Of a stretch of 64,000 nt of DNA, positions 1 to 64,000 are shown one piece after another. The first letter of the stretch is position 1. Each line of letters opens with the position of its first letter. Under the pieces are notes generated by a model. It was given only the letters and a program-made list of their open reading frames with translations. It did not search any database and had not been told where the DNA came from. Location: NCBI GenBank assembly GCA_963734525.1, contig CAVTHI010000009.1, positions 67,429 to 131,428 on the forward strand, written 5' to 3'. The position numbers were made by a program, and so were the translations under genes. Source of the DNA: an uncultured archaeon (GTDB lineage Archaea > Micrarchaeota > Micrarchaeia > Anstonellales > Bilamarchaeaceae).

Positions 1-118
1 GGTATAGAACGTCTGGATGGGATTCGATGTCGCAAGTTCGGTTTTCGCCTGCTCTTCCGGCCTCCTTAATTGAGAAGATGCCATAGGCTGTATTCGCCAG
101 GATGGGGTTAAAAATCGT

Positions 119-715
119 TCAGCACCGCAGATGTGCGAGCGCAGACTCCAGCTCGGGCTGGGAAAATGACGCGAACCGGGCGGACGGCCTCTGGTTCAGG
201 AAGATGTCGGATGCCGCCCACCCCGTCCTGTTCCGCTCGCGCGCCACGGGTAAGACAGCCTCGCCGCCTATGCGCCAGAGGAACCTCATCGAGCGCGGAC
301 CATAGACCGGAAGGGCGGTCGCCTCGTCCATGCCAAACCAGCCGTTTTCCTTAGGGAAACCAGGCAGGATGATGGGCGGGCGGTTCGGGATGTAAATGCG
401 GTCGTTTCCCTTCCCGAGAAGGTCGTACGTCCCGGATTCCAGCACCAATGCGACGCCCCGCTCGCCACGGAGCCGCCCGGTCTCCAGTATGTAGCGGAGG
501 CGGCGTATCCTGTCGAGGAAGGTTATCGTTTCGCCGAATGGGCAGTCTGGCGCCGGATAGGCTACGACCGTGCCTGTCCAGAACCGCGGCAGCTCGGCCT
601 TTTCTTCGAGTATCACGCGGTCGGCGAGCTTGTTCCGGACCAGCGGGGTGCGCTTCGCGCGGGCTGCGGAAAACGCGTCGTCGAATGAGGCGCCCGGGCT
701 GGTGAGAAACGACAT
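119..715 (-). CDS. hypothetical protein (198 aa)
   Basis: Only long ORF here with balanced amino-acid composition; the overlapping + strand frames are Arg/Pro-rich junk. No motif I can name. Confidence 0.45.
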   Translation of the reverse strand: MSFLTSPGASFDDAFSAARAKRTPLVRNKLADRVILEEKAELPRFWTGTVVAYPAPDCPFGETITFLDRIRRLRYILETGRLRGERGVALVLESGTYDLLGKGNDRIYIPNRPPIILPGFPKENGWFGMDEATALPVYGPRSMRFLWRIGGEAVLPVARERNRTGWAASDIFLNQRPSARFASFSQPELESALAHLRC

Positions 716-760
716 AGTGTTACCTACAGGGTATTACTATGGTTGATGGAATTAAAAAGA

Positions 761-887
761 TGCTCCGTCTGGGATTTGAACCCAGGTCGATGGAGGACTT
801 TAAACTTTTCAGGCAGTTTTTGATGAAACTTTTTCCTAAAAAGTTTCTGAAAGTCCACTATCCTTGACCGGTCTAGACGAACGGAGC
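761..887 (-). tRNA. tRNA-Glu(UUC) with a 52-nt intron after position 37
   Basis: Minus-strand read: acceptor GCTCCGT/ACGGAGC plus discriminator A, D stem GTCT/GGAT, anticodon stem GTGGA/TCCAT, loop CTTTCA (anticodon TTC at 851-849), T arm CTGGG-TTCAAAT-CCCAG. AU-rich insert at 847-796. Exon GGACTTT can pair with the intron end AAAGTCC, a BHB-like context. Confidence 0.8.
801..847 (-). repeat. Copy 1 of a ~47-nt AU-rich element shared by two tRNA introns
   Basis: + strand caggcagtttttgatgaaactttttcctaaaaagtttc is near-identical to 59185-59224. It contains a perfect 9-bp inverted repeat, aaacttttt-cct-aaaaagttt. Confidence 0.7.
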
Positions 888-902
888 GAATATTCGAAAA
901 GG

Positions 903-1469
903 CTACTTGAATAGTTTCATGATGTCCGCGTGCACGGCCTCTATGCCCTTGCCCGCATCGACCTTATGCCAATTCGGTGTTAAAAATCTTTCCTCCTCTA
1001 GGCGCACGAAATTCCCGCGCACTTTGGCCAGGTATTCGCGGTTCTCCTCGTAGCGGTCGAGCTTCTTCTGCTTCGCCTTCCGCTCCTGCGACACCTCCGG
1101 CGGGATGTCGAGGAGTATGACCTTGTCGGGCTTGAGGAAGCCGAGGCCCTCGACGATTTTCTTGGCCTGCGGGAAATGGATGTCCGCAAGCTCGTACGAG
1201 ATGGTCGAGAACACGTAGCGGTCGAGGATGACGGTCTTCCCGGAGTCCATCGCGACGCGGACCAGCTCCTGCTCGTTCGCGATGTCGGAAAGGAACAGGA
1301 GGAAGAGCGACTTCGAGGACAGCTCCAGCTTCTTCTCCAGGTAGTCGTTGAGCATCTGGAAGCTCTTCGTGGGGTACTTGAACACGATTGAATCCGGAAA
1401 TTTCTGCCTTAGCAGCTTTATCTGGGTCTCCTTCCCGCATCCGTCTATGCCTTCGAAAACAACAAGCAT
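903..1469 (-). CDS. tmk: thymidylate (dTMP) kinase
   Basis: P-loop FEGIDGCGKETQ at the N-terminus, ILDRYVFS segment, 188 aa as typical for the family. The overlapping 523-aa ORF 964-2535 is rejected as a non-coding frame. Confidence 0.9.
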   Translation of the reverse strand: MLVVFEGIDGCGKETQIKLLRQKFPDSIVFKYPTKSFQMLNDYLEKKLELSSKSLFLLFLSDIANEQELVRVAMDSGKTVILDRYVFSTISYELADIHFPQAKKIVEGLGFLKPDKVILLDIPPEVSQERKAKQKKLDRYEENREYLAKVRGNFVRLEEERFLTPNWHKVDAGKGIEAVHADIMKLFK

Positions 1470-1560
1470 GGTAATCTCCCTTTCGCCCCTGGCTGGTATG
1501 GAAGATGCACAAAGCAGATTTATACCTTTCCATCTTATTCATGAGCGGGAGGCTTGTTCT

Positions 1561-2451
1561 ATGGACGTAATCTCGATTCGGGATATGGAAAAGAAGGATA
1601 TAGAGGGAATCCTGGATTCGGCTGAGGCCATTCACGCGGGCAAGAAGAAGCCGGGCATTTCCGGGAAAGTGCTCGCGACGCTGTTTTTCGAGGCATCGAC
1701 GCGCACGAAGCTGTCTTTCCAGTCCGCGGCGCTGCGCTCCGGGATGGAATTCATCGACTTCCTGCCCGAAACCAGCTCGCTGAAGAAGGGCGAGAGCTTC
1801 GAGGACACCGTGAAGACTGTCGAGGGCTACGCAGATGCGCTCGTGATACGCCACCCGAAGGAGGGCTCGGCGAGGCTCGCGGCCGACATCCTCAACAAGC
1901 CGGTCATAAACGGCGGGGACGGGGGCAACCAGCATCCGACGCAGACGCTCATCGACCTGTATTCGATAAGGAAGAACAAGGGCCGCATCAAAGGGCTGAA
2001 CGTGACGCTCTTCGGCGACCTCAAGCACGCGCGCACGATGCGCTCGCTCGCGTACGCCCTCGGCATGTTCGAGGCTAAGGTGACGCTCGTATCCCCGCAG
2101 GGGCTCGAGATGGACCAGTCTTACGTGAAGGAGCTCGAGGAGAGGTTCAATCTCCAGGTTTCGGTGAAGACCGAGCCCGAGTTCTCCGAGGCTGACGTGC
2201 TTTACGTGTGCAGGATACAGCAGGAGCGCTTCGCGGACCCCCTTGAAGCCAAGCGCGTCACGGAGAGGTTCATGATAAGGAAGGAGGACCTCAAGGGCGC
2301 GAAGGACGACCTCGTCATCCTCCACCCGCTCCCGAAAATCAACGAAATCGAGAACTCCATCGATTCGATGAAGCAGGCGAAGTATTTCGAGCAGGCGCAC
2401 AACGGGGTGCCGGTGAGGCAGGCGGTACTGGAATACGCTTTGGGCAGGTAG
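1561..2451 (+). CDS. pyrB: aspartate carbamoyltransferase catalytic subunit
   Basis: Motifs STRTKLSFQSA, HPTQTLIDL and LHPLPKINEI. Start moved from 1348 to ATG 1561 (GGGAGG about 10 nt upstream) because the first 71 tracked codons overlap tmk and look non-coding. Confidence 0.92.
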   Translation: MDVISIRDMEKKDIEGILDSAEAIHAGKKKPGISGKVLATLFFEASTRTKLSFQSAALRSGMEFIDFLPETSSLKKGESFEDTVKTVEGYADALVIRHPKEGSARLAADILNKPVINGGDGGNQHPTQTLIDLYSIRKNKGRIKGLNVTLFGDLKHARTMRSLAYALGMFEAKVTLVSPQGLEMDQSYVKELEERFNLQVSVKTEPEFSEADVLYVCRIQQERFADPLEAKRVTERFMIRKEDLKGAKDDLVILHPLPKINEIENSIDSMKQAKYFEQAHNGVPVRQAVLEYALGR

Positions 2452-2464
2452 AGGAGGCGGTGAT

Positions 2465-2893
2465 ATGCAGGTCGACAAGATTGAGATGGGAACGGTCATA
2501 GACCACATCAAGGCGGGGAAGGCGGCGAAGGTCATGAAGCTCCTCGAGATAGGGGAGAACTACCCGCACAGGGTGGCTATCCTGATAAACGTCCCGAGCA
2601 AGATGATGAAGACGAAGGATATAGTGAAAATCGAGGGGAAGGTGGTTTCGGAGGAGGGCGCGAACATCATCGCGCTCGTTTCGCCCGGCGCGTCCATCAA
2701 CATAATCCGGAACAGCAAAATCGAGAAGAAGTTCACGGTAGCGCTTCCGAAGGAAGTGAACGGACTCGGGCGCTGCGCGAACCCCAATTGCATCACCGCG
2801 GAGGGGGCGAAGACGAGGTTCAAGATGGAAGATGACGGAAGGTACCGGTGCCATTTCTGTGAGCGGCGCTCGAACGCCGAGGAGCTCGTATAA
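2465..2893 (+). CDS. pyrI: aspartate carbamoyltransferase regulatory subunit
   Basis: Lies 13 nt after pyrB. N-domain GTVIDHIKAGKA and C-terminal Zn cluster CANPNCIT...YRCHFCE. Confidence 0.9.
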   Translation: MQVDKIEMGTVIDHIKAGKAAKVMKLLEIGENYPHRVAILINVPSKMMKTKDIVKIEGKVVSEEGANIIALVSPGASINIIRNSKIEKKFTVALPKEVNGLGRCANPNCITAEGAKTRFKMEDDGRYRCHFCERRSNAEELV

Positions 2894-2937
2894 AGGGTCG
2901 GACGGGCGGGGAGCCGCCCGCAAAACGGTGACCGCAG

Positions 2938-3357
2938 ATGGAAGTCAGGAAGGCTGGCGGACGGCTCATCATCCGGCTCGACGCCGGGGATGAAATCGTC
3001 GCCTCGTTGAAAAGGGCCTGCCGGGTACTGCCGGCGAATTTCGCGCATTTTTCCGGAATCGGCGCCTGCAGGAGCGCGGAAATCTCCCACTTCGATACAA
3101 AGGAGAAAAAATACAACAGCCGGAAGCTCGCGGGAATGCTTGAGATTGTGTCATTGACCGGCAATATCACCGCCGTCGATAACGAGCCGTTCGTCCACGC
3201 GCACATTGCGCTCGGCCTTCCGGATTTCTCGGTGCTGGGCGGGCACCTAATCAGCGCGGAGATAAGCCCGGCCTGCGAGATAATCCTTGAGCAGCTCCCA
3301 GTGATTGTCGGGCGCAGGCAGGATGCGGAAAGCGGGCTGAAGCTGCTGAAATTATAG
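2938..3357 (+). CDS. PPC (DUF296) domain protein
   Basis: Pattern GRLIIRLDAGDEIVASL...FSGIGA...EIVSLTGNI...HAHIAL...GGHL matches my recollection of the PPC/DUF296 fold. Confidence 0.7.
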   Translation: MEVRKAGGRLIIRLDAGDEIVASLKRACRVLPANFAHFSGIGACRSAEISHFDTKEKKYNSRKLAGMLEIVSLTGNITAVDNEPFVHAHIALGLPDFSVLGGHLISAEISPACEIILEQLPVIVGRRQDAESGLKLLKL

Positions 3358-3397
3358 TTCCCGCGCATGCCCTGCCCGGATTCGCAGTAATTCCGGA

Positions 3398-3758
3398 TTA
3401 TTCGCCAAGCGTTTTCTTTATGGCCGGCAGGAGCTCGGCGTGCAGGGCGGTCTTCGGGACGAATATCAGCCCGGGGAACTCCCGCGCCAGCTCCTCGCCC
3501 ACGGTGGCCGGCAGGCCTATCGCGCTGAGGACGATGATGGGCGTCTTTATGCCGCGCGACTTTCATCTCGCGCAGGACCGCCCGGCCGGAGACCTTCGGC
3601 ATGATCAAATCCAGGAGGAGAAGGTCGAAGTCCTTGAGCCTCTCCAGGCCTTCCATGGGGTCGAGCGTGTATGTCGCCTGGTAGCCGGACTTTTCGAGAT
3701 ACATCTTGATGCTGCGCGCCACGTCGGGCTCGTCCTCGATTATCAGTATCTTCTTCAT
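3398..3758 (-). CDS. CheY-like response regulator receiver; frame interrupted by a 1-nt indel as sequenced
   Basis: MKKILIIEDEPDV...DLLLLDLIMPKVSG is a receiver domain. After ...REMK the tracked 312-aa frame turns into Arg/Pro junk antisense to the PPC gene. An adjacent frame reads SRGIKTPIIVLSAIG...FVPKTALHAELLPAIKKTLGE and stops at 3398-3400. Dropping one A from the AAA run (+ strand ttt 3561-3563) restores a 120-aa protein. Its ATG overlaps the kinase stop (ATGA). Confidence 0.8.
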
Positions 3759-5293
3759 TTTTTCGCCACCTTCGGAATGATTATCCTGAACGTGCTGCCA
3801 TGCCCGCGCATGGATTCGAATTCAATCCTGCCGCCCATCTTATTAATCAGCGTGGAAGATATCGCGAGGCCGATGCCGGAACCAGGCGCGCTGTGGTTCT
3901 CCTTGAAGAACTTGCCGAATACCTTCGGCTTGTTCTCCGGCCTGATTCCGACGCCGGTGTCCGATACGGATATCACGATGTCCAGGCCTTCCTCGGACCA
4001 GACCAAGCGCACGCCGCCCCTGTCGGTGAACTTGAGCGCGTTGCTCACCAGGTTGCTGACAGCCATGGAAAGGATGTGGGGGTCCCCTTCGACCACGATG
4101 TCGTTTCCGCTCAGGTCCAGGGTAAGCCCCTTCGAGCGCGCAAGGGGCATGTAATCCTCCACCACGAGGCGCATTATCTGGTCGAGGCAGAACTTTTCGG
4201 ACCGGATGTCCACGGATTCCAGCTTCGTAAGCTGCATTATCTGCTCGACCGAAATCGAGAGCCGCATCGCGTTGCGCCACATGAGGTCGAATGACTTGGC
4301 GATATCGCCCGCTTCGGTCGCGGGATTCATGTTCCTGGCCATGTCCAGGTTCAGCATGATGACGCTGAGCGGCGTCTTCAATTCATGCGTCATGTCCGCC
4401 ATGAAGCGCTCCCGGAGCATTGACAGCTCCTCGAGCTGGTCCTTCTGGCTCCGGAGCAGCTCCTCGTTGCGCTTCTGCTCGGTGATATCGTCCACCATGG
4501 CGAGGTAGTACAGCACCTCGCCCTTCTGGTCCCGTACGGCCGAAACGTTCACCGCGCCCCAGATCACCTGCCCGTCCTTGCGGATGTAGCGTTTTTCAGT
4601 CTTGTAGTACGGTATCTTGTCCGCTCCGAGGCGCCCCATCTGCTCGATGTCGCGCCCGCGGTGTTCGGGATGCGTTATCTCCTTGAATGTCAGCCTGTTC
4701 AGCTCCGGCTCGGTATAGCCGAATATCCTGCACGCCGCGGGGTTCGCCCTGATGAACCGGTAATCGCGGCCGGACAGGAGGATGCCTATCGAGCCGTGCT
4801 CGAAGACGTTGCGGAAGCGGTTCTCGCTGTCTTGCAGGGAACGCTCGGCGGATTTGCGCTTGATGAACTGGCCTATCTGGTACCCCAGCAGGTTGAGGGA
4901 CTGGATGTGTTCCTTTTCGGGCGGGCGGTCCTTTTCCGAGAAAAAGACCATCACGCCGACGACGTCGTTCCCCATCGCGAGGGGGATGGCGCATGCGGAT
5001 TTGAACCCGACCGCCCTTGCGGCGGCGGTCCTGAGGAAAACGCGCTCTTTCTCGATGTCCCTGACCCATACGGGCTTGCCGCTCGCCCATACGCGCCCGG
5101 GCAGGCCGGATCCGGATTTGAACTGCATTTCGGACGAGACTTTTTCGAACGGAACGTATTTTTTCGAGGGCTCGTGCCATGCGTCTGCAAGGTTAAGCCG
5201 TTTCCCGGCCTTGTCCCCAAGCCAAATCTCGCCCCAGGCCCAGTCCAGGTTGGCGCATATCTTCTCCAGGACGACTGGCCACGTATCGGCCAT
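3755..5293 (-). CDS. sensor histidine kinase (GAF-PAS-HisKA-HATPase)
   Basis: GAF-like N-terminus, PAS unit (NRFRNVFEHGSIGILL...), H-box MADMTHELKTPLSVI, ATPase boxes NLVSNALKFT, DTGVGI and GSGIGLAI. Confidence 0.9.
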   Translation of the reverse strand: MADTWPVVLEKICANLDWAWGEIWLGDKAGKRLNLADAWHEPSKKYVPFEKVSSEMQFKSGSGLPGRVWASGKPVWVRDIEKERVFLRTAAARAVGFKSACAIPLAMGNDVVGVMVFFSEKDRPPEKEHIQSLNLLGYQIGQFIKRKSAERSLQDSENRFRNVFEHGSIGILLSGRDYRFIRANPAACRIFGYTEPELNRLTFKEITHPEHRGRDIEQMGRLGADKIPYYKTEKRYIRKDGQVIWGAVNVSAVRDQKGEVLYYLAMVDDITEQKRNEELLRSQKDQLEELSMLRERFMADMTHELKTPLSVIMLNLDMARNMNPATEAGDIAKSFDLMWRNAMRLSISVEQIMQLTKLESVDIRSEKFCLDQIMRLVVEDYMPLARSKGLTLDLSGNDIVVEGDPHILSMAVSNLVSNALKFTDRGGVRLVWSEEGLDIVISVSDTGVGIRPENKPKVFGKFFKENHSAPGSGIGLAISSTLINKMGGRIEFESMRGHGSTFRIIIPKVAKK

Positions 5294-7316
5294 CGTGCCG
5301 CCTGCCGAGAGGACTGGAAGCCACCTGGTAGCTGGCTAGTAGGCGCTTGTCGGCGGACAGGCGCTTGGTGATGTCGCTGAGCGTGACAACGGCCCCGGTG
5401 ACGACATTCCCTTTCCTCACCGCGGAGCCCCGGACCTCGACAAAAACCTGCCTGCCCGAGGTGGTGCGCGCCTCGACTACGTACGGGTTCACATCGATTC
5501 CGGATACCCGCTTCCTGAAGTTTTGCGCCATCAGGGATATCGAATCCGAAGGGAGCAATTGGGTCAGTTCGTTGAAGTGTTTCCCGATGATATCCGCGGG
5601 GTTGTAGCCCCACATGCGCCGCACAGACGGGTTGATTTTCTGTATCATGCCGGCGCTGTCGAGGAATACGACGATGTCGCTCGCGTTGTTGAAAATCGCG
5701 GCGAATGTCTTTTCGCTCTCGACCAGGGCGGATTTGGCCCGAAGGGCCGAAATGCCATGGGCGATATCCTGGGCCAGCTCGTCAAGGAGGCGGACCTCGT
5801 CGGAATCGAACGCGTCGGGTTTCTCCGAGTAGATGTTCAGCGCCCCGCACCTCTTGCCCTCAAGCTGAATCGGAAGCGCGATGGACGAGGAATAGCCGCG
5901 CGAGAGGGCGTCCTTGCGCCAAGGCGCGAATCTCGGGTCGTTATGGATGTCGCGCGCTATCGAAGGCTTTCCGGTCCGGACGGCAGTCCCGGTCGGCCCG
6001 CGCCCCCGCTCCGAATCGGCCCAGGTGATATTAAGCGTTTTCAGGTACCCCTCATCAAAACCGTAGGATGCCACAGGGGTGACGCACTTGGCCGGGCCCT
6101 CATCCACGCACCCGGCCCAGGCCATCCGGTAACCCCCGGTATTGACAAGCACCCTGCAGATTTCGTTCATCAGCCCGATTTCGTCGCCGCTCCGCACGAT
6201 GGCCTGGTTGCATTCGCTGATTAATGCGAGCATCCGGTTTTTTTCCTGCAGGGCGTCCTCGTTCCGTTTCTGCTCGGTTATATCGCGCACGCTTTCGATG
6301 GCCCCCGCGACTTCCCCTTCGGAGTCGTATAGCGGACGCACCATCACCCACACGTAGCCGGGCTTGCCCCTCATGAGGCGCGGCACCCAGCCCTTGGCGG
6401 TGAGGATATCCCCCTGCCGGTTCAGCGAGCCGTATTTCTTCTCGATATCCTTGTCGGGCCTGAGGAGAAGCTCGGCCCCGACCGGCCGCTCCCAGCCGTA
6501 GAAGTGCCGGCCGACATCGCGGGCGGCTCTCCCGAGCATCTTCTCGGACTTGATTCCGGAGATGGATTCCATCTCCTTGTTCCAGTAGATTACCCTGCCC
6601 TCCAAATCAATCGCGAATGTGGCGTCCGGAAGGGATTCGATGATGTCGGTGAGCTGGTCCTGCGCGGCCTTCCGCTCGGTTATGTCCTGCACGATGCTTG
6701 CGACGAGCCTGAGCCTGCCGTCGATCATTATCGGGGCCCAGGAGTGGGACACCCACCGGATTTTGCCGTCTTTCGTGACGAGGCGGTATTCAAATCCGGC
6801 CCCGCGTTCCCCCCGCAGGGCTTTTGACTGGACAATCCTGACGCGCTCCAGGTCGGCAGGATAGGTTATCGAGGTGCGTTTGCCGACAAAGTGCTCCGGA
6901 CCCCATCCGAGGATGTCCTTGCATGCGGGGCTCATGTAGGCGATTTTGCCGTCGGGAGCGGTGAGCATCACCAGGTCGTTGCTTGTTTCCACGATGCTCC
7001 GGAACCTCGCCTCGCTCTCCTTGAGCTTCATTTCCGCGTTCTTCCGCCCGGTGATGTCCTGCACCACGCTGGCTATCATCTGGAGCCTGCTGCCGAGCAT
7101 AATCGGGGACCATGAATGGGATACCCGACTTGACCTTCCCCTCCGGCGTGATGACGCGGACTGCAGGCCTTCCCCGCCCTTCCCCGCGAGGGCTCCCGCC
7201 AGCGCGGATTCCACCCGGGCCTTATCGTCAGGATGGAATCTTCTGGGGCGCGTGCCCATCAGTTTTTTCGGATTATAGCCCAGTACCTTCCTGCAGGCAG
7301 GGCTCAGGTAGGTCAC
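5193..7316 (-). CDS. multi-PAS/GAF sensor segment, probably part of one long sensor kinase gene
   Basis: Several PAS units separated by DIT(E/G)RK linkers, plus a GAF-like segment (...GYRMAWAGCVDE...LNIYSEKPDAFD). There is no kinase core in this frame. The last ~45 aa look out-of-frame and overlap the kinase ORF by 100 nt. An internal 14-aa stretch (7127-7160) is also out of frame. Confidence 0.8.
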   Translation of the reverse strand: MTYLSPACRKVLGYNPKKLMGTRPRRFHPDDKARVESALAGALAGKGGEGLQSASSRRRGRSSRVSHSWSPIMLGSRLQMIASVVQDITGRKNAEMKLKESEARFRSIVETSNDLVMLTAPDGKIAYMSPACKDILGWGPEHFVGKRTSITYPADLERVRIVQSKALRGERGAGFEYRLVTKDGKIRWVSHSWAPIMIDGRLRLVASIVQDITERKAAQDQLTDIIESLPDATFAIDLEGRVIYWNKEMESISGIKSEKMLGRAARDVGRHFYGWERPVGAELLLRPDKDIEKKYGSLNRQGDILTAKGWVPRLMRGKPGYVWVMVRPLYDSEGEVAGAIESVRDITEQKRNEDALQEKNRMLALISECNQAIVRSGDEIGLMNEICRVLVNTGGYRMAWAGCVDEGPAKCVTPVASYGFDEGYLKTLNITWADSERGRGPTGTAVRTGKPSIARDIHNDPRFAPWRKDALSRGYSSSIALPIQLEGKRCGALNIYSEKPDAFDSDEVRLLDELAQDIAHGISALRAKSALVESEKTFAAIFNNASDIVVFLDSAGMIQKINPSVRRMWGYNPADIIGKHFNELTQLLPSDSISLMAQNFRKRVSGIDVNPYVVEARTTSGRQVFVEVRGSAVRKGNVVTGAVVTLSDITKRLSADKRLLASYQVASSPLGRRHDGRYVASRPGEDMRQPGLGLGRDLAWGQGRETA

Positions 7317-7602
7317 TTTCCCGATCCGAGCCGGTCAGCATGACAAGGTCGTTGCTGCTCTCGACCAGGCGCCTGAACTTCAATTCGCTTTCTTTCAGGG
7401 CCTGCTCGGCCAGTTTCTCCTTCGTCAGGTCGGAATAAATCGCGACGATTTCGCCGGAATCAAGCCTGAGGATGTAGTTTTCCCGCCATCCGGCAATCCT
7501 TTTGTCCTTGTAGACCTTGGCCGGAAAATATTCCGCCTTCCCTGTTCTCCATACCCTCTTGAAAACTTCGAAGATGCCGAACTCCTTGACACCTGGGAAC
7601 AC
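7273..7602 (-). CDS. PAS-domain fragment (frame-shifted piece of the same sensor gene)
   Basis: VFPGVKEFGIFEVFKRVWRTGKAEYF... followed by KFRRLVESSNDLVMLTGSD. The next residues (GKVTYLSPACRKVLGY) continue in the frame of ORF 5193-7316. Confidence 0.65.
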   Translation of the reverse strand: MFPGVKEFGIFEVFKRVWRTGKAEYFPAKVYKDKRIAGWRENYILRLDSGEIVAIYSDLTKEKLAEQALKESELKFRRLVESSNDLVMLTGSDRESDLPEPCLQEGTGL

Positions 7603-7636
7603 CAGGTCACGCGCCTCCCGAGATGGCCTTTTTCCT

Positions 7637-8269
7637 TCACATTCTCGACACGCTCGGCCGCCTGTTGAAATCGACGATTGTGAAGTCCCTGCCGTTGTTT
7701 TCCGCCCGGTAGACGGCGATGCAGTTCATGGAGTTGTTGAAGACGTGCCGGAATACCTTTCCTCGACCAGTTTCAGGCGTCTCCTCCGCGCTCTTCCTGT
7801 CCGTGATGTCGCGGATGTTGCACTGGATTACGTTCGTGTGGTCGACCCGGTATGTGTTGCTGACGAATTCTACGGCCATCGGCTTGCCGCTTTTGGCCTG
7901 GAGCGGGAGGTTCTCATAGCGCACATAACCCTTCTTCTGGAGCTCCAGGAATTTCGCCTTGCTCGCTATGATGTCCTTGAAGGCGCCGACTTCCCAGAGC
8001 TTTTTCCCGAGGAATTCCTTGTGGGAATAGCCGAGCATGGAAATGAGGAACGGGTTGACATCGGTTATCTGGCCGGTGTCCGCGTCGAGAAGAAGGATGC
8101 CGTCCTGAGCGGTCTCGAAAAGGCGCCGGTAGCGAGTCTCCGAGTCCCGGATTGCGACATCGGCCAAGCCCCTTCCGGCCGAGTCGCGGGGGGACGCCTG
8201 GTGATGGCTGCGGATTCCCGAATCGCCCGGTTCAACCGGCGGCCGTTGGGTTTTCCCCCTGCGCACCAC
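7637..8269 (-). CDS. PAS-domain fragment (N-terminal piece of the sensor gene)
   Basis: ETRYRRLFETAQDGILLLDADTGQITDVNPFLISMLGY is a canonical PAS start. A second PAS begins at FRHVFNNSMNCIAVY and is cut by frame changes near 7660 and 7631. Confidence 0.7.
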   Translation of the reverse strand: MVRRGKTQRPPVEPGDSGIRSHHQASPRDSAGRGLADVAIRDSETRYRRLFETAQDGILLLDADTGQITDVNPFLISMLGYSHKEFLGKKLWEVGAFKDIIASKAKFLELQKKGYVRYENLPLQAKSGKPMAVEFVSNTYRVDHTNVIQCNIRDITDRKSAEETPETGRGKVFRHVFNNSMNCIAVYRAENNGRDFTIVDFNRRPSVSRM

Positions 8270-8353
8270 GATTCGGAATCTCGTTAACGGTTTATTATAT
8301 TATCTAATGCGGCCGACGCCCGGCAGGGCGCCGCAGGATGGGGCCGCAAAGGC

Positions 8354-9166
8354 TCAGCCGCGCCTATTGCCGCACCGCAGCTCGCTGACGAACCTGTCCG
8401 CCAGCGCCGCCTTGGAGGATTCCTTCACCCGGAGGCGCCTCATCGCAGCCATCGCGAGCGCACGGACTTCCGGGTCCTGGAGCTCGCGCATCTGGTCCCG
8501 TATCTGCTCGTTGAGCCCGTGCGGGGTGTGCACCACCATCCGCATGTTCGCGCCGTCTAACCACTGCCTCTCGATGCGGAACCGCATGCATGTCTGGAAA
8601 TTCGGGTCTTGCGCATTCTCCGCTGATATGGATTCCGTGGCCTTGAAGGCCGCGTATGTGAGCGTTTCCCCCAGCCCGCCAATGAAGAACGGCAGGCGCT
8701 CGAAAACGCGGCGCTCGGCCTCGATCCTAAGCAGGAGGGACGTCTCGGGTTGCTCCGGGAAAAGGAGGGCGCCGGAGAGGAAGGTGGCGGCGTAGCCAGG
8801 AAGCTCGCCCTGCGAAGCCTCGAACACGTCGAATATGTGAATGTAATCCGGCCTAGACCATGTCGGCGGGAGAGACCTTGAAGGGAATCTCAGGATGTCG
8901 ATATCCTTCGCATGCGCCGTGGCGTTCAGCGCAGCCCCGTAGAATGCGATATCGTGGCGGAGGCGGATCTTCGAAAGCCATGATTTGAGCCCGTCTCCAT
9001 GCCAGTTCTCGGCCCCGGAGAGCGCACTGCATTTGGCAAGCACCGCGGACATCGCCTTCTGCGCGTCCGGAAACGGGGATTCGAACGGCTCCATCGGCGG
9101 ATAAAGGAACGCCTCCTTCGCAAGCGTCCCGAAAATGTCATCAGCCATGCATATCGCCCCCGACAT
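8354..9166 (-). CDS. hypothetical protein (270 aa; alternative start 9148)
   Basis: Balanced composition, whereas the + strand alternatives are Arg-rich. Overlaps the upstream ORF by a few nt, which looks like an operon with flpA. No recognisable motif. Confidence 0.5.
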   Translation of the reverse strand: MSGAICMADDIFGTLAKEAFLYPPMEPFESPFPDAQKAMSAVLAKCSALSGAENWHGDGLKSWLSKIRLRHDIAFYGAALNATAHAKDIDILRFPSRSLPPTWSRPDYIHIFDVFEASQGELPGYAATFLSGALLFPEQPETSLLLRIEAERRVFERLPFFIGGLGETLTYAAFKATESISAENAQDPNFQTCMRFRIERQWLDGANMRMVVHTPHGLNEQIRDQMRELQDPEVRALAMAAMRRLRVKESSKAALADRFVSELRCGNRRG

Positions 9167-10136
9167 GCATCGCCGCAGCGTTCAAAGCCCGGTTCACGAT
9201 GAGCGCGAACGAGGCGGCGTCGGACGAGCCTGCGGCGGCGGCCCCCAGCATCGAGAGGAAGCCGGACTCGCCCCCTATGCGCCCGTATGCCTCGCTGCAT
9301 TCCCATTTCGGAGTCGTCCGAAGCGCATTCCGCGCACTCATCCGCGCTTCGATGAAGAAATCCGAGAATACGAGCTTCACCCGGTCTTCGCGGGAAAGAG
9401 GGGATTGGAAGTCCCGGCTGAGCTTCAGGAGCATCTCCGCCTTGAAATCCAGCGCGGGGAGCTCCCCGGATTCCACGGCGAATCCATTCGATTCGAGCAT
9501 GCCGGTGAGCGCGGCGTGCGCGGTCCCGTAGCGCAGGAGGACGCGCAGCTCGCTTTCCGCCGCAAGCTCCGGGAAAAGAGCCGGCGCTTCGGCGAGCAGC
9601 CTCCCCATCCCTTCGACAACCAGGCCGTTCCGCTCGACGAGAGCCGGACCTGCGAATTCACGCAGCCCGGCTTCCGCGGCAACGAGTGCCCGCTCCACGT
9701 CACCGGTGCGGATGGATTCCGCGACCGATTGCATCGATGACGATGAGCCCCAAAGCATATAGAATAGCGACATCGCGTCCATCGGGACTCCGCTTTCAGC
9801 GAGATAAATGCGTATGGGGCGGAACCGCCCGACTATGCGCATCTCTTCCTCGGCGAATGATTCGAAATCGGACATGACGCATCCGGAACGGGAGTGCGTA
9901 TACAGGAGCTCGAGCCCGCCCTCGGACAGGAGCATGGAGTTCATCTCCGCAATCTCCTTGAGGCGCGCCTGGTCGTCCAGCCCCGCCTTCTCAGGGACGT
10001 AGACGTGCGGCTTGAACGATGAAAAGACGGCGGGCATTCCGCGGACGTCCCCGGCTGAGCCATGCTTCCCGAACTCCAGCCTGATGCGGAGGCGCTCTTT
10101 CGGGATGGGGTGCGTGGAAGCAGCAAGTATTGACAT
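9141..10136 (-). CDS. hypothetical protein (331 aa)
   Basis: Starts 27 nt after the flpA stop on the same strand. Composition looks coding. No Nop5/NOSIC-type motifs seen. Confidence 0.55.
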   Translation of the reverse strand: MSILAASTHPIPKERLRIRLEFGKHGSAGDVRGMPAVFSSFKPHVYVPEKAGLDDQARLKEIAEMNSMLLSEGGLELLYTHSRSGCVMSDFESFAEEEMRIVGRFRPIRIYLAESGVPMDAMSLFYMLWGSSSSMQSVAESIRTGDVERALVAAEAGLREFAGPALVERNGLVVEGMGRLLAEAPALFPELAAESELRVLLRYGTAHAALTGMLESNGFAVESGELPALDFKAEMLLKLSRDFQSPLSREDRVKLVFSDFFIEARMSARNALRTTPKWECSEAYGRIGGESGFLSMLGAAAAGSSDAASFALIVNRALNAAAMHVGGDMHG

Positions 10137-10163
10137 ATAAGTAAATTATATACCACAAGATTA

Positions 10164-10823
10164 TTAATTGCCGCGGAACCTGACCACAACGAAAAGATGG
10201 TCCTTGTCGTAGGGTTCGAGCCTGATTTTCTCGATTACGTCGAACGCCGTCTCGAGCTTCTTCACGACCGCCTCGAACACCGCCTTCGGGTCCTTCGTGA
10301 CGTCGATGCTCTGGCTCTTGATTGCGATCATCGCGATGCCGCCCTTCTTCAGGAACATCCTCGCGTTCTTGATTAGTATGTCGTCCTGGTCGGGCTGCGC
10401 CACGTCCATGTATATCGAGTCGACCTGCCCCGCGTCCTCATATTCCTGCGGCTGGCGCGCGTCCCCGTGGATTGGGATGATGTTCTGCCTGCGCTCGGAC
10501 AATGCAATCAGTGTCTTCATGCACTGGGGGGCGATTTCCACGGCGTATATCTCGCCTTCTTTGCCCATGATGTCTGAAAGGTGCGAAATCGTCGTGCCGG
10601 TCGAAGCGCCAAGGTACAGCAGCTTCGTGCCTGGGGCGAACGGGAATTCCTTCAGCCCCTTCTTCATCGCGCCGCACAGCTTGCTCCGGAACGCGTCCCA
10701 TACGCGGTATTCCCTGCCGCCCTCCTTCACGAGCCTCTCGCCATACACCCTGCGGCCCGCATCCGCGTTCTCTGTCAGGAAGGAGCCATCCTTGCGGAAG
10801 ACCCCGGGGTAAACGTTTTCCAT
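10164..10823 (-). CDS. flpA: fibrillarin-like rRNA/tRNA 2'-O-methyltransferase
   Basis: Fibrillarin-specific pattern: YGERLV...EYRVWDAFRSKL..., SAM motif LYLGASTGTTISHLSDI, DVAQPDQ; 219 aa. Confidence 0.93.
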   Translation of the reverse strand: MENVYPGVFRKDGSFLTENADAGRRVYGERLVKEGGREYRVWDAFRSKLCGAMKKGLKEFPFAPGTKLLYLGASTGTTISHLSDIMGKEGEIYAVEIAPQCMKTLIALSERRQNIIPIHGDARQPQEYEDAGQVDSIYMDVAQPDQDDILIKNARMFLKKGGIAMIAIKSQSIDVTKDPKAVFEAVVKKLETAFDVIEKIRLEPYDKDHLFVVVRFRGN

Positions 10824-10988
10824 AAGGTGGATTTACGCACTTATAACGATTTAATATGGTACGGGCGGGGCAAAGGATAACTTTTAATACCATTATGGAC
10901 ACATTAACCCTGCGAAAAAACATCCAATTTTCCGTCTTAGTAAGGGTTGCAGAAAGGATTTTGGGTTGCACGAAACAGAGGTGCGAAT

Positions 10989-11396
10989 ATGGTCACGGCA
11001 AACGATGTAGAAGCGAACAGGCTCATAGAGAAGGCAGCGCACAAGCTGAAGGACATGAAGATCCACAAGCCGGCATTCGTCGGGCTTGTCAAGACGGGCA
11101 TGCACGCCCAGAGGCCTCCCTCAGACGGGGACTTCTGGTATTTCAGGTGCGCGTCCATCCTCAGGCAGGCGTACGTCAACGGTGAAATCGGCACCAACAG
11201 GCTGAGAAGGCACTACGGCGGGAAGAAGCGCAACGGCGTCAAGCCCGCGCACCACGCCCAGGCAGGAGGCTCCACGATAAGGAAGGCGATGCAGGAACTC
11301 GAGAAAGCGGGCCTGCTCGCGAAGCAGAAAATCGGGAGGACGCTGACCCCCAAGGGGAGGAAGCTCCTCGATGCGGCCGCAAAAGAGTGCGTCTGA
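10989..11396 (+). CDS. rps19e: 30S ribosomal protein eS19
   Basis: FWYFRCASILRQAYVNGEIGTNRLRRHYGGKKRNG...GGSTIRKAMQELEKAGL. Start set at ATG 10989 with GAGGTG 7 nt upstream. Confidence 0.9.
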   Translation: MVTANDVEANRLIEKAAHKLKDMKIHKPAFVGLVKTGMHAQRPPSDGDFWYFRCASILRQAYVNGEIGTNRLRRHYGGKKRNGVKPAHHAQAGGSTIRKAMQELEKAGLLAKQKIGRTLTPKGRKLLDAAAKECV

Positions 11397-11397
11397 C

Positions 11398-11688
11398 ATG
11401 GGCGATGACGAGCAGCTCGAGGAAGCGAGGAGGAAGAAGCTCGACGCGAAAAAGGCGCAGGAGCAGCTGAAATCCACGCTGAGGGTGGCCCTCGACGAGG
11501 CGGCCTACGACCGCCTGATGAACGTCTCGGTGGCCAACAGCGAGACGTACCTTTCCGCGGCCAAGAGCGTGCTTATGTATTACAAGCGCTCGGGGCGCAA
11601 GGTGAACGAGCAGGAGCTGCTTTCGCTGCTGCGCGCGATAAAGGAGCAGAACGAGACGAAAACGACGATAACATTCCATAAAAAGTAA
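11398..11688 (+). CDS. PDCD5/TFAR19-like DNA-binding protein
   Basis: QLEEARRKKL...LRVALDEAAYDRLMNV... pattern and ~96 aa length. The position next to rps19e is common in archaea. Confidence 0.75.
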   Translation: MGDDEQLEEARRKKLDAKKAQEQLKSTLRVALDEAAYDRLMNVSVANSETYLSAAKSVLMYYKRSGRKVNEQELLSLLRAIKEQNETKTTITFHKK

Positions 11689-11751
11689 AAAAAAGGAGGA
11701 TAAAAAGGAACCTTGGTTCCTTTTATTCCATTCCATAAAAAGCAAAAAAAA
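11672..11751 (+). repeat. 23-nt direct repeat flanking a perfect 10-bp palindrome
   Basis: cattccataaaaagtaaaaaaaa (11672-11694, including the stop codon of the upstream gene) and cattccataaaaagcaaaaaaaa (11729-11751) flank aaaaggaacc-tt-ggttcctttt (11703-11724). Confidence 0.8.
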
Positions 11752-11766
11752 CACAGGGTTTTGATT

Positions 11767-11931
11767 ATGGGCGTAAAAGGTCTTGCGAAGAAATTGAAGC
11801 TTGGGAAGGCTGGCAGGAAAATCAAGAGGATACCGGCTTTCGTGATGGTCAGGACGAAGAGGAAGGTCACGTTCAACCGCAGGAAAAGGGACTGGAGGAC
11901 GGACAAGCTCCGCATAGAGGACTCCGATTGA
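11767..11931 (+). CDS. rpl39e: 50S ribosomal protein L39e
   Basis: MGVKGLAKKLKLGKAGRKIKRIPAFVMVRTKRKVTFNRRKRDWRTDKL. Start moved to ATG 11767. Confidence 0.9.
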   Translation: MGVKGLAKKLKLGKAGRKIKRIPAFVMVRTKRKVTFNRRKRDWRTDKLRIEDSD

Positions 11932-11941
11932 ATTGAGGTGA

Positions 11942-12343
11942 ATGCATATGGTCAAACTCGAAAGGATTTACACGGTTCCCCTCGGGGACGCTTATGAGCA
12001 GTCTAGGAGCAAGAGGGTTCCGCGCGCAGTGAAGATACTCCGCACGTTCATCGGCAGGCACATGAAGGCCGAGGACGAGAGGATTCTCATCAGCGAGAGC
12101 CTGAACAAGTTCCTCTGGGTGAGGAGCATCCAGAAGCCGCCCAGGAGGGTGAAGGTGAGGCTCATCAAGGACGAGGGCGTCATCCGCGCATATCTCTCGG
12201 ACGAGAAGGTCGAGGAGCCGAAGAAGAAGGATGCCCCGAAATCCGAGGCCAGGAAAGAGGAGAAGAAGGCCGAGGAGAAGCCCGCGGCCAAGGCCGAGAA
12301 GAAAGAGGAGAAAGCGCCCGCAAAAAACGAAGCGAAGAAATGA
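11942..12343 (+). CDS. rpl31e: 50S ribosomal protein L31e with a Lys/Glu-rich C-terminal tail
   Basis: ERIYTVPL...SKRVPRAVKILRTFIGRHMK...LNKFLWVRSIQKPPRRVKV. ATG 11948 fits the GAGGTG at 11935-11940 better than ATG 11942. Confidence 0.88.
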   Translation: MHMVKLERIYTVPLGDAYEQSRSKRVPRAVKILRTFIGRHMKAEDERILISESLNKFLWVRSIQKPPRRVKVRLIKDEGVIRAYLSDEKVEEPKKKDAPKSEARKEEKKAEEKPAAKAEKKEEKAPAKNEAKK

Positions 12344-12382
12344 GCGCATGATGAAAGCGGGAAATCGGGCTGTGAAAAACAA

Positions 12383-13042
12383 ATGAAGACGTCATACTTC
12401 GGGAACCCCTGGATAGGGATGTTCATCAAAACCAACGACAAGTACACCGTGATGCCAGTCGACACCATGGAGAAGGTGGAGGCGATGGTCCGCGAGCGGC
12501 TCAAGACCGAGGTCGTGAAGATAGGCGTCGCGGACTCGAACCTGCTCGGTGTGTACATCGCCATGAATTCGAACGGCGTGATACTCCCGAACGTCGCCCG
12601 CGAGCCCGAGATTTCGGCATTGAAGAAGCTCGGGCTGAACGTTTACGTCTCGAAGGACAACCACAACGCGAACGGGAACAACATCGCCGCGAACGACAAG
12701 GGCGGCATCATCAACCCGTATGTCGGGCCGGAGGAAATGAGGGCAATCTCGGACGCGCTCGGCGTGGAGCTCGTCCCGATGGGCATCGCAGGATTCACCA
12801 CGGTCGGAAGCGCGTGCATCGCCACGAACACCGGGTTCCTCGCCCACTACAAATGCGGCGAAGATGATTTGCGCATGCTCAAGGACGCCCTCAAGGTGGA
12901 CGGGAGCAAGGGCACCATGAACACGGGCACCGGCTTCGTCGCTTACGGCGCGGTCGTCAACAGGAACGGGTACATCGTCGGCGAGGACACGACGGCGTTC
13001 GAAATCGGGAGGCTTGAAGAGGGCCTCGGACTGATAAGATAG
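12383..13042 (+). CDS. eif6: translation initiation factor 6
   Basis: Five-fold repeat signature: GNPWIGMF, NLLGVYIAMNSNGVILP, NGNNIAANDKGGIINP, VGSACIATNTGFLAH, GFVAYGAVVNRNGYIVG. Confidence 0.92.
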   Translation: MKTSYFGNPWIGMFIKTNDKYTVMPVDTMEKVEAMVRERLKTEVVKIGVADSNLLGVYIAMNSNGVILPNVAREPEISALKKLGLNVYVSKDNHNANGNNIAANDKGGIINPYVGPEEMRAISDALGVELVPMGIAGFTTVGSACIATNTGFLAHYKCGEDDLRMLKDALKVDGSKGTMNTGTGFVAYGAVVNRNGYIVGEDTTAFEIGRLEEGLGLIR

Positions 13043-13064
13043 CATTCATCGAAGGTGAGGACAA

Positions 13065-13244
13065 ATGGTGAAATTCAATGTCAGCGGGAAGATAACGCTC
13101 GGCACGGAAGTGAGGGCGTTTTCCAAGGAAGTCGAGGCCGAGACAGAGAACGCGGCCAAGCACAGGGCGTATGCGCTCTTCGGTTCCGCAAATGGCGTGA
13201 AAAGGAATAAGATTAAAATCGAAAAGGTCGAGAAGGTCTCGTGA
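13065..13244 (+). CDS. rplX: 50S ribosomal protein LX (59 aa; below the ORF-track cutoff)
   Basis: My translation is MVKFNVSGKITLGTEVRAFSKEVEAETENAAKHRAYALFGSANGVKRNKIKIEKVEKVS. AGGTGAGG lies 8 nt upstream. It sits between eif6 and pfdA, as in the conserved archaeal cluster. Confidence 0.78.
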   Translation: MVKFNVSGKITLGTEVRAFSKEVEAETENAAKHRAYALFGSANGVKRNKIKIEKVEKVS

Positions 13245-13248
13245 TATA

Positions 13249-13698
13249 ATGTCTGAAGAAGCAGAGATGGGCCAGGATCAGCTCAATTACGAGCTTGCGG
13301 TCTACCGCGAGCAGATTGCGATGATAAAGAGGGAGACCGAGAGGGTCAGCCTCACCACGATAGACCTCACGAACGCCCTGAAGACGGTCGAGAGCCTCCA
13401 GGGCGGCGAAGCGCTCATACCCATCGGCGGCGGCGCGCTCGCGCGGGGCGCGATATCCAACACGATGGTCCTCGTCCCCATCGGGGCGGAATACCTCCTC
13501 GAGATGGACAAGGACATGGCGGCCGACGAGATGAAGAGGCGCATCGACGCGACGAGGAAGGCCGTCGAGAAGCTCAACGTCGAGTTCAACCGGATTGCCA
13601 GCAAATTGCGCGAGGTCTCGGGCCAGCTCCAGAAAATCGAGGTGCAGGACCAGATCAACCAGCGCGTCGAGGGCAACATCCGCGAGGATTACATTTGA
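13249..13698 (+). CDS. pfdA: prefoldin alpha subunit
   Basis: Coiled coil, two beta hairpins (ALIPIGGGALARGAI, VLVPIGAEYLLEM), then coiled coil; 149 aa. Confidence 0.88.
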   Translation: MSEEAEMGQDQLNYELAVYREQIAMIKRETERVSLTTIDLTNALKTVESLQGGEALIPIGGGALARGAISNTMVLVPIGAEYLLEMDKDMAADEMKRRIDATRKAVEKLNVEFNRIASKLREVSGQLQKIEVQDQINQRVEGNIREDYI

Positions 13699-13746
13699 TT
13701 TTCTAGTTTTTCATTTTTCATCTTCGTTCATTTTCATTCTTTTCAT
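13699..13746 (+). terminator. T-rich terminator region with five TTCAT repeats
   Basis: ttgattttctagtttttcatttttcatcttcgttcattttcattcttttcat directly follows the pfdA stop. Archaeal termination uses oligo-T tracts. Confidence 0.4.
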
Positions 13747-13847
13747 GCCGTTGTTGAACCGGTCTTGCTTCATGAAACGAGTCTGTCGGACGCAGACGGA
13801 TGACGTTTGATGAAACTTTTACCGGTGTGGAGCAGGAGGAAAGTTTC

Positions 13848-15444
13848 ATGTTTGACTTCCTGAAGAAAAAAATCAGCGGCTTCATCGACGGCATCACCAA
13901 GAAGGAGGAGGAGAAGGCCGAGCCCCCGCAGGCGAAGCCTCCGGAGAAAGAGGAGGAGCTGGTTTTGGAGATTCCCGAACCGGAAGCGATTTCCGGGCCT
14001 GAGGAAAAACCTGCAAGAAGAGGAGGCGAAAGCGCCCCCGAAAAAAGAGCGCGGGGAGAAAGAGCCCGCTCCGAAGCAGGAACCGAAGAAAGCCAGGCCG
14101 GAGCAGAAAAGAGAGCCGGCCCTCGAAGCGAAGAAAGAGCCGGAAAGGCCGCCGGAGAAAGCCCCGGAAAAAATCGCAGGGAAACCCATCCCTAAAGCCG
14201 TTCCAATCCCCAAGCCTGAACCGGTAAAGGCACCGGTTCCCGCACAGAAAAAACCCGAACCGGTTGTAGCGCAAAAACCCGCTCCGGAGATTAAGCAAGC
14301 GCCACATGCGCCAATCATCAAGCCGGTGACAAAACCAACCCCGGAACCAAAACCTGCCCCAATCGCCAAACCAAAAATAACACCCGCCCCCGAACCTGAA
14401 CGTGAAATCGAGGAGGTTCCGGGACGGGAGCAGGAAGCCGAACCTGCCCCGGAGATGGTAAAAGAACCTGAACCAAAGCCAGCCCAGGCGCCCGAACCGA
14501 AGATTGCGCCTGCGATAATGAAGGAAGAACCAGCGGAAAAGCCCAAGGAAAGAATCAAGCTCGGCATCATCGGGGCGGTCAAGAGCCTAATCACGCGCGA
14601 GGTCGAAATCAGCGAGAAGGACGTCAAGGAGATGGTCGAATCCCTGGAGCTGGAGCTGCTCGAGGCGGACGTGGACATAGGCGTGGCCGAAAGCATAAAG
14701 GAGGAGCTGATGGGCAAGCTCGTCGGCTCGAAAATCGGCAAGGACAAGCTCCATTCCTTCATCAGCGGCTCGATTAAGGAGACGCTCGTGGACATGCTAA
14801 CGAACGAGAAGGATTTCGACATCGTTTCACGGGTCGATTCGTGCGCCGAGAAGCCAATCAAGATAATGTTCATTGGAATAAACGGGGCGGGCAAGACCAC
14901 GACCATCGCGAAAGTGGCCAAGCTTCTCATGGACGCGAACAAGAAGGTGGTTTTCGCAGCAGCCGACACGTTCCGCGCGGCGGCTATCGAGCAGATGGCG
15001 GTGCATGCAGACCGCCTGAATGTGAAAATGATAGCGCGCGAATATGGCAGCGACCCGACCTCGGTGGCATACGACGCGGTGAACTACGCTAAGGCGCACG
15101 GGGCGGACGCGGTCCTGATAGACACCGCAGGCAGGCAGGACACGAACATCTCCCTCCTGAACGAGATGAAGAAGATGAAGCGCGTGATTTCCCCGGACAT
15201 CACAATCTACATCGGGGAGAGCATAGCCGGGAATGCGATTCTCGAGCAGGTTTCAGCCTTCAACAGGGAGGTCGGCGTGGACGCGGTCATATTGAGCAAG
15301 CTGGACTGCGACCCGAAAGGGGGCACGATGCTCTCAATCAGCAGGGTTACAGGCGTGCCGATTATTTACGTCGGCATAGGGCAGGGATACGACGCGCTCG
15401 AGCGCTTCGACCCGCAGAGGATTGTGAGCCGCATCGTGGATTAG
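13848..15444 (+). CDS. ftsY: signal recognition particle receptor FtsY; frame interrupted once as sequenced
   Basis: AGGAGGA lies 7 nt before ATG 13848. MFDFLKKKISGFIDGI N-terminus, Glu/Lys/Pro-rich A domain, NG domain with GINGAGKTTTIAK, DTAGRQ and LSKLDCDPKGG. The start frame turns to Arg-rich junk after ...PEEK. The NG frame is open back to about 14010 and reads QEEEAKAPPKKE... Changing the A5 run at 14005-14009 to A4 joins them. Confidence 0.88.
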
Positions 15445-15554
15445 CGCTAATTTTCAGAATAGCACGAAAAACCATAAATCCATACTTTTAAAAAGACTAT
15501 TCGCCATATTAATCTACAAAGTATCATAGAAGACATATTGCTTTAGGTGAACAC

Positions 15555-18500
15555 ATGGCGGGACCAATCGTAGGCGGACCAGATCCGACGGGGATGGGAC
15601 AGGCGAGGAATGTCGACGGAGCGGCCAAGAGGGCGGCGGATACTGCCAAAGGCATGGCTGCAGGTTTTTCAGCATGGAGGGAGGAGCGCAAAATCAAGAA
15701 GGATGAAAAGGACCTTTCCCGCAAGCAGGAGGCCCAGCGCAGGCTCGATGCGAAAGCGGAGAAGGCGAAGAAAGCCGAGGATGCCGCCGCGCCCCAAATC
15801 GACGAAAAGGCCATCCAGGGCGCCCACATGACCGAGTTCAACCGCTTCTTCCTCGACGCGGTCCGCAGGGGGCAGAGCAGGACCATCCAGGCCACCAGCG
15901 CCGACTCGATAATCCGGGAGGTCATCTGCCACGACAGCTTCATCAGGGCGATAGCCAACGTCACGGTCAGGACGCCGCTCGAGCAGATGGACACCGAATA
16001 CCAGAAGGAGATGGGCGGAAGGAGGCAGAGGCTCGCCCAGCAGCTCATGAAGGCCAAGGAGCAGAAGGAGTTCATGATCGGCGAGCTCACGGCGCACGAA
16101 CTCGACATCATTTACGCGACGATGCTCGGCACCCCAGAAGACGACGCGATAGCCAAGACGCCGGGCGCGGTGGAGATATGGCAGAACGCGCCGTGGCCGG
16201 AGAGGCTCCCGAAGCCGCCCGAAGCGTTTTTCATGTTCCTCGAAAGCATCGCGATAAGGGAGAGGCCCGAATCGAAAGGCGCGTTCATAGGCAACGTGCT
16301 CAAGAAGCTCTCGGTCGCGAGGACTTTCGTGGACACCGGCGACACGACGCTCCGCACGCTTGTGGACGGGGCGTTCATCAACGATTACCTTTACCGGACA
16401 TCGGCATACCCGATAGACACCGCGGTGGAGAGCTTCCACTCATTGACCGCGACGCTGTTCGCCACACCTACAAGCCAGATTGAGCCGGCCCTCGGCATGC
16501 CCGGCGTAGACTACGAGAAGGGCTACGCGCAGGCGCTTTCAGAGAAGCATGCCTGGGTGGAGCAGGCGAGGCAGGTCGTCGCGCAGAACCAGGTCAGCCT
16601 GGAGCAGGCGGTGGCGGCGCACGGCACCGCGGTCGCGGCGGTCGAAGCCGCGCAGAAGGAGGTCAACCGCTACTCGGACTACAAGAAGAGGACCGACAAG
16701 GGCGAGAAAATCACGCTCCGGGCGGACATCATACTTGCAAAAAACGACCCGAGGATTGCGACCGCGCTCACTGCGGCGAGAGCATTCCTAGAGGCGAAGA
16801 ACACCGAACTCGAGGCCGCGACCAAGTGGCTCGGCGCCGCACAGGCGGCCAAGGCGAAGGTAGACAAGGAGCTCTCGAGGCGCGAAGCCGAATGCGCCAA
16901 GTACCAGGCCGAGGCGAACCCGCAGGCGTTTGCGCGCGAACTGGCGTCGCACTTCAAGTCGCTCCTCGAGGAGAACCGCGACTCTAACGTGGATTTCGGG
17001 CTGGTCGCGGACAGGATTGCGCCGAGGCTCCCGAACCCGGTCATCGATTCTCTCCTTGCGAGGGCGACCGAGCTTGCCCGGGAGAGGGACGAGTTCGCCC
17101 ACGTGTTCGTCGGCAGCCAGATGGCCGATGCCGCGGCCGGCGAAGAGGGCGGAAAAGGCAAGAGCACGACGGACGTCGCGCACAGCATCATAGGCTACAG
17201 GCTCCCGCAGTTCGAGAGTAAGCTCGCTGAATTCGAGCGGGCAATTGAAACTGCCGAACTGCCGGACACCCCGGAGGCATCATCGAAGGAGCCCCTGCGC
17301 GGCATCGTCCGCGGGCTCAAGCACTTCGGCGTGCAGTCGAGCTTCATCGATGAGCAAATCGGCAAGGTGAGGAACGCGCACAGCCAGCCGCTAAGGAGGG
17401 CGGTGCAGATTTCCGTGAAATCGCTCGGCGAAAGGAGCTACAGGAACCTTGCAGGCATCACGGACCAGGAGAAAATCGCCGCGAGGATGGCCTACGAGGC
17501 GCGCACCGGCGACCTGGAAGGCAGGCCGGGCCGGACCGAGGGGAAATGGGCCAGGTTCTGGCAGAATGTCAAATACCACCTCTTCACGACTGAATCATGG
17601 GTCAGCAGGGACAGGCAGAGGCCGGGCAAGCTCGTCAAGCTCTACAGGTGGTCGATTGCCTCGGACATCGAAGGCCTGCACCCGGGCAACTGGCTGACGA
17701 GGAAGCCGGGGAGGAGGCCGGACGGCACGCCGTATAAGAATTGGACGCCGAGGGTCCTCGACAGCATCTGGGGCCTGACATGGAAGGGCTATATCGTCGG
17801 CACGCTGATTGGCGGGGCCGCGATAACGACGCAGGAGTTCCACTGGTACAACCCGCTCACGTGGGTGGGGAGGCCGGCCACTGTAGCCGCCCAGTGGGCG
17901 TTCAACGGGAGCCGCCCGATTTACCTTCCGGAGAGCCAGGACCACTGGTATTTCCCGTGGTCGTTCACCATGCCCAAGGCATCCGAGAGGCAGATGCGCC
18001 GCGTGATTGACGACAACTACGACATACCCGGAAGGCTGAGGGGCCGCGGTGTGGAGTATTACAAGCATGCATACGGCGTCGGGACGCACAGGCTCGCGAC
18101 CGAGCAGGACGATTCCGGCATGGGCCGGAGGTTGGAGTGGCTCCAGAGGCACCAGGACGTGCTGACATTCTTCCAGGAGAGGACGACCCTCAACATGGAG
18201 GTGCAGGCGAGGGTGGTCGGGGACAGGCCGGAGAACTGCTTCACGACGCGCGCGCCGAACCAGCCGAGGGAAACGATGGTGGCGCCGGTTGCGGCGCCGG
18301 CCGGAAGCCAGACGGCAGCGCCCGGAGCTGCGCCGGCTGCGCCCGCGACAGCGACCGCCGCGCCGCCCCCGCAGGCGAACGCGCCGAACAGCTGCAAGAG
18401 CGTCGGCGTCACGACCGCCGAGCTTGCGCGCGACTACCGCCCGGTGACGGACCCGAACGACGGCTACCAGCCGGGCATGAAGGTCTGCTGCACGATACAG

Positions 18501-19766
18501 GTGACAAGCAGGCGCGTGCCAGACGGGCTGAAGCTCAACACGTACATGGCCGACGCATTCGTGGACCTCCTCATGGCGGTCGAAGCCGGAGGGGGCACGG
18601 TGAACTACCCCTACCTCACGAACGCGGGCAACCGCGGCAGGTGGGCCAGGGAATGGTACCTCGTCACGCCTTCGGAAGCCGAGATAATCACCCGCTTCAG
18701 GGTCAACGAGCGCGACAACGTCCGCTTCCTGCTGATGCAGGGAGCCGAGGCGAGCTCATTGCTCCTGCCCCGCTGCTCGAGCGAAGCCGAATCGCCGGAG
18801 TTCCTGCGCGACATCAGGAGGAACGAGTTCTCGGTCCAATGGAGGACGGAGACCGCTGCCCTCATGAGCGCCGCGCAGCCCGCGCCCGTCGAAGGCCAGC
18901 CGGCACCGGGGCCCGCGGACCCGCTCACGCAGGACGCGACGCGCGAGATTCTCGAGCAGGCGTTCAATACGGTCAAGGGACGGCACCCGGACTGGTTCAT
19001 GGACAGGACGCACGCATACGAGCGCAGGCAGGCGGCGATGCAGGTCCAGGAGCTTGCAATCCAGACCGACACGGCGCTCGACGTGCTCGTCGCACAGCCG
19101 GACATACTGGAGCTTGTCCGGCAGTTCGGCTCCCGCTCTTCGTACTCGATAAACGTGGGCCGCTCGGACGAGTTCATCCAGGTGCTCGACCAGCACAAGA
19201 GGATGGGCGGAAGCCTCGACGACTACAACCCGTACTCGACGGTTCCGAATGCGGGCGTGAGGGTGCAGTATGCCATCCAGATGGGATACATCCAGAACAC
19301 CGAAACGTTCGCGGGCGCCGCGGACAGCCAGGCGAGAAGCCCGGCGACGGCAGGCCCGGCGGCTCCAGGCTCGGCAGGCGCGAGGCCCGCTGGGCCGCCG
19401 CCGATAGTCGACCTCTCGCAGAACGGGCAGAGGTTCTACACGAACCCGGCGAACGAGCCCTTCACGGGATTCTTCGAGGGCGTGATGAGGGGCGCATTCA
19501 CGAGCAGGGGCAACGACGGAAGGGTGTTCCAGGGCGTCATGGCGAGCAGGTTCGCCGGCGACCAGGCGAGGATGGAGCGCGCAATCAAGGAGGACATGTT
19601 CATTTTCCTCCAGAGGACGACGCAGGCCGACATCCTGGGAAGGGACGGCATCGACGTCACCGGAACAGGGGCGGCGATGACCGCGACCGCGCGCGACATG
19701 GCGAAGGCCCGCAACAGCATGCTCAACCACATGAGGGGGTTCGTCTCGGCACTCGGCAGGCAGTAA
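15555..19766 (+). CDS. giant protein G1 (1403 aa), unknown function
   Basis: AGGTGA lies 5 nt before the ATG. Uninterrupted 4.2-kb frame with G/C-rich third positions. Starts MAGPIVGGP, has a Lys/Glu-rich coiled segment, one weakly hydrophobic segment (17754-17850) and Pro/Ala linkers (18275-18390, 19320-19405). No domain I recognise. Confidence 0.85.
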   Translation: MAGPIVGGPDPTGMGQARNVDGAAKRAADTAKGMAAGFSAWREERKIKKDEKDLSRKQEAQRRLDAKAEKAKKAEDAAAPQIDEKAIQGAHMTEFNRFFLDAVRRGQSRTIQATSADSIIREVICHDSFIRAIANVTVRTPLEQMDTEYQKEMGGRRQRLAQQLMKAKEQKEFMIGELTAHELDIIYATMLGTPEDDAIAKTPGAVEIWQNAPWPERLPKPPEAFFMFLESIAIRERPESKGAFIGNVLKKLSVARTFVDTGDTTLRTLVDGAFINDYLYRTSAYPIDTAVESFHSLTATLFATPTSQIEPALGMPGVDYEKGYAQALSEKHAWVEQARQVVAQNQVSLEQAVAAHGTAVAAVEAAQKEVNRYSDYKKRTDKGEKITLRADIILAKNDPRIATALTAARAFLEAKNTELEAATKWLGAAQAAKAKVDKELSRREAECAKYQAEANPQAFARELASHFKSLLEENRDSNVDFGLVADRIAPRLPNPVIDSLLARATELARERDEFAHVFVGSQMADAAAGEEGGKGKSTTDVAHSIIGYRLPQFESKLAEFERAIETAELPDTPEASSKEPLRGIVRGLKHFGVQSSFIDEQIGKVRNAHSQPLRRAVQISVKSLGERSYRNLAGITDQEKIAARMAYEARTGDLEGRPGRTEGKWARFWQNVKYHLFTTESWVSRDRQRPGKLVKLYRWSIASDIEGLHPGNWLTRKPGRRPDGTPYKNWTPRVLDSIWGLTWKGYIVGTLIGGAAITTQEFHWYNPLTWVGRPATVAAQWAFNGSRPIYLPESQDHWYFPWSFTMPKASERQMRRVIDDNYDIPGRLRGRGVEYYKHAYGVGTHRLATEQDDSGMGRRLEWLQRHQDVLTFFQERTTLNMEVQARVVGDRPENCFTTRAPNQPRETMVAPVAAPAGSQTAAPGAAPAAPATATAAPPPQANAPNSCKSVGVTTAELARDYRPVTDPNDGYQPGMKVCCTIQVTSRRVPDGLKLNTYMADAFVDLLMAVEAGGGTVNYPYLTNAGNRGRWAREWYLVTPSEAEIITRFRVNERDNVRFLLMQGAEASSLLLPRCSSEAESPEFLRDIRRNEFSVQWRTETAALMSAAQPAPVEGQPAPGPADPLTQDATREILEQAFNTVKGRHPDWFMDRTHAYERRQAAMQVQELAIQTDTALDVLVAQPDILELVRQFGSRSSYSINVGRSDEFIQVLDQHKRMGGSLDDYNPYSTVPNAGVRVQYAIQMGYIQNTETFAGAADSQARSPATAGPAAPGSAGARPAGPPPIVDLSQNGQRFYTNPANEPFTGFFEGVMRGAFTSRGNDGRVFQGVMASRFAGDQARMERAIKEDMFIFLQRTTQADILGRDGIDVTGTGAAMTATARDMAKARNSMLNHMRGFVSALGRQ

Positions 19767-19812
19767 TTTTTTCCCATTTTTTATTCATATAAAATCCAAT
19801 TCTTTTTTTCCA
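19767..19812 (+). terminator. oligo-T terminator after G1
   Basis: The stop codon is followed by T6, T6 and T7 runs (tttttt cccatttttt att...ttcttttttt). Confidence 0.5.
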
Positions 19813-19814
19813 AT

Positions 19815-19889
19815 CCCCCACCGCAGGGAGGACACCGCGCGGACGCCGCCGTTGCGGCGGGCCGAACGAGGGTATTTTCCCTGCGGGGG
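19815..19889 (+). other. GC-rich nested stem-loop element (possible small RNA or regulatory structure)
   Basis: Outer 12-bp stem CCCCC(A)CCGCAGGGA / TCCCTGCGGGGG with one bulge. Inner 6-bp stem CGCCGC-CGTT-GCGGCG (19844-19859). It sits in an otherwise AT-rich spacer between the terminator and the TATA-like box. Confidence 0.35.
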
Positions 19890-19891
19890 CA

Positions 19892-19906
19892 CCTAATATA
19901 TATAAA
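19892..19906 (+). promoter_or_regulatory. TATA-box-like element upstream of the G2 operon
   Basis: ctaatatatataaag lies about 35-45 nt before ATG 19939. AAGGTG SD at 19926-19931. Confidence 0.35.
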
Positions 19907-19938
19907 GGTGCACAGTGGATTCCTATAAGGTGTTCACG

Positions 19939-20325
19939 ATGCCCAAAAAAGCCGCGAAAACGCAGGAGGTTCCGAGGGTGGCGGGAAACGCAAGGGCGAA
20001 TCCCGGAAGCAGCGAACGGAGCGCCGTCCGCAGCCAGGCCAATCCGAAGAACGTTCCGATAAGGACTGATTCTGCCGCCCTGGAAGAGCAGACGATTTCA
20101 CGCGTCGAGCGCACGATAAGGACGCTCGGGGAATTCCTCGCGAGATGGGATTCTTCCGAGAGCAAGCCCGACAGCATGTTCCCAGAGGTAGTGAAAATCA
20201 GGAAGTTCCACGACCTCCTCAGCGAGTGGCAGAAGGATGCAGTCAGCTCGCGGGGGAAGGGCGATGAGAAGTCCAGGGTGAAGAGGCTGAGGGATTTCGT
20301 AGTTCTGTGCAAGATGTATTCATGA
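19939..20325 (+). CDS. small hypothetical protein (128 aa) leading the G2 operon
   Basis: ATG 19939 with AAGGTG 7 nt upstream (the track starts at GTG 19915). Its stop overlaps the SD of G2. Basic N-terminus (MPKKAAKTQ...), no motif recognised. Confidence 0.6.
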   Translation: MPKKAAKTQEVPRVAGNARANPGSSERSAVRSQANPKNVPIRTDSAALEEQTISRVERTIRTLGEFLARWDSSESKPDSMFPEVVKIRKFHDLLSEWQKDAVSSRGKGDEKSRVKRLRDFVVLCKMYS

Positions 20326-20335
20326 GGTGTTGACG

Positions 20336-23300
20336 ATGGGGGGCTCACAGCTTAGGACGCCGGAAGAAAGCCAGGAAACGAGAAGGATAATCATCCCGAG
20401 AAGGGCGGGGGAAGCCGAGACCGAGGAGACGAGGAGGCTTTACGACCAGGCGGTCGCAACGGTCCGCCAGCTTCAGCAGGTGTCGCGAACGATTACCCTG
20501 CCGGCAGACGTGCGGGCGGAAATCGAGAGCAGGCAGAGAATTGTCGAGTCCATGAGGAGGACCGGCGTCCCGTACCTCCAGGACAGGTACAACAACGAGC
20601 TTGACGAAATATTGTCGGTCCTCGCGCTAGCGAAGCGGGCGAGCGACGCCGGGCGAAGCGTCGACGCATTGCCGCTCCTCGAGCGGGGGACGGCCATGAT
20701 GCAGTACCTCGGGAGGCTGTACGCCGGGGAAGTAGGGTTCATGATTAACGGCGTGCCGCCGAACCTTCGGGCCGGCACGCAGACGCACAACGACCTGCTC
20801 GACTCTGTCGAGGTCGTGATTCTCGATGTCGGCACGGCGAATGCCGCGCGCTCCGACAGGGTGCTGAGGGCATTCAACCTTTACGTGCAGAACGAGACCG
20901 CATACAACACCGACGACGTCGCAATCCGCGGGGAGAGGGATGCGCTCGTCGAGTTCATACTCGACAACGGAGTCAGGGCGGGGGCGGACAAGGCTGCGCG
21001 CGAGCGCAATCCTTATACCGCGGAGCAGGCCGCGCGCGACGAGACGAGGCTGCAGAGGTTCGAGGCGAACATCGCCCGCATCAGCGCCATGCTCAGGCAG
21101 GATAACGTGCAGAGGGTCACGGCATGGAAGGATGACATCACCGGGCGCATGACGCAGCTCTCTGCGGAGGACGCGTCGCGGGGCCTGATGGAATCGCTCC
21201 GCCAGGACATGGACGCGCTCCTTGCCAGGCTCGGGAACGAACGGACCGCACGCGAGGTGCGGGACGAGGACATGCTCACGCTCGAGAACAGGTATCTCAT
21301 GCTCACAGGAAGGCCGCCGGTGCCGACGCGCGAGGCCCGCGACGAGCAGCTCCAGCTGAGCGCGGCCGAACTCCGCGGCTCCGGCACGAGGAGCGACCGC
21401 AGCGCGGCGCGCGAAGGGACGCAGGAATGGTTCGGCGCGCAGGCGCTCGCATTGATCACCGGCGGGAACAGGGAAATCGCAGCGCTTGCGGTAGCGATGG
21501 GGTTCCTTGAAAGGACCGCTTCCGGCTCGACCGGGGGGGCGAGGGCCATCCTCGGGGACGATAGGTACAACGCGATTGTGGCGGTGATTTCCCAGCGCGG
21601 GGATTTGAGCCCGGTACGGGCCAGCCAGTTCGCTACCGAAATCGAGGTCGCCACACTCAGCGCTGACGCGGCGAGGCTCGAGAGGGGCTACCGCATACGC
21701 GGGCGCGGGACGGCCAGGGAAAGGCTCACGAGAATCAACGAGGCGGCAAGAGCCGCCAGGGAACGCATCGACGCCGGGGACATAGCCGGGGCGAGGAGGC
21801 TCCTGGACATGACATCCAGGTATGCAATGTACCTTGATGGCGCCCGGGGAAGGGACTGGGCGGCGTCCGGAGAGATGGAATCCGCATTGGACATGGAAAT
21901 CCGCGGCCAGAACGGCCAGCAGGCGTTCGAGGACGCAATCACACGCAACCAGTTCGCGGCGCAGATAACCGACTTCAGGTCCAGCCTCTCGCAATGGGGC
22001 AGGGGCATCGCAGACCAGAAGAGGGTCGTCGACAGCGGGCTCACGCACGTCGAAGAATTGATTGCGCAGGGCAATTTCAGGGAGGCCCAGGGTGCGCTCC
22101 TTCGGCTCATCATGTATGCGGACTCGGTGGACAAGCTGGGCATCCGCAGGGGCGGGAAAATCGAATCCATGAACCCGCGCTTCGACGGCACCGGCATGGA
22201 GAGGGCGCTCGGGGCGTTCGCCCGCGGGCAGACGCAGATTGACGGAAGGGGCGTCGAAACCGTATTCAATGAAAGCTACGTGGCGGCGCAGAGGGCCGCG
22301 GTGGATGCCGAAGCGGCGAGGCTGGGGGATCTGGCCACGCGCAACCGCTGGACAATCGGGCGGGAAACCGTCGACCTCGCATTGCAGGGCGCAAGGGCGA
22401 GGGCGCAGCAGGGGGATTACGAGGGCGCATTCAGGCTGCTAAGATACGTGCAGGAATTCTACGGCGCTCCGACCGCGGCGAGGGCCGCTTCGGGAGGCCT
22501 GCCGGCCCAGGCCGCAAGGTCCGAGGGCTGGAGGTACAGGCTGGCCGCGCGAGATGGCGCGGGATTCGTGGAAGGCCGCAACAGGTTGATTGACGCGATG
22601 CGGATGGAAGCCGAGGCCACGACGCCCGAGAGGCAGCGCGCGGCAGCGCAGCTTTTCCAGCTCGGCACGCAACGCATAGCGGAGTGCGACATGCTCATGG
22701 CGAGCGCAGCGCAGCTGCGCCAGAGATATGACGGCACCATCGCATTCATCGACGGGAATGCGCAGACCGTGGGAAGGGTCGTCATCGGATACGATGCGCA
22801 GAACAACCCGCTTTACCTGGACCTAGCCCGCATCCGGGAATATGAAAGCACGCATTCGCGCGACCCTGCGCTCGGGACGGGCATGGGGCTCACGGCGCTT
22901 TTCAGGCAGCTCCAGACCGCCGCCAACAACGGCGACATAAGCGGATACAACAGGATTGTAGAGGCGATATTCGGAAGGTACGATTCGCGCACGGGCACGA
23001 CGGTCGGCGGAAGGTTCTGGCTGGTCGCCCAGCGCGCCGCGAGGATGCAGGCCATCGACAGCGTCGTCACCCAGCTCGGCGGCCTTTCAGGCTTCACCGG
23101 CAGCCTCCCGCCATACGACGGGAGCGTCGAGCGCAGGAGGACGCTCGAGACCTCGAGGACAGCGTTGATCACGCGCCTCGAGGCCGCAAGATACACTAAC
23201 GAGGACATCACCGCGAGGGTGGGCGAAACTCCGTCCATCATGGACACCTACGCCCAGCTTCTTAGCAACGTGGACCGCGAACGGAGGACCTCGCTCGCGA

Positions 23301-26300
23301 TTTCAGTGATAACGGAGCAGGCTTCGCTCAGCGACCAGTTCAGGGTGGCAGTTGGATATCCGGGCGGGGAAATCACCACAACGACGCGCAGGCAACTGGA
23401 CGAAAGCAGGCGCTGGCTGGCGGAAGCCAAGACGGCGGCATTGGAAGGCAGGTTCGAGGATTCCGCAACGGCATACGACCGGGCCATCGAAGCGAGGATT
23501 GACGCGATGCAGACGTATTGGGCGAGGTCGGTCACGACCTTGACCGACGCGATGTCCGTCCACCGCGCAAGCCACCTGGACAGGCCTGACGAGAGGTTCT
23601 TCCCGGTGCTCCGCATGCAGCATGACGAATTGGAGGTCGCCCCGTACCGCGAAGCGCACCGGACGGTCTACCGCGACCTGCTTTTCGGCAACGTTTCCGG
23701 CGAGACCGCGCGTGCGCACGGCGAGCGCATGCAGAGGAGGATACAGGGCACGGTGATGATTGAATCGTCGGTGTTCGGCATACCCGCCGGTTCCACGGCA
23801 CAGCAGATTCTCAGCGATTTCAAGAGGGACCAGGCCAGCGTGCGCCAGTCGGTCTATGCTGGGTGGAGGGCCGAGGACCAGGCGATGAGGACCGCGGACC
23901 CGGGCGAGCGCCAGTACCAGATGGCCCGCGCCACGCGCGAATATGACGAAGCACGCTCGACCATACAAGCGATGCAGCTCCAGGCCGAGCGCGCGAGGAT
24001 GGTGGCGCAGGTCGCTGTCCTCGGGCTGGCTATCGCAACATTGTTCATCCCGGTCGTGGGCATATACATCTCGGGCGCGATATTCATCGGCTCGCAGGTC
24101 GAAGGGATGGTCACCGAGTACAGGATGAACGGAACGGTATCCACCGAATCGTGGGTCATGTTCGGAGTCACTGTCGCGACGCTCGGCTTCGCGGCGGTAG
24201 GCGGCGTCATCCGTACGGTCGCGATCGGGGCGCGCGTGAGCGCCGAGAGCCTTGCGCTCGCAGGCAACCTGGCCAGGGCCGAGCAGATGATGGCTTCGGC
24301 AAGCAGGTACGCCATGGCGAGCCGCGCATTCACGGGCACGGCCCTCGGCCTCGGCATCGGCATGTCCGGATACATGGAGTTCAGCGCATACCGCATGTAC
24401 CAGGAGTCGCAGAGGACGAACGACCCGGTGAGGAAGGAAGCGCTTTTGCACCAGGCCATGCTCACCGCGGGCATGGGACTGTTCCCGCTGCTCCACATGG
24501 GAGTGGCGTACGGATACAGGGGCATGACCGCCCCGCCCCGCATGAGGGCGGCGGCCGCCCTCGAGGAGATAACTCCTGCAAGGGAGCTCGTACCTGGAGA
24601 GGCCGCAGAGGCGCCCCTTGCGAGCAGGCTCAGGACTGCGGACGGATTATTCGAATTCATGGGAAAGTTGAGAAGCACGGAGGCGAGCGTGCGCGCGGCC
24701 GCAGAGGCCGAGCTGGCGACGATTCCGAATGCCGCGATGAGGACGGGCGTCGCAAGGCTCGCCAGCGATGCGAGAATCGGCAACGCCACATACCTGAACC
24801 TGCTGCGTTCCCTGCAGAGCGGGGAGCTGACGCCGTACGGAAGGGCCGAGCTCGAAGGCGCGCTTGGAAGGCTCACGCCCGAGCTTCCGCCCGAAGGCGG
24901 ACCTGGCGGAGGGCCGCGCGGAGGCGGGCCGAGGACGACGAGACCGGAAGTGGATGCCGCGGGATTGTCGGAGTCGGGGGGGCTTTTCGGATTCCTCCAG
25001 GACCTGCTGGTGCCTAACGGCGCGCCGGCGCCTGCCTTGAATGCGAGGGCCGCCGCGAGGGCGACGCTTGCAAGGCTGAGGCTGGACCCGAGGACGACTC
25101 CGGTAGCGGACGCAATCGACAATATCGTAGGGAACCCTGAGCGCGGGATAGCCGGCAATCCGGCCATCCGCGCAGCAATCGAAGGCGAACGCGCGGCGAA
25201 TCCGTCGGCTCAGCCGCCGGCATTCGCAGACATCGACCCGTTCACATCAAGAGGCTTGAGCAATGCAGCGCGCGGCATCGCACGCAACGTGAGGGAGCCG
25301 GTCCGCGAGGCGGCGGTTCTCGAAGCGACGACCGGCCTGCCGATTGAAGATGCGGTGGGACAGCCCGTGCCGCTGCGCCCAGGCCAGGCCGAAGGCGTCG
25401 GAACCGCAGTTCCGGTCCGCGCCATGGCCGGCGAAGGGCCTACAGGCGGAGGCAGGGGAACCGGAGGCGGGGAGCCCGTCCCGGGAAGAGCCGGGCCTGC
25501 TGAGATAGGCGGACCTGCCAGAGGCGGCAGGGGAACCGGAGGCGGCGCGAGGCCGCCAAGGGGAGCCGCCCCGCGTGGGCCTGCCGAAGGAGAAGCGCCC
25601 GCGCAGGCAGGAGGCCAGCAAATCAACATCACAGTCCAGCCGCCGGCTCCGCAACCAGGCAGGGTTGTCCGGGCAGGCAGGTGGATAGGAGGGCGAGTAG
25701 CAGGCGGATACCGCGCCGCCGGAAGATGGGCCCGCGGGGAAGCTGCGCTCGAGAACGTCCCGGTGCTCGAAGCCGAGACGGACGCGATGATTGCGCAGAG
25801 GATTGACGCGACTGTCGCACAGAGCCCGCAGAACGTCGTCGCCATGATGAGGATGATTTACGACCGCGCTATGAGCCCGCAGACGAGGGTGGCCACGCGC
25901 GCCCAGTGCATGGAGATACTCGAGGGGCTATACCGCCACCCCGAGGTCCAGCGGCTAATCGCTGCCGCGGCAGACTCGAGGCCGGCCACCGCGGCAAATC
26001 CGAGAGCAGTTGCATATGACCCGAAGATTGCCGAGATGCAGGGCAACATAGTGCGCGGCATCGACACGAACGTGCAGGTGCAGGGTGTCACTGGCAGGAC
26101 CCCGGATATTAGAAGGCAGGCATACCTGGATTCGCTTCCCGAACTGACGCAGGTCCAGCGCGGCATCATGGTGGATGCGCTCGAAGCGCAAGGCGCCGCG
26201 CAGGGATTGCCGCCGCTTGCGGCAACGGCCGAGGTGCTCGGCCTCGAGCTCAACGCCGCCCAGAGGGCGAACGCGCTGCTGCGCCTCGTGGAGACCGGCA

Positions 26301-28741
26301 GGATTCCGCAGGGTGCGGTTGTAAACGAGATGGCCCGGGCCAGGGGAGAGGCGATTCAATCGCTTTCAGCGATATCCACCGAAGGGAACGCGGTTTCCGA
26401 CGCCATCAGGACGGGAATCCTAAGGAGGGTGCGCAACAACCAGGTCCCTGGCGGGGACCCGGCGAGAAGTTTCGATGCGACGGTGCTTGACACGCTCAGG
26501 AGCCCGGAGGTCGCTGCTGCAGTGGAACGCGCACATGGAAGGCAGGCGAGGCTCCGCTACGAGGCGGCCGTCCGCGAGGGGACGCTCGCCGAAGTGATGG
26601 ACAGGCTGCCTGCGTCCATGAGAGCGCCGGCGGCCGAAGGCGCATTGGAACTGCCTGCAACCGCAAGGGCCAGGATGGCCCAAGACATGTCGGACGTGAC
26701 AGGATTCGTCTCGAGGCTGAGGGCGACGCCGCAGATTTCAGACGGCCTCACCACGATGGGCACGCTCGGCGAACGCTTCAACACTATAATGGGCGCGACG
26801 AGGGCGCAGGGCGGCGCGAGGGCTGCGGCCGGCAGGCCGCTCGGCGTCGGGCAATGGACGGGAAGGCAGGCGCGCAGGGCAGGACGCGTGCTTTATTATG
26901 CCGAGCCGACCTGGGGCGTCCGCAGCGGAATCGGCGAATTCGCCGCCGAAGCGCGCGCGGGAGGATGGCGCGCGGGACTCCGCAATTCGCTTTTCACGGG
27001 AAGGACGCTGCTCCGCCTCGGCCATGCCGTAGGATGGGGCATCGGCATGTATTATGCGATACCCGCGCTCCGCGACTGGTATACGGGAGCCGGGGACATC
27101 AGGCGCGGCAACCAGATGGCGAACGAGATTTACGGGATGAACGTCAGCGAGGACAACGCGCGCTGGCTGACAGGCACCGCCGGGGAGAGGTTCGGCCGCT
27201 CGCTTGTCGTGGGCGATTCGCGCCTCAAGCCGCAGAACCCTGACGATTTGCGCGGCATACTGTTCAGCGAGCAATTGGGCAACATATGGATAGACCGGAC
27301 GAAGGTGAACGATGCGCTGACCGACGGAAGGACGATGGCCGGCGCATTGTCGGACATCAACGACAGATTGATGACCGCAAGCGGCGCGGCAGGAGAAGGA
27401 AGGACGACGGCCCGGACCGAACTCACAGCGAGGCTGGGGAGGCTAGGGATTACGACCGAAGACGTCCGCTCCGCGCTCATCAGGGAAAAGGAGCGCTCGT
27501 TGAACAGGCAGCTGGATGCGACCGAGAGCGCGCAGGTCCAGGCTATGGAGCCTGCGGATATGATTGCCGAATTCCTGCGCCTGCGCGGGGGTAGGACGCA
27601 GCTCGACATGTCGGACATGACTGCGCTCCGCCTTGGCGACTGGCAGAGGCGCGGCGTCGCAATCGACGCGAGGCGCGCGGTTGTGCAGACATACCTCGAC
27701 GACATGGGCATGACCGGCACGGCATTGAGCGACACCGCCCAATTCTTCTCGAGGAGGGAGAACGCGGATGCGTTCCTCTTCCTGTGGAGCTCGGCGAGGG
27801 CCGGCAGCATACCCGCGACATACCTAGACAACATGATAGCGTACCTGATGGCGAGCGCGACGCCCGGCGGGCCGACGAACCTTGCCGAGATGCAGAGGCA
27901 GAGCGCGAGGACGCCGCAGGCGATGGCGACCGAACTGCGCTCATTCTACGAGAACATGCCGGGCGAATATGTCGCCCGCGTGGACGCCCTCGAACGCACC
28001 GCGACATCGGGCACGCCGGAAGAGCGAGCCCGCGCCACGCGCGAGCTTTCGAGCCTGCACCTCGGCGAGCTGCTGAGGCGGAGGGCGATAGCGCAGGGAT
28101 TCTATCTCGACATCCCGCAGGCGGACGGCACCATGAGGGGAATCCGGCCGAGCAGCTTCCTGCAGGCGCTTGATGAGCGCGCGTGGATTGTCGAGAGCTT
28201 CAGGGCGCCGTTCGAGACGATGCTCGCTGGATTCAGGAGCAACCCGGGCGCGCTCCGCGCATTGAATGCGCTGACGGTCCGGGACAACGAGGACATTTAC
28301 GGCGACCCGGTCGCTCTTGCGACGAGGCTTGCCCTCGTGGGAGGAAGGACGCGCGGCGCGGACAACACCGAGCGGCCTTTCACGGACGAGGTGAACAGGC
28401 TGCTCGTGGATGCGGGAAGCGCGGACGCCGCGGTCAGGCAGAGGGCCGAGGGCCAGCTGTCGACGCTGCTTTCGCAGTGCGGGCTCGCGCTCAGCGCGCG
28501 TCCGCTCCAGGCTTTCGATTGCCGGAAGGCAGCAGGTGACCGTCGAGGACCTCGTGGAGATGATTGGCGACAATGCAAGGGCCGAGGGCGTGATAGGGCC
28601 TTCAATCCTCGTAAGCGCGACCGACCGCTCCATGCTCGGGGCGGCAGACGGCCCGGCGCTTGCCAGGCTGGTCGCAAGATACAGCGACGCCCAGGGCGGG
28701 CTGATGCGCTGGATAACCGAGAACAGGGACAGCATCACTGA
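20336..28741 (+). CDS. giant protein G2, main frame (credible to about 28513; full protein about 3000 aa with the next feature)
   Basis: GAGGTG lies 7 nt before ATG 20336. N-terminal ~1220 aa are Ala/Arg/Glu-rich and helical with a recurring G-[DN]-[FYI]-x-x-A-x-x-L-L signature. Hydrophobic cluster at 23999-24520, Gly/Pro/Arg spacers (24890-24960, 25420-25620), second hydrophobic segment at 26962-27085. The last ~75 codons (RKAAGDRRGPRGDDW...) look out-of-frame. Confidence 0.85.
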   Translation: MGGSQLRTPEESQETRRIIIPRRAGEAETEETRRLYDQAVATVRQLQQVSRTITLPADVRAEIESRQRIVESMRRTGVPYLQDRYNNELDEILSVLALAKRASDAGRSVDALPLLERGTAMMQYLGRLYAGEVGFMINGVPPNLRAGTQTHNDLLDSVEVVILDVGTANAARSDRVLRAFNLYVQNETAYNTDDVAIRGERDALVEFILDNGVRAGADKAARERNPYTAEQAARDETRLQRFEANIARISAMLRQDNVQRVTAWKDDITGRMTQLSAEDASRGLMESLRQDMDALLARLGNERTAREVRDEDMLTLENRYLMLTGRPPVPTREARDEQLQLSAAELRGSGTRSDRSAAREGTQEWFGAQALALITGGNREIAALAVAMGFLERTASGSTGGARAILGDDRYNAIVAVISQRGDLSPVRASQFATEIEVATLSADAARLERGYRIRGRGTARERLTRINEAARAARERIDAGDIAGARRLLDMTSRYAMYLDGARGRDWAASGEMESALDMEIRGQNGQQAFEDAITRNQFAAQITDFRSSLSQWGRGIADQKRVVDSGLTHVEELIAQGNFREAQGALLRLIMYADSVDKLGIRRGGKIESMNPRFDGTGMERALGAFARGQTQIDGRGVETVFNESYVAAQRAAVDAEAARLGDLATRNRWTIGRETVDLALQGARARAQQGDYEGAFRLLRYVQEFYGAPTAARAASGGLPAQAARSEGWRYRLAARDGAGFVEGRNRLIDAMRMEAEATTPERQRAAAQLFQLGTQRIAECDMLMASAAQLRQRYDGTIAFIDGNAQTVGRVVIGYDAQNNPLYLDLARIREYESTHSRDPALGTGMGLTALFRQLQTAANNGDISGYNRIVEAIFGRYDSRTGTTVGGRFWLVAQRAARMQAIDSVVTQLGGLSGFTGSLPPYDGSVERRRTLETSRTALITRLEAARYTNEDITARVGETPSIMDTYAQLLSNVDRERRTSLAISVITEQASLSDQFRVAVGYPGGEITTTTRRQLDESRRWLAEAKTAALEGRFEDSATAYDRAIEARIDAMQTYWARSVTTLTDAMSVHRASHLDRPDERFFPVLRMQHDELEVAPYREAHRTVYRDLLFGNVSGETARAHGERMQRRIQGTVMIESSVFGIPAGSTAQQILSDFKRDQASVRQSVYAGWRAEDQAMRTADPGERQYQMARATREYDEARSTIQAMQLQAERARMVAQVAVLGLAIATLFIPVVGIYISGAIFIGSQVEGMVTEYRMNGTVSTESWVMFGVTVATLGFAAVGGVIRTVAIGARVSAESLALAGNLARAEQMMASASRYAMASRAFTGTALGLGIGMSGYMEFSAYRMYQESQRTNDPVRKEALLHQAMLTAGMGLFPLLHMGVAYGYRGMTAPPRMRAAAALEEITPARELVPGEAAEAPLASRLRTADGLFEFMGKLRSTEASVRAAAEAELATIPNAAMRTGVARLASDARIGNATYLNLLRSLQSGELTPYGRAELEGALGRLTPELPPEGGPGGGPRGGGPRTTRPEVDAAGLSESGGLFGFLQDLLVPNGAPAPALNARAAARATLARLRLDPRTTPVADAIDNIVGNPERGIAGNPAIRAAIEGERAANPSAQPPAFADIDPFTSRGLSNAARGIARNVREPVREAAVLEATTGLPIEDAVGQPVPLRPGQAEGVGTAVPVRAMAGEGPTGGGRGTGGGEPVPGRAGPAEIGGPARGGRGTGGGARPPRGAAPRGPAEGEAPAQAGGQQINITVQPPAPQPGRVVRAGRWIGGRVAGGYRAAGRWARGEAALENVPVLEAETDAMIAQRIDATVAQSPQNVVAMMRMIYDRAMSPQTRVATRAQCMEILEGLYRHPEVQRLIAAAADSRPATAANPRAVAYDPKIAEMQGNIVRGIDTNVQVQGVTGRTPDIRRQAYLDSLPELTQVQRGIMVDALEAQGAAQGLPPLAATAEVLGLELNAAQRANALLRLVETGRIPQGAVVNEMARARGEAIQSLSAISTEGNAVSDAIRTGILRRVRNNQVPGGDPARSFDATVLDTLRSPEVAAAVERAHGRQARLRYEAAVREGTLAEVMDRLPASMRAPAAEGALELPATARARMAQDMSDVTGFVSRLRATPQISDGLTTMGTLGERFNTIMGATRAQGGARAAAGRPLGVGQWTGRQARRAGRVLYYAEPTWGVRSGIGEFAAEARAGGWRAGLRNSLFTGRTLLRLGHAVGWGIGMYYAIPALRDWYTGAGDIRRGNQMANEIYGMNVSEDNARWLTGTAGERFGRSLVVGDSRLKPQNPDDLRGILFSEQLGNIWIDRTKVNDALTDGRTMAGALSDINDRLMTASGAAGEGRTTARTELTARLGRLGITTEDVRSALIREKERSLNRQLDATESAQVQAMEPADMIAEFLRLRGGRTQLDMSDMTALRLGDWQRRGVAIDARRAVVQTYLDDMGMTGTALSDTAQFFSRRENADAFLFLWSSARAGSIPATYLDNMIAYLMASATPGGPTNLAEMQRQSARTPQAMATELRSFYENMPGEYVARVDALERTATSGTPEERARATRELSSLHLGELLRRRAIAQGFYLDIPQADGTMRGIRPSSFLQALDERAWIVESFRAPFETMLAGFRSNPGALRALNALTVRDNEDIYGDPVALATRLALVGGRTRGADNTERPFTDEVNRLLVDAGSADAAVRQRAEGQLSTLLSQCGLALSARPLQAFDCRKAAGDRRGPRGDDWRQCKGRGRDRAFNPRKRDRPLHARGGRRPGACQAGRKIQRRPGRADALDNREQGQHH

Positions 28742-29345
28742 CCTGCATGCGATACTCGCGTACATACAGCAGAACTCCACGGGCGGATTCAGGAACACCC
28801 AGGATGCGGCGTCGTTCGCCGACCGCAACGCCTCCTTGTTCAGAACGAGCGGGTGGTTCAATGCGAGGGCCAGGACACGGGCCGAGCTCGAGGCGGCCGC
28901 AAGAAGGGCGGTGCCGCAGGCTCCGGGCCGCGCCACCGCCGGAGCGCAGACGCCTGCGACGACGAGGGAATTCCCCGGCGTGACCGCGCTGGAGATGGTC
29001 CCCGAGCGCGCGCAGCCGTCACAGCAGGCGCCGGTCACGGTGACGCTCGAGCTGACGGCGCAGCAGCGCCAGCAGGCTGGCGCGTTCTATTCGAGCGAGC
29101 GCGGGCAGGCTCTCGGCACGATGATTGACGGCCTGTTTGGACGGCATGTATTCGCCGGGGAGCTCAGACAGGGCGATTCTCGCCAAGCTTTCGGAGAACC
29201 GGCGACAGTCGATGGGAATGTCACCGCGCCCGAGCGGGCAAGGACTGCTGTTCGCGAGGAGATATTCAGGATCCTCATGAGCACCAAGCGGGCCGATGTC
29301 ACAATGAGGAGCAGGTGGGGTATTACGGTGACGGGCACGGGGTGA
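28410..29345 (+). CDS. G2 C-terminal continuation in a shifted frame (credible from about 28513)
   Basis: From LSIAGRQQVTVEDLVEMIGDNARAEG... onward the composition matches G2. The upstream part of this ORF (MREARTPRSGRGPRAS...) is junk. Changing the T3 run at 28513-28515 to T2 would fuse the frames. Confidence 0.75.
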   Translation: MREARTPRSGRGPRASCRRCFRSAGSRSARVRSRLSIAGRQQVTVEDLVEMIGDNARAEGVIGPSILVSATDRSMLGAADGPALARLVARYSDAQGGLMRWITENRDSITDLHAILAYIQQNSTGGFRNTQDAASFADRNASLFRTSGWFNARARTRAELEAAARRAVPQAPGRATAGAQTPATTREFPGVTALEMVPERAQPSQQAPVTVTLELTAQQRQQAGAFYSSERGQALGTMIDGLFGRHVFAGELRQGDSRQAFGEPATVDGNVTAPERARTAVREEIFRILMSTKRADVTMRSRWGITVTGTG

Positions 29346-29349
29346 CGCG

Positions 29350-29496
29350 ATGCGCGTGACGGTCGATATGGCAAGGGCCCGCGATCCGTGGCGCAACCGC
29401 ATAAGGCAGTTCACGCTGGAAAGGCAGCGCGCCGAGGCGGCGGCAAGGGGCGGAACAGGCCCGGGGGCCCAGGCCCAGCCGCCGAGGCGGCAGTAA
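29350..29496 (+). CDS. possible 48-aa ORF between G2 and G3 (below the track cutoff)
   Basis: My translation is MRVTVDMARARDPWRNRIRQFTLERQRAEAAARGGTGPGAQAQPPRRQ. It starts 5 nt after the G2 stop and ends 15 nt before the G3 ATG. No independent support. Confidence 0.25.
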   Translation: MRVTVDMARARDPWRNRIRQFTLERQRAEAAARGGTGPGAQAQPPRRQ

Positions 29497-29511
29497 GGAG
29501 AAGTGATTTGA

Positions 29512-32016
29512 ATGGCTGAGGTCCAACTTAGCGGAAACAGGTTAGTCGTCGTATGCAGGGGAACGAGTCGCTCGACTGGAGTGACAATCGACCCCAGCCA
29601 GCCCGACCAGATTGAAGCTGCGGTGAGGCGCGCCATCAGCGCCGCCGCGCCGTATTTCTACGGAATCGGGGAGGCGCAGGGGCGCGAGGTCGAGGCAATC
29701 AACGCGTCAACGGCAGCGTCAGCCATAAGGAGGAGCGTGGCCAGGTCCCAGCCGGCAGCACAGCCGACTGCACCTCCGGCTCCGACGCAAACAGCGCCTC
29801 CTGCAAGGACCGCACAGCCAGCGGCTCCGCCTCCGGCGAGGACAATGCAGCAGGCGGCACCCCAGGCGCCCGCACCGCCGAGGACCGAAGGAAGGGCCGA
29901 GGCGCCCGCCGCCCCCGCAAGGGATACTGCGGCAACGCGCGGAAGCGGCTCGGGAAGGAGGGGCAGCAGGACCGCGGAAGCGACGCCGCGCCCGACAATC
30001 ACGCTCGTATGGCTGGACCTGCAGCTGCGCGATTCGCGCCGCGACGACCGGCGCGCGCAGGCCGCGGCCAACCTCCTGCACTCGAACAGCAGGTTCGTGG
30101 AGACGTTCCTCGACCCCGGATTGCAGAGGGGAGTCGAGCGGACGGACGCGCAGAAGAGCGTGACCATCAGCATCTTCAACCAGCTTTACCAGATTCCGAG
30201 CTTCAGGCTATACCTCTCGTCGATGGCCGCCCAGCAGCAGGCGCTTCCCGAGCGCGACCGCGTGTTCTCGGAGTTCGTCACGCTCCAGGCGTTCCTCACC
30301 GAACCCGGACGCGGCGAGCAGCTGAGCGCCCAGGCAGAATCCCGCATCATATCCGCGGCAGATTTGTACATCAGGTATTTCCTGCTCAATTTCGTGGCGG
30401 CGAATTCCGACTATTCGAGATACCGCGAGGAAATCCTCCAGCTCCCGACGACGGCATGGAGGCTCCGGAACGTGGAGGGCGCAAGGACATTCCAGCCCAC
30501 GACCGGGCGCGCGCCGAGCGACCTCGACCGCGCCGCGCTGATGAGGCTGTATATATCAAGCCCGATGGACGCCGACACCGTGACATGCGCCTCGCTTTAC
30601 ATGCGCAGGTGGTTCATGGAACACCCCGAGAGGGGCAACGGGAGGAGCCAGTCGAGGATATCGCAGTGGAGGGCCCCGGAAATCATCCAGCCCGAGCAGA
30701 GGGCGGATGCGACTGCACAGCCGGTCGCCCAGCCTTCCGCGGTGCCGGCGCAGCCGGCGGCGACCACGGTCGTTCCGCGCGTGGGTATCATCGGCGACTC
30801 GATAACGGCGGGCGGAAGATACGGGAGGACGCTCCGGACCACGCTGCGCACGACGTCCCCGGAGGCTGTCGTCGATTCATACGGCGTCCAGAACGAATCC
30901 ATTTCGACAATCCGCGGCAGGTTCAGGCGCGACATCCTGGACCACAGCCCGGCCTACAACACGGTGGTCATACAGGGCGGCATCAACGGCATCGAGGGCC
31001 TCAGCGTGATTGACGCCGAAAGTTCGTTCACGAGGATGATAAGCGATGCGAGGGGGCGCGGCATGAAGGTCGTGCTGCTGACGATAACTCCGTGGGCGGG
31101 CTACAGCGGCTCGACGACGGAAGCCCAGCGCAGGACGGCTGAATTGAACACCTGGCTCCGCTCGCAGGCGCAGGCCGACGGCAGCGTGGTTGTGGTCGAC
31201 ACGTCCGCGCTCGGCGAAGGGAATCCGCCAAGGCTGCGCGCAGCGTACGACAGCGGCGACGGCCTGCACCCCAACGACGCGGGCAGGGATTTGATAGCCC
31301 AGCGGATTGCGCAGGCCGCGTTCGCAAGGGCTCCGACCGCGACCGAAACGAGGACCGCGCTCCAGGATTTCGCAGACAGGAACTGGAGGTCGCTTCCGGC
31401 GGAGATTTACCGCCACGCCCAGGGAGGGAACCCGGCTGGCTTCATAACGCTTACGAGGAACCTTCCGGCGGGCGAGACATCGTTCGAAGGCGCGCTCCGG
31501 ACGCTCAGCCGCGACGACATACCCCGCGCATACGACAGGATTTTCAACGAATACCTGCATACGGACCGCAGTTTCCTGGATTTCTGCAACACCTGGCGCG
31601 AAGGCGAGACGCGCCCGTACGAGGGCGTGGCACTGGCGTCCGTGACGATGAGCGCGAGCAGCTCGCCTACCGACCGCAGGCTGGTGGTGCGCGCAATCCA
31701 GGCATACCTTAATTACACTGCGGGCAGGACGGGCGAGGACTGGTACAGCAGGCTGCGCGACGATTTCCGCATGATGAACCGCGACGTCCTCGGTCTCACG
31801 CGCGACAACCTGGACGTGAACGGGCTCGAGGACGTGCGCACGCTCGCCGCAGTCGCGGTCTACAGCTGGAGGAAGGGACACCGCAGCGAGGCGGTCGGCG
31901 CCTGGGCGACGTCGCTCAACATCACGCCCAGGACAACGCCCCCGGCCCAGCCGGTGCAGCCGGTCGTGCCTCCGGGCCAGGACGGCCAGAGGAGAAGGGT
32001 CATCCACCCCGGCTGA
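29512..32016 (+). CDS. G3: 834-aa protein with an SGNH/GDSL hydrolase domain
   Basis: AAGGAG lies upstream. Pro/Ala-rich linker at 29745-29995. SGNH blocks: VGIIGDSITAGG (I), VVIQGGINGI (III), GDGLHPNDAG (V) at 30775-31330. The flanking regions are unrecognised. Confidence 0.85.
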   Translation: MAEVQLSGNRLVVVCRGTSRSTGVTIDPSQPDQIEAAVRRAISAAAPYFYGIGEAQGREVEAINASTAASAIRRSVARSQPAAQPTAPPAPTQTAPPARTAQPAAPPPARTMQQAAPQAPAPPRTEGRAEAPAAPARDTAATRGSGSGRRGSRTAEATPRPTITLVWLDLQLRDSRRDDRRAQAAANLLHSNSRFVETFLDPGLQRGVERTDAQKSVTISIFNQLYQIPSFRLYLSSMAAQQQALPERDRVFSEFVTLQAFLTEPGRGEQLSAQAESRIISAADLYIRYFLLNFVAANSDYSRYREEILQLPTTAWRLRNVEGARTFQPTTGRAPSDLDRAALMRLYISSPMDADTVTCASLYMRRWFMEHPERGNGRSQSRISQWRAPEIIQPEQRADATAQPVAQPSAVPAQPAATTVVPRVGIIGDSITAGGRYGRTLRTTLRTTSPEAVVDSYGVQNESISTIRGRFRRDILDHSPAYNTVVIQGGINGIEGLSVIDAESSFTRMISDARGRGMKVVLLTITPWAGYSGSTTEAQRRTAELNTWLRSQAQADGSVVVVDTSALGEGNPPRLRAAYDSGDGLHPNDAGRDLIAQRIAQAAFARAPTATETRTALQDFADRNWRSLPAEIYRHAQGGNPAGFITLTRNLPAGETSFEGALRTLSRDDIPRAYDRIFNEYLHTDRSFLDFCNTWREGETRPYEGVALASVTMSASSSPTDRRLVVRAIQAYLNYTAGRTGEDWYSRLRDDFRMMNRDVLGLTRDNLDVNGLEDVRTLAAVAVYSWRKGHRSEAVGAWATSLNITPRTTPPAQPVQPVVPPGQDGQRRRVIHPG

Positions 32017-32040
32017 AGGGGACGGATGCCTTTCTTTGCC

Positions 32041-32092
32041 TGATTTTTTACTTTTAATTTTCCACTTTTCATTTCCTGATTTACGCTATTTT
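32041..32092 (+). terminator. oligo-T terminator after G3
   Basis: tgattttttacttttaattttccacttttcatttcctgattt lies 25 nt after the stop. Confidence 0.45.
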
Positions 32093-32179
32093 CAGCACTA
32101 GGACACCGGTTATTATTCCCTGCGCGCCAAAAGGCGATAGGGAATATACCAGCCCAACGAAGGCGGGGGACGGGCATCC

Positions 32180-35100
32180 ATGTCAGGGCCAAGGTTGAAA
32201 TGGAATACGGAATTGTCCGAGAGGGCGGCCGAGTATGCGAGAAGGCAGGCACAGGCGGCCATGTCGAATATCCCGTTCAAGCTCAAGGCCGCGCTGATTG
32301 GGGGCATGATGAGCATCGGCGAAGCGGCCGGTGCAAGCAATATAAACAGCGGCGGGGGAGATGGTATAATGGCCTTCCAGAAGATGCCCGGGAGGAGCGG
32401 CGGGTTGAAAGAGGCGGGGGAAACGCATGCCGTTGCGCCACATGAGTCCATCCGCATTGCCGTGCAGCAGGCGCAGGTCGCCACGGAGAAGCTGAGGGAG
32501 TTCATGCTCGGCGGGAACCAGGCCCGCGCAGAGGAATTCCTCAGGATTTACGACGACTGGACGCAAAGGGAGGAAAGCGAGTCCGGCGAATTCAACGACG
32601 CGTTCATGGTGGCGCTGCGGGAAAGGGTGATGAACGACCCCGAGCTGGGGCCGATATTCAACGCTTACTGGGGCGCGAGGACGACCGAAGACGGCGGGCT
32701 CGACCTCACGCAGCTTTGTGTCAGCGTGAGCGAGGTCTTCAGGGCGGCCGCATCCGGAAGCGCGGAAGCCATCGAGGAGCTACGCAGGCAATACGGCGAA
32801 TTCGCGGGGGCATTCGTCGACGGCATAGTGGCGGTCTATCAATCATCGCAGGGCGCGGAGGAAGGCATCGCGCAAGCCGTCCCCGTCCCGGTGAGGACCG
32901 AGGACCAGACCGAAACGGACGCGGGCCGCGCAGCAGATTTCATCAGGAATTTCGCGCGCTCTAGCGACGAGGAGGACAGCCGCGGCCACGACCAGGCATA
33001 TTACCTCGGCCAGCTTATGGGGATACTCGCGAGGTACCGCGACGGCGACGGATTCGATTCGTCGTTCCTTGGCGCGCTCCTGCGGAGGCTGGGGGAGCGC
33101 GAGAGGGCCGTGCTCGAAGGGTTCGAGAGAAGGGTGGGAATAGGCGAGGGCGAATCGCTGACATTCTCAAATTTCGAGCGGTTCCTTGAGGATGTGGGGA
33201 TTGTCTCGCGCGAGCTGCGCGCCGGCGAGCAGCAGTCCGTCAACCTTGCCAACCTGCGCACGCGTTACGGGGATGCGTTCGTGACTGCTATGCAGAGGCT
33301 GTTGCCCGCCCAGGAGCCGATGCACCTTGCCACTCTTTCGATATTACGGGAGAAAATAGACGCCATTCGAGCGTTTGCAAGGGAGAGGCATATCGGCCTT
33401 TCGACGATGCAAATCAGCGGCAGGACGCTTGATGAATGGGAGGGGGAGCTCGAGGAACTGGAGGCGCAGGGCGAAGACGCGGACCAGGAAGCGATAAACA
33501 CCATGAACGGCAGCCTGCCCTCCGAGAATGCGCTCTTGCGGGAGGAGCGCGAGGCGCGGAGGATATCCTCCAGGCTCGACATACTCATCAACGGGACGCG
33601 CCCGTTCTACTATAATATAGGGGAAAGCTGGCTTTCGATGGCACGGAGCCTCCTCATGCAGGCCGACAACCGCGGGGCCGGGGCGGCATCCGGCGGATTC
33701 TTCACGATACTGTTCACGCGGGATTTAGGGGAGAGGGACATGCGCCTCGAGGACGTGGTGAGCACGGGCGTGGACGAGGAAAGCGGGGAGGAGACGAGCG
33801 AGGTCAGCACGGGCGTCCGCTCCACCATCGAGAGGATTTCCGACGCGATTCCACTACTGCGGAGCATCAGGCTCATGGTGAACGGCGGCTTCCGCGAATC
33901 CGACATGGACAGCACGCGGAGGATGATAAGCGAATTGCCGGATGATTTGTTCCCGCAGGAAGTGCGTGACGCGATGGAACACGGCTTCGAGCAGACGGCG
34001 CGGTCTGCGGCGGAAACAGGATACGACGAGGGCACGATAAGGAGCGCAATCACGATGGTGAGGCGCGCGTGCAGCGGACTTGGCCCGGAAATCCAGGACA
34101 GGCTCCTCATGGGGACCGTGTCGAGCTGGCATAACGACACGGGAGAGAGCGAGGAGGGCGCATCGAGGCTGCAGGCATTGGACGATGCGTATTCGCATAT
34201 CGCATCCGGCGCGGTGTTCGGCGAGTTCCAGGAATTCACCGGCCTGCTGGAGGAAAGGTTCCGGATGGAGGCCGAGTCAGCGCAGACCGGGCTCCCGGAT
34301 GAAACCGCATTCGACGGCATCCTCATCCGCGACGCGCGGACCAGGCTGACGAACGCCTCCGAGATTTTCCGCAACAGCCCCCTCGAGATGAGGTTCGCCA
34401 TTTTCCAGCTGTTCCAGGGCCAGCGCCCGTCCGGGGAGCTTTCAAGCGAGGACATCGGGCGCATCGCCGCGGTCATAAACGGGCTGGAAGGGATGCCTTC
34501 GGCATATGCCGCGCTGCTCATCCAGCGCGCCGGCCCGACGCTCTTTGCGGACTATGATGCGCAGAGCATAGAGGTCATCCTCACGGCAATCAGCTCATAC
34601 AGCCAGCCGCTCATCAACGCGGGCATGTACCGCGAGCTCGAGGAGTATTACGAAGGCATCGGCGACCGGATAGCGGACCTGTTCGTCGACGTGGTCGCGC
34701 TCAGGAACGTCGCGCGCGAACAGGGCGGCATGCTCCGCGACGTGCGCGTGAGGCTGCCTGGGGACAGGCCGGATTTCGCGGACCTGTACCTGCCTGCGAG
34801 CAGGATTTCTATCAGCCTTCCCAAAAGGATTTACGAGCGCTGGGTGTCGGAGGGCGCGGTCGTCCGCGTCACCCAGTCTCCGGACATCAGGGAGTCGCCC
34901 GCCCCTTCGCCGGGCATGGGCGCAATCGAGCGGGCGTTCTTCGGCCGCGATGCCATCCATATGGAGATGAACGTCCCGATGCCGCTCCTTTCGCTCCCGC
35001 TCGTCATCGAGAACCTCGGCGCCCTGCGCCCGCGCTATGCGATTCCTGTCGAGGAGATGAACGAGCTCTGGGCCGACGCCTCGGGGGCGGTGCATTCCGT

Positions 35101-37096
35101 CACGGGGCCGGACCAGGATGCGATGGACTATTCTTTCGGAGAAGCAGTCGGCCAGCGGGGCGGCGGAAGGGACTGGTCGCAGAGCGTCTACGGCACGGGC
35201 GGCGACGGCCAGCAGCGCATTCTCGGCAACCTCAGCTGGAACAACCAGCCCCTCGGCGGCATGACGCGCGAGGGCGAGCAGAGGAGCACCACCATGACGA
35301 GGGGCAGGTTCGACGTCGACGTCGAGGGCTCCATGCTCGAGCGCATGATGCTTTCCATGGATGCGACCGCGCCTTCGGGCTCGGACACCGCGGTATATTT
35401 CCTGAAGGAAGGCGACACGTACCGCTCATATGTCTTCCAGAGGTTCGGAGGCGGAAGCTTCGGGCTCGTGGATGTCAGGACGTTCACGGAAAACGAGGCG
35501 CGGATGTTCTACGAGCGCACGTTCGAAAGCCAGCCCTGGCGCCTCTACGGCGGCGCGAGAATCAGCGGCGGCGACGCGGGAGGCGCGCGCGAGGACTGGA
35601 TGGCGGCGATGGACGGGGCGGTCCTGTTCTCAGGGCTCCCGAGCGATGAGGAGCAGTTCCAGGGCGCAGGCGCCGCGGTCCAGGTGGGCACCGGCGGCGG
35701 GGCCGCCGATTACGAGCACACGCGCGGACAGCGGAGCGGCCTCATGGGCGCTTACATAAATCCTGAAGAGCGCGAATATTACGTCGGGCGACTCTATCTT
35801 AGCGCGCTCGAGCAAAGCGCGGAGAGGCCGGGCGTCGGCGTGCACGGCGAGTTCCAATATTTCAGGGCGAGGAGAGGGACTATCGACGCGTTCCTCGGAA
35901 GCAGGGAGGTCGGCGAGGAAGGCTCCGCGGCCGAGGACATAGAAGGCGGAATAATCGCGTCGTATCTCGGCGAAGGCTGGTGGGGCGGGGGGCGCGGCGG
36001 ATACATGATGAGCCAGATGATAAGGCCGCAGGCTGAGGGAACCGTGCCCGAGCTTGCGTTGACGCGCCAGCAGGTTGCGGGCGGTTCGGTGTATGGCGGC
36101 ACGGATTTGCGCGTGCTGGCCCTGACCGCGGCCGCATCAGCGGTATGGACGCAGGAGCTTGAGGACATGCCCGCGGACGCGACGGAAGGGGAATGGCAGC
36201 AGCACATGGCCGCGGCGCTCAGCATGTACGTCCCGGCTATCTATAGCAGGCTTATGGGCGGCGGCGTCCACGAGGAGGATTACTGGACCGGCGGCCACGG
36301 AATCGTGTCCGTTCTTTATCCGCTCGAGTGGCTGAGCGAACTGAGCGCGTTCGGAATCTATCTCCAGGGCGAAGGGGAGCATGAAGGCGAAACGCTCCCG
36401 ATTGTCGGCGCGAACGCCGAGGTGGTGCCAGGCCGCGGGACAAGGTTCAGGGTGCAGGCTTTCGGCGTGATAGGCGCCGGGGGCGGCGCTGACTTGCGCG
36501 CGTTCTTCGGGACCGAATCCGGATTCGATTTCTCGGTCAACGGCGTCTATACCGAGGGCATGGACACCGTGGGGCAGGGCATATCCGGCGCGCTGAGGCT
36601 GCGCCTCGGTGAGGACGAGGACGAATACAGGGTCAGGCTCATACTCGCAGGGGGATACTCCGAGCAGGAGGTCGCCGGGGAGACTGTTGTCAGCGGCGAA
36701 GGCGCGGGAATCGTCCGGGTGAATCTCGCGGAACCAGGGACCGAGCCGACCGTGACGGACATCCATGTGGGCGTGAGCGGCATCCACACCGAAGTGACGC
36801 CGGTGAGCCCGGACGAGGAGGCCGTCAGCGCGGACCAGGTCGATGCGCAGGCGGGCGTGACTGTCGGGACCGCGGACTGGAGCCTCGACGCGCACGCGGG
36901 CGTGCAGTACTGGACTGCGGAAGGGGACGAGAGGCTGTATATAACCGTGGGCGGGGAATACCAGCTCTGGAACGGCGAGGGCGACATCCAGGGGCTCAGC
37001 CTCGGGGGGAGTTTCAACGGGCTCGTCTATGAGGAGGGCGAGTCTAGGGCGAGCGATTACAACTTCACGATTAATCTGAGATTGCTGAACATGTGA
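32180..37096 (+). CDS. giant protein G4 (1638 aa), unknown function
   Basis: GGGGGA lies about 9 nt before the ATG. Starts MSGPRLKWN. The N-terminal ~170 aa are homologous to G5. Acidic helical middle. The C-terminal ~220+ aa are Gly/aromatic-rich with alternating hydrophobic residues, ending ...YNFTINLRLLNM. Confidence 0.85.
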   Translation: MSGPRLKWNTELSERAAEYARRQAQAAMSNIPFKLKAALIGGMMSIGEAAGASNINSGGGDGIMAFQKMPGRSGGLKEAGETHAVAPHESIRIAVQQAQVATEKLREFMLGGNQARAEEFLRIYDDWTQREESESGEFNDAFMVALRERVMNDPELGPIFNAYWGARTTEDGGLDLTQLCVSVSEVFRAAASGSAEAIEELRRQYGEFAGAFVDGIVAVYQSSQGAEEGIAQAVPVPVRTEDQTETDAGRAADFIRNFARSSDEEDSRGHDQAYYLGQLMGILARYRDGDGFDSSFLGALLRRLGERERAVLEGFERRVGIGEGESLTFSNFERFLEDVGIVSRELRAGEQQSVNLANLRTRYGDAFVTAMQRLLPAQEPMHLATLSILREKIDAIRAFARERHIGLSTMQISGRTLDEWEGELEELEAQGEDADQEAINTMNGSLPSENALLREEREARRISSRLDILINGTRPFYYNIGESWLSMARSLLMQADNRGAGAASGGFFTILFTRDLGERDMRLEDVVSTGVDEESGEETSEVSTGVRSTIERISDAIPLLRSIRLMVNGGFRESDMDSTRRMISELPDDLFPQEVRDAMEHGFEQTARSAAETGYDEGTIRSAITMVRRACSGLGPEIQDRLLMGTVSSWHNDTGESEEGASRLQALDDAYSHIASGAVFGEFQEFTGLLEERFRMEAESAQTGLPDETAFDGILIRDARTRLTNASEIFRNSPLEMRFAIFQLFQGQRPSGELSSEDIGRIAAVINGLEGMPSAYAALLIQRAGPTLFADYDAQSIEVILTAISSYSQPLINAGMYRELEEYYEGIGDRIADLFVDVVALRNVAREQGGMLRDVRVRLPGDRPDFADLYLPASRISISLPKRIYERWVSEGAVVRVTQSPDIRESPAPSPGMGAIERAFFGRDAIHMEMNVPMPLLSLPLVIENLGALRPRYAIPVEEMNELWADASGAVHSVTGPDQDAMDYSFGEAVGQRGGGRDWSQSVYGTGGDGQQRILGNLSWNNQPLGGMTREGEQRSTTMTRGRFDVDVEGSMLERMMLSMDATAPSGSDTAVYFLKEGDTYRSYVFQRFGGGSFGLVDVRTFTENEARMFYERTFESQPWRLYGGARISGGDAGGAREDWMAAMDGAVLFSGLPSDEEQFQGAGAAVQVGTGGGAADYEHTRGQRSGLMGAYINPEEREYYVGRLYLSALEQSAERPGVGVHGEFQYFRARRGTIDAFLGSREVGEEGSAAEDIEGGIIASYLGEGWWGGGRGGYMMSQMIRPQAEGTVPELALTRQQVAGGSVYGGTDLRVLALTAAASAVWTQELEDMPADATEGEWQQHMAAALSMYVPAIYSRLMGGGVHEEDYWTGGHGIVSVLYPLEWLSELSAFGIYLQGEGEHEGETLPIVGANAEVVPGRGTRFRVQAFGVIGAGGGADLRAFFGTESGFDFSVNGVYTEGMDTVGQGISGALRLRLGEDEDEYRVRLILAGGYSEQEVAGETVVSGEGAGIVRVNLAEPGTEPTVTDIHVGVSGIHTEVTPVSPDEEAVSADQVDAQAGVTVGTADWSLDAHAGVQYWTAEGDERLYITVGGEYQLWNGEGDIQGLSLGGSFNGLVYEEGESRASDYNFTINLRLLNM

Positions 37097-37149
37097 AAAC
37101 GCAGGAGAAGAATGCTGTAGATGCAGAGACGGTATGGGGGAGATTTGAC

Positions 37150-37578
37150 ATGGAATGGACCGGAATACGATTATACAAGGCGGAGGCGGAATGCGTGTCC
37201 GACAGGAAGTTCGAGGGAATCGCGGCATCGCTCGACATCACCGGAATCGGCATGACCGGGGGCGGCGCGCTTAAAATCGATTTCACGCACACGACGAAAT
37301 ACCAGCCCGGAATCGCGATGATACGCTTTTGCGGGTTCGCGCTCGCGAAGGGGAAGAAGGCCGAGCTCGATTCGCTGCTTGCGGGGTGGAAAAAGGACAG
37401 GTTCCTGCCCAAGGACGTGTTCGAGACGCTCGTGAACCTCGCGAAATACTCCGCGGAGACCAACGGGGTGCTCGTGGCCAAGGCATTGAACATCGCACCG
37501 CCGCTGGTCGTCCCGAGGGTCCGCCTGGCAGAGCCGCAGCCCCGGATTCCGGCCCAGAAGGCCGGAAAAAAGAAGTAG
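37150..37578 (+). CDS. small conserved protein, possible SecB-like chaperone fold (paralog of 46865-47311)
   Basis: The track starts at GTG 37093, overlapping the G4 stop. ATG 37150 has GGGGGAG about 9 nt upstream and aligns with the paralog. Shared pattern: ALKIDFTHTTKYQP.IAMIRFCGFA... / GVILEFTYAVDYKP.IGSLRMTGEAF..., then NGVLVAKALNIAPPLVVP / NSIFLLRPFNLLPPFMPP, and a Lys-rich tail. Function is inferred only. Confidence 0.65.
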   Translation: MEWTGIRLYKAEAECVSDRKFEGIAASLDITGIGMTGGGALKIDFTHTTKYQPGIAMIRFCGFALAKGKKAELDSLLAGWKKDRFLPKDVFETLVNLAKYSAETNGVLVAKALNIAPPLVVPRVRLAEPQPRIPAQKAGKKK

Positions 37579-37632
37579 AAGGCAGCGGACCGCCCTTCCC
37601 GCGCAATCCTGAAGCGCAAACAGGATTTCCCG

Positions 37633-37670
37633 GTTTTTCCGGGCTTTTACCCGCTTTTTTCCCTGTTTCC
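37633..37670 (+). terminator. T-rich terminator after the small ORF
   Basis: ggtttttccgggcttttacccgcttttttccctgtttcc contains T5, T4 and T6 runs. Confidence 0.4.
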
Positions 37671-37916
37671 GGTTCCAGCCCCAGCAGTTGGGGGCGGCAT
37701 CGGGAGTTTTCAACAGAATTTCATATACACGAATTTCCTTTTTGAGTGACAACTCTTTATATTCTTTTCTGACCAATATACAACTCGGACAGACACAATA
37801 CTCGGTGGCAGAAGATTCCGGGCCATTGCAGCGCAAGAGCGGCCCGGAACGGAAAGGATTTCATACTAACTCAGAACCCGCCAGCGTGATTCGGGTTCTC
37901 AAGGAAGGATGCTCAT

Positions 37917-40900
37917 ATGGCCGGTCCGAGGTTGAAGCACGGGGAGGAAAAGGAGGTGCCAGAAGGCGCGCCGTCCGAACGCCGCAGCAGGCCGAATTCG
38001 GCAGCCTTTTCACGGCCAGGGTGGCGCGATTGGCCACCGCGACGCTTGCCGGAATTATGACGTTGGAAGGCATAACTAATTTAAATATCCTTAGTCCTAA
38101 TGTTGCCATGGCACAACCGAGGCGGAAGGGGGGCGCGGAACCAGAAGAGATCACAAGGCTCCAGGCACAGGCCGTGGATGCCGCAAATGCTTTTCGGGAT
38201 TATATCGTAGGAGGGGACCCGGCCAGGAGGCAGTTTTTCTGGACCACCTACAACCAGGCGTTCGGCGGTGCCACGCTGCACGACAACTCCACGTTCATGA
38301 CGAAGCTCTTCGAGGAGCTCGACCGCATCGGCAGGGACCCAGGGGTCCAGCCGTTGCTCGCCGCATTCACGGCGGACCGGGGAAGCCTCTTCGGCTTCCT
38401 CTGGAGCAATCCGGTGCATTTCACGGATTTCATCGATACCACTTACAACATCAGGCAGAGGCTCGAAGGGGGCACGGCGAGGCCCGCGGACATAACGAGG
38501 CTCTCCCGGCAGGTCCGCGAATCGCAGGGCAGGCCGGCCAGGGCGGACACCCAGGTCGGGCGCGTCCGCGCGGCGATGGAGGCCAACACGAGCCTCACCG
38601 TAGAAGACGCGGTGAGGGCGGAGCTGGAGAGGCCGAGCCGCGAGGAGGCGACGGCGAGATACGGCGACAACCTGACGCGCGAAGTGATTGCGCGCTCCCC
38701 AGGGCAGTTGGCAATCAGGGCGGCTGTCGCACTGCGCGACTTCATACTCACTGGGGACGAATCCAAGCGCACGCTTTTCCGCAGCATCTGGGACGCGAAC
38801 ACCACCCAGGCGTTCACCGACGCGTTCACAGCGGAATTCACGGCGAGGATTTACCGCGACAGCGGCTCGGGCCTCGCGGCGATTGCGCAGGCTTACAACA
38901 CCAGGCACAGCGGGACCGACCCGATAGCGTTCGCCACAATGATTACGCAGCTCTATGCGGCGGCGGGCTCGCGCACAGACACCACGCGCGAAATAGAGCA
39001 GATGCGCACGGCCGAAGGCACGAACGTCGTGGACCCGCTCCTGGCAATAGTGGCAAGGGGCATGGCGGGCAGGGCGATAACGCTCATGCGCGACGTGCTC
39101 GAGAACGGGACTCCGGCGTCACGGGACCAGTTCGTCGCTATATTGAACGGCAGGCTGGCGGTCATTGCGAACAACGCGGTCCAGATGCCGAACGTCGAGA
39201 ACAACGACGTGTTCTGGAACGAGTTCACGCGGCTTTACACCGCGGAAATCGGGCAGAGCAGCCGCCTTGCGACGCTGGTGCGGAGCTTCCAGAGGAATAT
39301 ACTCCCGATTGCAATCAGGGACATCTACACGGAGCTTGCGAGGGCGAGCCCGGACACTGCGAGGCTGAATGCGGATTACGGGCCTGACCTTGTGGGGCTC
39401 ATCGCGTCCAACACAGGCACGCTTTCGTGGATGGCGCGCCCGGATTCGGACTTGTCCTCGGAAATCACGAGGAGGTCGCGGGCGGAGGACCCGGCCGCGG
39501 TCCGCGTAAGCGGCGTCCGCCTGGCTCAGGGCGTTTCCAGGCCGGCGGCGCTTAGGGAGACTTATATCGCGCTCGTGCAGGAAAGGGCGGTCACGCGCAC
39601 GGTCGAGGCGCCGGACGTGACGGCCATACTCGAGCGGAATTTCGATTCGCTTTCATACCTTGCCGGAACGCCGGCCCAGGTCCAGAGGGAGATTGAGCGG
39701 AGGGCGAGGGCCAGGCCGCCGGATGCGGTTGCACAGCAGCTGCTCGCGCGCTTCCCCACAAACGCCGGAGCATCGCTCTCGGCCGCGTACACCGCGCTCC
39801 GCGACGCGCGGACGCGCAGGGCTGCGCTCGTAACGCAATACGGCCAGGAATTCGTGGACATCGTGGCGGCGAACCTCGACGGACTCCAGTGGGTCATGAG
39901 GCCCGTGGAAGAGATAGACAGCCAGATGCGCTCCAGGCGCGACGACGCGTTCGTCCGCTCGGTCAACACCAGGATAGGATATTCGGTCGGCACGCTCGCG
40001 CATGGCCTCCGCGACATCTATACCGAGTTCGGCCGGCCTACGCCGGACCGCGCAAGGCTGGACCAGACTTACGGCTCTGAACTCGTGACGCTCGTGGCGA
40101 CCAACCGCGCGAGCCTCGGATGGCTCGGAAGCGACCTCGCCACGGTGGAGAGGACGCTCCAGGACCCGAGCACGGACGCAACCACGCGCTCGCTGCAGCT
40201 CAAGCTTTACAGTTATACGCCGGTCCAGCTCGTTTCCGCAATCGCCCGCGCAAGAAGCGCAATCACCAGGCGCGGGCTCGCCCTTGCGGATGCGACAGAC
40301 GCATACGGCACGGTCTTCGTAGGCCCGGTCGTTTCGCGCCAGGCGGTCGTCACCCCGTCAATCTCGCCAGAGGTTGCGCAGCCCCTCCAGCAGGTGCTCG
40401 AATCCCGCGCGCTCGGCATAGTGCGGCAGTTCGAGGAAATCGACAGGCAGCTCCGCTGGCCCATCCTCGAGCCGGCGCGCGTGCTCATCCAGGAGCGCAT
40501 CAGGCTCTGGAGGCAGGAGAACGACGCAATCAGGCTGGAGGCCAGGCAGACGCAGGACCCGACCGCGCTTGCGGCGCTCGAAACACGGCAGGCGACGCTC
40601 ATCAACTCCATGCTCACGCCCGCAGAAATGCGCCGCTCGGTCGAAATGGCGTTCGCCATGGTGCACCTTGCGGAGACAGGCGGCGATATGAGCCGCGCGC
40701 CCAGCCTCAGCGACGTCACGACGACGGACCAGGACATCGGGACATTGAGGAGGCTCTCGGAGTGGTACCGCGGGCTGAGCACGACGGGGAAGCAGCCGGT
40801 GGTGGGCGAGGTCGTCTCGTCCGTGCTTTACCGCGCCGACCCGAACCTGTACCAGTTCATAACCGGGCTGTCCGAACCCGGATTCGTCAGCGCGATCTCG

Positions 40901-42661
40901 CGCGTATATTCGCTCACAAGGAGAATCGGCGGGGACAACAGGCAGACGCTGGTCGCCCTTTACGGCGAGCAGTTCGTGGCGCTCGTGGAATCGCAGGCGC
41001 CGCACCTGCGCATCCTTGAAAGCCCTTCGGTGATGGCGAACCCCGCGGCGACGATGGCAAGCCTCAGGCGTGGCGAGAACGAGCTTTACGCGAGCATAGT
41101 CGTCCGCGTCTACAGGGCCGTGTCGAGCCCGGCCGCAGGCGAGGACAGGGCGAGGATGGAGAGCCTCTTCGGGCCCGAGTTCGTGGCCGCAGTCGTGGCG
41201 AACCAGGCGCAGATGACAGCACTCGGAACGGGCACGGCAGGCCTTCCGGAGGTCCAGGCGCTCCCCGAATCCGTCAGGCGCGCACTCGCGGCCGCGTATC
41301 CGGCGGCTTACCAGAGAAGCATCGGGGCACTTGTCCGCGGATTCCGCAACCAGGAGGACTGGATGTTCAGGAGCATGTCCGCGGTGTACGCGGCCCTGCG
41401 CGAAAGGCCGGCCCGCGGGGCTTCGGCTGATGCGACGCAGGCGTACGCACAGCGCGTCAGGGAGCTGAATGCCGCATACGGCGACAGCTTCGTCGCTACT
41501 ATAAGCGAGAACATGGCGCAGTTCGAGTTCCTCCAGCGCCCGACTTCTTCGCCGAGGGACCTGGCCAACATCCCCCCCGAGCTCCGCGAACGGCTCAACA
41601 CCACTTTCGAAGGCGGGCCTGCGGTGGGCAGGGCGAGCTTCATGACGAACTTCCTGCGCGTATACGAGCAGCTGCCGAGGGTGTACACCCAGCTGCGCGG
41701 GGCGCTCGCGTTCTCGAACCCGACGGACACGCTGCCGACGACGCTCGCGAACGCCATCGCCTATTACCGCCAGCAGTTCGGAAGCAACAACTACCTCTTC
41801 AACCAGTACATCAACCTGGACCTCCTCAGCAGGAACATCCAGCGCATCGCACGCAGGTACAACGTCCAGCTTCCGCCGAACATCGCGGACGGCATCGATT
41901 CGCCGGAGGAGCTCTCGCAGTTCATCAGCACCGAAACCGGGAGGAGCCTGCTTGCGGCGGGAAGGACGTTCTATAACGATACCCTGCTCCCGCTGTACCA
42001 GCAGCAGAAGGTCGGACAACAACTTCCACCCGACGACCGGCGATTACACCGACGCGAACGTGACGAACCTGGTGAACCAGCTTTCCATCCTCGACGCGCT
42101 CTACCTCGGCGTGGCGCTCGAAAGCGTTTCGGGAACCGACAGCGCGTTCCAGCGGTCGGCCGCGACGGCGACCATGAACGCGATTCTCGTCATCTCGAAC
42201 CGCGACCCGTACCTCGTAGGGCCGTTCCTCCTCCAGGTGCTCCCGGCTATCCTGTCATGCTCGCAGGACGAGCGGACCATCGTCGCCGCGATAGAGGCGT
42301 TCAACGGGATATTCACCCAGAGGTACGAGACGGGAACGAGGGAAATCGCATACAGCAACGCCCTCAACCGCAGGTATTTCCTCGAGGTGTTCCAGCGCAT
42401 CGGCGACAGGCTCCCCGAGGTCACGAGCTCCTACGACCACAGCAGGCTCGAGGACGAGCTGCGCCTCACCCCGGAGCCCAGGACCGACGAGGGATACATG
42501 AGCCCGCTGCTCTACCGCTACAGGCCGGGCTTCTGGCAGGGCGACGGCCTCGAGGCGCTTCCGACGATGTACGGCCAGCAGGGCTCGCCGATACGCCTGC
42601 TTCCGAGGCCCACGATGCCGACAAGCCCGTTCCTGCCGGTTCCGGGAGGATTCACGATTGA
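37917..42661 (+). CDS. giant protein G5, N-terminal part (start ATG 37917; frame change near 37960-37980; credible to about 42013)
   Basis: AAGGAAGGA lies 8 nt before ATG 37917, which opens MAGPRLKHGEEKEV..., parallel to G4 MSGPRLKWN. That frame stops at 38058-38060. The tracked 37688 frame then reads RRAVRTPQQAEFGSLFTARVARLATATLAGIMTLEGITN..., homologous to G4. After LYQQQKV (about 42013) the tracked frame becomes Arg/Pro junk. Confidence 0.8.
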
Positions 42662-45600
42662 TTCGGGCGCGAGCGACATATTCAGCAGCATGTACGACCA
42701 GCTTCGGCCGCCGGTGGAAAGGATGTTCCGCCAGCGCGTGCCTGCCAGGTTCAGGATAGGCGCGCTCGGCGCATCGACGATTATACGCAGGATAAACCAG
42801 CTCTTCGGCCCGATGCCGGTCGATTACAACGATTACTGGCTTAGCGCCTTCGGCGAAGCCGGGGCATACTACGCGCACCAGGAGAGGGGGCCGACCTCGA
42901 CGAACAGGGGCGGCCTTGCAGGCGTCGGCGGAGGCCGCACGATCAGCGGCGGCGAAAGGGCGACCGCCAGGTGGACGCGCGACCAGACCGAAACCGCGAT
43001 TCCGGCCGGCGAAGGCCAGGCGCGGAGCGCCACGTCCACGACTTCGGATACCGTGGACATCAACGCATCGGCAGTCAGGCTGCCGCCCCCATTGTCGGGA
43101 CCGGTGCCGCTTCCGCTCCTGGGCGTCGTGCCGTACGACCTGTTCAGGATGGGCGAGGGAACCGGCTCGGCATACGTGGCGAGGCCGCAGTCCGAAGTCC
43201 AATCCGAGCTCGAGCGCAGGCGCGGAACCGGGGACCAGGTCGTCGCGAACATATTCACGCTCAGGCCGAACAACACCGCGGCGGCCCTTCTCGACACGTA
43301 CACCGAACTGCTCAAGACCGCGCCGGACCGCACTAGGCTGGAGCGGGATTACGGAAGGCCGTTCGTCGAGCTCGTCGCTGGCAACAGGCAGTACCTCAAC
43401 TGGGTCCTGTCGCAGTCACCCGAGATGGGCGTCGGAATACACCGCGCGAGGCAGGAATTCCATTACGAGAACTCGAGCACGACGCAGACCACCGCGCCGC
43501 CGGCAGGGCAGGCCGGGGACACTACGGTCACGGACACGCAGACGAGGGGCAGGACGAGGGGGCTCCTCGAGACCTACCAGAGGATTGCGCGCCAGTCCCA
43601 GACGGACATGCTCCTTTTCGTCGCGGGCGAGCACGTGCCCGAGCTTTCGTCGGCAGGCGGTGCAACATCCCAGCGCGGGGAGGACAGGCTCAAGACGAGG
43701 CTGTACTTCGTCACGCGCGAAGGCGACGTCTACCAGCTCGCATACGGCCTCGACACGAGGGCCCAGCTCCTCAACTACCTTTATGCCGGGGCGAACACCC
43801 AGCAGTTCCTCGCATCGGCGAGGGCTGTCGGGCGGCAGATGCTGACGGGCGACTCGGCGGCGGCCGGTTTCGACGGCGCGGCGGTGGGGTTCACCCTTCC
43901 GCGCTCGGGCGGGGATTCGTTCTCGTCCCTTGCGTTCGGCCAGCTTGTGCGCAGCATGAGGTACATGGACCCGGTCCACGCCGAGCAGGCCGCGGGCATG
44001 GCTGTCACCAGCCTCCTTGCGGACCGGAGGCAGAGGGACGTATATGCGGCGTTCTACCGCGGGGCGGAGATGATAACCGTCGACCAGCAGGACCGCCAGC
44101 ACATAACCGACACCAGGTTCGCTGAAGGGACCGGCGAGGTCATGTGGAGGCGCATGCGCATCGACCCCATGGCCTACCAGGCCGAGATAAGGGCGGCCGG
44201 CGGATACCCGGCGACCGTGGCGGCAAGGGGCCGCCTCGAATGGCGCCCCTCAAGATACCAGACCAACGCGCTCGGCGTCACGGCGGCCTACTCTCATATC
44301 GACCTGCTGCGCGAGATGAGGGCCGCGGGCGCGGATGCCAACGAAATTTACGGCGGATTGCAGACCGTCCTTACGAGCCTTTACGGCTGGTCCGAGGACA
44401 CGGCGAGGGACACCGGATGGCTCGCCGCGGGGAGCTACATGTACGCGCGCATGGAGAACTACACGATGCAGAATCCGGACGGCACCTACCGGACGCTGCC
44501 TTCGGGCCCGGAGGGGAACCCGGAGCAGCATTACGCGAGTGCCATGTTCATGTACTGGGCCCAGCGCCACGGCATACTCATGGGCGCGCAGAGGGTGCCG
44601 GGATGGACGAGGATATACGACAGGATAGACCAGGCCATGAGGCAGATACAGCAGAACCCGGCCAACGAGGCGACGATACTCGAAGGGCTTTCGCGCGCGC
44701 TGCGCGATGATTTGCGCAGGGACATCTGGCGCTTCGCCCTCGCATACGGGTATGACGGCGAGCGCGTCAGGATATACACCGTCGGAGGCGGCCAGTACGT
44801 CAACGATGAAACCGCATACGGGAACCTGTACAGCATGTTCATCTTCGGCAGGCCTGCGGCGGGATACGTGGACATCCTCGGCCACGCTTACGGGTATTCG
44901 CCCCTCGTCATCAGCGAGAACCCGGGCACGGCGGGGCAGTTCACCGTGACGCGCGGCAGGCAGACGCCGTTCGTCGACCTGTACACGGGGTTCGGCATCA
45001 TGGACTGGCCGAGCATCAGCCTGCAGAGGTACCAGAGGGAAGTGGCGATAACGAGCGCGCCGAACATCGCAGGGGCGGTGCGCGACGCCTACCGCGAACT
45101 CGGCGGCATGAGGAACAGGACGCGCCTCGTCCGCGACTACGGCGAATCCCTGGTCGCGCTGGTCGAGGAAGGCCGCGAGACGCTCAGCTGGATGATAAGG
45201 CCGGCCGCGCAGGTCCGAACCGAGATGCAGACGCGCCTCGGCCAGGACGACCCGATAGTGCTGTCGTTCCTCAACCTGCGCTCAGGACGGGAGAGCGGGG
45301 CGACGACGGTCAGCGCAGAGGACGCGGCCGCGCTCGTGGACATATTCACCGAGCTCCGGAAGGCCACGCCGAACCGCGAACGGCTCGAAACGAGGTATTC
45401 CCGCGAGCTCGTGGACCTTGTCGAGAGGAACAGCACGGACCTCGACTGGATGCTCCTCCCGGCAGACCGCATGAGAAGCGAATTCACGCGGAGGGCGCAG
45501 GCGAGAGGCTCGGTCGAAGCGAGGATGGCCGAGGTGTCATTGCCGGCCCCGCCCACCCAGGCGTCGCTAACAGGGCCCGAGGTCAAGACGCTCATGGAGC

Positions 45601-46709
45601 AGAACATGCTCGACGTGCTTGTCGGCGCAACAGGCGCGGATTCGCGCGTGGGCCTGAGCCCGGAGCGCTACGACATCCTGCTCGGAAGCCACCTCGGCAG
45701 CCCGGCAGGGAGGAGGGACAGGGCGACGACGTTCTACGTACTGCACACGCCGGTCTCGGAGCGCTCGGAGGCGAGGGGCTCGCTGGTCATCGGCGACCAG
45801 CAGGACCTCGACGAGTGGATGCGCCACGGCCACCAGATAGGGCGCGGCATTTCCCGCCTCGAAGTCGCGAGAACCGGAAGCGATTATACCTTCACGTTCT
45901 CGGGCGACAGGAGGCTTAGGGCGCTTACGGCCGAACGGTTCGTGGGAGGGATTACCGTCCCGCTCCGCGAATCCGAATTCAGGGTCGGAAGCAGCTGGAC
46001 GGTCGGCGGGCTGATGCAGGTCCTCCAGGACCACAGGCTCGACCTCCTCGCAGGCGCCATGTACGGAAGGCGCGAATACGGGAACGAGCGCTGGGACCAG
46101 TGGACCGTCACCGTTTCGGGCAGGCTGCAGGGCACGAACACCGCGACCGTCAGCGAGCAGTGGTACGGATACCTGTTCTTCAACCAGGCCACCAGGCAGG
46201 TGGTCGCCGCGAGCGGGGATGTGTTCAACAACGCCGAGGAGATGAGGCAGGTGTGCCAGACCCTCGGCGGGGCCGGGTGCAACAGCCTCTCGGACCTTTC
46301 GAGGACCACGGGCGGCGTCGGCCTCCAGTGGGCGCGGACGGACGTCGTCACGGGCGACCGGATGAGCTTCCACTTCTTCTTCGAAGGCGGCGTGGAGACC
46401 TACCGGCCGTGGAGCGGCGCGGGCTCAGGCACCGTGGACACGGGCGGGGGCAACACCGCCGCGGTGACAATCAACCCGCGCGACAACGCGTTCGTATTCC
46501 GCACCGGCGTAGGGTTCAACTACACCCAGCAGAGCCCCAACAGCACGATACCGAACATCTACTCGCTCACCTTGGGCGCGCAGAACGGCTCGTGGCCCCT
46601 CATACCCGGGGACGTCACGAGGCCGGAATACCTGCAGTCCTGGGGCACGTCGATGGAAACGGCCATACCGGGCTGGTCGCTCATGCTGCACGGCCGCGTG
46701 CAGTGGTAG
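41952..46709 (+). CDS. giant protein G5, C-terminal part (credible from about 42013; whole G5 about 2930 aa)
   Basis: From DNNFHPTTGDYTDANVTNLVNQLSILDAL... the composition is protein-like. Contains further ~50-aa repeats (43296-, 45087-, 45342-) and a beta-rich Gly/aromatic C-terminus ending ...GWSLMLHGRVQW. Changing GG to G at about 42011-42016 would fuse it to the previous frame. Confidence 0.8.
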   Translation: MRREGRSITIPCSRCTSSRRSDNNFHPTTGDYTDANVTNLVNQLSILDALYLGVALESVSGTDSAFQRSAATATMNAILVISNRDPYLVGPFLLQVLPAILSCSQDERTIVAAIEAFNGIFTQRYETGTREIAYSNALNRRYFLEVFQRIGDRLPEVTSSYDHSRLEDELRLTPEPRTDEGYMSPLLYRYRPGFWQGDGLEALPTMYGQQGSPIRLLPRPTMPTSPFLPVPGGFTIDSGASDIFSSMYDQLRPPVERMFRQRVPARFRIGALGASTIIRRINQLFGPMPVDYNDYWLSAFGEAGAYYAHQERGPTSTNRGGLAGVGGGRTISGGERATARWTRDQTETAIPAGEGQARSATSTTSDTVDINASAVRLPPPLSGPVPLPLLGVVPYDLFRMGEGTGSAYVARPQSEVQSELERRRGTGDQVVANIFTLRPNNTAAALLDTYTELLKTAPDRTRLERDYGRPFVELVAGNRQYLNWVLSQSPEMGVGIHRARQEFHYENSSTTQTTAPPAGQAGDTTVTDTQTRGRTRGLLETYQRIARQSQTDMLLFVAGEHVPELSSAGGATSQRGEDRLKTRLYFVTREGDVYQLAYGLDTRAQLLNYLYAGANTQQFLASARAVGRQMLTGDSAAAGFDGAAVGFTLPRSGGDSFSSLAFGQLVRSMRYMDPVHAEQAAGMAVTSLLADRRQRDVYAAFYRGAEMITVDQQDRQHITDTRFAEGTGEVMWRRMRIDPMAYQAEIRAAGGYPATVAARGRLEWRPSRYQTNALGVTAAYSHIDLLREMRAAGADANEIYGGLQTVLTSLYGWSEDTARDTGWLAAGSYMYARMENYTMQNPDGTYRTLPSGPEGNPEQHYASAMFMYWAQRHGILMGAQRVPGWTRIYDRIDQAMRQIQQNPANEATILEGLSRALRDDLRRDIWRFALAYGYDGERVRIYTVGGGQYVNDETAYGNLYSMFIFGRPAAGYVDILGHAYGYSPLVISENPGTAGQFTVTRGRQTPFVDLYTGFGIMDWPSISLQRYQREVAITSAPNIAGAVRDAYRELGGMRNRTRLVRDYGESLVALVEEGRETLSWMIRPAAQVRTEMQTRLGQDDPIVLSFLNLRSGRESGATTVSAEDAAALVDIFTELRKATPNRERLETRYSRELVDLVERNSTDLDWMLLPADRMRSEFTRRAQARGSVEARMAEVSLPAPPTQASLTGPEVKTLMEQNMLDVLVGATGADSRVGLSPERYDILLGSHLGSPAGRRDRATTFYVLHTPVSERSEARGSLVIGDQQDLDEWMRHGHQIGRGISRLEVARTGSDYTFTFSGDRRLRALTAERFVGGITVPLRESEFRVGSSWTVGGLMQVLQDHRLDLLAGAMYGRREYGNERWDQWTVTVSGRLQGTNTATVSEQWYGYLFFNQATRQVVAASGDVFNNAEEMRQVCQTLGGAGCNSLSDLSRTTGGVGLQWARTDVVTGDRMSFHFFFEGGVETYRPWSGAGSGTVDTGGGNTAAVTINPRDNAFVFRTGVGFNYTQQSPNSTIPNIYSLTLGAQNGSWPLIPGDVTRPEYLQSWGTSMETAIPGWSLMLHGRVQW

Positions 46710-46750
46710 TTTTTTTTTATTTTTATTTTTCCATTTTTCGCCTTTTTCCT
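46710..46750. terminator. bidirectional oligo-T/A region between convergent G5 and 46865-47311
   Basis: tttttttttatttttatttttccatttttcgcctttttcc directly follows the G5 stop. Confidence 0.5.
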
Positions 46751-46864
46751 CTTCCCCCATTAGTTACCAGGATGAGGGGAGCGAAGGGATTTATCGCTGC
46801 GCAGGGGCAAAGCTCGGCGTAGGGGTGGATAAGAAAAACAGGAAGAGCGGCTATTGATAGGAAG

Positions 46865-47311
46865 CTACTTCTTCTTCACGGGCTTCTCCTTGGCAATGAC
46901 CTTGGCCTCGGTTGCAATCAAAGGAGGCATGAAGGGCGGGAGCAGGTTGAAGGGGCGGAGCAGGAATATGCTGTTCATGCCCGCGTTCGCGTTTATCATG
47001 TTGATGGCGGTCGCGCCGAACTCCATCGGGACGATTTTCGCCTTCTTGTATTCGACGAGCATCTTCTTGAGGTTCTCCGGGCTGTCGCGGCAGAACGCCT
47101 CGCCCGTCATCCTCAGCGAGCCGATGTCCGGCTTGTAGTCGACGGCATAGGTGAATTCGAGTATCACGCCGTCCGGCGCCTTCTGGGTGATTTTGTCGAC
47201 ATTGATGTTGATGTCGATGTTCGCAGGAACGCCGTCCTTTGCCTTCTTCACTTCGCCTCCCCGGAAAATAAGACCCATGACTTCAAGCATATTTATCCCG
47301 TCCATAACCAA
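46865..47311 (-). CDS. small conserved protein, possible SecB-like chaperone fold (paralog of 37150-37578)
   Basis: 148 aa, Lys-rich tail KEKPVKKK like its paralog (AQKAGKKK), shared beta-strand-like and LLPPF/IAPPL segments. Convergent with G5. Confidence 0.7.
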   Translation of the reverse strand: MVMDGINMLEVMGLIFRGGEVKKAKDGVPANIDININVDKITQKAPDGVILEFTYAVDYKPDIGSLRMTGEAFCRDSPENLKKMLVEYKKAKIVPMEFGATAINMINANAGMNSIFLLRPFNLLPPFMPPLIATEAKVIAKEKPVKKK

Positions 47312-47382
47312 TCTTGCAGAGAATAAAAAGCTTTCTGTTTAGGCAGGCCGGCGATGAGTCCGGGCGCCTCTTCGGCATCAGG

Positions 47383-47937
47383 CTATTGCCCCTCCTGCTG
47401 GCCCTCGCGCGTCGCCTGGTAGGCCTGGACCATCTCATTGCGCATATTCGTCAGGTAGGCATACATGGAGTTGTTCTCCCTAAGGTTCGAGCGGAACTGC
47501 CCGAGCATTTCCTCCTGCCGGGCGACGGGGAGAGTCTCATACTGGAACCGGTTTAGGCCCCGCTCCCCCAGCCATCCGGGGAATTCCCGGTCCTCGATTT
47601 CCTGCATCTGGTCCTGCGCCTGGGAAGCGTTGTAGGCCGCGTTGTGCATCTCGATGCCGAGGTCGATTTTCTTTGCGAGGGCCGGGTCGTTCCTCCCCTG
47701 GGCGAAACTGAAGATGGTCGGGAGGATTGCCTGCTTCACTGTCCCGGCATCCCCGTTCGCCCGCATCCGCTGCATTTCATTGAGCGTGTTCGCGACAATC
47801 GTCTCCCGCTCCTGCGGCGTGAGGTTCATCTGGTATCTCTGCTCGTACCTTGTAAGTTCCACGGTAACCGCCGCCCGGTCCGCCGCCGTCACCGGCGCAG
47901 GCGCATGATCAGCATTCGTTTGTGCCATCCAAACCAC
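47383..47937 (-). CDS. hypothetical protein (184 aa)
   Basis: Gln/Glu/Asn-rich protein-like composition. Same strand and tightly spaced with aTrm56 and the SecB-like ORF. No motif recognised. Confidence 0.5.
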   Translation of the reverse strand: MVWMAQTNADHAPAPVTAADRAAVTVELTRYEQRYQMNLTPQERETIVANTLNEMQRMRANGDAGTVKQAILPTIFSFAQGRNDPALAKKIDLGIEMHNAAYNASQAQDQMQEIEDREFPGWLGERGLNRFQYETLPVARQEEMLGQFRSNLRENNSMYAYLTNMRNEMVQAYQATREGQQEGQ

Positions 47938-47962
47938 CCCGTTAGTTATCCGCAGGATATAT

Positions 47963-48508
47963 TTAAGGCGTTTTCATCCTCTTCCCGCGCTCGCTCGGGA
48001 TGATGGAGATTTTGCCCTGGAAATCGAAGCCCGCAAGCTCGCGGCCTTCCATCAGCCTGTCGAGGATGATTGCGAGCGCCGCCACCTCGCTGTGCGGCTG
48101 GCTAGTCACGGACACGTTATAATCCGAAAGCGCGTAAATCTCGCCGGGGACCTGCTCGGAGCCGACGATTATGAGGAGCTTATCGCAGGATTTCAATGCC
48201 GGAACGACGTCTTGCACGGGAAGCCCGTACATCGTCAGGTGGACTACCTTGAAGCCGCCTCTTTTCCTCGCCCTGATGAGGGATACCGCGCTCTTCTCGT
48301 ACGAAATCGAGAACGGGTCCGGGCCCGTCGGGGTTTTTCCGCCCCATTGCGAGCATATCCTCGAAACGCTCAACTCGAAACCGGCATCGTGCTGGCCGGT
48401 GTAGGATATCCTGCCCGCGCCGAAAGCCCTGGCGACGAGCGCCACGTGCGTGGAAATGCGCTCGTCCCGCGGAAGGCGGTGGGACAGCCTGAGGACCTCG
48501 ATGAGCAT
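47963..48508 (-). CDS. trm56: tRNA (cytidine56-2'-O)-methyltransferase aTrm56 (SPOUT)
   Basis: LRLSHRLPRDERISTHVALVARAFGA..., VVHLTMYG..., LLIIVGSEQVPGEIY..., SQPHSEVAALAIILDRL match my recollection of the aTrm56/COG1303 family. Confidence 0.82.
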   Translation of the reverse strand: MLIEVLRLSHRLPRDERISTHVALVARAFGAGRISYTGQHDAGFELSVSRICSQWGGKTPTGPDPFSISYEKSAVSLIRARKRGGFKVVHLTMYGLPVQDVVPALKSCDKLLIIVGSEQVPGEIYALSDYNVSVTSQPHSEVAALAIILDRLMEGRELAGFDFQGKISIIPSERGKRMKTP

Positions 48509-48638
48509 GAATGCGATTTGCTCGCATCATGTTTAAAATCCCCAGACTGCCGAAGGCGGGTGAGTTGCCCGGATATGGAAAGCCGGCGCGCGCTTGCCGC
48601 AGGACATGATTAAAAATGCGTAAAGGGAATCGAATACC

Positions 48639-49985
48639 ATGGCACGCTACTTCGGCACGAACGGAGTCCGGGGCACTATTGATGAGCTGACCCCCGAACT
48701 CGCACGCAGGCTCGCGAAGGCGGCAGGAGCCTATTTCAAAGGCGGGAAAATCCTTCTCGCGCGCGACTGCAGGCTGAGCGGGCCAATCCTGCACCCCGCA
48801 GTGGTCTCAGGCCTCGTGTCCGCAGGATGCGACGTGGTCGATATCGGCATCGCCAGCTCCCCGACCGCGGAATTCATGGTGAAGAGGCTCAAGGCGGAGG
48901 GCTGCATCATCATAACCGCATCGCACAATCCCCCGGAATGGAACGGGCTGAAGGCGGTTGACGGCAACGGGATAGCGGTGTCGAAGGAGCGGGGCGGGGA
49001 AATCGAGAAGCTGCTCGACAAGCCCGCGCAGGGGGGCAAGGCCGGCAGGGTGACGATGCATGAGGGCGCCACGGCCGAGCATATCGAGTCCATCATGGGT
49101 TTCGTCGACAGGACAAAAATAAAGAATAAAAAGCCGAAAATCGTGCTTGACTGCGGGAACGGCACGGCCGCCCTCATAGCCCCGAAGCTGATGAAGGCGC
49201 TCGGATGCGTTATCCTGACCCTGAATTCGCACATGGACGGGAGGTTCCCAGGCAGGCCTTCCGAGCCGGCCGAAGCGAACGTCAAGGAACTGATATCGCT
49301 CGTCAAATCCTCCAATTCGGATGCCGGAATCGCATGGGACGGCGACGGAGACCGCGTCATCTTCGTGGACGAGAAGGGCGGCTACGTCATCGGCGACAAG
49401 GTGTATGCCCTTTCGATTCTCTGGAAGGCCGCAAATCTCAAAACCCGGAACTCAACACCCGCCGGCGATGTCGTGACGACCGTTGCCACCAGCAAGGCCG
49501 TGGAGGATGTGGCCGCGAGGTTCGGCCTCAAGACGCACTATACCGCTATCGGGGCGCCATACCTCTCCGAAGAGGCCGCCAAGGGCGGCGTGTTCATGGG
49601 CGGCGAGGAGGTCGGCGGCGTCATATGGCCCGAATCATCGCTTGCCAAGGACGGGTTCCTGACCGCGGCCAAGCTCGCCGAGGCGCTCTGCGGGAAGCCC
49701 CTCTCCGCATGGCTCCGGGAAGTCCCTACATACTATAATGTCAAGACCAAGCTCGATGCGGATGCGAACGCCAAGAAGGAGATAGTCGCCCGCGTCCTCG
49801 CGCATGCGAAAGCCGGCAGGCTCGCTTATATCACCGTCGACGGCGTGCGCGTCAACATGAAGGACGCGTGGGTGATTGTCCGGGCGTCTGGAACAGAGAA
49901 TTATGTCAGGATATTCGCCGAGGCGAAAAGCGGGGCCGAAGCGAAAAAGCTGGCTGCAGAATACGAGCGGATAGCGCGGGGATGA
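48639..49985 (+). CDS. phosphohexomutase (phosphoglucosamine / phosphomannomutase family)
   Basis: FGTNGVRG, active-site TASHNPPEWNGLK, metal loop GIAWDGDGDRVIF, sugar loop GGEEVGG. Confidence 0.9.
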   Translation: MARYFGTNGVRGTIDELTPELARRLAKAAGAYFKGGKILLARDCRLSGPILHPAVVSGLVSAGCDVVDIGIASSPTAEFMVKRLKAEGCIIITASHNPPEWNGLKAVDGNGIAVSKERGGEIEKLLDKPAQGGKAGRVTMHEGATAEHIESIMGFVDRTKIKNKKPKIVLDCGNGTAALIAPKLMKALGCVILTLNSHMDGRFPGRPSEPAEANVKELISLVKSSNSDAGIAWDGDGDRVIFVDEKGGYVIGDKVYALSILWKAANLKTRNSTPAGDVVTTVATSKAVEDVAARFGLKTHYTAIGAPYLSEEAAKGGVFMGGEEVGGVIWPESSLAKDGFLTAAKLAEALCGKPLSAWLREVPTYYNVKTKLDADANAKKEIVARVLAHAKAGRLAYITVDGVRVNMKDAWVIVRASGTENYVRIFAEAKSGAEAKKLAAEYERIARG

Positions 49986-50030
49986 ACAATCGGGTGCGGC
50001 GCTCAGACCGCGGGCCCCATGTATCAGGCA

Positions 50031-50939
50031 TCAGATTGCCGGCTTTTCCGATGGGACCGCCGCAACCCCTGCGGCATCCGCCTTCTGCTCGAAAAGGGAC
50101 TTGAGAAGCGGGTTGATGTCAATTTCCGCGGCGTCGTTCGGAATCGAGTTCGTAGTGAAGACGCCGTCCGAGGCCTTCCTGAGCTTCGCGAGCGAGTCGT
50201 TCAGGAAGAAGCCGTGCGTCGCGGCGCAGAGCACCTTCTTCGCCCCGCCCTTCTTCACGTTTTCCACCGCCTTGAGCATCGTGCCGCCGGTGGATATCAT
50301 GTCGTCGAGTATCAGGATGTTCTTGCCCTCGACCTCGAATTCACGCTCCACCTTCTGCACCGAGCGGTAGGCCTCCGCGGCGTTGCCCGCCTCGTACTGG
50401 CCCCTGACCTTGCTCATGCTCTTCCCCCCGAACTCGGATACGAGGTAGTTCGCTCCCTGGTCCGGGGAGATGACCTCGAGGTGCTCGAGGCCGAGCTTCT
50501 TCCGCGCGTGCTCGACAAGGAGCTTCCCAGCGCTGAGGTTCTGGATTTTGAGGTTCGAATACTCGGACTCGCCCTCTTTTTTCAGGAAATGGCAGTCCAC
50601 GGTGACGAGCTTCACCGTCCCGAAATCCGCAAGCAGCTTGCAGAGCACCTGCGCGGAGAGGGACTCGCCCATCAGGAACGTCTTGTCCTGCCGCGCGTAG
50701 GGCAGGTAGGGGGAAACGAGGGTGACGCGCGCCCCGACGCGCTTAAGCGTGTGGAGCATCTGCGCGGCGTTGAAAATGGCCGAATTCTGCTTCGGGTAGA
50801 GGCGGTGGAAGAGCACCACGTCCTCGCCCTGGCAGGTGGATATGTCGTTTATGCGCGTATAGCTGTCGCCGTCCGGAAAGAGCTTGATTTCGATGTTAGG
50901 CGCGGCCAAATCTGGGAAATTCGGGGAAACGAGGTACAT
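50031..50939 (-). CDS. prs: ribose-phosphate pyrophosphokinase
   Basis: SPYLPYARQDK and PRPP loop ILILDDMISTGGTM. Start moved to ATG 50939 because the first 62 tracked codons overlap the divergent DJ-1 gene. Confidence 0.87.
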   Translation of the reverse strand: MYLVSPNFPDLAAPNIEIKLFPDGDSYTRINDISTCQGEDVVLFHRLYPKQNSAIFNAAQMLHTLKRVGARVTLVSPYLPYARQDKTFLMGESLSAQVLCKLLADFGTVKLVTVDCHFLKKEGESEYSNLKIQNLSAGKLLVEHARKKLGLEHLEVISPDQGANYLVSEFGGKSMSKVRGQYEAGNAAEAYRSVQKVEREFEVEGKNILILDDMISTGGTMLKAVENVKKGGAKKVLCAATHGFFLNDSLAKLRKASDGVFTTNSIPNDAAEIDINPLLKSLFEQKADAAGVAAVPSEKPAI

Positions 50940-51035
50940 GATTACTATTTCTATCGATGGGATTAAAGGCTTTGGCGCGAGCAGGCTCCCGGCCCTCCGA
51001 TAGGTAAAAAAATGTTCGATGCGAATCGCTAAGGC

Positions 51036-51557
51036 ATGGCAAAGGTACTTATGATTGTCGCGCAGAGCGGATTCCGCGACGAAGAGCTGACTATTCCCAG
51101 GGAAGTGCTCGAGCGCAGCGGCCACGATGTGAAGGTCGCAAGCCTGACACGGGCCAAGGCGCAGGGGTCCAAAGGCCTGTCCATCACGCCGGATATGGCG
51201 GTGTATGAGGCCAACCCGGAGTTCTTCGACGCGGTCATAGTCGTGGGGGGCCCGGGCTCGCCCGCCCTTGCCGAGAACGAGGATGTCATCAAGCTCCTCA
51301 TCAGCTCCAACAAGAAGGGAAAGCTCATAGGGGGCATCTGCCTCGGGCCCATGGCGCTGGCGAAGGCCGGCGTGCTGGCTGGCAGGAATGCGACGGTGTT
51401 CCCGGACCGCAAGGCGATAAACCTCCTCCGCGAAACGGCGGCGAACTACAGGAACGAACCGGTCGTCATAGACGGCAATATTGTCACGGCCGACGGACCG
51501 CAGAGCGCGGGGAAGTTCGGGTCAGCCGTCGCCGAGCAGCTGAAAAGGAAGGCATAG
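51036..51557 (+). CDS. DJ-1/PfpI family protein
   Basis: VLMIVAQSGFRDEEL..., nucleophile elbow GGICLGP, VIDGNIVTADGP. Confidence 0.87.
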   Translation: MAKVLMIVAQSGFRDEELTIPREVLERSGHDVKVASLTRAKAQGSKGLSITPDMAVYEANPEFFDAVIVVGGPGSPALAENEDVIKLLISSNKKGKLIGGICLGPMALAKAGVLAGRNATVFPDRKAINLLRETAANYRNEPVVIDGNIVTADGPQSAGKFGSAVAEQLKRKA

Positions 51558-51569
51558 GCGGCGGATACG

Positions 51570-51782
51570 ATGATTACGATAAGGCATGACGGATGCATAT
51601 TCTGTGTGGGCTGCTCATCAGTATGCCCGGCGAACGCGATAGAGGCCGTTGGGACGCGGATGAAGACGTACCCGGAAAAATGCATCGACTGCGGGCTCTG
51701 CGTCAGGGTGTGCCCGGCGAACGTCATCCGCATGTACAAGGGCGTGAAAGACGAGAAGGACCTCCCGGAAGGGGCGGAATGA
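51570..51782 (+). CDS. 2x[4Fe-4S] ferredoxin
   Basis: CIFCVGCSSVCP and CIDCGLCVRVCP motifs in 70 aa. Confidence 0.88.
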   Translation: MITIRHDGCIFCVGCSSVCPANAIEAVGTRMKTYPEKCIDCGLCVRVCPANVIRMYKGVKDEKDLPEGAE

Positions 51783-51793
51783 GGCGAGCGAAG

Positions 51794-53014
51794 ATGGCTT
51801 CCAAATACGACCATGACGTCATAGTTATAGGCGGCGGGCCCTCAGGCTCGTCGTTCGCGAGGGCCGCGGCCGGAAACGGGCTGGACGTGCTCGTAGTCGA
51901 TAAGCGGAAAGAGATAGGCGTGCCGGTCCGTTGCGGCGAGGGGCTCGGGCAGACCGAGATAATCAAACAGGGGCTCGACCTGCCCCGCTCATGCTATTCG
52001 AGCGAGATAGTGGGCGCCAAGGTCATCGCCCCGAACGGGAAGTCCATCATTTGGAAGGACACCGAGGCGAGCGGGTGGGTGCTGGAGCGCAAGGCGTTCG
52101 ACAAGTGGCTTTGCGAGCTTGCAGTGGACAAGGGGGCGAAGGTCAGCACTTATACGAGGGCGGTCGGGCTCGTCAAGGACGCAAAGGGCAGGCCGCAGGG
52201 GGTCAAGGTCTCGCACGGGGGCCGGGAGCCCTATGAAATCAGCGCGCCGCTAATCGTCTCGGCCGAAGGCATGGAATCCCTGATGGCCCGCGAGATGGGC
52301 TTCAAGACCGTCCATTCGCTCTACGACGTGGACACGTGCTACGAATACGAGATGAAGCCCTACGAGCACGAGAACCTCCTCGAGATATATTTCGGAAACT
52401 CGCTCGCCCCGAGGGGCTATGCCTGGATATTCCCCAAGTCCGACAGGAAGGCGAATGTGGGAATCGGAATCGGCGGGCTTGTCGAGAACGGCCCGAAGCT
52501 TGGCGGGGTGAAGGGCGCGGACCCGAAAAGCCTGCTCGACGAATTCGTGAAGGGGAACGGGAAGCTGAAGGAGGCGAGCACGCTGCTGGAATTCGGCGGG
52601 GTGATATCCGTCGGCCTCCCGATAAATGAGTTCGTGAAGGACAACTGCATGGTCATCGGGACTGCGGCGAAGCAGGTCGACCCGATTCACGGCGGGGGCA
52701 TCGGGCTCGCGATGGAAGCCGGCCTCCTTGCCGCAGACACCGCGGTGAAGGCGCACGCGAAGAAGGATTTCTCGAAGCAGGCGCTCTCGGAATATGAAAG
52801 AAGGTGGCGCGCCGAGACCGGGCCCACGATTGAGAACCGGATGAAGCTCCGGAAAATCATCGAGAAGGTGTCGGACGACGACCTCAACCACATATTCAAC
52901 ACGCTGACAGACAAGGATTTGGACCAGATAATGAGGAGCAACTTCGCCCCGTCCGCGCTGAAAGTGGTGGCGAAAAGGCCCCAGCTCCTTGCGGTCCTCC
53001 GCGGCCTGATGTAG
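51794..53014 (+). CDS. geranylgeranyl reductase family flavoprotein
   Basis: DVIVIGGGPSGS FAD fold, RCGEGL, PRGYAWIFPK, GGGIGLAMEAG. Start ATG 51794 (or 51779, overlapping the ferredoxin stop). The upstream part of the tracked ORF is the ferredoxin gene read in another frame. Confidence 0.85.
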   Translation: MASKYDHDVIVIGGGPSGSSFARAAAGNGLDVLVVDKRKEIGVPVRCGEGLGQTEIIKQGLDLPRSCYSSEIVGAKVIAPNGKSIIWKDTEASGWVLERKAFDKWLCELAVDKGAKVSTYTRAVGLVKDAKGRPQGVKVSHGGREPYEISAPLIVSAEGMESLMAREMGFKTVHSLYDVDTCYEYEMKPYEHENLLEIYFGNSLAPRGYAWIFPKSDRKANVGIGIGGLVENGPKLGGVKGADPKSLLDEFVKGNGKLKEASTLLEFGGVISVGLPINEFVKDNCMVIGTAAKQVDPIHGGGIGLAMEAGLLAADTAVKAHAKKDFSKQALSEYERRWRAETGPTIENRMKLRKIIEKVSDDDLNHIFNTLTDKDLDQIMRSNFAPSALKVVAKRPQLLAVLRGLM

Positions 53015-53064
53015 CCTGATGAAAAGGCCCGGCCGGGGGTAACCCCGCATCCGGTTTCCGGCCC

Positions 53065-53718
53065 TCAGCCCTTCTTTTTACCGAAACTATAATCCGTATC
53101 GGGTGCCGGCAGCTTGGTCGTCAGCACCAGCCGCTGGCCGGGCGTATCGTATGCGACGGTCAGCGGGAGCGCGTTCCTGCCGCGGTCGCATTGCGTATGA
53201 AGCTGGCTTGCGAGCTCAGGCACTGCGCCCGGCATGAGGGTGACTATGCTGCTCATGTCCACCGGAGCAGAGCGGTTGCGCGGGTTGCTGAGCTGCGCGA
53301 CGATGTCGATGAACGGCTGCCTGGCGGCGCTGAATGACCTTCGTATGGTGGCCTGGAAAACGGACGGGTTGAACCCTATGCCGCGGTTTCCGGGGAGCAC
53401 CATCCAGTCGCTCGCGCCGTTCGTGGCCTGGTAGTAGCGGGCAAGGACAGAATTCGGGTTCGCCTCCACATAGGCGGAGAGAACGGCGGTGACGTCCGCA
53501 TCCTCGTTCCGGGCCTGGATTGCCTGGACCTCCCGCCTGATGGCGGCGACTTCCGCCGGGGGCGGCACCTGCGAGAACCGCTGGCGGATGACCGTGTTCA
53601 TGGCGGCATCGAAGCCTGCGCCCGCGCGCCTGCGGGTCTCCTCCTCGCTCAGCCTCGGCACGGTAATCTCCGCCGGTCTTCTCTGCTCTTCGGGTTGCCT
53701 TTGCCTTGGACCAGTCAT
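53065..53718 (-). CDS. hypothetical protein (217 aa)
   Basis: ATG 53718 overlaps the upstream stop (ATGA), with AGGTGA 6 nt upstream. No motif recognised. Confidence 0.5.
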   Translation of the reverse strand: MTGPRQRQPEEQRRPAEITVPRLSEEETRRRAGAGFDAAMNTVIRQRFSQVPPPAEVAAIRREVQAIQARNEDADVTAVLSAYVEANPNSVLARYYQATNGASDWMVLPGNRGIGFNPSVFQATIRRSFSAARQPFIDIVAQLSNPRNRSAPVDMSSIVTLMPGAVPELASQLHTQCDRGRNALPLTVAYDTPGQRLVLTTKLPAPDTDYSFGKKKG

Positions 53719-54365
53719 ATAATCACCTGATGGATTACGCCGAAATAACCTAATAAACATTCCAGCCCGCATACGGGTCGGAGAGGTCTATGCTCCAGCG
53801 CCTTCCGGCCACGCTCAGGACGGTGAGGTACTACGCCCGAAAGGCCGGGCGATGAAACGCCGCCGTCCTCCGCGATGACAGGCTTCAGGCTCACCTCGTA
53901 CGAGTTGGCGCTGATGAAGCGCCCGCTTATCAGCCCCAGCATCTCGGTGCCCCCGAGAACCCCGGTCCCCCCTATCGAGATTACCGCGCGGTCGGCGAGC
54001 ATGAGGACCGTGAAGTTTTCAGAGCACAGGACGCTCCGCGCGCCCCGCGAATCCGAATCGACCCGGAGGGACCTGCTCTGCGAATTGATGACGTCCGAGT
54101 ATGTGATGAACCGGCCGTCCTCGAACACGCACTGCCCGCGCTCCCAGGTCGAGGGCAGCGAGCGGCCTTTCGCATCAGGCGGCCCCGCCTCTGCAGCCCC
54201 AACGGGCGCTTCAGGCTGCAAAACCGGATTGGGCATCCGCGGCGACAATTCCGGCCTCATGACGAATGGGGCCGCGCATGAGCAGAGGAAGAAAGCGGAC
54301 AGCGCCGTCGCCGCGGCCCTGGCGGGCTTGCGTGTCGGCGGGGCGTCCATATGGGCGAGCTTCAT
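53715..54365 (-). CDS. hypothetical protein with a lipoprotein-like signal (216 aa)
   Basis: Start set at MKLAHMDAPPTRKPARAAATALSAFFLCSCAAP, i.e. a positive N-region, a hydrophobic core and Cys. AT-rich TATA-like sequence upstream (54385-54410). Confidence 0.5.
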   Translation of the reverse strand: MKLAHMDAPPTRKPARAAATALSAFFLCSCAAPFVMRPELSPRMPNPVLQPEAPVGAAEAGPPDAKGRSLPSTWERGQCVFEDGRFITYSDVINSQSRSLRVDSDSRGARSVLCSENFTVLMLADRAVISIGGTGVLGGTEMLGLISGRFISANSYEVSLKPVIAEDGGVSSPGLSGVVPHRPERGRKALEHRPLRPVCGLECLLGYFGVIHQVII

Positions 54366-54501
54366 AAAACCACTTATTGACCTTAAATAAAACAATTTAT
54401 AAGGGCGGATGGAGGGGACCGGTTCCGCCCGCCCCCGGCATTCAGCCGGCTCGCCCGCCGCATCGCACAGGATAAAAACCCTTATCTGATAGAACCCCCT
54501 C

Positions 54502-56106
54502 ATGGAGACATTCACGGATGAGGAGAGGCGGCTCCTCGAGCCATTCGTCAGCAACATGGATAGACCGGTTTTCGCCCTACGACGCCTGCCGGGAGTGGTT
54601 AAAGGCGCGCTATTCGCACGTTACAGCCGAAGCACGAACAGCCTGAGGCGAACGCTTCTGGACGAGTTCTTAAGGAATAAAGAAATCGGGATCAACGTTC
54701 AAACCGCAGGGCATAACCCATTCGATGACGTCATAAACACAAAAAAGGCGGAGGATTTCTATGACCGGGTGCTCCTTGGCTACGGGGACGATTCCGTGGC
54801 CGAGCTTGCCGGCGCGCACATCGCACTCGAGGACATCTCGATAATCGCGACGAAGATGGTCGAGGACGCGAGAATCGGGCTTTCCCCGCTGGAGAAATCC
54901 ACCAGATACGTTTATTTCGACCAAAAAGACGAGAACGGGAAATGGAGGTACTACGAGGAGCCGGACCTGATGGGTTCGGAATTCGCCCCGCTATACCGTG
55001 AAACGTGCGACTTGCTCTTTTCCACATACGCATCGCTCATCCCGAAAGTCTCGAAATATTTCTCGGAAAAGATGCCGAAGGATGCGAATCTGACACCTCG
55101 CGCGTACGAGGCCACTATCCGCGCTAAAACATGCGACGTGATACGCGGCCTGCTCCCCGCATCGACAAAAACGAATATGGGGTTTTACGGAAACGGGAGG
55201 GCATACGAGTATCTCATCACGAAACTATACGCCGACCCCCTGGCGGAGATGCGAAATCTCGCATCATCGATGCACGCTGAACTGGGTGTCGTGATCCCTT
55301 CCTTCGTGAAAAGGGCCAACACCCAGCATGGCAGGGAGACGCAGGATTATTTCAGGAAGACGCGCCTGGACGGCATGGGGTCGTGCATAGCCCCCGAGAA
55401 GGATGCGGACGAGGTCGTCCTTGTCGATTATGACGGGGATGCCGAGGAGCGCATCATCGCGGCCGCGCTTTACCCGTACTGCGGGGCGTCCATGAAAGCC
55501 CTGCTCGAAAAGGCAAGGGGGATGCCGGACGCCGAGCGCGGGAAGGTGCTTTCCGTGTACGCGGGCGAACGGTCGAACCGCAGGCACAAGCCCGGCCGCG
55601 CCTACGAGATGGCCTCTTACACGTTCGACATCTGCGCGAATTACGGGTGCTACCGCGACATCCACAGGCACCGCGTGCTCACCCAGCAGAGGCAGGCGCT
55701 CGGCTGCATGCACGGGTTCACGCTTCCGAAGGACATCATAGATTCCGGGTTCGAAGGCGAATTCAGGGACGCGATGGACGCGGCGAAAAACGCCTGGGCG
55801 CAAATCTCCAAAAAGCGCCCGCTCCAGGCGCAATACGTCGTGCCGCTCGCTTACCGCATCCGCTGGCAGATGACGATGAACCTGCGCGAGGCGTTCCATT
55901 TCTGCGAACTGCGCTCCCAGATGCAGGGGCATATCGATTACCGGCGCGTCGCGCAGGGGATGTACAGGGAGATATCGCGCGTGCACCCGCGCTTCGGCGC
56001 CCAGATGAAATTCGTCGACATGCAGGATTACCAGTTCGAGAGGCTGGAGGCCGAGAAGAAGCTCGACAAAAAAATCGCGGAGGCCGCAAAAAAGCATGGC
56101 AAGTGA
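54502..56106 (+). CDS. thyX: ThyX-family FAD-dependent thymidylate synthase, double-length form (534 aa)
   Basis: GALFARYSRS near the N-terminus, YRDIHRHRVLTQQRQ (RHR motif) and REAFHFCELRSQMQGHIDYR in the C-terminal half. Confidence 0.72.
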   Translation: METFTDEERRLLEPFVSNMDRPVFALRRLPGVVKGALFARYSRSTNSLRRTLLDEFLRNKEIGINVQTAGHNPFDDVINTKKAEDFYDRVLLGYGDDSVAELAGAHIALEDISIIATKMVEDARIGLSPLEKSTRYVYFDQKDENGKWRYYEEPDLMGSEFAPLYRETCDLLFSTYASLIPKVSKYFSEKMPKDANLTPRAYEATIRAKTCDVIRGLLPASTKTNMGFYGNGRAYEYLITKLYADPLAEMRNLASSMHAELGVVIPSFVKRANTQHGRETQDYFRKTRLDGMGSCIAPEKDADEVVLVDYDGDAEERIIAAALYPYCGASMKALLEKARGMPDAERGKVLSVYAGERSNRRHKPGRAYEMASYTFDICANYGCYRDIHRHRVLTQQRQALGCMHGFTLPKDIIDSGFEGEFRDAMDAAKNAWAQISKKRPLQAQYVVPLAYRIRWQMTMNLREAFHFCELRSQMQGHIDYRRVAQGMYREISRVHPRFGAQMKFVDMQDYQFERLEAEKKLDKKIAEAAKKHGK

Positions 56107-57028
56107 TTCGGCCTCGAAAAAAGGGGGTACGGGAAGCGTATATCTCATCGGCGCGAGTGGCAAGCTCGGGCGGGCCATCCTGGGCAAAATCGACGCGATC
56201 CCGGTTGTGCGCAGGGAGCGGGGGCTGAAGGGAGAAGTCGTAACGGATTATTCCACGGACAGCCTGAAAAAGGCTCTCGCCGGAGCTTCCGTCATCATCA
56301 TCGCGGCCGGCTCGACCGACACCCTCGACAAGAAAAAGATGCGCGAAGCGAACGTGGATTTGACGAAAAAAGTCGTGGATGCCGCCCCGAAAGGGAGCAG
56401 GATTCTCTTCGCGGGCTCGGTGTCGGTTTATGGGAAAACTCCGGAACGTCTGCCGGCGGACGAGCAGACGCCGGCCAGGCTGGACTCTGATTACGCCAAG
56501 ACAAAATACGAGGCCGAACGCATAGTGGCGGGATTCCCGAATCATGTGATTTTCCGCATAGGCACGCTGTACGGCCCGCAGTTCGAGGATTACACCCGCG
56601 TGCTTTCCATGATTGAGCGCGGCAAAATGAGGATTGTCGGGGACGGGAAAAATCGCGTTCCGTTCGTGCATGTGGACGACGTCGCGGACGCGTTCCGCAA
56701 GGCGCTTGGGAAGGGAAGCGGGATTTATGTCCTTGCGGGCGAGCCTTTGACGCAGGCCGAAATCCTTTCCATAGCCTCATCCGAGCTTTCGGTCGAGCCG
56801 CCTAAAAAGAGGGTTCCGAGAATCATTGCCATGTTCGCCGCCGCATTATCCGAAATCGGATACCGGTTCGGCGGAAAAAGGCCGAAGCTGACGCGCGAGC
56901 ACGTGGCCGTCCTGGGATATGACAGGGCGTTCGACTGCGCAAGGGCGAAGGCAGAGCTCGGATTCTCCCCGCGGCCGCTCGAAAACGGCATCCGCGAGAC
57001 CGTGCGGGAATACAAGAAAAGGCGCTGA
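56096..57028 (+). CDS. NAD-dependent epimerase/dehydratase (SDR) family protein
   Basis: Rossmann motif VYLIGASGKLGRAI and catalytic YAKTK (YxxxK). Overlaps the thyX end by 11 nt. Confidence 0.8.
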   Translation: MASDSASKKGGTGSVYLIGASGKLGRAILGKIDAIPVVRRERGLKGEVVTDYSTDSLKKALAGASVIIIAAGSTDTLDKKKMREANVDLTKKVVDAAPKGSRILFAGSVSVYGKTPERLPADEQTPARLDSDYAKTKYEAERIVAGFPNHVIFRIGTLYGPQFEDYTRVLSMIERGKMRIVGDGKNRVPFVHVDDVADAFRKALGKGSGIYVLAGEPLTQAEILSIASSELSVEPPKKRVPRIIAMFAAALSEIGYRFGGKRPKLTREHVAVLGYDRAFDCARAKAELGFSPRPLENGIRETVREYKKRR

Positions 57029-57118
57029 AGCCGGCGTCATCACCCCGCGGGCAGTCACAGCCACTCCCGGCCAGCCTGAACGTGCGGTTTTTATTGTTTG
57101 CACTGCTATCCCTAGCCT

Positions 57119-57847
57119 ATGAGAAGGGAGATTTTCGCGGTTCTGCTTATGTCGTTAGTCGCGAGCGCAGCCATCGACCAGTCCTACATACAGACGGTCT
57201 CTCGGAGCGGCGCTTCCAGCGTGGAGAAGACCATGGAGCTCGCGGTCTTTTCGAACCAGCTCGCAACAGAGGGACTGGCGAAGATGGCCGATTACTGCGA
57301 AAAAAGGTCCGACATCAACTGCAGCGTGGATGTCGAAGCCAAGGAGATCGTAATCACCGAGAATTTCGCCTCGGGGGGGTATTACGTATTCTCCAGCGAG
57401 TACGGAATCCCGTCCATCACCTATACGATGTCGATAAGCAGGGTGCCCACCGACAGGTTCAGCAACTCGCTAGGACGGCTCCTCGTGGCGGCTAATGCGA
57501 CCGATTACGCAGGGTCCGGCGGCTCGTCCAAGTCCATCGACCTCTCGGACAAGGAAGGGAACGCCGAGGCGGCCGCGATTCTGAAAACACTCAAGGCGAA
57601 CATCACATATGTGATTGTCATGCCGACCGGGGTGTCGGAAGCCAGGGCAGGAAGCGTGGAAGGAACGATTTCAGGCAAGACCGCATCATTCGACCTGCTT
57701 GAGGTCATGTCAGAGCAGGGCGGCCCGATTGTCGTGAAAAGCCAGGAGCTGAATTACGGCTACCTGATAGCAATCGCCGGGGTCATCGTCCTCGGGGCGC
57801 TCGCGCTCTCGTTTGCCGGGACCAGGCCCTCAAGAAGGAAGAAATAG
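57119..57847 (+). CDS. secreted protein with a C-terminal membrane anchor, unknown function
   Basis: N-terminal signal MRREIFAVLLMSLVASAA and C-terminal hydrophobic helix YLIAIAGVIVLGALALSFAG followed by RPSRRKK. Confidence 0.65.
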   Translation: MRREIFAVLLMSLVASAAIDQSYIQTVSRSGASSVEKTMELAVFSNQLATEGLAKMADYCEKRSDINCSVDVEAKEIVITENFASGGYYVFSSEYGIPSITYTMSISRVPTDRFSNSLGRLLVAANATDYAGSGGSSKSIDLSDKEGNAEAAAILKTLKANITYVIVMPTGVSEARAGSVEGTISGKTASFDLLEVMSEQGGPIVVKSQELNYGYLIAIAGVIVLGALALSFAGTRPSRRKK

Positions 57848-57904
57848 CAGATTTTTTAAAGCAAAATCGACATACCATTCATCCAGGTCAGAGGCAGGAT
57901 TCTT

Positions 57905-58945
57905 ATGGCAGGTATCATCGGTTATGGCGCTTATGTGCCGGTTTATCGGATAAAGACTTCCGAGATTGCCAGAGTTTGGGGCGAGGAGCCGGACCGCATC
58001 GAGAAGGGCCTTGGCATACTGGAAAAGGCGGTCGGAGGCGTGGACGAGGACACGGCGACGATATCCGTCGAGGCTGCCAGGAACGCCATCCTGAGGGCGG
58101 GAATAGACCCCAAGAAGCTCGGCGCGCTTTATGTTGGGAGCGAATCCCACCCGTACGCGGTCAAGCCCACCGGCACCATGGTGGCAGAAGCCCTCGGGGC
58201 TACTCCGAACCTGACGTGCGCCAACCTCGAATTCGCCTGCAAGGCAGGCACGGCGGGGCTCCAGATAGTGCTTGCGATGGTGGACGCCAAGATGATTGAA
58301 TACGGCATGGCGATAGGGGCCGACACCGCCCAGGGAAGGCCCGGGGACGCGCTCGAATACTCGGCGGCCTCCGGAGGCGCGGCTTATATCGCAGGGCCGG
58401 ACTCCGAATCGCTCGCGACGGTCGAGGGATGGTTCTCGTTCACTACGGACACGCCGGATTTCTGGCGCAGGCAGCATGCCGACTACCCGACGCACGGGGG
58501 GCGGTTCACGGGAAAGCCCGCGTATTTCAAGCACGTCGTCAGCGCGACGCAGGGATTGCTCGCCAAGCTCGGGACGAGGCTCGAGGATTACGATTATGTC
58601 GTGTTCCACCAGCCGAACGGGAAGTTCCCGCTCGAGGCCGCGAAGAAGCTCGGGATTCCCCCGGAAAAGCTCAAGGCGGGCCTGCTCACTCCTATAGTTG
58701 GGAACACATACTCCGGCGCATCACCGCTCGGCCTGAGCGCGGTGCTTGACGAGGCGAAGCCGGGCGCGAGGATTCTCATGACCTCGTTCGGCTCGGGGGC
58801 CGGAAGCGACTCGTTCTCGATTGTCGTGACGGACAGGATTGAGGCGGCGAGGGACAGGGCGCCGAAGACGAAGGACTACATCGCCAAGAAGAAGTACATC
58901 GATTACGCAACCTACATCAAATACAGGAGAAAAATCAAGTTGTAG
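57905..58945 (+). CDS. hydroxymethylglutaryl-CoA synthase (archaeal type)
   Basis: [21 protein letters not shown], catalytic-Cys context [30 protein letters not shown]. Confidence 0.9.
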
Positions 58946-59114
58946 GAACAGCAGGCGGATTCGGATGCGTGCACGGTTCTACTTGGCCAGGGCTATAGCC
59001 GGCAGATGAAAAATAATAATTGGGCTGTCGTGAAGTTCGCTGCGCTCCTTCACTTCTTCCCAATTTTCCATGAGCCGCATTGCTGGGGCGGGCACCGGTT
59101 AAAAGAAAGGAAAA

Positions 59115-59323
59115 TTGGGCCTGCGGAGAGCCGCAGAATCGCAGGTCGAAACCTTCGACTCTTTTGAATTCCAGAAACTTTTTAGCAGGCCAGTTTTTGA
59201 TAAAACTTTTTCCTAAAAAGTTTTCTCCGGACCTACGGCTTTCATAGGCACTCAGTCGTATAGACAACTGTGCTAGAACGTGTCGTATAAGACCGTCGCT
59301 CTAACCGAGCTGAGCTACAGGCC
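59115..59323 (-). tRNA. tRNA gene (Ile-UAU-like) interrupted by several intervening sequences; 3' part non-canonical
   Basis: Minus read: GGGCCTG-TA-GCTC-AGCTCGGTTA-GAGC-G-ACGGT-CTTATA (anticodon TAT if spliced 37/38), 45-nt insert (59284-59240), A-GCCGT-AGGTC-CGGAG, then 96 nt (59223-59128) before CTCCG-CAGGCCC-A. A TTCAAAA heptamer (59167-59161) inside the 96 nt could be the T loop if two introns flank it. The anticodon and the splicing scheme are tentative. Confidence 0.5.
59173..59223 (-). repeat. Copy 2 of the AU-rich tRNA-intron element
   Basis: + strand caggccagtttttgataaaactttttcctaaaaagttttc (59185-59224) matches 810-847, including the 9-bp palindrome. Confidence 0.7.
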
Positions 59324-59348
59324 CAATCAAGGAGACGTTGCCGAATAA

Positions 59349-59359
59349 CTTTTATAAAG
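59349..59359 (-). promoter_or_regulatory. TATA-box-like element for the tRNA at 59323
   Basis: Minus-strand CTTTATAAAAG lies 26-36 nt upstream of the tRNA 5' end. Confidence 0.45.
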
Positions 59360-59362
59360 CAA

Positions 59363-59833
59363 TCAGAAAAAACTCTCCGGTATGACGGCGTGCGCAAAGA
59401 CGGGGTTGAGGTCCGTATGCAGGTCATACCTGAAAACGAATGGGTGCTCGCCGCACTGTAATAGCATCTGGTCCCGCGCTACGACGAGGGGACTGAACCC
59501 GCCCTTCCCGTCCATCAGGAAGAATCCTTCCGGGCATTGCATGTGCACGAGTTCATAGCCCGGGACGAAATGGGCTCCGGCCAGCCACATCCCGCGCAAT
59601 TCGCATTTGACATGCTGGGCAGCGCCCTCGAGCTTGGAAATAAGGCGCTCGGAGTATTCGACGCTCTCTTTCCGGGGTGGGTAAATCCTATCCGCGCCTT
59701 CGGTGTGGAATGAGCGGAACGCCAGTTTCGCCTCGTTCCTCCAGGGGCCGTCCTTCCTTTTGATGAACTCGGATAGGAGGGCCCGCGTCATTTCGCGGGT
59801 CCTGGACTGGGGTGAGTGCAAAACATGTGTCAT
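59363..59833 (-). CDS. hypothetical protein (156 aa)
   Basis: Start moved to ATG 59833 (MTHVLHSPQ...) because the first 127 tracked codons run antisense through folD. The remaining sequence is protein-like, with no motif recognised. Confidence 0.5.
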   Translation of the reverse strand: MTHVLHSPQSRTREMTRALLSEFIKRKDGPWRNEAKLAFRSFHTEGADRIYPPRKESVEYSERLISKLEGAAQHVKCELRGMWLAGAHFVPGYELVHMQCPEGFFLMDGKGGFSPLVVARDQMLLQCGEHPFVFRYDLHTDLNPVFAHAVIPESFF

Positions 59834-59915
59834 ATTCTGGGGTATGGGGGATAACGTAATATAAACCGTCCCCCGGCCATGCCGTTTTAAATTATTAGTC
59901 GGGCAAATCGTCCCC

Positions 59916-60749
59916 ATGTACAAAACCCTCTCAGGCAGGGAACCGGCTTCCGGCATCATCGAGAATGCGAAACATATCGTCAAGACCATGAAGAGGGCCC
60001 CGCACCTGGCAATCGTCCTGATGGGGAACGATTCCGCATCCGAGCTGTACGTCCGCAAGAAAATCCAGAAGGCCGAGTCCATAGGCGTCCTCGCCACGCT
60101 GTACCGGCTTGACTCGAACGCGAGCGAATCCGAACTGCTCGAACTGGTGAAGAGGCTTAACGGCGACGCGTCCATCGACGGCTTCATCGTGCAATCGCCG
60201 CTCCCGAAGCACATAGACTATACGCGCGTGGTCGAGATGATTTCCCCCTCCAAGGACGTGGACGGCTGGACCTCCACCAACATGGGGAGGATGTTCCTCG
60301 GCATATCGGAAACGTTCATGCCGGCGACCCCGATGGGCATCATGAAGATGCTCGACTACTACAAGGTCGATATCGCAGGGAAGGACGTAACGGTCGTCGG
60401 GCGCGGCAACGTCGTCGGAAAGCCGCTCGCGTTCATGCTCCTCGAGCGGAGCGCGACTGTGACCATCTGCCATTCCAAGACGAGGAACCTGGCGGAGCAT
60501 ACGAAAAAAGCCGACATCCTCATTTCTGCGGCCGGAAAGCCCCGCCTGATAAGCGCGGACATGGTCAAGGAAGGCGCTTACGTAATCGACGTCGGCACCG
60601 GAAGCGTGGGCGGCAAGACGGTCGGGGACGTGGATTTCGAGAACGTGATAAATAAGGCCCATTGCAGCCCGGTTCCCGGAGGCGTCGGGCCGATGACGGT
60701 GGCCATGCTGATAAGCAATGTCATCGAGGCCGCTATGAGAAGGCTATGA
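59916..60749 (+). CDS. folD: bifunctional methylenetetrahydrofolate dehydrogenase / cyclohydrolase
   Basis: LAIVLMGNDSASELYVRKK, DGFIVQSPLPKHID, VVGRGNVVGKPLAFML, PVPGGVGPMTVAML. Confidence 0.92.
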   Translation: MYKTLSGREPASGIIENAKHIVKTMKRAPHLAIVLMGNDSASELYVRKKIQKAESIGVLATLYRLDSNASESELLELVKRLNGDASIDGFIVQSPLPKHIDYTRVVEMISPSKDVDGWTSTNMGRMFLGISETFMPATPMGIMKMLDYYKVDIAGKDVTVVGRGNVVGKPLAFMLLERSATVTICHSKTRNLAEHTKKADILISAAGKPRLISADMVKEGAYVIDVGTGSVGGKTVGDVDFENVINKAHCSPVPGGVGPMTVAMLISNVIEAAMRRL

Positions 60750-61511
60750 GCCGGGGTATGCCCGGTTTATCTCATCCACGCGCCGGAAGAGCATCTTGTG
60801 GACGCCGGAGCCGTATTGCATCGCCTTCTTTTTCCTGCCGACGACGATTGCCGGCACGCCGAGCAGCTTCGCGGCTTCGCGGAGGATTCCCTTTTTCAGC
60901 GCCCGGTCATCCATGCGCTCCTCTATCGGGACCGAAAACATCATGTCGGCGAGCTCCTTGTTATAGAACGGGAACCGGGAATCCAGCCCGGAGCAGCGGC
61001 ACACCTTCTTCACGTAGGCCATGTCGCGTTGCGGAAGCGTCCTGAATTCCTCGCGCAGGAGCGCATCGACGTCCTTGCCCTCGTCCCTGCTTATGTAATA
61101 CCGTTCATAGCCCGCAAAAAGCTCCTCGGCGGCAGAGCCGAAAAGCAGGACCTGGTGTTTCTTCGATGCAGCCGCTTCGGCGACGCAATGCACGGGCACG
61201 AGTATCTCGAGCTTGAGGAAATCGAGGGGAAGCAGGGAATGGCATCGGGCGTATGCCGACATGGCTTTTTCCTCGTCTATCTTCACCACCGTGAGGGGCA
61301 GGCCGAGCGCGGTTGCGGCCTTGTCCGCGTATCCGACATCCTCGCTCCCCTCGGCTCCGGCCGTGAAAAGCTCCACGTCCGCGTGCTTGCGCGCTATGGA
61401 GGCGATGACCGTCGAATCCAGGCCGCCGGAGAATGCGATTGCCACCCGGTCCTCAAGGGCCTGCTCGACAGCACGGCTGATGAGCTCGGACAGGGGCAGA
61501 ATCATGGGCAA
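60744..61511 (-). CDS. asparagine synthase-related PP-loop ATPase
   Basis: PP-loop AFSGGLDSTVIA and Asn-synthase C-domain-like FGSAAEELFAGYERY. No glutaminase domain (255 aa). Confidence 0.78.
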   Translation of the reverse strand: MPMILPLSELISRAVEQALEDRVAIAFSGGLDSTVIASIARKHADVELFTAGAEGSEDVGYADKAATALGLPLTVVKIDEEKAMSAYARCHSLLPLDFLKLEILVPVHCVAEAAASKKHQVLLFGSAAEELFAGYERYYISRDEGKDVDALLREEFRTLPQRDMAYVKKVCRCSGLDSRFPFYNKELADMMFSVPIEERMDDRALKKGILREAAKLLGVPAIVVGRKKKAMQYGSGVHKMLFRRVDEINRAYPGS

Positions 61512-61525
61512 AAGATGCTGAAAAC

Positions 61526-61538
61526 GGTTTTTAAAATC
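61526..61538 (+). promoter_or_regulatory. TATA-box-like element for tRNA-Arg
   Basis: ggtttttaaaatc lies about 27-39 nt upstream of the tRNA 5' end. Confidence 0.45.
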
Positions 61539-61564
61539 ATGCGCGCATATCCAAACTCGCTGAT

Positions 61565-61691
61565 GGGCTCGTAGCTCAGCTTGGATAGAGCGACGCTCTC
61601 CTAATTAGTAAAAATAACTGCCCGTTTTTGGGCACCTTTTTACTAAAAAGGCGCAAGGCGAAGGTCGTGAGTTCAAATCTCACCGGGCCCG
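61565..61691 (+). tRNA. tRNA-Arg(CCU) with a 52-nt intron
   Basis: GGGCTCG-TA-GCTC-AGCTTGGATA-GAGC-G-ACGCT-CTCCTAA (anticodon CCT), insert 61605-61656, GGCGA-AGGTC-GTGAG-TTCAAAT-CTCAC-CGGGCCC-G. One A-A mismatch at 27:43. The intron carries a 10-bp stem TTAGTAAAAA/TTTTTACTAA and an inner hairpin TGCCC-GTTTTT-GGGCA. Confidence 0.75.
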
Positions 61692-61865
61692 TGAAGACAT
61701 CGGTAGCATATCAGGGCCTGGTGCACGAGATTTAAAATCTCGAACGCACCGGGCCCGTTTTCGCCCATAAATTTTCCCTTCGGGAAAATGGGCGACGAAT
61801 TCTATTTTCCGGACGTCCAACCCCATTATAAACACTTTTACACACAATAATATACGGGTGGGAGA

Positions 61866-63386
61866 ATGGCTGGTTCGGTTGCCAGGGGGCAGGTGGCAGA
61901 GAAGCTTGTCGAAGGCATGTCCAAAGCCGGGTTTCCCCTGGCAAATCATGCGCCGCTCCATGAAAGGCTCATGGGCAAGGCCCTCTATCACGACGATGAA
62001 CTCATCTTCAACCGCGCCCTCGACGGAAAAAGCTCGGCTTTCTGCGTTCTCGCCACGCGCGAGACCGACGGTTCGGTGGCGGTGCACTGGTACAATCCCG
62101 ACCCGGCAGGGGCGACGCTGAAAAGGGGGGAGTATCTCCGGAAGACGCTGCTCCCACCGGGCGCAAGCGACGCGGCGGTGGCGGCGGTCGTCGGCAAAAT
62201 CTCCGAGGATGCCGCGAAGAAGAAGCCGAATCAGATGTTCCTCGACCCGCACACCCACTTCGGCTCGATGTGCCCGCCCCTCCTTGGGCCAGACGGCAAT
62301 GAAATCAGGTGGGGCAGCGTGAAGTACGACGACGGCGTCTCGTACCTCACGGACAACCTGCGCAAGGCGCTCTTCTATCACATAGACTATTACGCGCTCA
62401 CGACGCACAACAGCTTTTCGAAAAACGCCTTCGACTTCATGTCCTGGGCAGGCCACTTCCTCGGGTTCCTGCCGGTTCCGGCAACAGAGCTGACGGCTCC
62501 GCTCAAGGAGCCCAACGGCCCGCATTTCCTCGTGCTCATGAAGAACGCGAACGTCGCGGACTACCTGACCCGCGGCATCCTCTCCAGGAGGGAGCGCCTG
62601 GACATGCCGTCGTATTTCAGCGGCATGGGCATGAAGGAGATGCTCGACATCCTCTTCGCGCTCCAGAAGAACAACCTCGCGGCGCTCGGGATTGCGCACC
62701 CGGTGAATTTCAATTCGCCGAACCTCCCGATACCGATAGTCGGCTTGTACAGCGCCGTGGATTCGGGCGCCCTCACGCTGGACGAGGCGCACATGATAGC
62801 CCAAAGGTTCGACACAATCGCGATGTGGAACCCGAGCCTGCACTCGAAGACGGACGAGGTCAGTATCGGGGACCCGAAGCTGAAAAGCTTCCTCCGCGAG
62901 GTCAACCGCAAGCATGTGGGGAACCGGAGGCTCTGGGTGAACCAGACGAATTACGCGCTTGCGCAGGAGCTGCACGATAGCTTCGGGATATGCACCCATT
63001 TCGAGACCGACGAGCACAAGACACTGCCGTTCATACGCGATGCGAGCGGGAAAGGCTACGTTCTCGGCGGCGACAGCCTTGCGATGGGCATGACGGTCAT
63101 CGAAGCGCCCGCGGATACGTTCAAGGGCAGGATGAGCGTGCCGGAGCTGATAGACATGATAAGGGCGCGCGCAGTCGAGATGCACGGGAGGGTCTTCGCG
63201 GTCGCGAGGCCGGAGGCCATCACGGTCCATGCGGAAAGGGCGTCGGTGCCCGAGCAGCTGCGCAGGGTGGCAAGAAGGGCCACTCATGCACTGACAAGGA
63301 GATACGCCGGGATGCTGGTGCGCGACTTCTTCGACTTGCTCTTTTCCGGCGATATCGACGACATCGGCCACATGTCCGGTGGATGA
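61866..63386 (+). CDS. PHP-domain metal-dependent phosphoesterase family protein
   Basis: FLDPHTHFGS, YYALTTHNS and GIAHPVN resemble PHP motifs. The overlapping 571-aa minus-strand ORF is Arg/His-rich junk. Confidence 0.7.
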   Translation: MAGSVARGQVAEKLVEGMSKAGFPLANHAPLHERLMGKALYHDDELIFNRALDGKSSAFCVLATRETDGSVAVHWYNPDPAGATLKRGEYLRKTLLPPGASDAAVAAVVGKISEDAAKKKPNQMFLDPHTHFGSMCPPLLGPDGNEIRWGSVKYDDGVSYLTDNLRKALFYHIDYYALTTHNSFSKNAFDFMSWAGHFLGFLPVPATELTAPLKEPNGPHFLVLMKNANVADYLTRGILSRRERLDMPSYFSGMGMKEMLDILFALQKNNLAALGIAHPVNFNSPNLPIPIVGLYSAVDSGALTLDEAHMIAQRFDTIAMWNPSLHSKTDEVSIGDPKLKSFLREVNRKHVGNRRLWVNQTNYALAQELHDSFGICTHFETDEHKTLPFIRDASGKGYVLGGDSLAMGMTVIEAPADTFKGRMSVPELIDMIRARAVEMHGRVFAVARPEAITVHAERASVPEQLRRVARRATHALTRRYAGMLVRDFFDLLFSGDIDDIGHMSGG

Positions 63387-63391
63387 GTCAA

Positions 63392-63988
63392 TCATCCCAT
63401 GATGCTCGATAGTATCCGGTAGGCTCGCTCGGTATCGGCCTGCCGCACGACAAGGAGCGTGTCGGTGTAGCAGGAGATGAACTCGACCACGTTGATGCCC
63501 TCCGACGCGAGCGAGCCGAGGATGTAGGATATCACGCCGGGCACCTCCTCGACGTCCTCGGGGCTCTCGATGATGATGAGGTTCAGGTTCTCCTCCCGCT
63601 TCCAGAGCGCTTTTGGCGGAATCCTTTCGACCTCCCTCTGCTCGACTATGTAGGTGATGTGGCGGCCGGATTTCACGTTCGAGAGCGGGCGGATGCCCTC
63701 CAGCTCCCTCTTGGATATCACGATGGCGACCTTGCTTTTCAGCACCATCGAGCTCCGTTTCAGGACCGAGAGTATCCTCTCCTCAAGGCTGGATTCGACC
63801 TCGTCCATCCTCCCGCCCAGGCGTATCAATGCCATCTTGACCGCGTTCTGCCGGATCTCGCTGCCGAACGCGTCGGCGGATATCCTGCGCGCGAGCGCCG
63901 AGTAGTTCACGACGCCCTGCCTGAGGACCTCCTTCAAAAACGGCCTCTGCTTGACATAGAGCCAGACGAGTTCCGAGGTGCTTTCCAT
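63392..63988 (-). CDS. ACT-domain regulatory protein (N-terminal wHTH-like region)
   Basis: The C-terminal VPGVISYILGSLASEGINVVEFISCYTDTLLVV is ACT-like. The N-terminal ...VVNYSALARRIS... is HTH-like. Confidence 0.55.
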   Translation of the reverse strand: MESTSELVWLYVKQRPFLKEVLRQGVVNYSALARRISADAFGSEIRQNAVKMALIRLGGRMDEVESSLEERILSVLKRSSMVLKSKVAIVISKRELEGIRPLSNVKSGRHITYIVEQREVERIPPKALWKREENLNLIIIESPEDVEEVPGVISYILGSLASEGINVVEFISCYTDTLLVVRQADTERAYRILSSIMG

Positions 63989-64000
63989 AAATATGCCTCC

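Follow-up and report, generated by a model that had tools for sequence, protein, structure and literature searches.

What is the repeat that runs through G5, a giant gene in the 64,000-nucleotide stretch of archaeal DNA analysed here (the window), and what might it be for? Metagenomes are the main source of what is known of Micrarchaeota and other DPANN archaea, and in much of their proteome no domain can be recognised. A dispersed, ~50-residue repeat had been proposed for G5 from its sequence, with at least nine copies, its core also in the gene G4, and no named family to which it could be assigned. We asked whether these copies are genuine, whether they belong to a known family or fold, and what the architecture of the protein carrying them suggests about their role.

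The G5 gene and its family

G5 is one gene interrupted by two frameshifts (Table 1). It is read in frame 3 from the ATG at 37917, in frame 2 from ~38010 and again in frame 3 from ~42015 to the stop at 46707-46709, and the orthologue P0001 aligns accordingly to 38108-42031 (frame 2) and 42003-46706 (frame 3). At the first frameshift, frame 3 matches residues 1-31 of P0009, through ...AAFSR, and frame 2 takes over the match from ...FTARVARLATATLAG, while at the second P0001, P0002 and P0008 are uninterrupted across ...LYQQQKV/DNNFHPTTGDYTD.... Both frameshifts are probably assembly errors. The 18 full-length orthologues (2,750-3,080 aa, E = 0, 36-73% identity) are collinear with G5 save for one indel region and carry the repeat at the same positions, which places G5 in an undescribed family of giant Micrarchaeota proteins.

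This family is narrowly distributed. An exhaustive search of 1.84 billion representatives with the repeat profile matched only 30 proteins, 29 of which are giant relatives or fragments of them, the remaining one being spurious. All those that could be named come from Micrarchaeota MAGs, outside which no homology to G5 was detectable, and 12 of the 13 genome matches are labelled Micrarchaeota, Micrarchaeia, Bilamarchaeum or just 'archaeon' (the other is a 'Candidatus ainarchaeum'). As far as these profile searches reach, the repeat is confined to the G5 protein superfamily, a few dozen related giant proteins.

The N-terminus of G5 (MAGPRLKHGEEKE) resembles those of the family, in which a hydrophobic stretch is followed by the motif [DN]-I-N-N-x-G-x4-A-M-[AG]-Q (GITNLNILSPNVAMAQ in G5), kept in distant members (P0020, P0021, P0033, P0034 and P0035) and in G4. 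Several gene callers place the start of orthologues at the later M-A-Q, but since distant members retain the protein sequence of the region upstream, we consider it to be translated. The hydrophobic stretch of G5 is weak, its hydrophobicity lying under the threshold for a transmembrane helix, and this signal-like region may be cleaved. There is no enrichment of N-glycosylation sequons in G5.

Table 1. Features mapped in G5 and its paralogue G4 (positions in the window)
Feature	Position	Strand	Description
Candidate degenerate repeat copy in paralogue G4	33212..33301	+	...VSRELRAGEQ...NLRTRYGDAFVTAMQR...; iE 0.006; hhalign E 0.003, probability 10%; weak
Second, weaker candidate in G4	32741-32803	+	iE 1.2 with family profile
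G5	37917..46709	+	one gene, ~2,930 codons; collinear with 18 full-length orthologues
N-terminal signal-like region	37917..38116	+	charged stretch, ~15-residue hydrophobic stretch (VARLATATLAGIMTL), then conserved motif
Frameshift 1	38003..38020	+	frame 3 to 2; adjoins T4 run
Repeat copy 1	39308..39484 (core 39323-39481)	+	strong; most conserved copy, together with RNILPIAIRDIY flank; profiles, hhalign
Repeat copy 2	39545..39712	+	degenerate, without Y-G; iE 1.6e-5; hhalign probability 96.8%; in all orthologues
Repeat copy 3	39770..39946 (core 39785-39943)	+	strong; profiles, hhalign
Repeat copy 4	40001..40180 (core 40016-40174)	+	strong; profiles, hhalign
Repeat copy 5	40889..41086	+	intermediate; iE 4.2e-10; hhalign 97.6%
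Repeat copy 6	41093..41275	+	intermediate; iE 2.5e-9; hhalign 97.8%
Repeat copy 7	41369..41584	+	intermediate; insertion between helix A and Y-G; iE 3.2e-8; hhalign 97.5%
Frameshift 2	42010..42016	+	frame 2 to 3; compared with the orthologues, 1 nt inserted or 2 nt deleted
Repeat copy 8	43281..43457	+	strong; profiles, hhalign
Repeat copy 9	45072..45245	+	strong; profiles, hhalign
Repeat copy 10	45327..45503	+	strong; profiles, hhalign
Predicted C-terminal beta-barrel	45918..46706	+	~11-13 long amphipathic strands, ending ...MLHGRVQW

Ten genuine copies in tandem clusters

All nine peptides quoted in the original prediction were found by exact match within 3 nt of where it had placed them (39323, 39785, 40016, 40904, 43299, 45087 and 45342 in G5; 32783 and 33257 in G4). 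The six strong copies in G5 share 26-42% pairwise identity (mean 35%), against a null of 6.9% (maximum 23%) for random 53-mers drawn from G5, and each of them was recovered by the corresponding leave-one-out profile with E 1e-13 to 1e-18. The three weaker copies (5-7) score modestly with a profile made from the six strong window copies only (iE 0.004-0.05) and convincingly with the family profile (iE 4e-10 to 3e-8; hhalign probability 97.5-97.8%), while the six-copy window profile matched the equivalent positions in the 18 orthologues, the region of the weaker trio reaching E 2e-8. The copies are genuine and their positions are kept across the 18 orthologues, and the count of at least nine is borne out and now stands at ten. 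At the DNA level no repeat is present. The gene is GC-rich (~65%) and its product is rich in Ala, Arg and Leu, which might have pointed to likeness by chance or by composition. The probability of such an origin is practically nil, the family profile scoring no more than 3.3 bits on 100 shuffled versions of the G5 protein, and we consider it refuted by these statistics, those of the leave-one-out profiles and the conservation in orthologues.

Two elements of the earlier description had to be revised, namely the size of the unit and its dispersal. The ~50 residues correspond to a conserved ~53-residue core, which together with a variable helical linker makes up a true unit of 77-85 residues. Copies 1-4 start at residues 421, 498, 575 and 652 of G5m, an exact tandem array with a period of 231 nt (77 aa) that is completed by copy 2, and copies 9 and 10 are 85 aa apart, so that the copies are clustered and tandem rather than dispersed. 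The ten copies fall into three tandem clusters, except for copy 8, a facultative one, which sits in the indel region and is present only in some members (G5, P0001, P0008, P0010 and P0011). Copy 2 (LRETYIALVQER...NFDSLSYLAGTPAQVQREIERRAR) is the tenth copy, overlooked at first reading.

A helical unit conserved mainly in its core

Structure prediction assigns the copies a helical fold with high confidence. The AlphaFold model of a four-unit segment is all-alpha (pLDDT 89.3, pTM 0.80), with five predicted helices per unit, and DSSP assigned the same helix pattern to each unit of the model. Helix A would correspond to I-Y-T-E-L, helix B to R-x-R-L-x3-Y (followed by a break at G), helix C to E-[LF]-V-x-L-V-x2-N (followed by the loop L-x-W-[ML]-x-R-P), helix D to E-[IM]-x-R-R and helix E to the linker. 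The pTM suggests that the units are held in a fixed mutual arrangement. With all-alpha, head-to-tail units of constant period, the repeat falls in the class of tandem alpha-helical repeats, a structural rather than a homologous grouping.

The best-conserved columns are V29, Y24, G25, V32, L20, Y7, L39, N35, W41 and P45, with one arginine, R17, also among the best-conserved positions. As these positions are mostly in the hydrophobic core or at helix caps, the module appears mainly to fix a fold rather than to form a catalytic site. Copy 1 together with its invariant flank (R-N-I-L-x-I-A-I-R-D-I-Y) is the most conserved stretch in the N-terminal half of G5, and its conserved residues include the charged R4, R12, D13, E17 and R27.

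No match among the families and folds searched

The view that the repeat belongs to no named family has held up in Pfam, NCBIfam, the PDB, the Foldseek libraries and literature searches, the last of which returned no description of it. There were no Pfam-A families at E <=0.1 for the G5 halves, no precomputed Pfam domains in any of the 18 orthologues, and no recurring Pfam family among 150 individual copies even at E <=1 (the commonest, NinG, matched 9/150 with E >=0.039), so that no membership emerged in curated Pfam-A families, including TPR, Sel1, HEAT, ARM, ankyrin, FIVAR, GA, DUF1542 and spectrin. NCBIfam likewise yielded no families at E <=0.1 for the two halves of G5, G4 or G1. Among PDB sequences, the repeat profile had no match (best E 0.33) and the G5 halves returned nothing at E <=1. 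The profile built from the copies therefore matched no described family, and the claim of a new repeat stands. Foldseek found no match for the confident four-unit model in the PDB (best E 2.3, TM 0.16) or in BFVD (best E 0.6, TM <0.2). Judged from sequence comparison, the repeat is related to none of the curated families searched (Pfam and NCBIfam), and the fold modelled for the four-unit array is unrelated to any solved or viral structure. It could instead be a very diverged member of a described helical repeat or domain family lying below the sensitivity of these searches, since the Pfam and NCBIfam comparisons were at HMMER level only and Foldseek was queried with a four-unit array rather than a single unit, against the PDB and BFVD. 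We consider this quite improbable given that no Pfam family recurs among the copies and that the best PDB and Foldseek scores are as poor as they are.

A predicted barrel at the C-terminus

Some 140 residues after copy 10, G5 is predicted to end in a beta-barrel (AlphaFold pLDDT 79.7, pTM 0.59), with strands that read as long, amphipathic and hydrophobic on one face. Its last residue is aromatic throughout the family. The top Foldseek PDB neighbours of this model are all outer-membrane barrels (FhaC, OprC, Sam50, TamA, FadL and BamA), matched with probability up to 0.99 and low TM-scores (0.2-0.36), while no OMP or autotransporter Pfam match was found in 26 family members. The resemblance of the predicted barrel is to the outer-membrane barrels of bacteria and mitochondria alone, which is odd for an archaeon. 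We know of no machinery for beta-barrel insertion in Archaea.

What might the repeat do?

We lean, slightly, towards the repeat being a lineage-specific, all-alpha structural module that, in a secreted envelope protein anchored by a barrel, forms the helical scaffold. The repeat would have arisen by ancient internal duplication within a family of giant (~2,400-3,100 aa) Micrarchaeota proteins and, from its conservation pattern and by analogy, its arrays may form a rigid scaffold or stalk of helices; G5 would be exported via its N-terminal signal-like sequence and held in a membrane by its C-terminal OMP-like beta-barrel, and the repeats would space the conserved central domains and present them at the envelope of the cell. 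In favour of this reading are the copy statistics, the conserved positions, the 77-aa spacing, the helical model, the mostly hydrophobic or helix-capping nature of the best-conserved columns, the absence of family and fold matches, the narrow distribution, the conserved N-terminal stretch and motif, the barrel neighbours with the aromatic last residue, and the gene neighbourhood. No annotated relative points to a function. The weakness of the N-terminal stretch, the later M-A-Q starts, the lack of sequon enrichment, the low TM-scores, the absence of an OMP sequence match and the want of a known barrel-insertion machinery in Archaea count against it. The first three of these points, with the C-terminal model reaching a pTM of only 0.59, would fit an intracellular giant scaffold whose N-terminal stretch is no signal and whose C-terminal beta domain is soluble. 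Such a location is highly improbable in our view, as distant members keep the upstream region at the protein level (it is hence translated), the C-terminal strands are long and amphipathic, hydrophobic on one face, and every structural neighbour of the C-terminal model is a membrane barrel.

The conservation of charged residues in copy 1 fits binding equally well, which counts against a purely structural role. The repeats could thus be ligand- or partner-binding modules arrayed as in an adhesin, in the way of Sel1/TPR or FIVAR-type repeats, with the envelope of another cell, glycans of the S-layer or a cluster partner (G2, the GDSL protein or G4) as targets. The cluster of giant genes that includes G5 is conserved, and DPANN archaea often rely on cell-cell contact (PMC11329633), but the residues conserved across copies are mostly in the core or at helix caps, matches to ligand-binding families are absent, and Anstonellales and other relatives of the lineage have been suggested to be less host-dependent (PMC12892359). 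A binding array is possible, if rather unlikely. Within the scaffold reading that we prefer, copy 1 and its invariant flank may also be a specific contact site.

Comparison with known systems

Helical modules such as FIVAR, GA and DUF1542 occur in giant Gram-positive surface proteins (e.g. Ebh of Staphylococcus aureus). Like the G5 repeat, they are tandem modules (of tens to ~130 residues) in a giant secreted envelope protein that form an elongated rod, as we propose for G5, but the latter has no Pfam sequence match or PDB fold match, a unit with five predicted helices in 77-85 aa, an archaeal host, and only ten copies in three clusters. Alpha-solenoids (TPR, Sel1, HEAT and ARM) are also all-alpha and tandem, with a constant period and core/helix-cap conservation, but their units have 24-47 aa and two or three helices; sporadic Pfam TPR-type matches occur in only 2/150 copies (E >=0.023), and designed or natural helical repeats match the four-unit model with Foldseek E >2 and TM ~0.12-0.16. 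Spectrin repeats are likewise helical bundles strung as spacers in giant proteins, but they are cytoskeletal, 106-aa three-helix units that the G5 repeat matches neither in sequence nor in fold.

The whole protein invites comparison with type V autotransporters, which share with it an N-terminal signal (or signal-like) sequence, a very long passenger and a C-terminal amphipathic barrel, predicted in G5, whose last residue is aromatic; among the structural neighbours of the barrel model are the type Vb two-partner-secretion proteins FhaC and CdiB and the Omp85-family TamA and BamA. To our knowledge, archaea such as the host have neither an outer membrane nor BAM machinery. The passenger of G5, in the four-repeat region that is the sole segment modelled, is predicted to be helical rather than a beta-helix, none of 26 family members has a Pfam autotransporter or OMP match, and the genome is archaeal (fibrillarin, aTrm56 and an intron-containing tRNA). 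G5 is accordingly not classed here as an autotransporter: the modelled part of its passenger is all-alpha instead of beta-helical and its genome is archaeal instead of that of a diderm with BAM, and the resemblance lies in the order of parts only. In DPANN archaea, the SPEARE protein of Nanohaloarchaeum antarcticum has recognisable protease, adhesion and endonuclease domains. Giant surface proteins of other DPANN archaea, SPEARE among them, resemble G5 in being very large, lineage-specific and presumably located in the envelope, but no domain at all can be recognised in G5, nor could homology to it be detected beyond Micrarchaeota MAGs.

Lineage-specific repeats are common in giant envelope proteins, and the repeat by itself is therefore a modest finding; it is its context that gives it interest. 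A new protein module is now defined by its profile, by the ten copies mapped, by a helical model of good confidence and by a phylogenetic range that is very narrow, together with the giant protein family that carries it and a conserved gene cluster (G2, GDSL protein, [G4], G5). If the barrel is true, these archaeal proteins would carry a beta-barrel of the outer-membrane type, which would bear on BAM-free barrel insertion and on how DPANN envelopes are built. A bolder idea, which we consider unlikely, is that G5-type proteins are an archaeal analogue of bacterial autotransporters, in which a BAM-free barrel would anchor a ~2,400-residue helical stalk, built partly from the repeat, in the membrane of their own or a partner cell. 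With two co-conserved partners, the giant membrane protein G2 and the GDSL-lipase protein, they would make up a machine of the Micrarchaeota envelope, or for contact between cells, that has yet to be described. Such a machine might be one of the unidentified envelope complexes in cryo-ET of Microcaldus variisymbioticus ARM-1, a cultured member of the same phylum (PMC11329633).

The paralogue G4 and the gene neighbourhood

G4 is a genuine paralogue in the same superfamily as G5. The core motif proposed for it was found at both sites, but its match to the repeat is weak, the family profile giving a full-sequence E of 5e-5 and an iE of 0.006 for the best domain (Table 1). The gene order G2-GDSL-[G4]-G5 is conserved in the 13 genome loci recovered.

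The repeat and its anatomy

The repeat in G5, the giant gene that carries copies 1-10, is real. A profile built from its six strong copies recovered three weaker ones (iE 0.004-0.05) and had no match outside G5 in a six-frame translation of the whole window. Pairwise identity between strong copies is 26-42% (mean 35%), against 6.9% (maximum 23%) for random 53-mers of the G5 protein, five-copy profiles find the left-out sixth strong copy at E 1e-13 to 1e-18, and 100 shuffles of the protein gave profile scores of at most 3.3 bits, which places the similarity far above chance. The duplications are ancient, since direct and tandem repeat searches at the DNA level returned nothing relevant.

The peptides quoted in the original prediction are all present as exact matches, at most 3 nt from where they had been placed, and its count of at least nine copies becomes ten, at 96.8-99.1% probability when the alignments of the repeat and of the family are compared profile against profile (a comparison that also returned two further doubtful candidates in the N-terminal region of G5, at 26% and 8% probability). 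The additional copy, LRETYIALVQER...NFDSLSYLAGTPAQVQREIERRAR, is degenerate and came to light by projecting all hits onto the protein. What had to be revised is the anatomy. Once the additional copy is included, the starts of copies 1-4 fall at residues 421, 498, 575 and 652 of merged G5 (the protein rejoined across its frameshifts), so that these four make up a tandem array with a period of exactly 77 residues. Between copies 9 and 10 the spacing is 85 residues, and copies 5-7 are grouped more loosely, as a trio. Rather than dispersed, as originally described, the copies are clustered in tandem and, judging from these spacings, the unit is not ~50 but 77-85 residues long, a ~53-residue conserved core plus a linker.

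Over 150 copies, the columns that carry most information are V29 (93%), Y24 (86%), G25 (85%), V32 (81%), L20 (80%), Y7 (77%) and L39 (76%), with R17, N35, W41 and P45 also highly informative. Most are hydrophobic core or helix-capping positions, a pattern indicative of a structural module that defines a fold. Nowhere in the N-terminal half is conservation higher than in copy 1 and its flank R-N-I-L-x-I-A-I-R-D-I-Y; because of its invariant charged residues, this stretch may also have a specific role of its own.

Features of the window discussed in the text
Feature	Position (nt)	Strand	Remark
Histidine kinase ORFs (two, overlapping)	3755-7316	-	
G1	15555-19766		1,403 aa
G2	20327-29433		two frame changes
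Hydrophobic hairpin in G2	24014-24229		residues 1230-1301
GDSL-lipase protein	29512-32016		
N-terminal signature, G4	32180-32380		
Second N-terminal motif, G4	32492-32560		
G5	37917-46709		~2,930 codons, two frameshifts
N-terminal signature, G5	37917-38116		
Second N-terminal motif, G5	38192-38260, 38732-38800		
Strong repeat copies (starts)	39323, 39785, 40016, 43296, 45087, 45342		
Tenth, degenerate repeat copy	39545-39712		between the first two copies originally seen
Predicted amphipathic beta-barrel, G5 C-terminus	45918-46706		structure model and Foldseek
T-rich tract	46710-46749		TTTATT repeats
tRNA	61565-61691	+	127 nt

Known families and folds

That the repeat was previously unrecognised is borne out by searches of Pfam, NCBIfam, PDB sequences and, by Foldseek, PDB and BFVD structures. 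Pfam had no match to G5, to its shorter paralogue G4 or to the other giant genes G1 and G2, and gave scattered noise with no recurring family on the 150 copies taken singly; NCBIfam had no match; the repeat profile had none among PDB sequences (best E 0.33), nor had the two halves of G5. Two small phage proteins hit by G2 in the same database (E ~0.009) were treated as noise. AlphaFold2, run on a four-unit segment with 19 orthologous rows, returned a confident all-alpha model (pLDDT 89.3, pTM 0.80) with an identical five-helix pattern in every unit, for which Foldseek found no match in the PDB (best E 2.3, TM 0.16) or BFVD (best E 0.6), hits to tape-measure proteins (E >=0.6) being rejected as generic long-helix similarity. 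A full-text literature search found no description of the G5 family, nor any of Micrarchaeota proteins that are giant or form beta-barrels.

Relatives and genomic neighbourhood

Against 5.8 billion proteins, merged G5 has only 18 homologues, all at E = 0, of which one carries the annotation 'partial' and the other 17 are full-length (2,750-3,080 residues). They have no Pfam domain, and those with a name are labelled hypothetical proteins from Candidatus Micrarchaeota, Micrarchaeia or Bilamarchaeum (order Anstonellales, class Micrarchaeia in the NCBI taxonomy). The family is collinear but for one indel region, which contains the facultative copy 8, and repeat copies sit at the same positions across all 18 homologues. 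An exhaustive HMMER search with the 150-copy alignment against 1.84 billion representatives retrieved only 30 proteins at E <=0.001 which, apart from P0039 (discarded as a spurious tandem-repeat translation), are members of the G5 giant family, fragments of these, or giant proteins related to them more distantly. Scanning one genome per GTDB species gave 13 loci, 12 titled Micrarchaeota, Micrarchaeia, Bilamarchaeum or just 'archaeon' and the other 'Candidatus ainarchaeum'.

The order G2 – GDSL-lipase protein – [G4] – G5 – aTrm56 – phosphoglucomutase (20327-48508 in the window) is found in most of the 13 loci from metagenome-assembled genomes (L001-L015), as far as their contigs reach; flanking genes are rearranged in two, and G4 is present in only some. 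G2 is a protein of 2,800-3,000 residues without recognisable domain, in the middle of which lies a strongly hydrophobic hairpin (two predicted transmembrane helices). When the giant proteins of the window were compared all-versus-all by BLASTP, only G4 and G5 proved related, via their N-terminal region (27% identity, E 3e-4). G4, a member of the G5 superfamily with the same N-terminal motif, has only three homologues (itself counted) and has relatives in P0041 (E 1e-68) and P0027 (E 2e-23), the latter with six repeat hits at iE <=0.011 (best 2.8e-12). The two sites in G4 at which the repeat core had been reported are plausible degenerate copies, short of being established (full-sequence E 5e-5, best-domain iE 0.006, hhalign E 0.003 at 10% probability). 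Neither Pfam nor NCBIfam yielded a match for G1, and no similarity between it and G2, G4 or G5 was detectable. Its first residues, MAGP..., are like those of the G5 family.

The two ends of G5

Members of the G5 family begin with a charged stretch, a ~15-residue stretch of modest hydrophobicity and the motif [DN]-I-N-N-x-G-x4-A-M-[AG]-Q, a combination that seems to resemble an export signal cleaved at an A-x-A-type site. The same elements, preceded by M-[AS]-G-P-[RK]-L-K and with the hydrophobic stretch short, are common to G5, G4 and distant relatives, and may constitute a dedicated export or processing signal. Sequon and cysteine counts give no signal for or against export. A second N-terminal motif, A-x2-A-[FL]-R-[DE]-[YF]-[IVM]-[LV]-[TG]-G-[DN]-x3-R-x2-F-x2-I-[WY], is present once in G4 and at least twice in G5, where a possible looser third copy was seen by eye only; it is found again in distant relatives, among them P0040.

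At the other end, the last 402 residues of G5 were modelled from 26 rows (pLDDT 79.7) and, from model residue 140 on, are predicted to form ~11-13 long antiparallel strands, in which hydrophobic and polar residues alternate in the sequence. All 50 listed PDB neighbours of this model are outer-membrane barrels of bacteria or mitochondria (FhaC, OprC, Sam50, TamA, FadL, BamA and CdiB), at Foldseek probabilities up to 0.99 but E only 1.5e-3 to 5e-2 and TM 0.2-0.36. The C-terminal residue is W or F in nearly all complete family members listed, and Pfam, searched with 26 C-terminal domains, gave scattered noise and no outer-membrane protein family. That the barrel stems from bacterial contamination was rejected. 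The window is marked as archaeal by fibrillarin, aTrm56, geranylgeranyl reductase and an intron-containing tRNA, and aTrm56 adjoins G5 in the other loci whose flank reaches that far. The tRNA, found by Rfam and missed by ARAGORN in bacterial mode, presumably has an intron, which fits an archaeal genome.

Its layout – a putative signal, then a long passenger and a predicted barrel at the C-terminus – makes G5 reminiscent of autotransporters. It does not qualify as one, however, since the modelled part of its passenger is helical and its host is an archaeon, a group in which no outer membrane or BAM is known. As a helical module in giant envelope proteins the repeat is of a familiar kind; the more unusual point would be the predicted outer-membrane-type barrel, which is unexpected in an archaeon.

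What the repeat might do

On balance, the repeat is probably a lineage-specific helical structural module, building the scaffold of an envelope protein that we infer to be exported and anchored by its barrel. The main alternative, that it is a binding or adhesion module, strikes us as rather unlikely. Anstonellales-type Micrarchaeota have been suggested to be less dependent on hosts (PMC12892359), which counsels caution with readings based on host contact; against this can be set, as context, the large envelope complexes, with component proteins not identified, seen by cryo-ET in Microcaldus variisymbioticus ARM-1, a cultured archaeon from this phylum (PMC11329633).

Gene models and frameshifts

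The ATG of G5, in frame 3, encodes MAGPRLKHGEEKE..., which matches the N-termini of its family (MAGPQFKDEQKKE in the homologue P0009, MSGPRLKWNTE in G4). The homology passes into frame 2 at about 38003-38020, adjacent to a T4 run; frame 2 is coherent up to ...LYQQQKV (~42013), and frame 3 resumes from DNNFHPTTGDY.... Compared with its intact orthologue in L001, G2 changes frame from 2 to 3 (28324-28575) and from 3 to 1 (~29341). Four frameshifts in ~26 kb suggest indel errors in the assembly and, because all fragments are otherwise stop-free, those of both genes are probably assembly or sequencing indels. Programmed frameshifting was rejected on the grounds that (i) 42010-42016 lacks a slippery site, (ii) orthologues read uninterrupted through the ~42014 junction, many also across the N-terminal region, and (iii) G2 too has two frameshifts. 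An old pseudogene was rejected as well, in view of fragments of 1,317 and 1,564 codons without stops. Elsewhere in the window, two overlapping ORFs, one PAS-PAS-GAF-PAS without output domain and the other GAF-PAS-HisKA-HATPase with its start inside a GAF domain, apparently make up a single sensor histidine kinase, interrupted by another frameshift. Directly after the G5 stop codon lies a T-rich tract that resembles an archaeal oligo-T terminator.

What the first reader, a model, noticed from the sequence alone, without database searches (positions are those of the whole stretch)
46865..47311. Two paralogous ~145-aa proteins with a SecB-like pattern bracket G5
ORF 37150-37578 lies directly after G4 and before G5. 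ORF 46865-47311 is convergent with the G5 end. They align along their length: MEWTGIRLYKAEAE / LEVMGLIFRGGEVK; ALKIDFTHTTKYQPGIAMIRFCGFA / GVILEFTYAVDYKPDIGSLRMTGEAF; NGVLVAKALNIAPPLVVPRV / NSIFLLRPFNLLPPFMPPLI; both have Lys-rich tails. The order of four beta-like segments, a long helix and a hydrophobic ...PP... segment resembles E. coli SecB (...VVLRVTVTA...FLCEVQQGGIF...CPNILFPYARE...FPQLNLAPVNF), which I recall from memory. Dedicated holdases next to multi-thousand-residue substrates would make functional sense.
Basis: partly seen in the sequence, partly recalled or inferred. Interest (0 to 1): 0.6.

Follow-up and report, generated by a model that had tools for sequence, protein, structure and literature searches.

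The report
SecB-fold partners of giant archaeal proteins
Two small paralogous proteins next to giant secreted-protein genes in a Micrarchaeota (DPANN) archaeon belong to an undescribed, phylum-wide family whose predicted fold most resembles the bacterial export chaperone SecB, and each small-protein lineage has stayed paired with its own giant-protein family, which suggests dedicated helpers in a domain of life where no SecB is known.

Summary
ORF A (37150-37578, +) and ORF B (46865-47305, -) are true paralogs (BLASTP E=1e-14, ungapped over 124 aa).

- **Family.** They match no Pfam or NCBIfam model. The family occurs in 150 of 151 sampled Micrarchaeota genomes, usually as one "core" copy. A third, core paralog lies elsewhere in this genome.
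- **Fold.** AlphaFold models of B and of the core paralog (pLDDT about 85) show four meander beta-strands, two helices, then a conserved Pro-rich motif and a short Lys tail. In both Foldseek searches the top hits are SecB and the SecB-like chaperone Rv1957. The scores are modest (best E 5e-4, TM 0.3-0.47). Profile-profile comparison with SecB gives no signal above shuffled controls. This is a fold resemblance only, with no evidence of SecB family membership.
- **Link to giants.** A and B fall in a derived clade. 15-17 of its 20 members lie beside ORFs of 1,000 aa or more, against 3 of 48 core members. Sub-clades map one-to-one onto giant families: A with G4-type, B with G5-type, and two more pairs. 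The giants carry signal-peptide-like leaders, and TatC was not found.
- **Complication.** The core copy sits beside PriS, PolB, Orc1 or PolD genes, so its own role is unclear.

Best reading, at about 0.45: A and B are dedicated cytosolic chaperone or targeting partners of the giants.

The parts
37150..37578 (+). Small paralog A (142 aa), clade I, A sub-clade. It lies 54 nt downstream of G4 on the same strand.
   Evidence: Translation. Paralogy to B E=1e-14. 8 close homologs. The tree places it with L099 and L095 members, which also flank G4-type giants.
46865..47305 (-). Small paralog B (146 aa from ATG 47305; the ORF runs from TTG 47311), clade I, B sub-clade. It is convergent with the 3' end of G5.
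   Evidence: Translation. 57 homologs at >=50% identity, all Micrarchaeota where named. AF2 model pLDDT 84.6. Foldseek top hits are SecB-like. A B-type gene lies at the 3' end of the G5-type giant in 11 of 12 genomes.
32180..37096 (+). Giant G4 (1638 aa), the inferred partner of A. It has a signal-peptide-like leader, 0.5% Lys and a beta-rich C-terminus.
   Evidence: Orthologs L099 (1448 aa, E=0), L095, L109 and L111. Leader and C-terminus. Composition. No Pfam match.
37917..46709 (+). Giant G5 (about 2,900 aa, read through two frame changes near 38058 and 42011-42020), the inferred partner of B.
   Evidence: The two ORFs 37688-42661 and 41952-46709 both match single ~2,800-aa proteins in L001, L089 and L091. 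The start MAGPRLK... at 37917 is followed by a frame change. C-terminal domain profile hits appear in 12 genomes of the genus.
46710..46750 (+). Oligo-T tract directly after the G5 stop. It is terminator-like and separates G5 from the convergent B.
   Evidence: Sequence read directly.
47322..47329 (-). TATA-like TTTTTATT, 17 nt upstream of ATG 47305 of B. It suggests B has its own promoter and a transcript with little or no leader.
   Evidence: Sequence read directly. Inference only.
37630..37670 (+). T-runs after the stop of A, terminator-like. They end the G4-A unit before the G5 promoter region.
   Evidence: Sequence read directly. Inference only.

Best explanation
A and B are cytosolic members of an undescribed Micrarchaeota-specific protein family.

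**Shown.** The family has a SecB-like beta4-alpha2 fold, followed by a conserved hydrophobic Pro-rich motif (L-x-L-x-P-P-x-x-P-P) and a short basic tail. The family has one near-universal core copy. In the window's taxonomic family the core gene was duplicated several times, and each duplicate has stayed next to one family of giant proteins that carry signal-peptide-like leaders.

**Inferred.** Each duplicate is a dedicated partner of its giant: A for G4, B for G5. Most likely it acts as a holdase or targeting chaperone that keeps the multi-thousand-residue precursor export-competent. The variable beta-sheet and helix surface would recognise the client. The invariant Pro-rich motif and Lys tail would dock to a machinery or surface common to all paralogs, such as the Sec translocon, the membrane or the ribosome.
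For: 1. Paralogy and family. BLASTP E=1e-14. There are three paralogs in the genome. The family comprises 1,115 clusters at 50% identity, and 150 of 151 genomes have it. No Pfam family covers it.
2. Fold. Two independent AF2 models (pLDDT 84.6 and 85.1) have the same topology. SecB, Rv1957 and DUF1149 structures rank first in both Foldseek searches. For the core model all top-18 hits are of this kind, mostly as alignments of 115-143 columns, with best E 4.9e-4 and prob 1.00. Hotdog-fold hits are partial, at 60-75 columns.
3. Link to giants. The tree splits the family into two clades (SH-aLRT 95). An ORF of >=1000 aa lies within 1.5 kb for 15/20 clade-I members (17/20 counting fragmented giants), against 3/48 core members.
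4. One-to-one pairing of sub-clades with giant families. B pairs with G5-type in 6/6 loci, plus 7 of 8 further genomes. A pairs with G4-type. A third sub-clade pairs with a third giant family in 5/5 loci, always immediately downstream on the same strand, 21-51 nt apart or overlapping by up to 31 nt. A fourth pair and a further one in G160 also exist.
5. The clients look exported. They have a long Arg-rich n-region, a hydrophobic h-region and a conserved ...G-G-D-x-A-M-A-[QE] motif. TatC was not found in 21 relatives, which implies Sec.
6. The folded domain is near neutral (mean net charge -0.3 to -0.8), and the exposed strand faces are N/S/T/E-rich, unlike DNA-binding sheets.
7. Precedent from established knowledge: SecB-like paralogs dedicated to one neighbouring client exist in bacterial TAC systems (Rv1957, PDB 5mtw), which is the top structural hit.
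Against: - Fold similarity is modest (TM 0.30-0.47, rmsd 4-9 A), and there is no sequence-profile signal to SecB.
- Archaea have no SecA, and the tail here is basic, whereas the SecB tail is acidic.
- The core paralog is found next to PriS, PolB, Orc1/Cdc6 and PolD-DP2 in different lineages. This hints at a role in replication, not export.
- B is convergent with G5 and has its own promoter-like element, so it is not co-transcribed with G5.
- All B/G5 pairs come from one genus, so shared ancestry inflates the counts.
- No binding, oligomeric state or expression data exist.
Confidence: 0.45

Rival explanations
1. The family is a DNA-replication or nucleic-acid-associated factor. The core copy works with primase, polymerase or Orc1, with the Lys tail contacting DNA or RNA. 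The giant-linked copies would then act on nucleic acid at or for the giant genes, for example in transcription or mRNA handling of very long genes, and would not act on the giant proteins.
For: Immediate neighbours of 48 core members include PriS (11), PolB (9, usually directly downstream on the same strand), Orc1/Cdc6 (about 6), PolD DP2 (1) and gyrase A (1). The short C-terminal tails are basic. The core copy is universal and highly conserved.
Against: No DNA- or RNA-binding fold (PC4, Whirly, Pur-alpha, OB, Alba) appears in the top 50 Foldseek hits of either model. The folded domain is near neutral with polar, uncharged exposed strand faces. Other lineages have the core copy next to metallo-beta-lactamase genes instead. 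Bacterial secB is also found beside dnaQ in a Rhizobium plasmid record, so such adjacency need not be functional. This reading does not explain the one-to-one pairing of sub-clades with giant families.
Confidence: 0.17
2. A and B are partners of the giants but not chaperones. They could be stoichiometric structural subunits, assembly or anchoring adaptors, or regulators or inhibitors that hold the giant inactive until export. This would resemble an immunity or plug protein.
For: The same co-diversification evidence applies. The third sub-clade is always immediately downstream and co-oriented, like a cognate accessory gene. The conserved disordered Pro-rich motif looks like a short linear docking motif.
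Against: The small proteins have no signal peptide, because strand 1 starts at the N-terminus. They would therefore not travel with a Sec-exported giant. Immunity proteins are normally hypervariable and lack a universal housekeeping paralog. The best fold match is a chaperone family.
Confidence: 0.2
3. The adjacency is inherited gene order without a functional link. The giant-gene island inserted next to pre-existing copies of a housekeeping gene, and the arrangement persists in closely related genomes.
For: All clade-I members sampled come from one taxonomic family, and all B/G5 pairs from one genus. B also keeps the housekeeping neighbours Trm56 and phosphoglucomutase in the window and in L001 and L003. 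B is convergent with G5 and has its own promoter-like element.
Against: At least four different small-protein sub-clades each sit beside a different giant family, in different arrangements (same-strand downstream, convergent, opposite strand). In the genus, B-type copies were seen only in genomes that also have the G5-type giant. Extra copies of a 130-aa gene retained only beside giants are hard to explain by drift.
Confidence: 0.13

Closest known systems
SecB, the bacterial export chaperone (PF02556; PDB 1qyn, 1fx3, 1ozb, 5jtl)
   Same: Size is about 130-150 aa. The order of elements is four meander beta-strands, then helix, helix, then an extended segment with an L-x-L-x-P motif. It is cytosolic with no signal peptide. 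It is the top structural match in both Foldseek searches. It is proposed to act on long precursors carrying signal-peptide-like leaders.
   Different: There is no sequence or profile similarity, and TM-scores are below 0.5. The tail is basic instead of acidic. Archaea have no SecA to dock to. The oligomeric state is unknown. The family is restricted to Micrarchaeota as far as named records show.
SecB-like chaperones of tripartite toxin-antitoxin-chaperone (TAC) systems, e.g. M. tuberculosis Rv1957 (PDB 5mtw)
   Same: Best Foldseek hit: E 4.9e-4 to 6e-3, TM up to 0.47, with alignments of up to 143 columns for the core-paralog model. It shows the principle of a SecB-fold paralog that specialises on a single client encoded next door.
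   Different: The clients here are giant secreted proteins, not antitoxins. No toxin-antitoxin genes flank A or B. No chaperone-addiction segment has been identified.
DUF1149 / SP1558-type proteins (PDB 2o2a, 2hng)
   Same: Small proteins that recur among the top Foldseek hits alongside SecB (TM about 0.3-0.4), which suggests a similar beta4-alpha fold.
   Different: They come from streptococci (2o2a Streptococcus agalactiae, 2hng S. pneumoniae), both deposited as proteins of unknown function. There is no sequence similarity and no known link to giant proteins.
Dedicated signal-peptide or secretion chaperones in general (Tat REMPs such as TorD/NapD; type III secretion class I chaperones)
   Same: The concept is the same: a small cytosolic protein encoded beside one large exported client and specific for it.
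   Different: The folds are different. TatC was not found in 21 relatives. No injectisome genes were seen in the window.

Membership tests
SecB (PF02556) | Match to the family's sequence model | tested here: not met
   No Pfam hit for A, B or 46 diverse members, even at loose thresholds. PF02556 finds nothing in the whole genome at E<=10.
SecB (PF02556) | Profile-profile similarity to a SecB alignment | tested here: not met
   hhalign of a 138-sequence family alignment against 14 diverse SecB sequences gives probability 1.35% and score 18.7. Reversed and shuffled SecB controls score 10-17.8.
SecB (PF02556) | beta1-4 meander sheet followed by two helices (SecB fold) | tested here: inconclusive
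   The element order is the same in two AF2 models. SecB and Rv1957 are the top Foldseek hits in both searches, but TM is 0.30-0.47 and best E is 4.9e-4.
SecB (PF02556) | Homotetramer (dimer of dimers) | not testable with these tools
   Only monomer prediction was available.
SecB (PF02556) | Acidic C-terminal region and sheet surface that dock to SecA | tested here: not met
   Tails are basic (mean net charge +2.2 to +3.4) and the domain is near neutral. Archaea lack SecA (established knowledge).
SecB (PF02556) | Binds unfolded precursors and keeps them export-competent | not testable with these tools
   Needs biochemistry.
TAC SecB-like chaperone (Rv1957 type) | Encoded next to its single dedicated client | tested here: met
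   15-17 of 20 clade-I members lie beside a giant ORF, and sub-clades pair one-to-one with giant families. That the giant is the client is inferred.
TAC SecB-like chaperone (Rv1957 type) | Adjacent toxin-antitoxin pair with a chaperone-addiction extension on the antitoxin | tested here: not met
   The neighbours of A and B are giants, Trm56 and phosphoglucomutase. A PIN/RHH pair three to four genes upstream of B in L003 is not conserved.
PC4 / Whirly / Pur-alpha ssDNA-binding beta4-alpha fold | Structural match to members of that fold, with a basic or aromatic concave sheet | tested here: not met
   None appear among the top 50 Foldseek PDB hits of either model. The exposed strand faces are N/S/T/E-rich.

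The most novel reading that the evidence does not exclude
Micrarchaeota possess an archaeal functional counterpart of SecB. This would be a phylum-wide cytosolic holdase whose conserved Pro-rich motif and Lys tail deliver precursors to the SecYE-beta translocon or the membrane without SecA. Lineage-specific duplicates would be dedicated to giant, nearly lysine-free surface proteins, presumably used in the episymbiotic lifestyle. That would give the first handle on post-translational protein export in archaea.
Probability: 0.2. Interest if true: 0.8.

Novelty: new variant of a known kind. Interest (0 to 1): 0.6.

Why it matters
Archaea have no known SecB or SecA, and how they export very large proteins post-translationally, if they do, is an open question. 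A SecB-fold family present in essentially every Micrarchaeota genome gives a concrete, testable candidate. It has no Pfam model, and full-text paper searches found no mention of it. Its duplicates are paired with specific giant exported proteins.

The giants are likely cell-surface proteins of an obligate episymbiont, so their dedicated partners are an entry point to how DPANN cells build their host-contact apparatus.

If the chaperone reading fails, the family is still a phylum-signature protein with a conserved link to replication genes, and that deserves characterisation.

Tried and rejected
- **Sequence libraries.** Pfam and NCBIfam scans of A, B, the core paralog and 46 diverse members returned nothing meaningful. 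PDB sequence searches with B and with the family profile found nothing.
- **SecB homology.** hhalign against a SecB alignment gave no signal above shuffled controls. The alignment was built from E. coli secB and ten plasmid-record SecB genes.
- **PC4/Whirly-like ssDNA binder.** I considered this because the core copy neighbours replication genes. I rejected it as the fold, since there are no such Foldseek hits and the domain is neutral.
- **Tat export.** I considered this because of the RR-rich leaders. TatC was not found in 21 relatives, while 11 of 14 control genomes were positive.
- **Missing RPA/SSB test.** The test with PF08646 is uninformative, because the model detects only 1 of 14 control genomes.
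- **Giant C-terminal domains.** They match nothing in PDB sequences or Pfam.
- **Literature.** Searches for SecB or SecB-like together with Micrarchaeota or DPANN found nothing relevant.

Full report
**1. The observation**

- The window is part of a Candidatus Micrarchaeota (DPANN) metagenome-assembled genome. The genome is 1.15 Mb in 9 contigs and 53% complete.
They align without a gap over 124 residues: 22% identity, 44% positives, E=1e-14 for the single comparison. The paralogy is therefore real.
- For B, the homolog alignments and the identical database protein P0003 (146 aa) put the start at ATG 47305, or at the conserved Met at 47290. A TATA-like TTTTTATT lies 17 nt upstream of ATG 47305, and an oligo-T tract follows the G5 stop.
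- A starts 54 nt after the G4 stop and is followed by T-runs. G5 starts only at 37917 (MAGPRLK...). A is thus arranged as the last gene of a G4-A unit, and B as a separate gene convergent with G5.

**2. The family**

- Neither protein, nor 46 diverse relatives, matches any Pfam or NCBIfam model. Neither matches any PDB sequence.
- A profile search finds a third paralog in the same genome (G000:C4:1069-1482, 137 aa), between Orc1/Cdc6 and the primase small subunit.
- Word-indexed searches give 57 close homologs of B, 8 of A and more than 259 of the third paralog. Every source name that names an organism is Micrarchaeota or Bilamarchaeum.
- An exhaustive HMMER search with a mixed profile finds 1,115 clusters at 50% identity.
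- In a sample of 151 Micrarchaeota genomes the family is present in 150, mostly as one copy. Extra copies occur in about 20 genomes, most of them in the window's own taxonomic family.
- All members share the same layout: four strands, a helix carrying W/Y-K-K-x-K-x-x-P, a long helix, an L-x-L-x-P-P-x-x-P-P motif, then a tail of about 14 residues with net charge +2 to +3.

**3. The fold**

- AlphaFold2 models of B (pLDDT 84.6) and of the core paralog (pLDDT 85.1) agree. Each has four long meander strands, a 14-residue helix and a 26-residue helix. The conserved Pro-rich motif and tail are at low confidence, that is, probably a flexible docking segment.
- Foldseek against the PDB puts SecB and the SecB-like chaperone Rv1957 first in both cases.
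  - For B, the best E is 6e-3 and TM is 0.3-0.4.
  - For the core paralog, all top-18 hits are SecB or Rv1957. The best E is 4.9e-4, prob is 1.00, TM is up to 0.47, and most alignments cover 115-143 columns.
  - Hotdog-fold proteins follow, but only through the sheet (60-75 columns).
  - No DNA-binding beta4-alpha folds appear in the top 50.
- At the sequence level there is nothing. The Pfam SecB model finds no match in the genome at E<=10. hhalign of a 138-sequence family alignment against 14 diverse SecB sequences gives probability 1.35% and score 18.7. This is indistinguishable from reversed or column-shuffled SecB controls (10-17.8).
- I therefore call this a SecB-like fold resemblance. 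It is reproducible but modest, and it is not SecB family membership.

**4. Link to giant genes**

I fetched 60 loci around family members from relatives, called ORFs and built a tree.

- The family splits into two clades (SH-aLRT 95). Clade I has 20 rows and contains A and B. Clade II has 48 rows and is the core copy.
- An ORF of at least 1,000 aa lies within 1.5 kb of 15/20 clade-I genes, or 17/20 counting giants split by frameshifts. The figure for core genes is 3/48, and two of those large ORFs cluster together with no similarity to the giant families and may be RNA polymerase subunits (a Rpb1-domain hit occurs among core-gene neighbours). Fisher p is 2e-8, but the rows are related and so not independent.
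- Clustering the giants by BLAST gives distinct families that map one-to-one on sub-clades of the small protein:

| Small-protein sub-clade | Giant family | Loci and arrangement |
|---|---|---|
| B | G5-type (~2,800 aa) | 6/6 loci; convergent in five |
| A | G4-type | window and L099: downstream, same strand; L095: opposite strand |
| Third sub-clade | Third giant family | 5/5 loci; immediately downstream on the same strand, 21-51 nt apart or overlapping by up to 31 nt |
| Fourth sub-clade | Giants of about 1,150-1,200 aa | two of its three members (L103, L105), about 1.1 kb upstream on the same strand |

- Searching the family's genomes with the G5 C-terminal domain finds 12 genomes with strong hits, all in the window's genus. 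In 11 of them a B-type gene lies at the giant's 3' end, almost always convergent. Of the 8 not analysed before, 7 have it and G154 does not.
- Genomes of the genus without the giant show no B-type copy in the B-weighted search.
- Another genome (G160) has a further paralog 54 nt downstream of a 1,922-aa giant.
- The giants are distant paralogs of one another, sharing an N-terminal module. The simplest history is therefore repeated duplication of giant-plus-small modules that have stayed paired.

**5. What the giants are**

- They have no Pfam domains, apart from a GDSL lipase domain in G3.
- Their N-termini form a long signal-peptide-like leader: an Arg-rich n-region of 25-35 residues, a hydrophobic segment, and a conserved N-I-[NK]-N-x-G-G-D-x-A-M-A-[QE] motif that resembles an AxA signal-peptidase site. 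The third giant family has conventional short signal peptides.
- Their C-termini are beta-rich and mostly end in Phe or Trp. This agrees with earlier notes on this window.
- TatC was not found in 21 relatives, 11 of them at least 90% complete, while 11 of 14 control genomes were positive. Export is therefore presumably through Sec.
- The small proteins have no signal peptide, because strand 1 begins at the N-terminus. They are therefore cytosolic.

**6. The complication**

The core copy is not linked to giants. Its immediate neighbours are:

- the primase small subunit, 11 times;
- PolB, 9 times, usually directly downstream on the same strand;
- Orc1/Cdc6, about 6 times;
- PolD DP2, once, in a locus where a G4-type giant follows on the other side;
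- gyrase A, once;
- metallo-beta-lactamase-fold proteins, 12 times.

This recurrent contact with four different replication genes could mean that the ancestral function lies in replication. Three points argue against a nucleic-acid-binding role:

- The folded domain is near neutral.
- The exposed strand faces are N/S/T/E-rich.
- No DNA-binding fold appears in the structure searches.

A test for absence of RPA was uninformative. I note that bacterial secB also lies next to dnaQ in a Rhizobium plasmid record, so such adjacency need not be functional.

**7. Mechanism proposed**

- Shown: the fold class, the family distribution, the paralog-specific pairing with giants, and the signal-peptide-like leaders on the giants.
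- Inferred: A and B bind their cognate giant precursor (G4 and G5) in the cytosol as holdase or targeting factors. They would do so through the divergent sheet and helix surface, and use the invariant Pro-rich motif and Lys tail to dock to a partner common to all paralogs.
- The closest precedent is the specialisation of SecB-fold chaperones on one neighbouring client in bacterial TAC systems.
- Confidence is about 0.45. The rivals are a non-chaperone structural or regulatory partner (0.2), a replication or nucleic-acid factor (0.17), and inherited synteny without function (0.13).

**8. Novelty and limits**

- No paper in the searchable library links SecB or SecB-like proteins to Micrarchaeota or DPANN. 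The scan's own index has no look-alike.
- The family is undescribed. If the reading holds, it is a new archaeal variant of the SecB-type chaperone principle.
- Limits:
  - TM-scores are below 0.5.
  - There are no oligomer or complex predictions.
  - All clade-I members seen so far belong to one taxonomic family.
  - The taxonomy of the most distant members is unknown.

Noticed in passing
window 20327-46709 (G2-G5); also L001:10406-18880 and L109: Giants G2-G5 are almost lysine-free: 0.3-0.6% K, K/(K+R) 0.03-0.06. Housekeeping genes of the window have K/(K+R) 0.4-0.6, and the small partners A and B have 0.70-0.81. The giant in L001 has 0.2% K, and two L109 giants have 0.0% K over 1590 and 918 aa. 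Orthologous giants in G050 and G144 have 5-7% K, so the depletion is lineage-specific and not explained by GC alone.
   Followed up: partly
G000:C4:1069-1482 (L007) and 48 loci in relatives: The core paralog of the family is present in 150 of 151 Micrarchaeota genomes. It recurrently sits beside the DNA primase small subunit, PolB, Orc1/Cdc6 or PolD DP2 in different lineages. It is a phylum-signature protein of unknown role with a replication-gene neighbourhood.
   Followed up: partly
window 32180-32400 and 37917-38300; N-termini of giants in L001, L003, L089, L091, L093, L095: The shared N-terminal module of the giants reads as an unusually long signal peptide. It has an Arg-rich n-region of 25-35 aa, an h-region, and a conserved N-I-[NK]-N-x-G-G-D-x-A-M-A-[QE] motif that may be a dedicated processing site. 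TatC was not found in 21 relatives.
   Followed up: partly
window 36900-37093 and 46500-46706; C-termini of 15 giants in relatives: The giants mostly end in Phe or Trp after alternating-hydrophobic beta-strand-like sequence. This is reminiscent of the C-terminal signal of bacterial outer-membrane beta-barrels, which is odd for an archaeon. There were no PDB or Pfam matches.
   Followed up: partly
window 37917-38060 and about 42011-42020: G5 is interrupted by two frame changes in this assembly. Orthologs in L001, L089 and L091 are single ORFs of about 2,800 aa. The cause could be an assembly error, a pseudogene or recoding; this was not resolved.
   Followed up: partly
window 47383-47937 (-): A 184-aa ORF lies between Trm56 and B and has no Pfam match. 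In L001 and L003, Trm56 is directly followed by the B-type gene, so this ORF may be lineage-specific or spurious.
   Followed up: no
L111 (G039:C6), 5503-13850: In a different taxonomic family, a core-clade copy lies between PolD DP2 (upstream) and a G4-type giant (downstream), all on one strand. This may be a snapshot of how the small gene first became associated with giants.
   Followed up: no
window 20327-32016 versus L091:1-7424: G2 and the GDSL-lipase protein G3 have syntenic homologs in G144. At least part of the giant-gene island is therefore conserved as a block in the genus.
   Followed up: no
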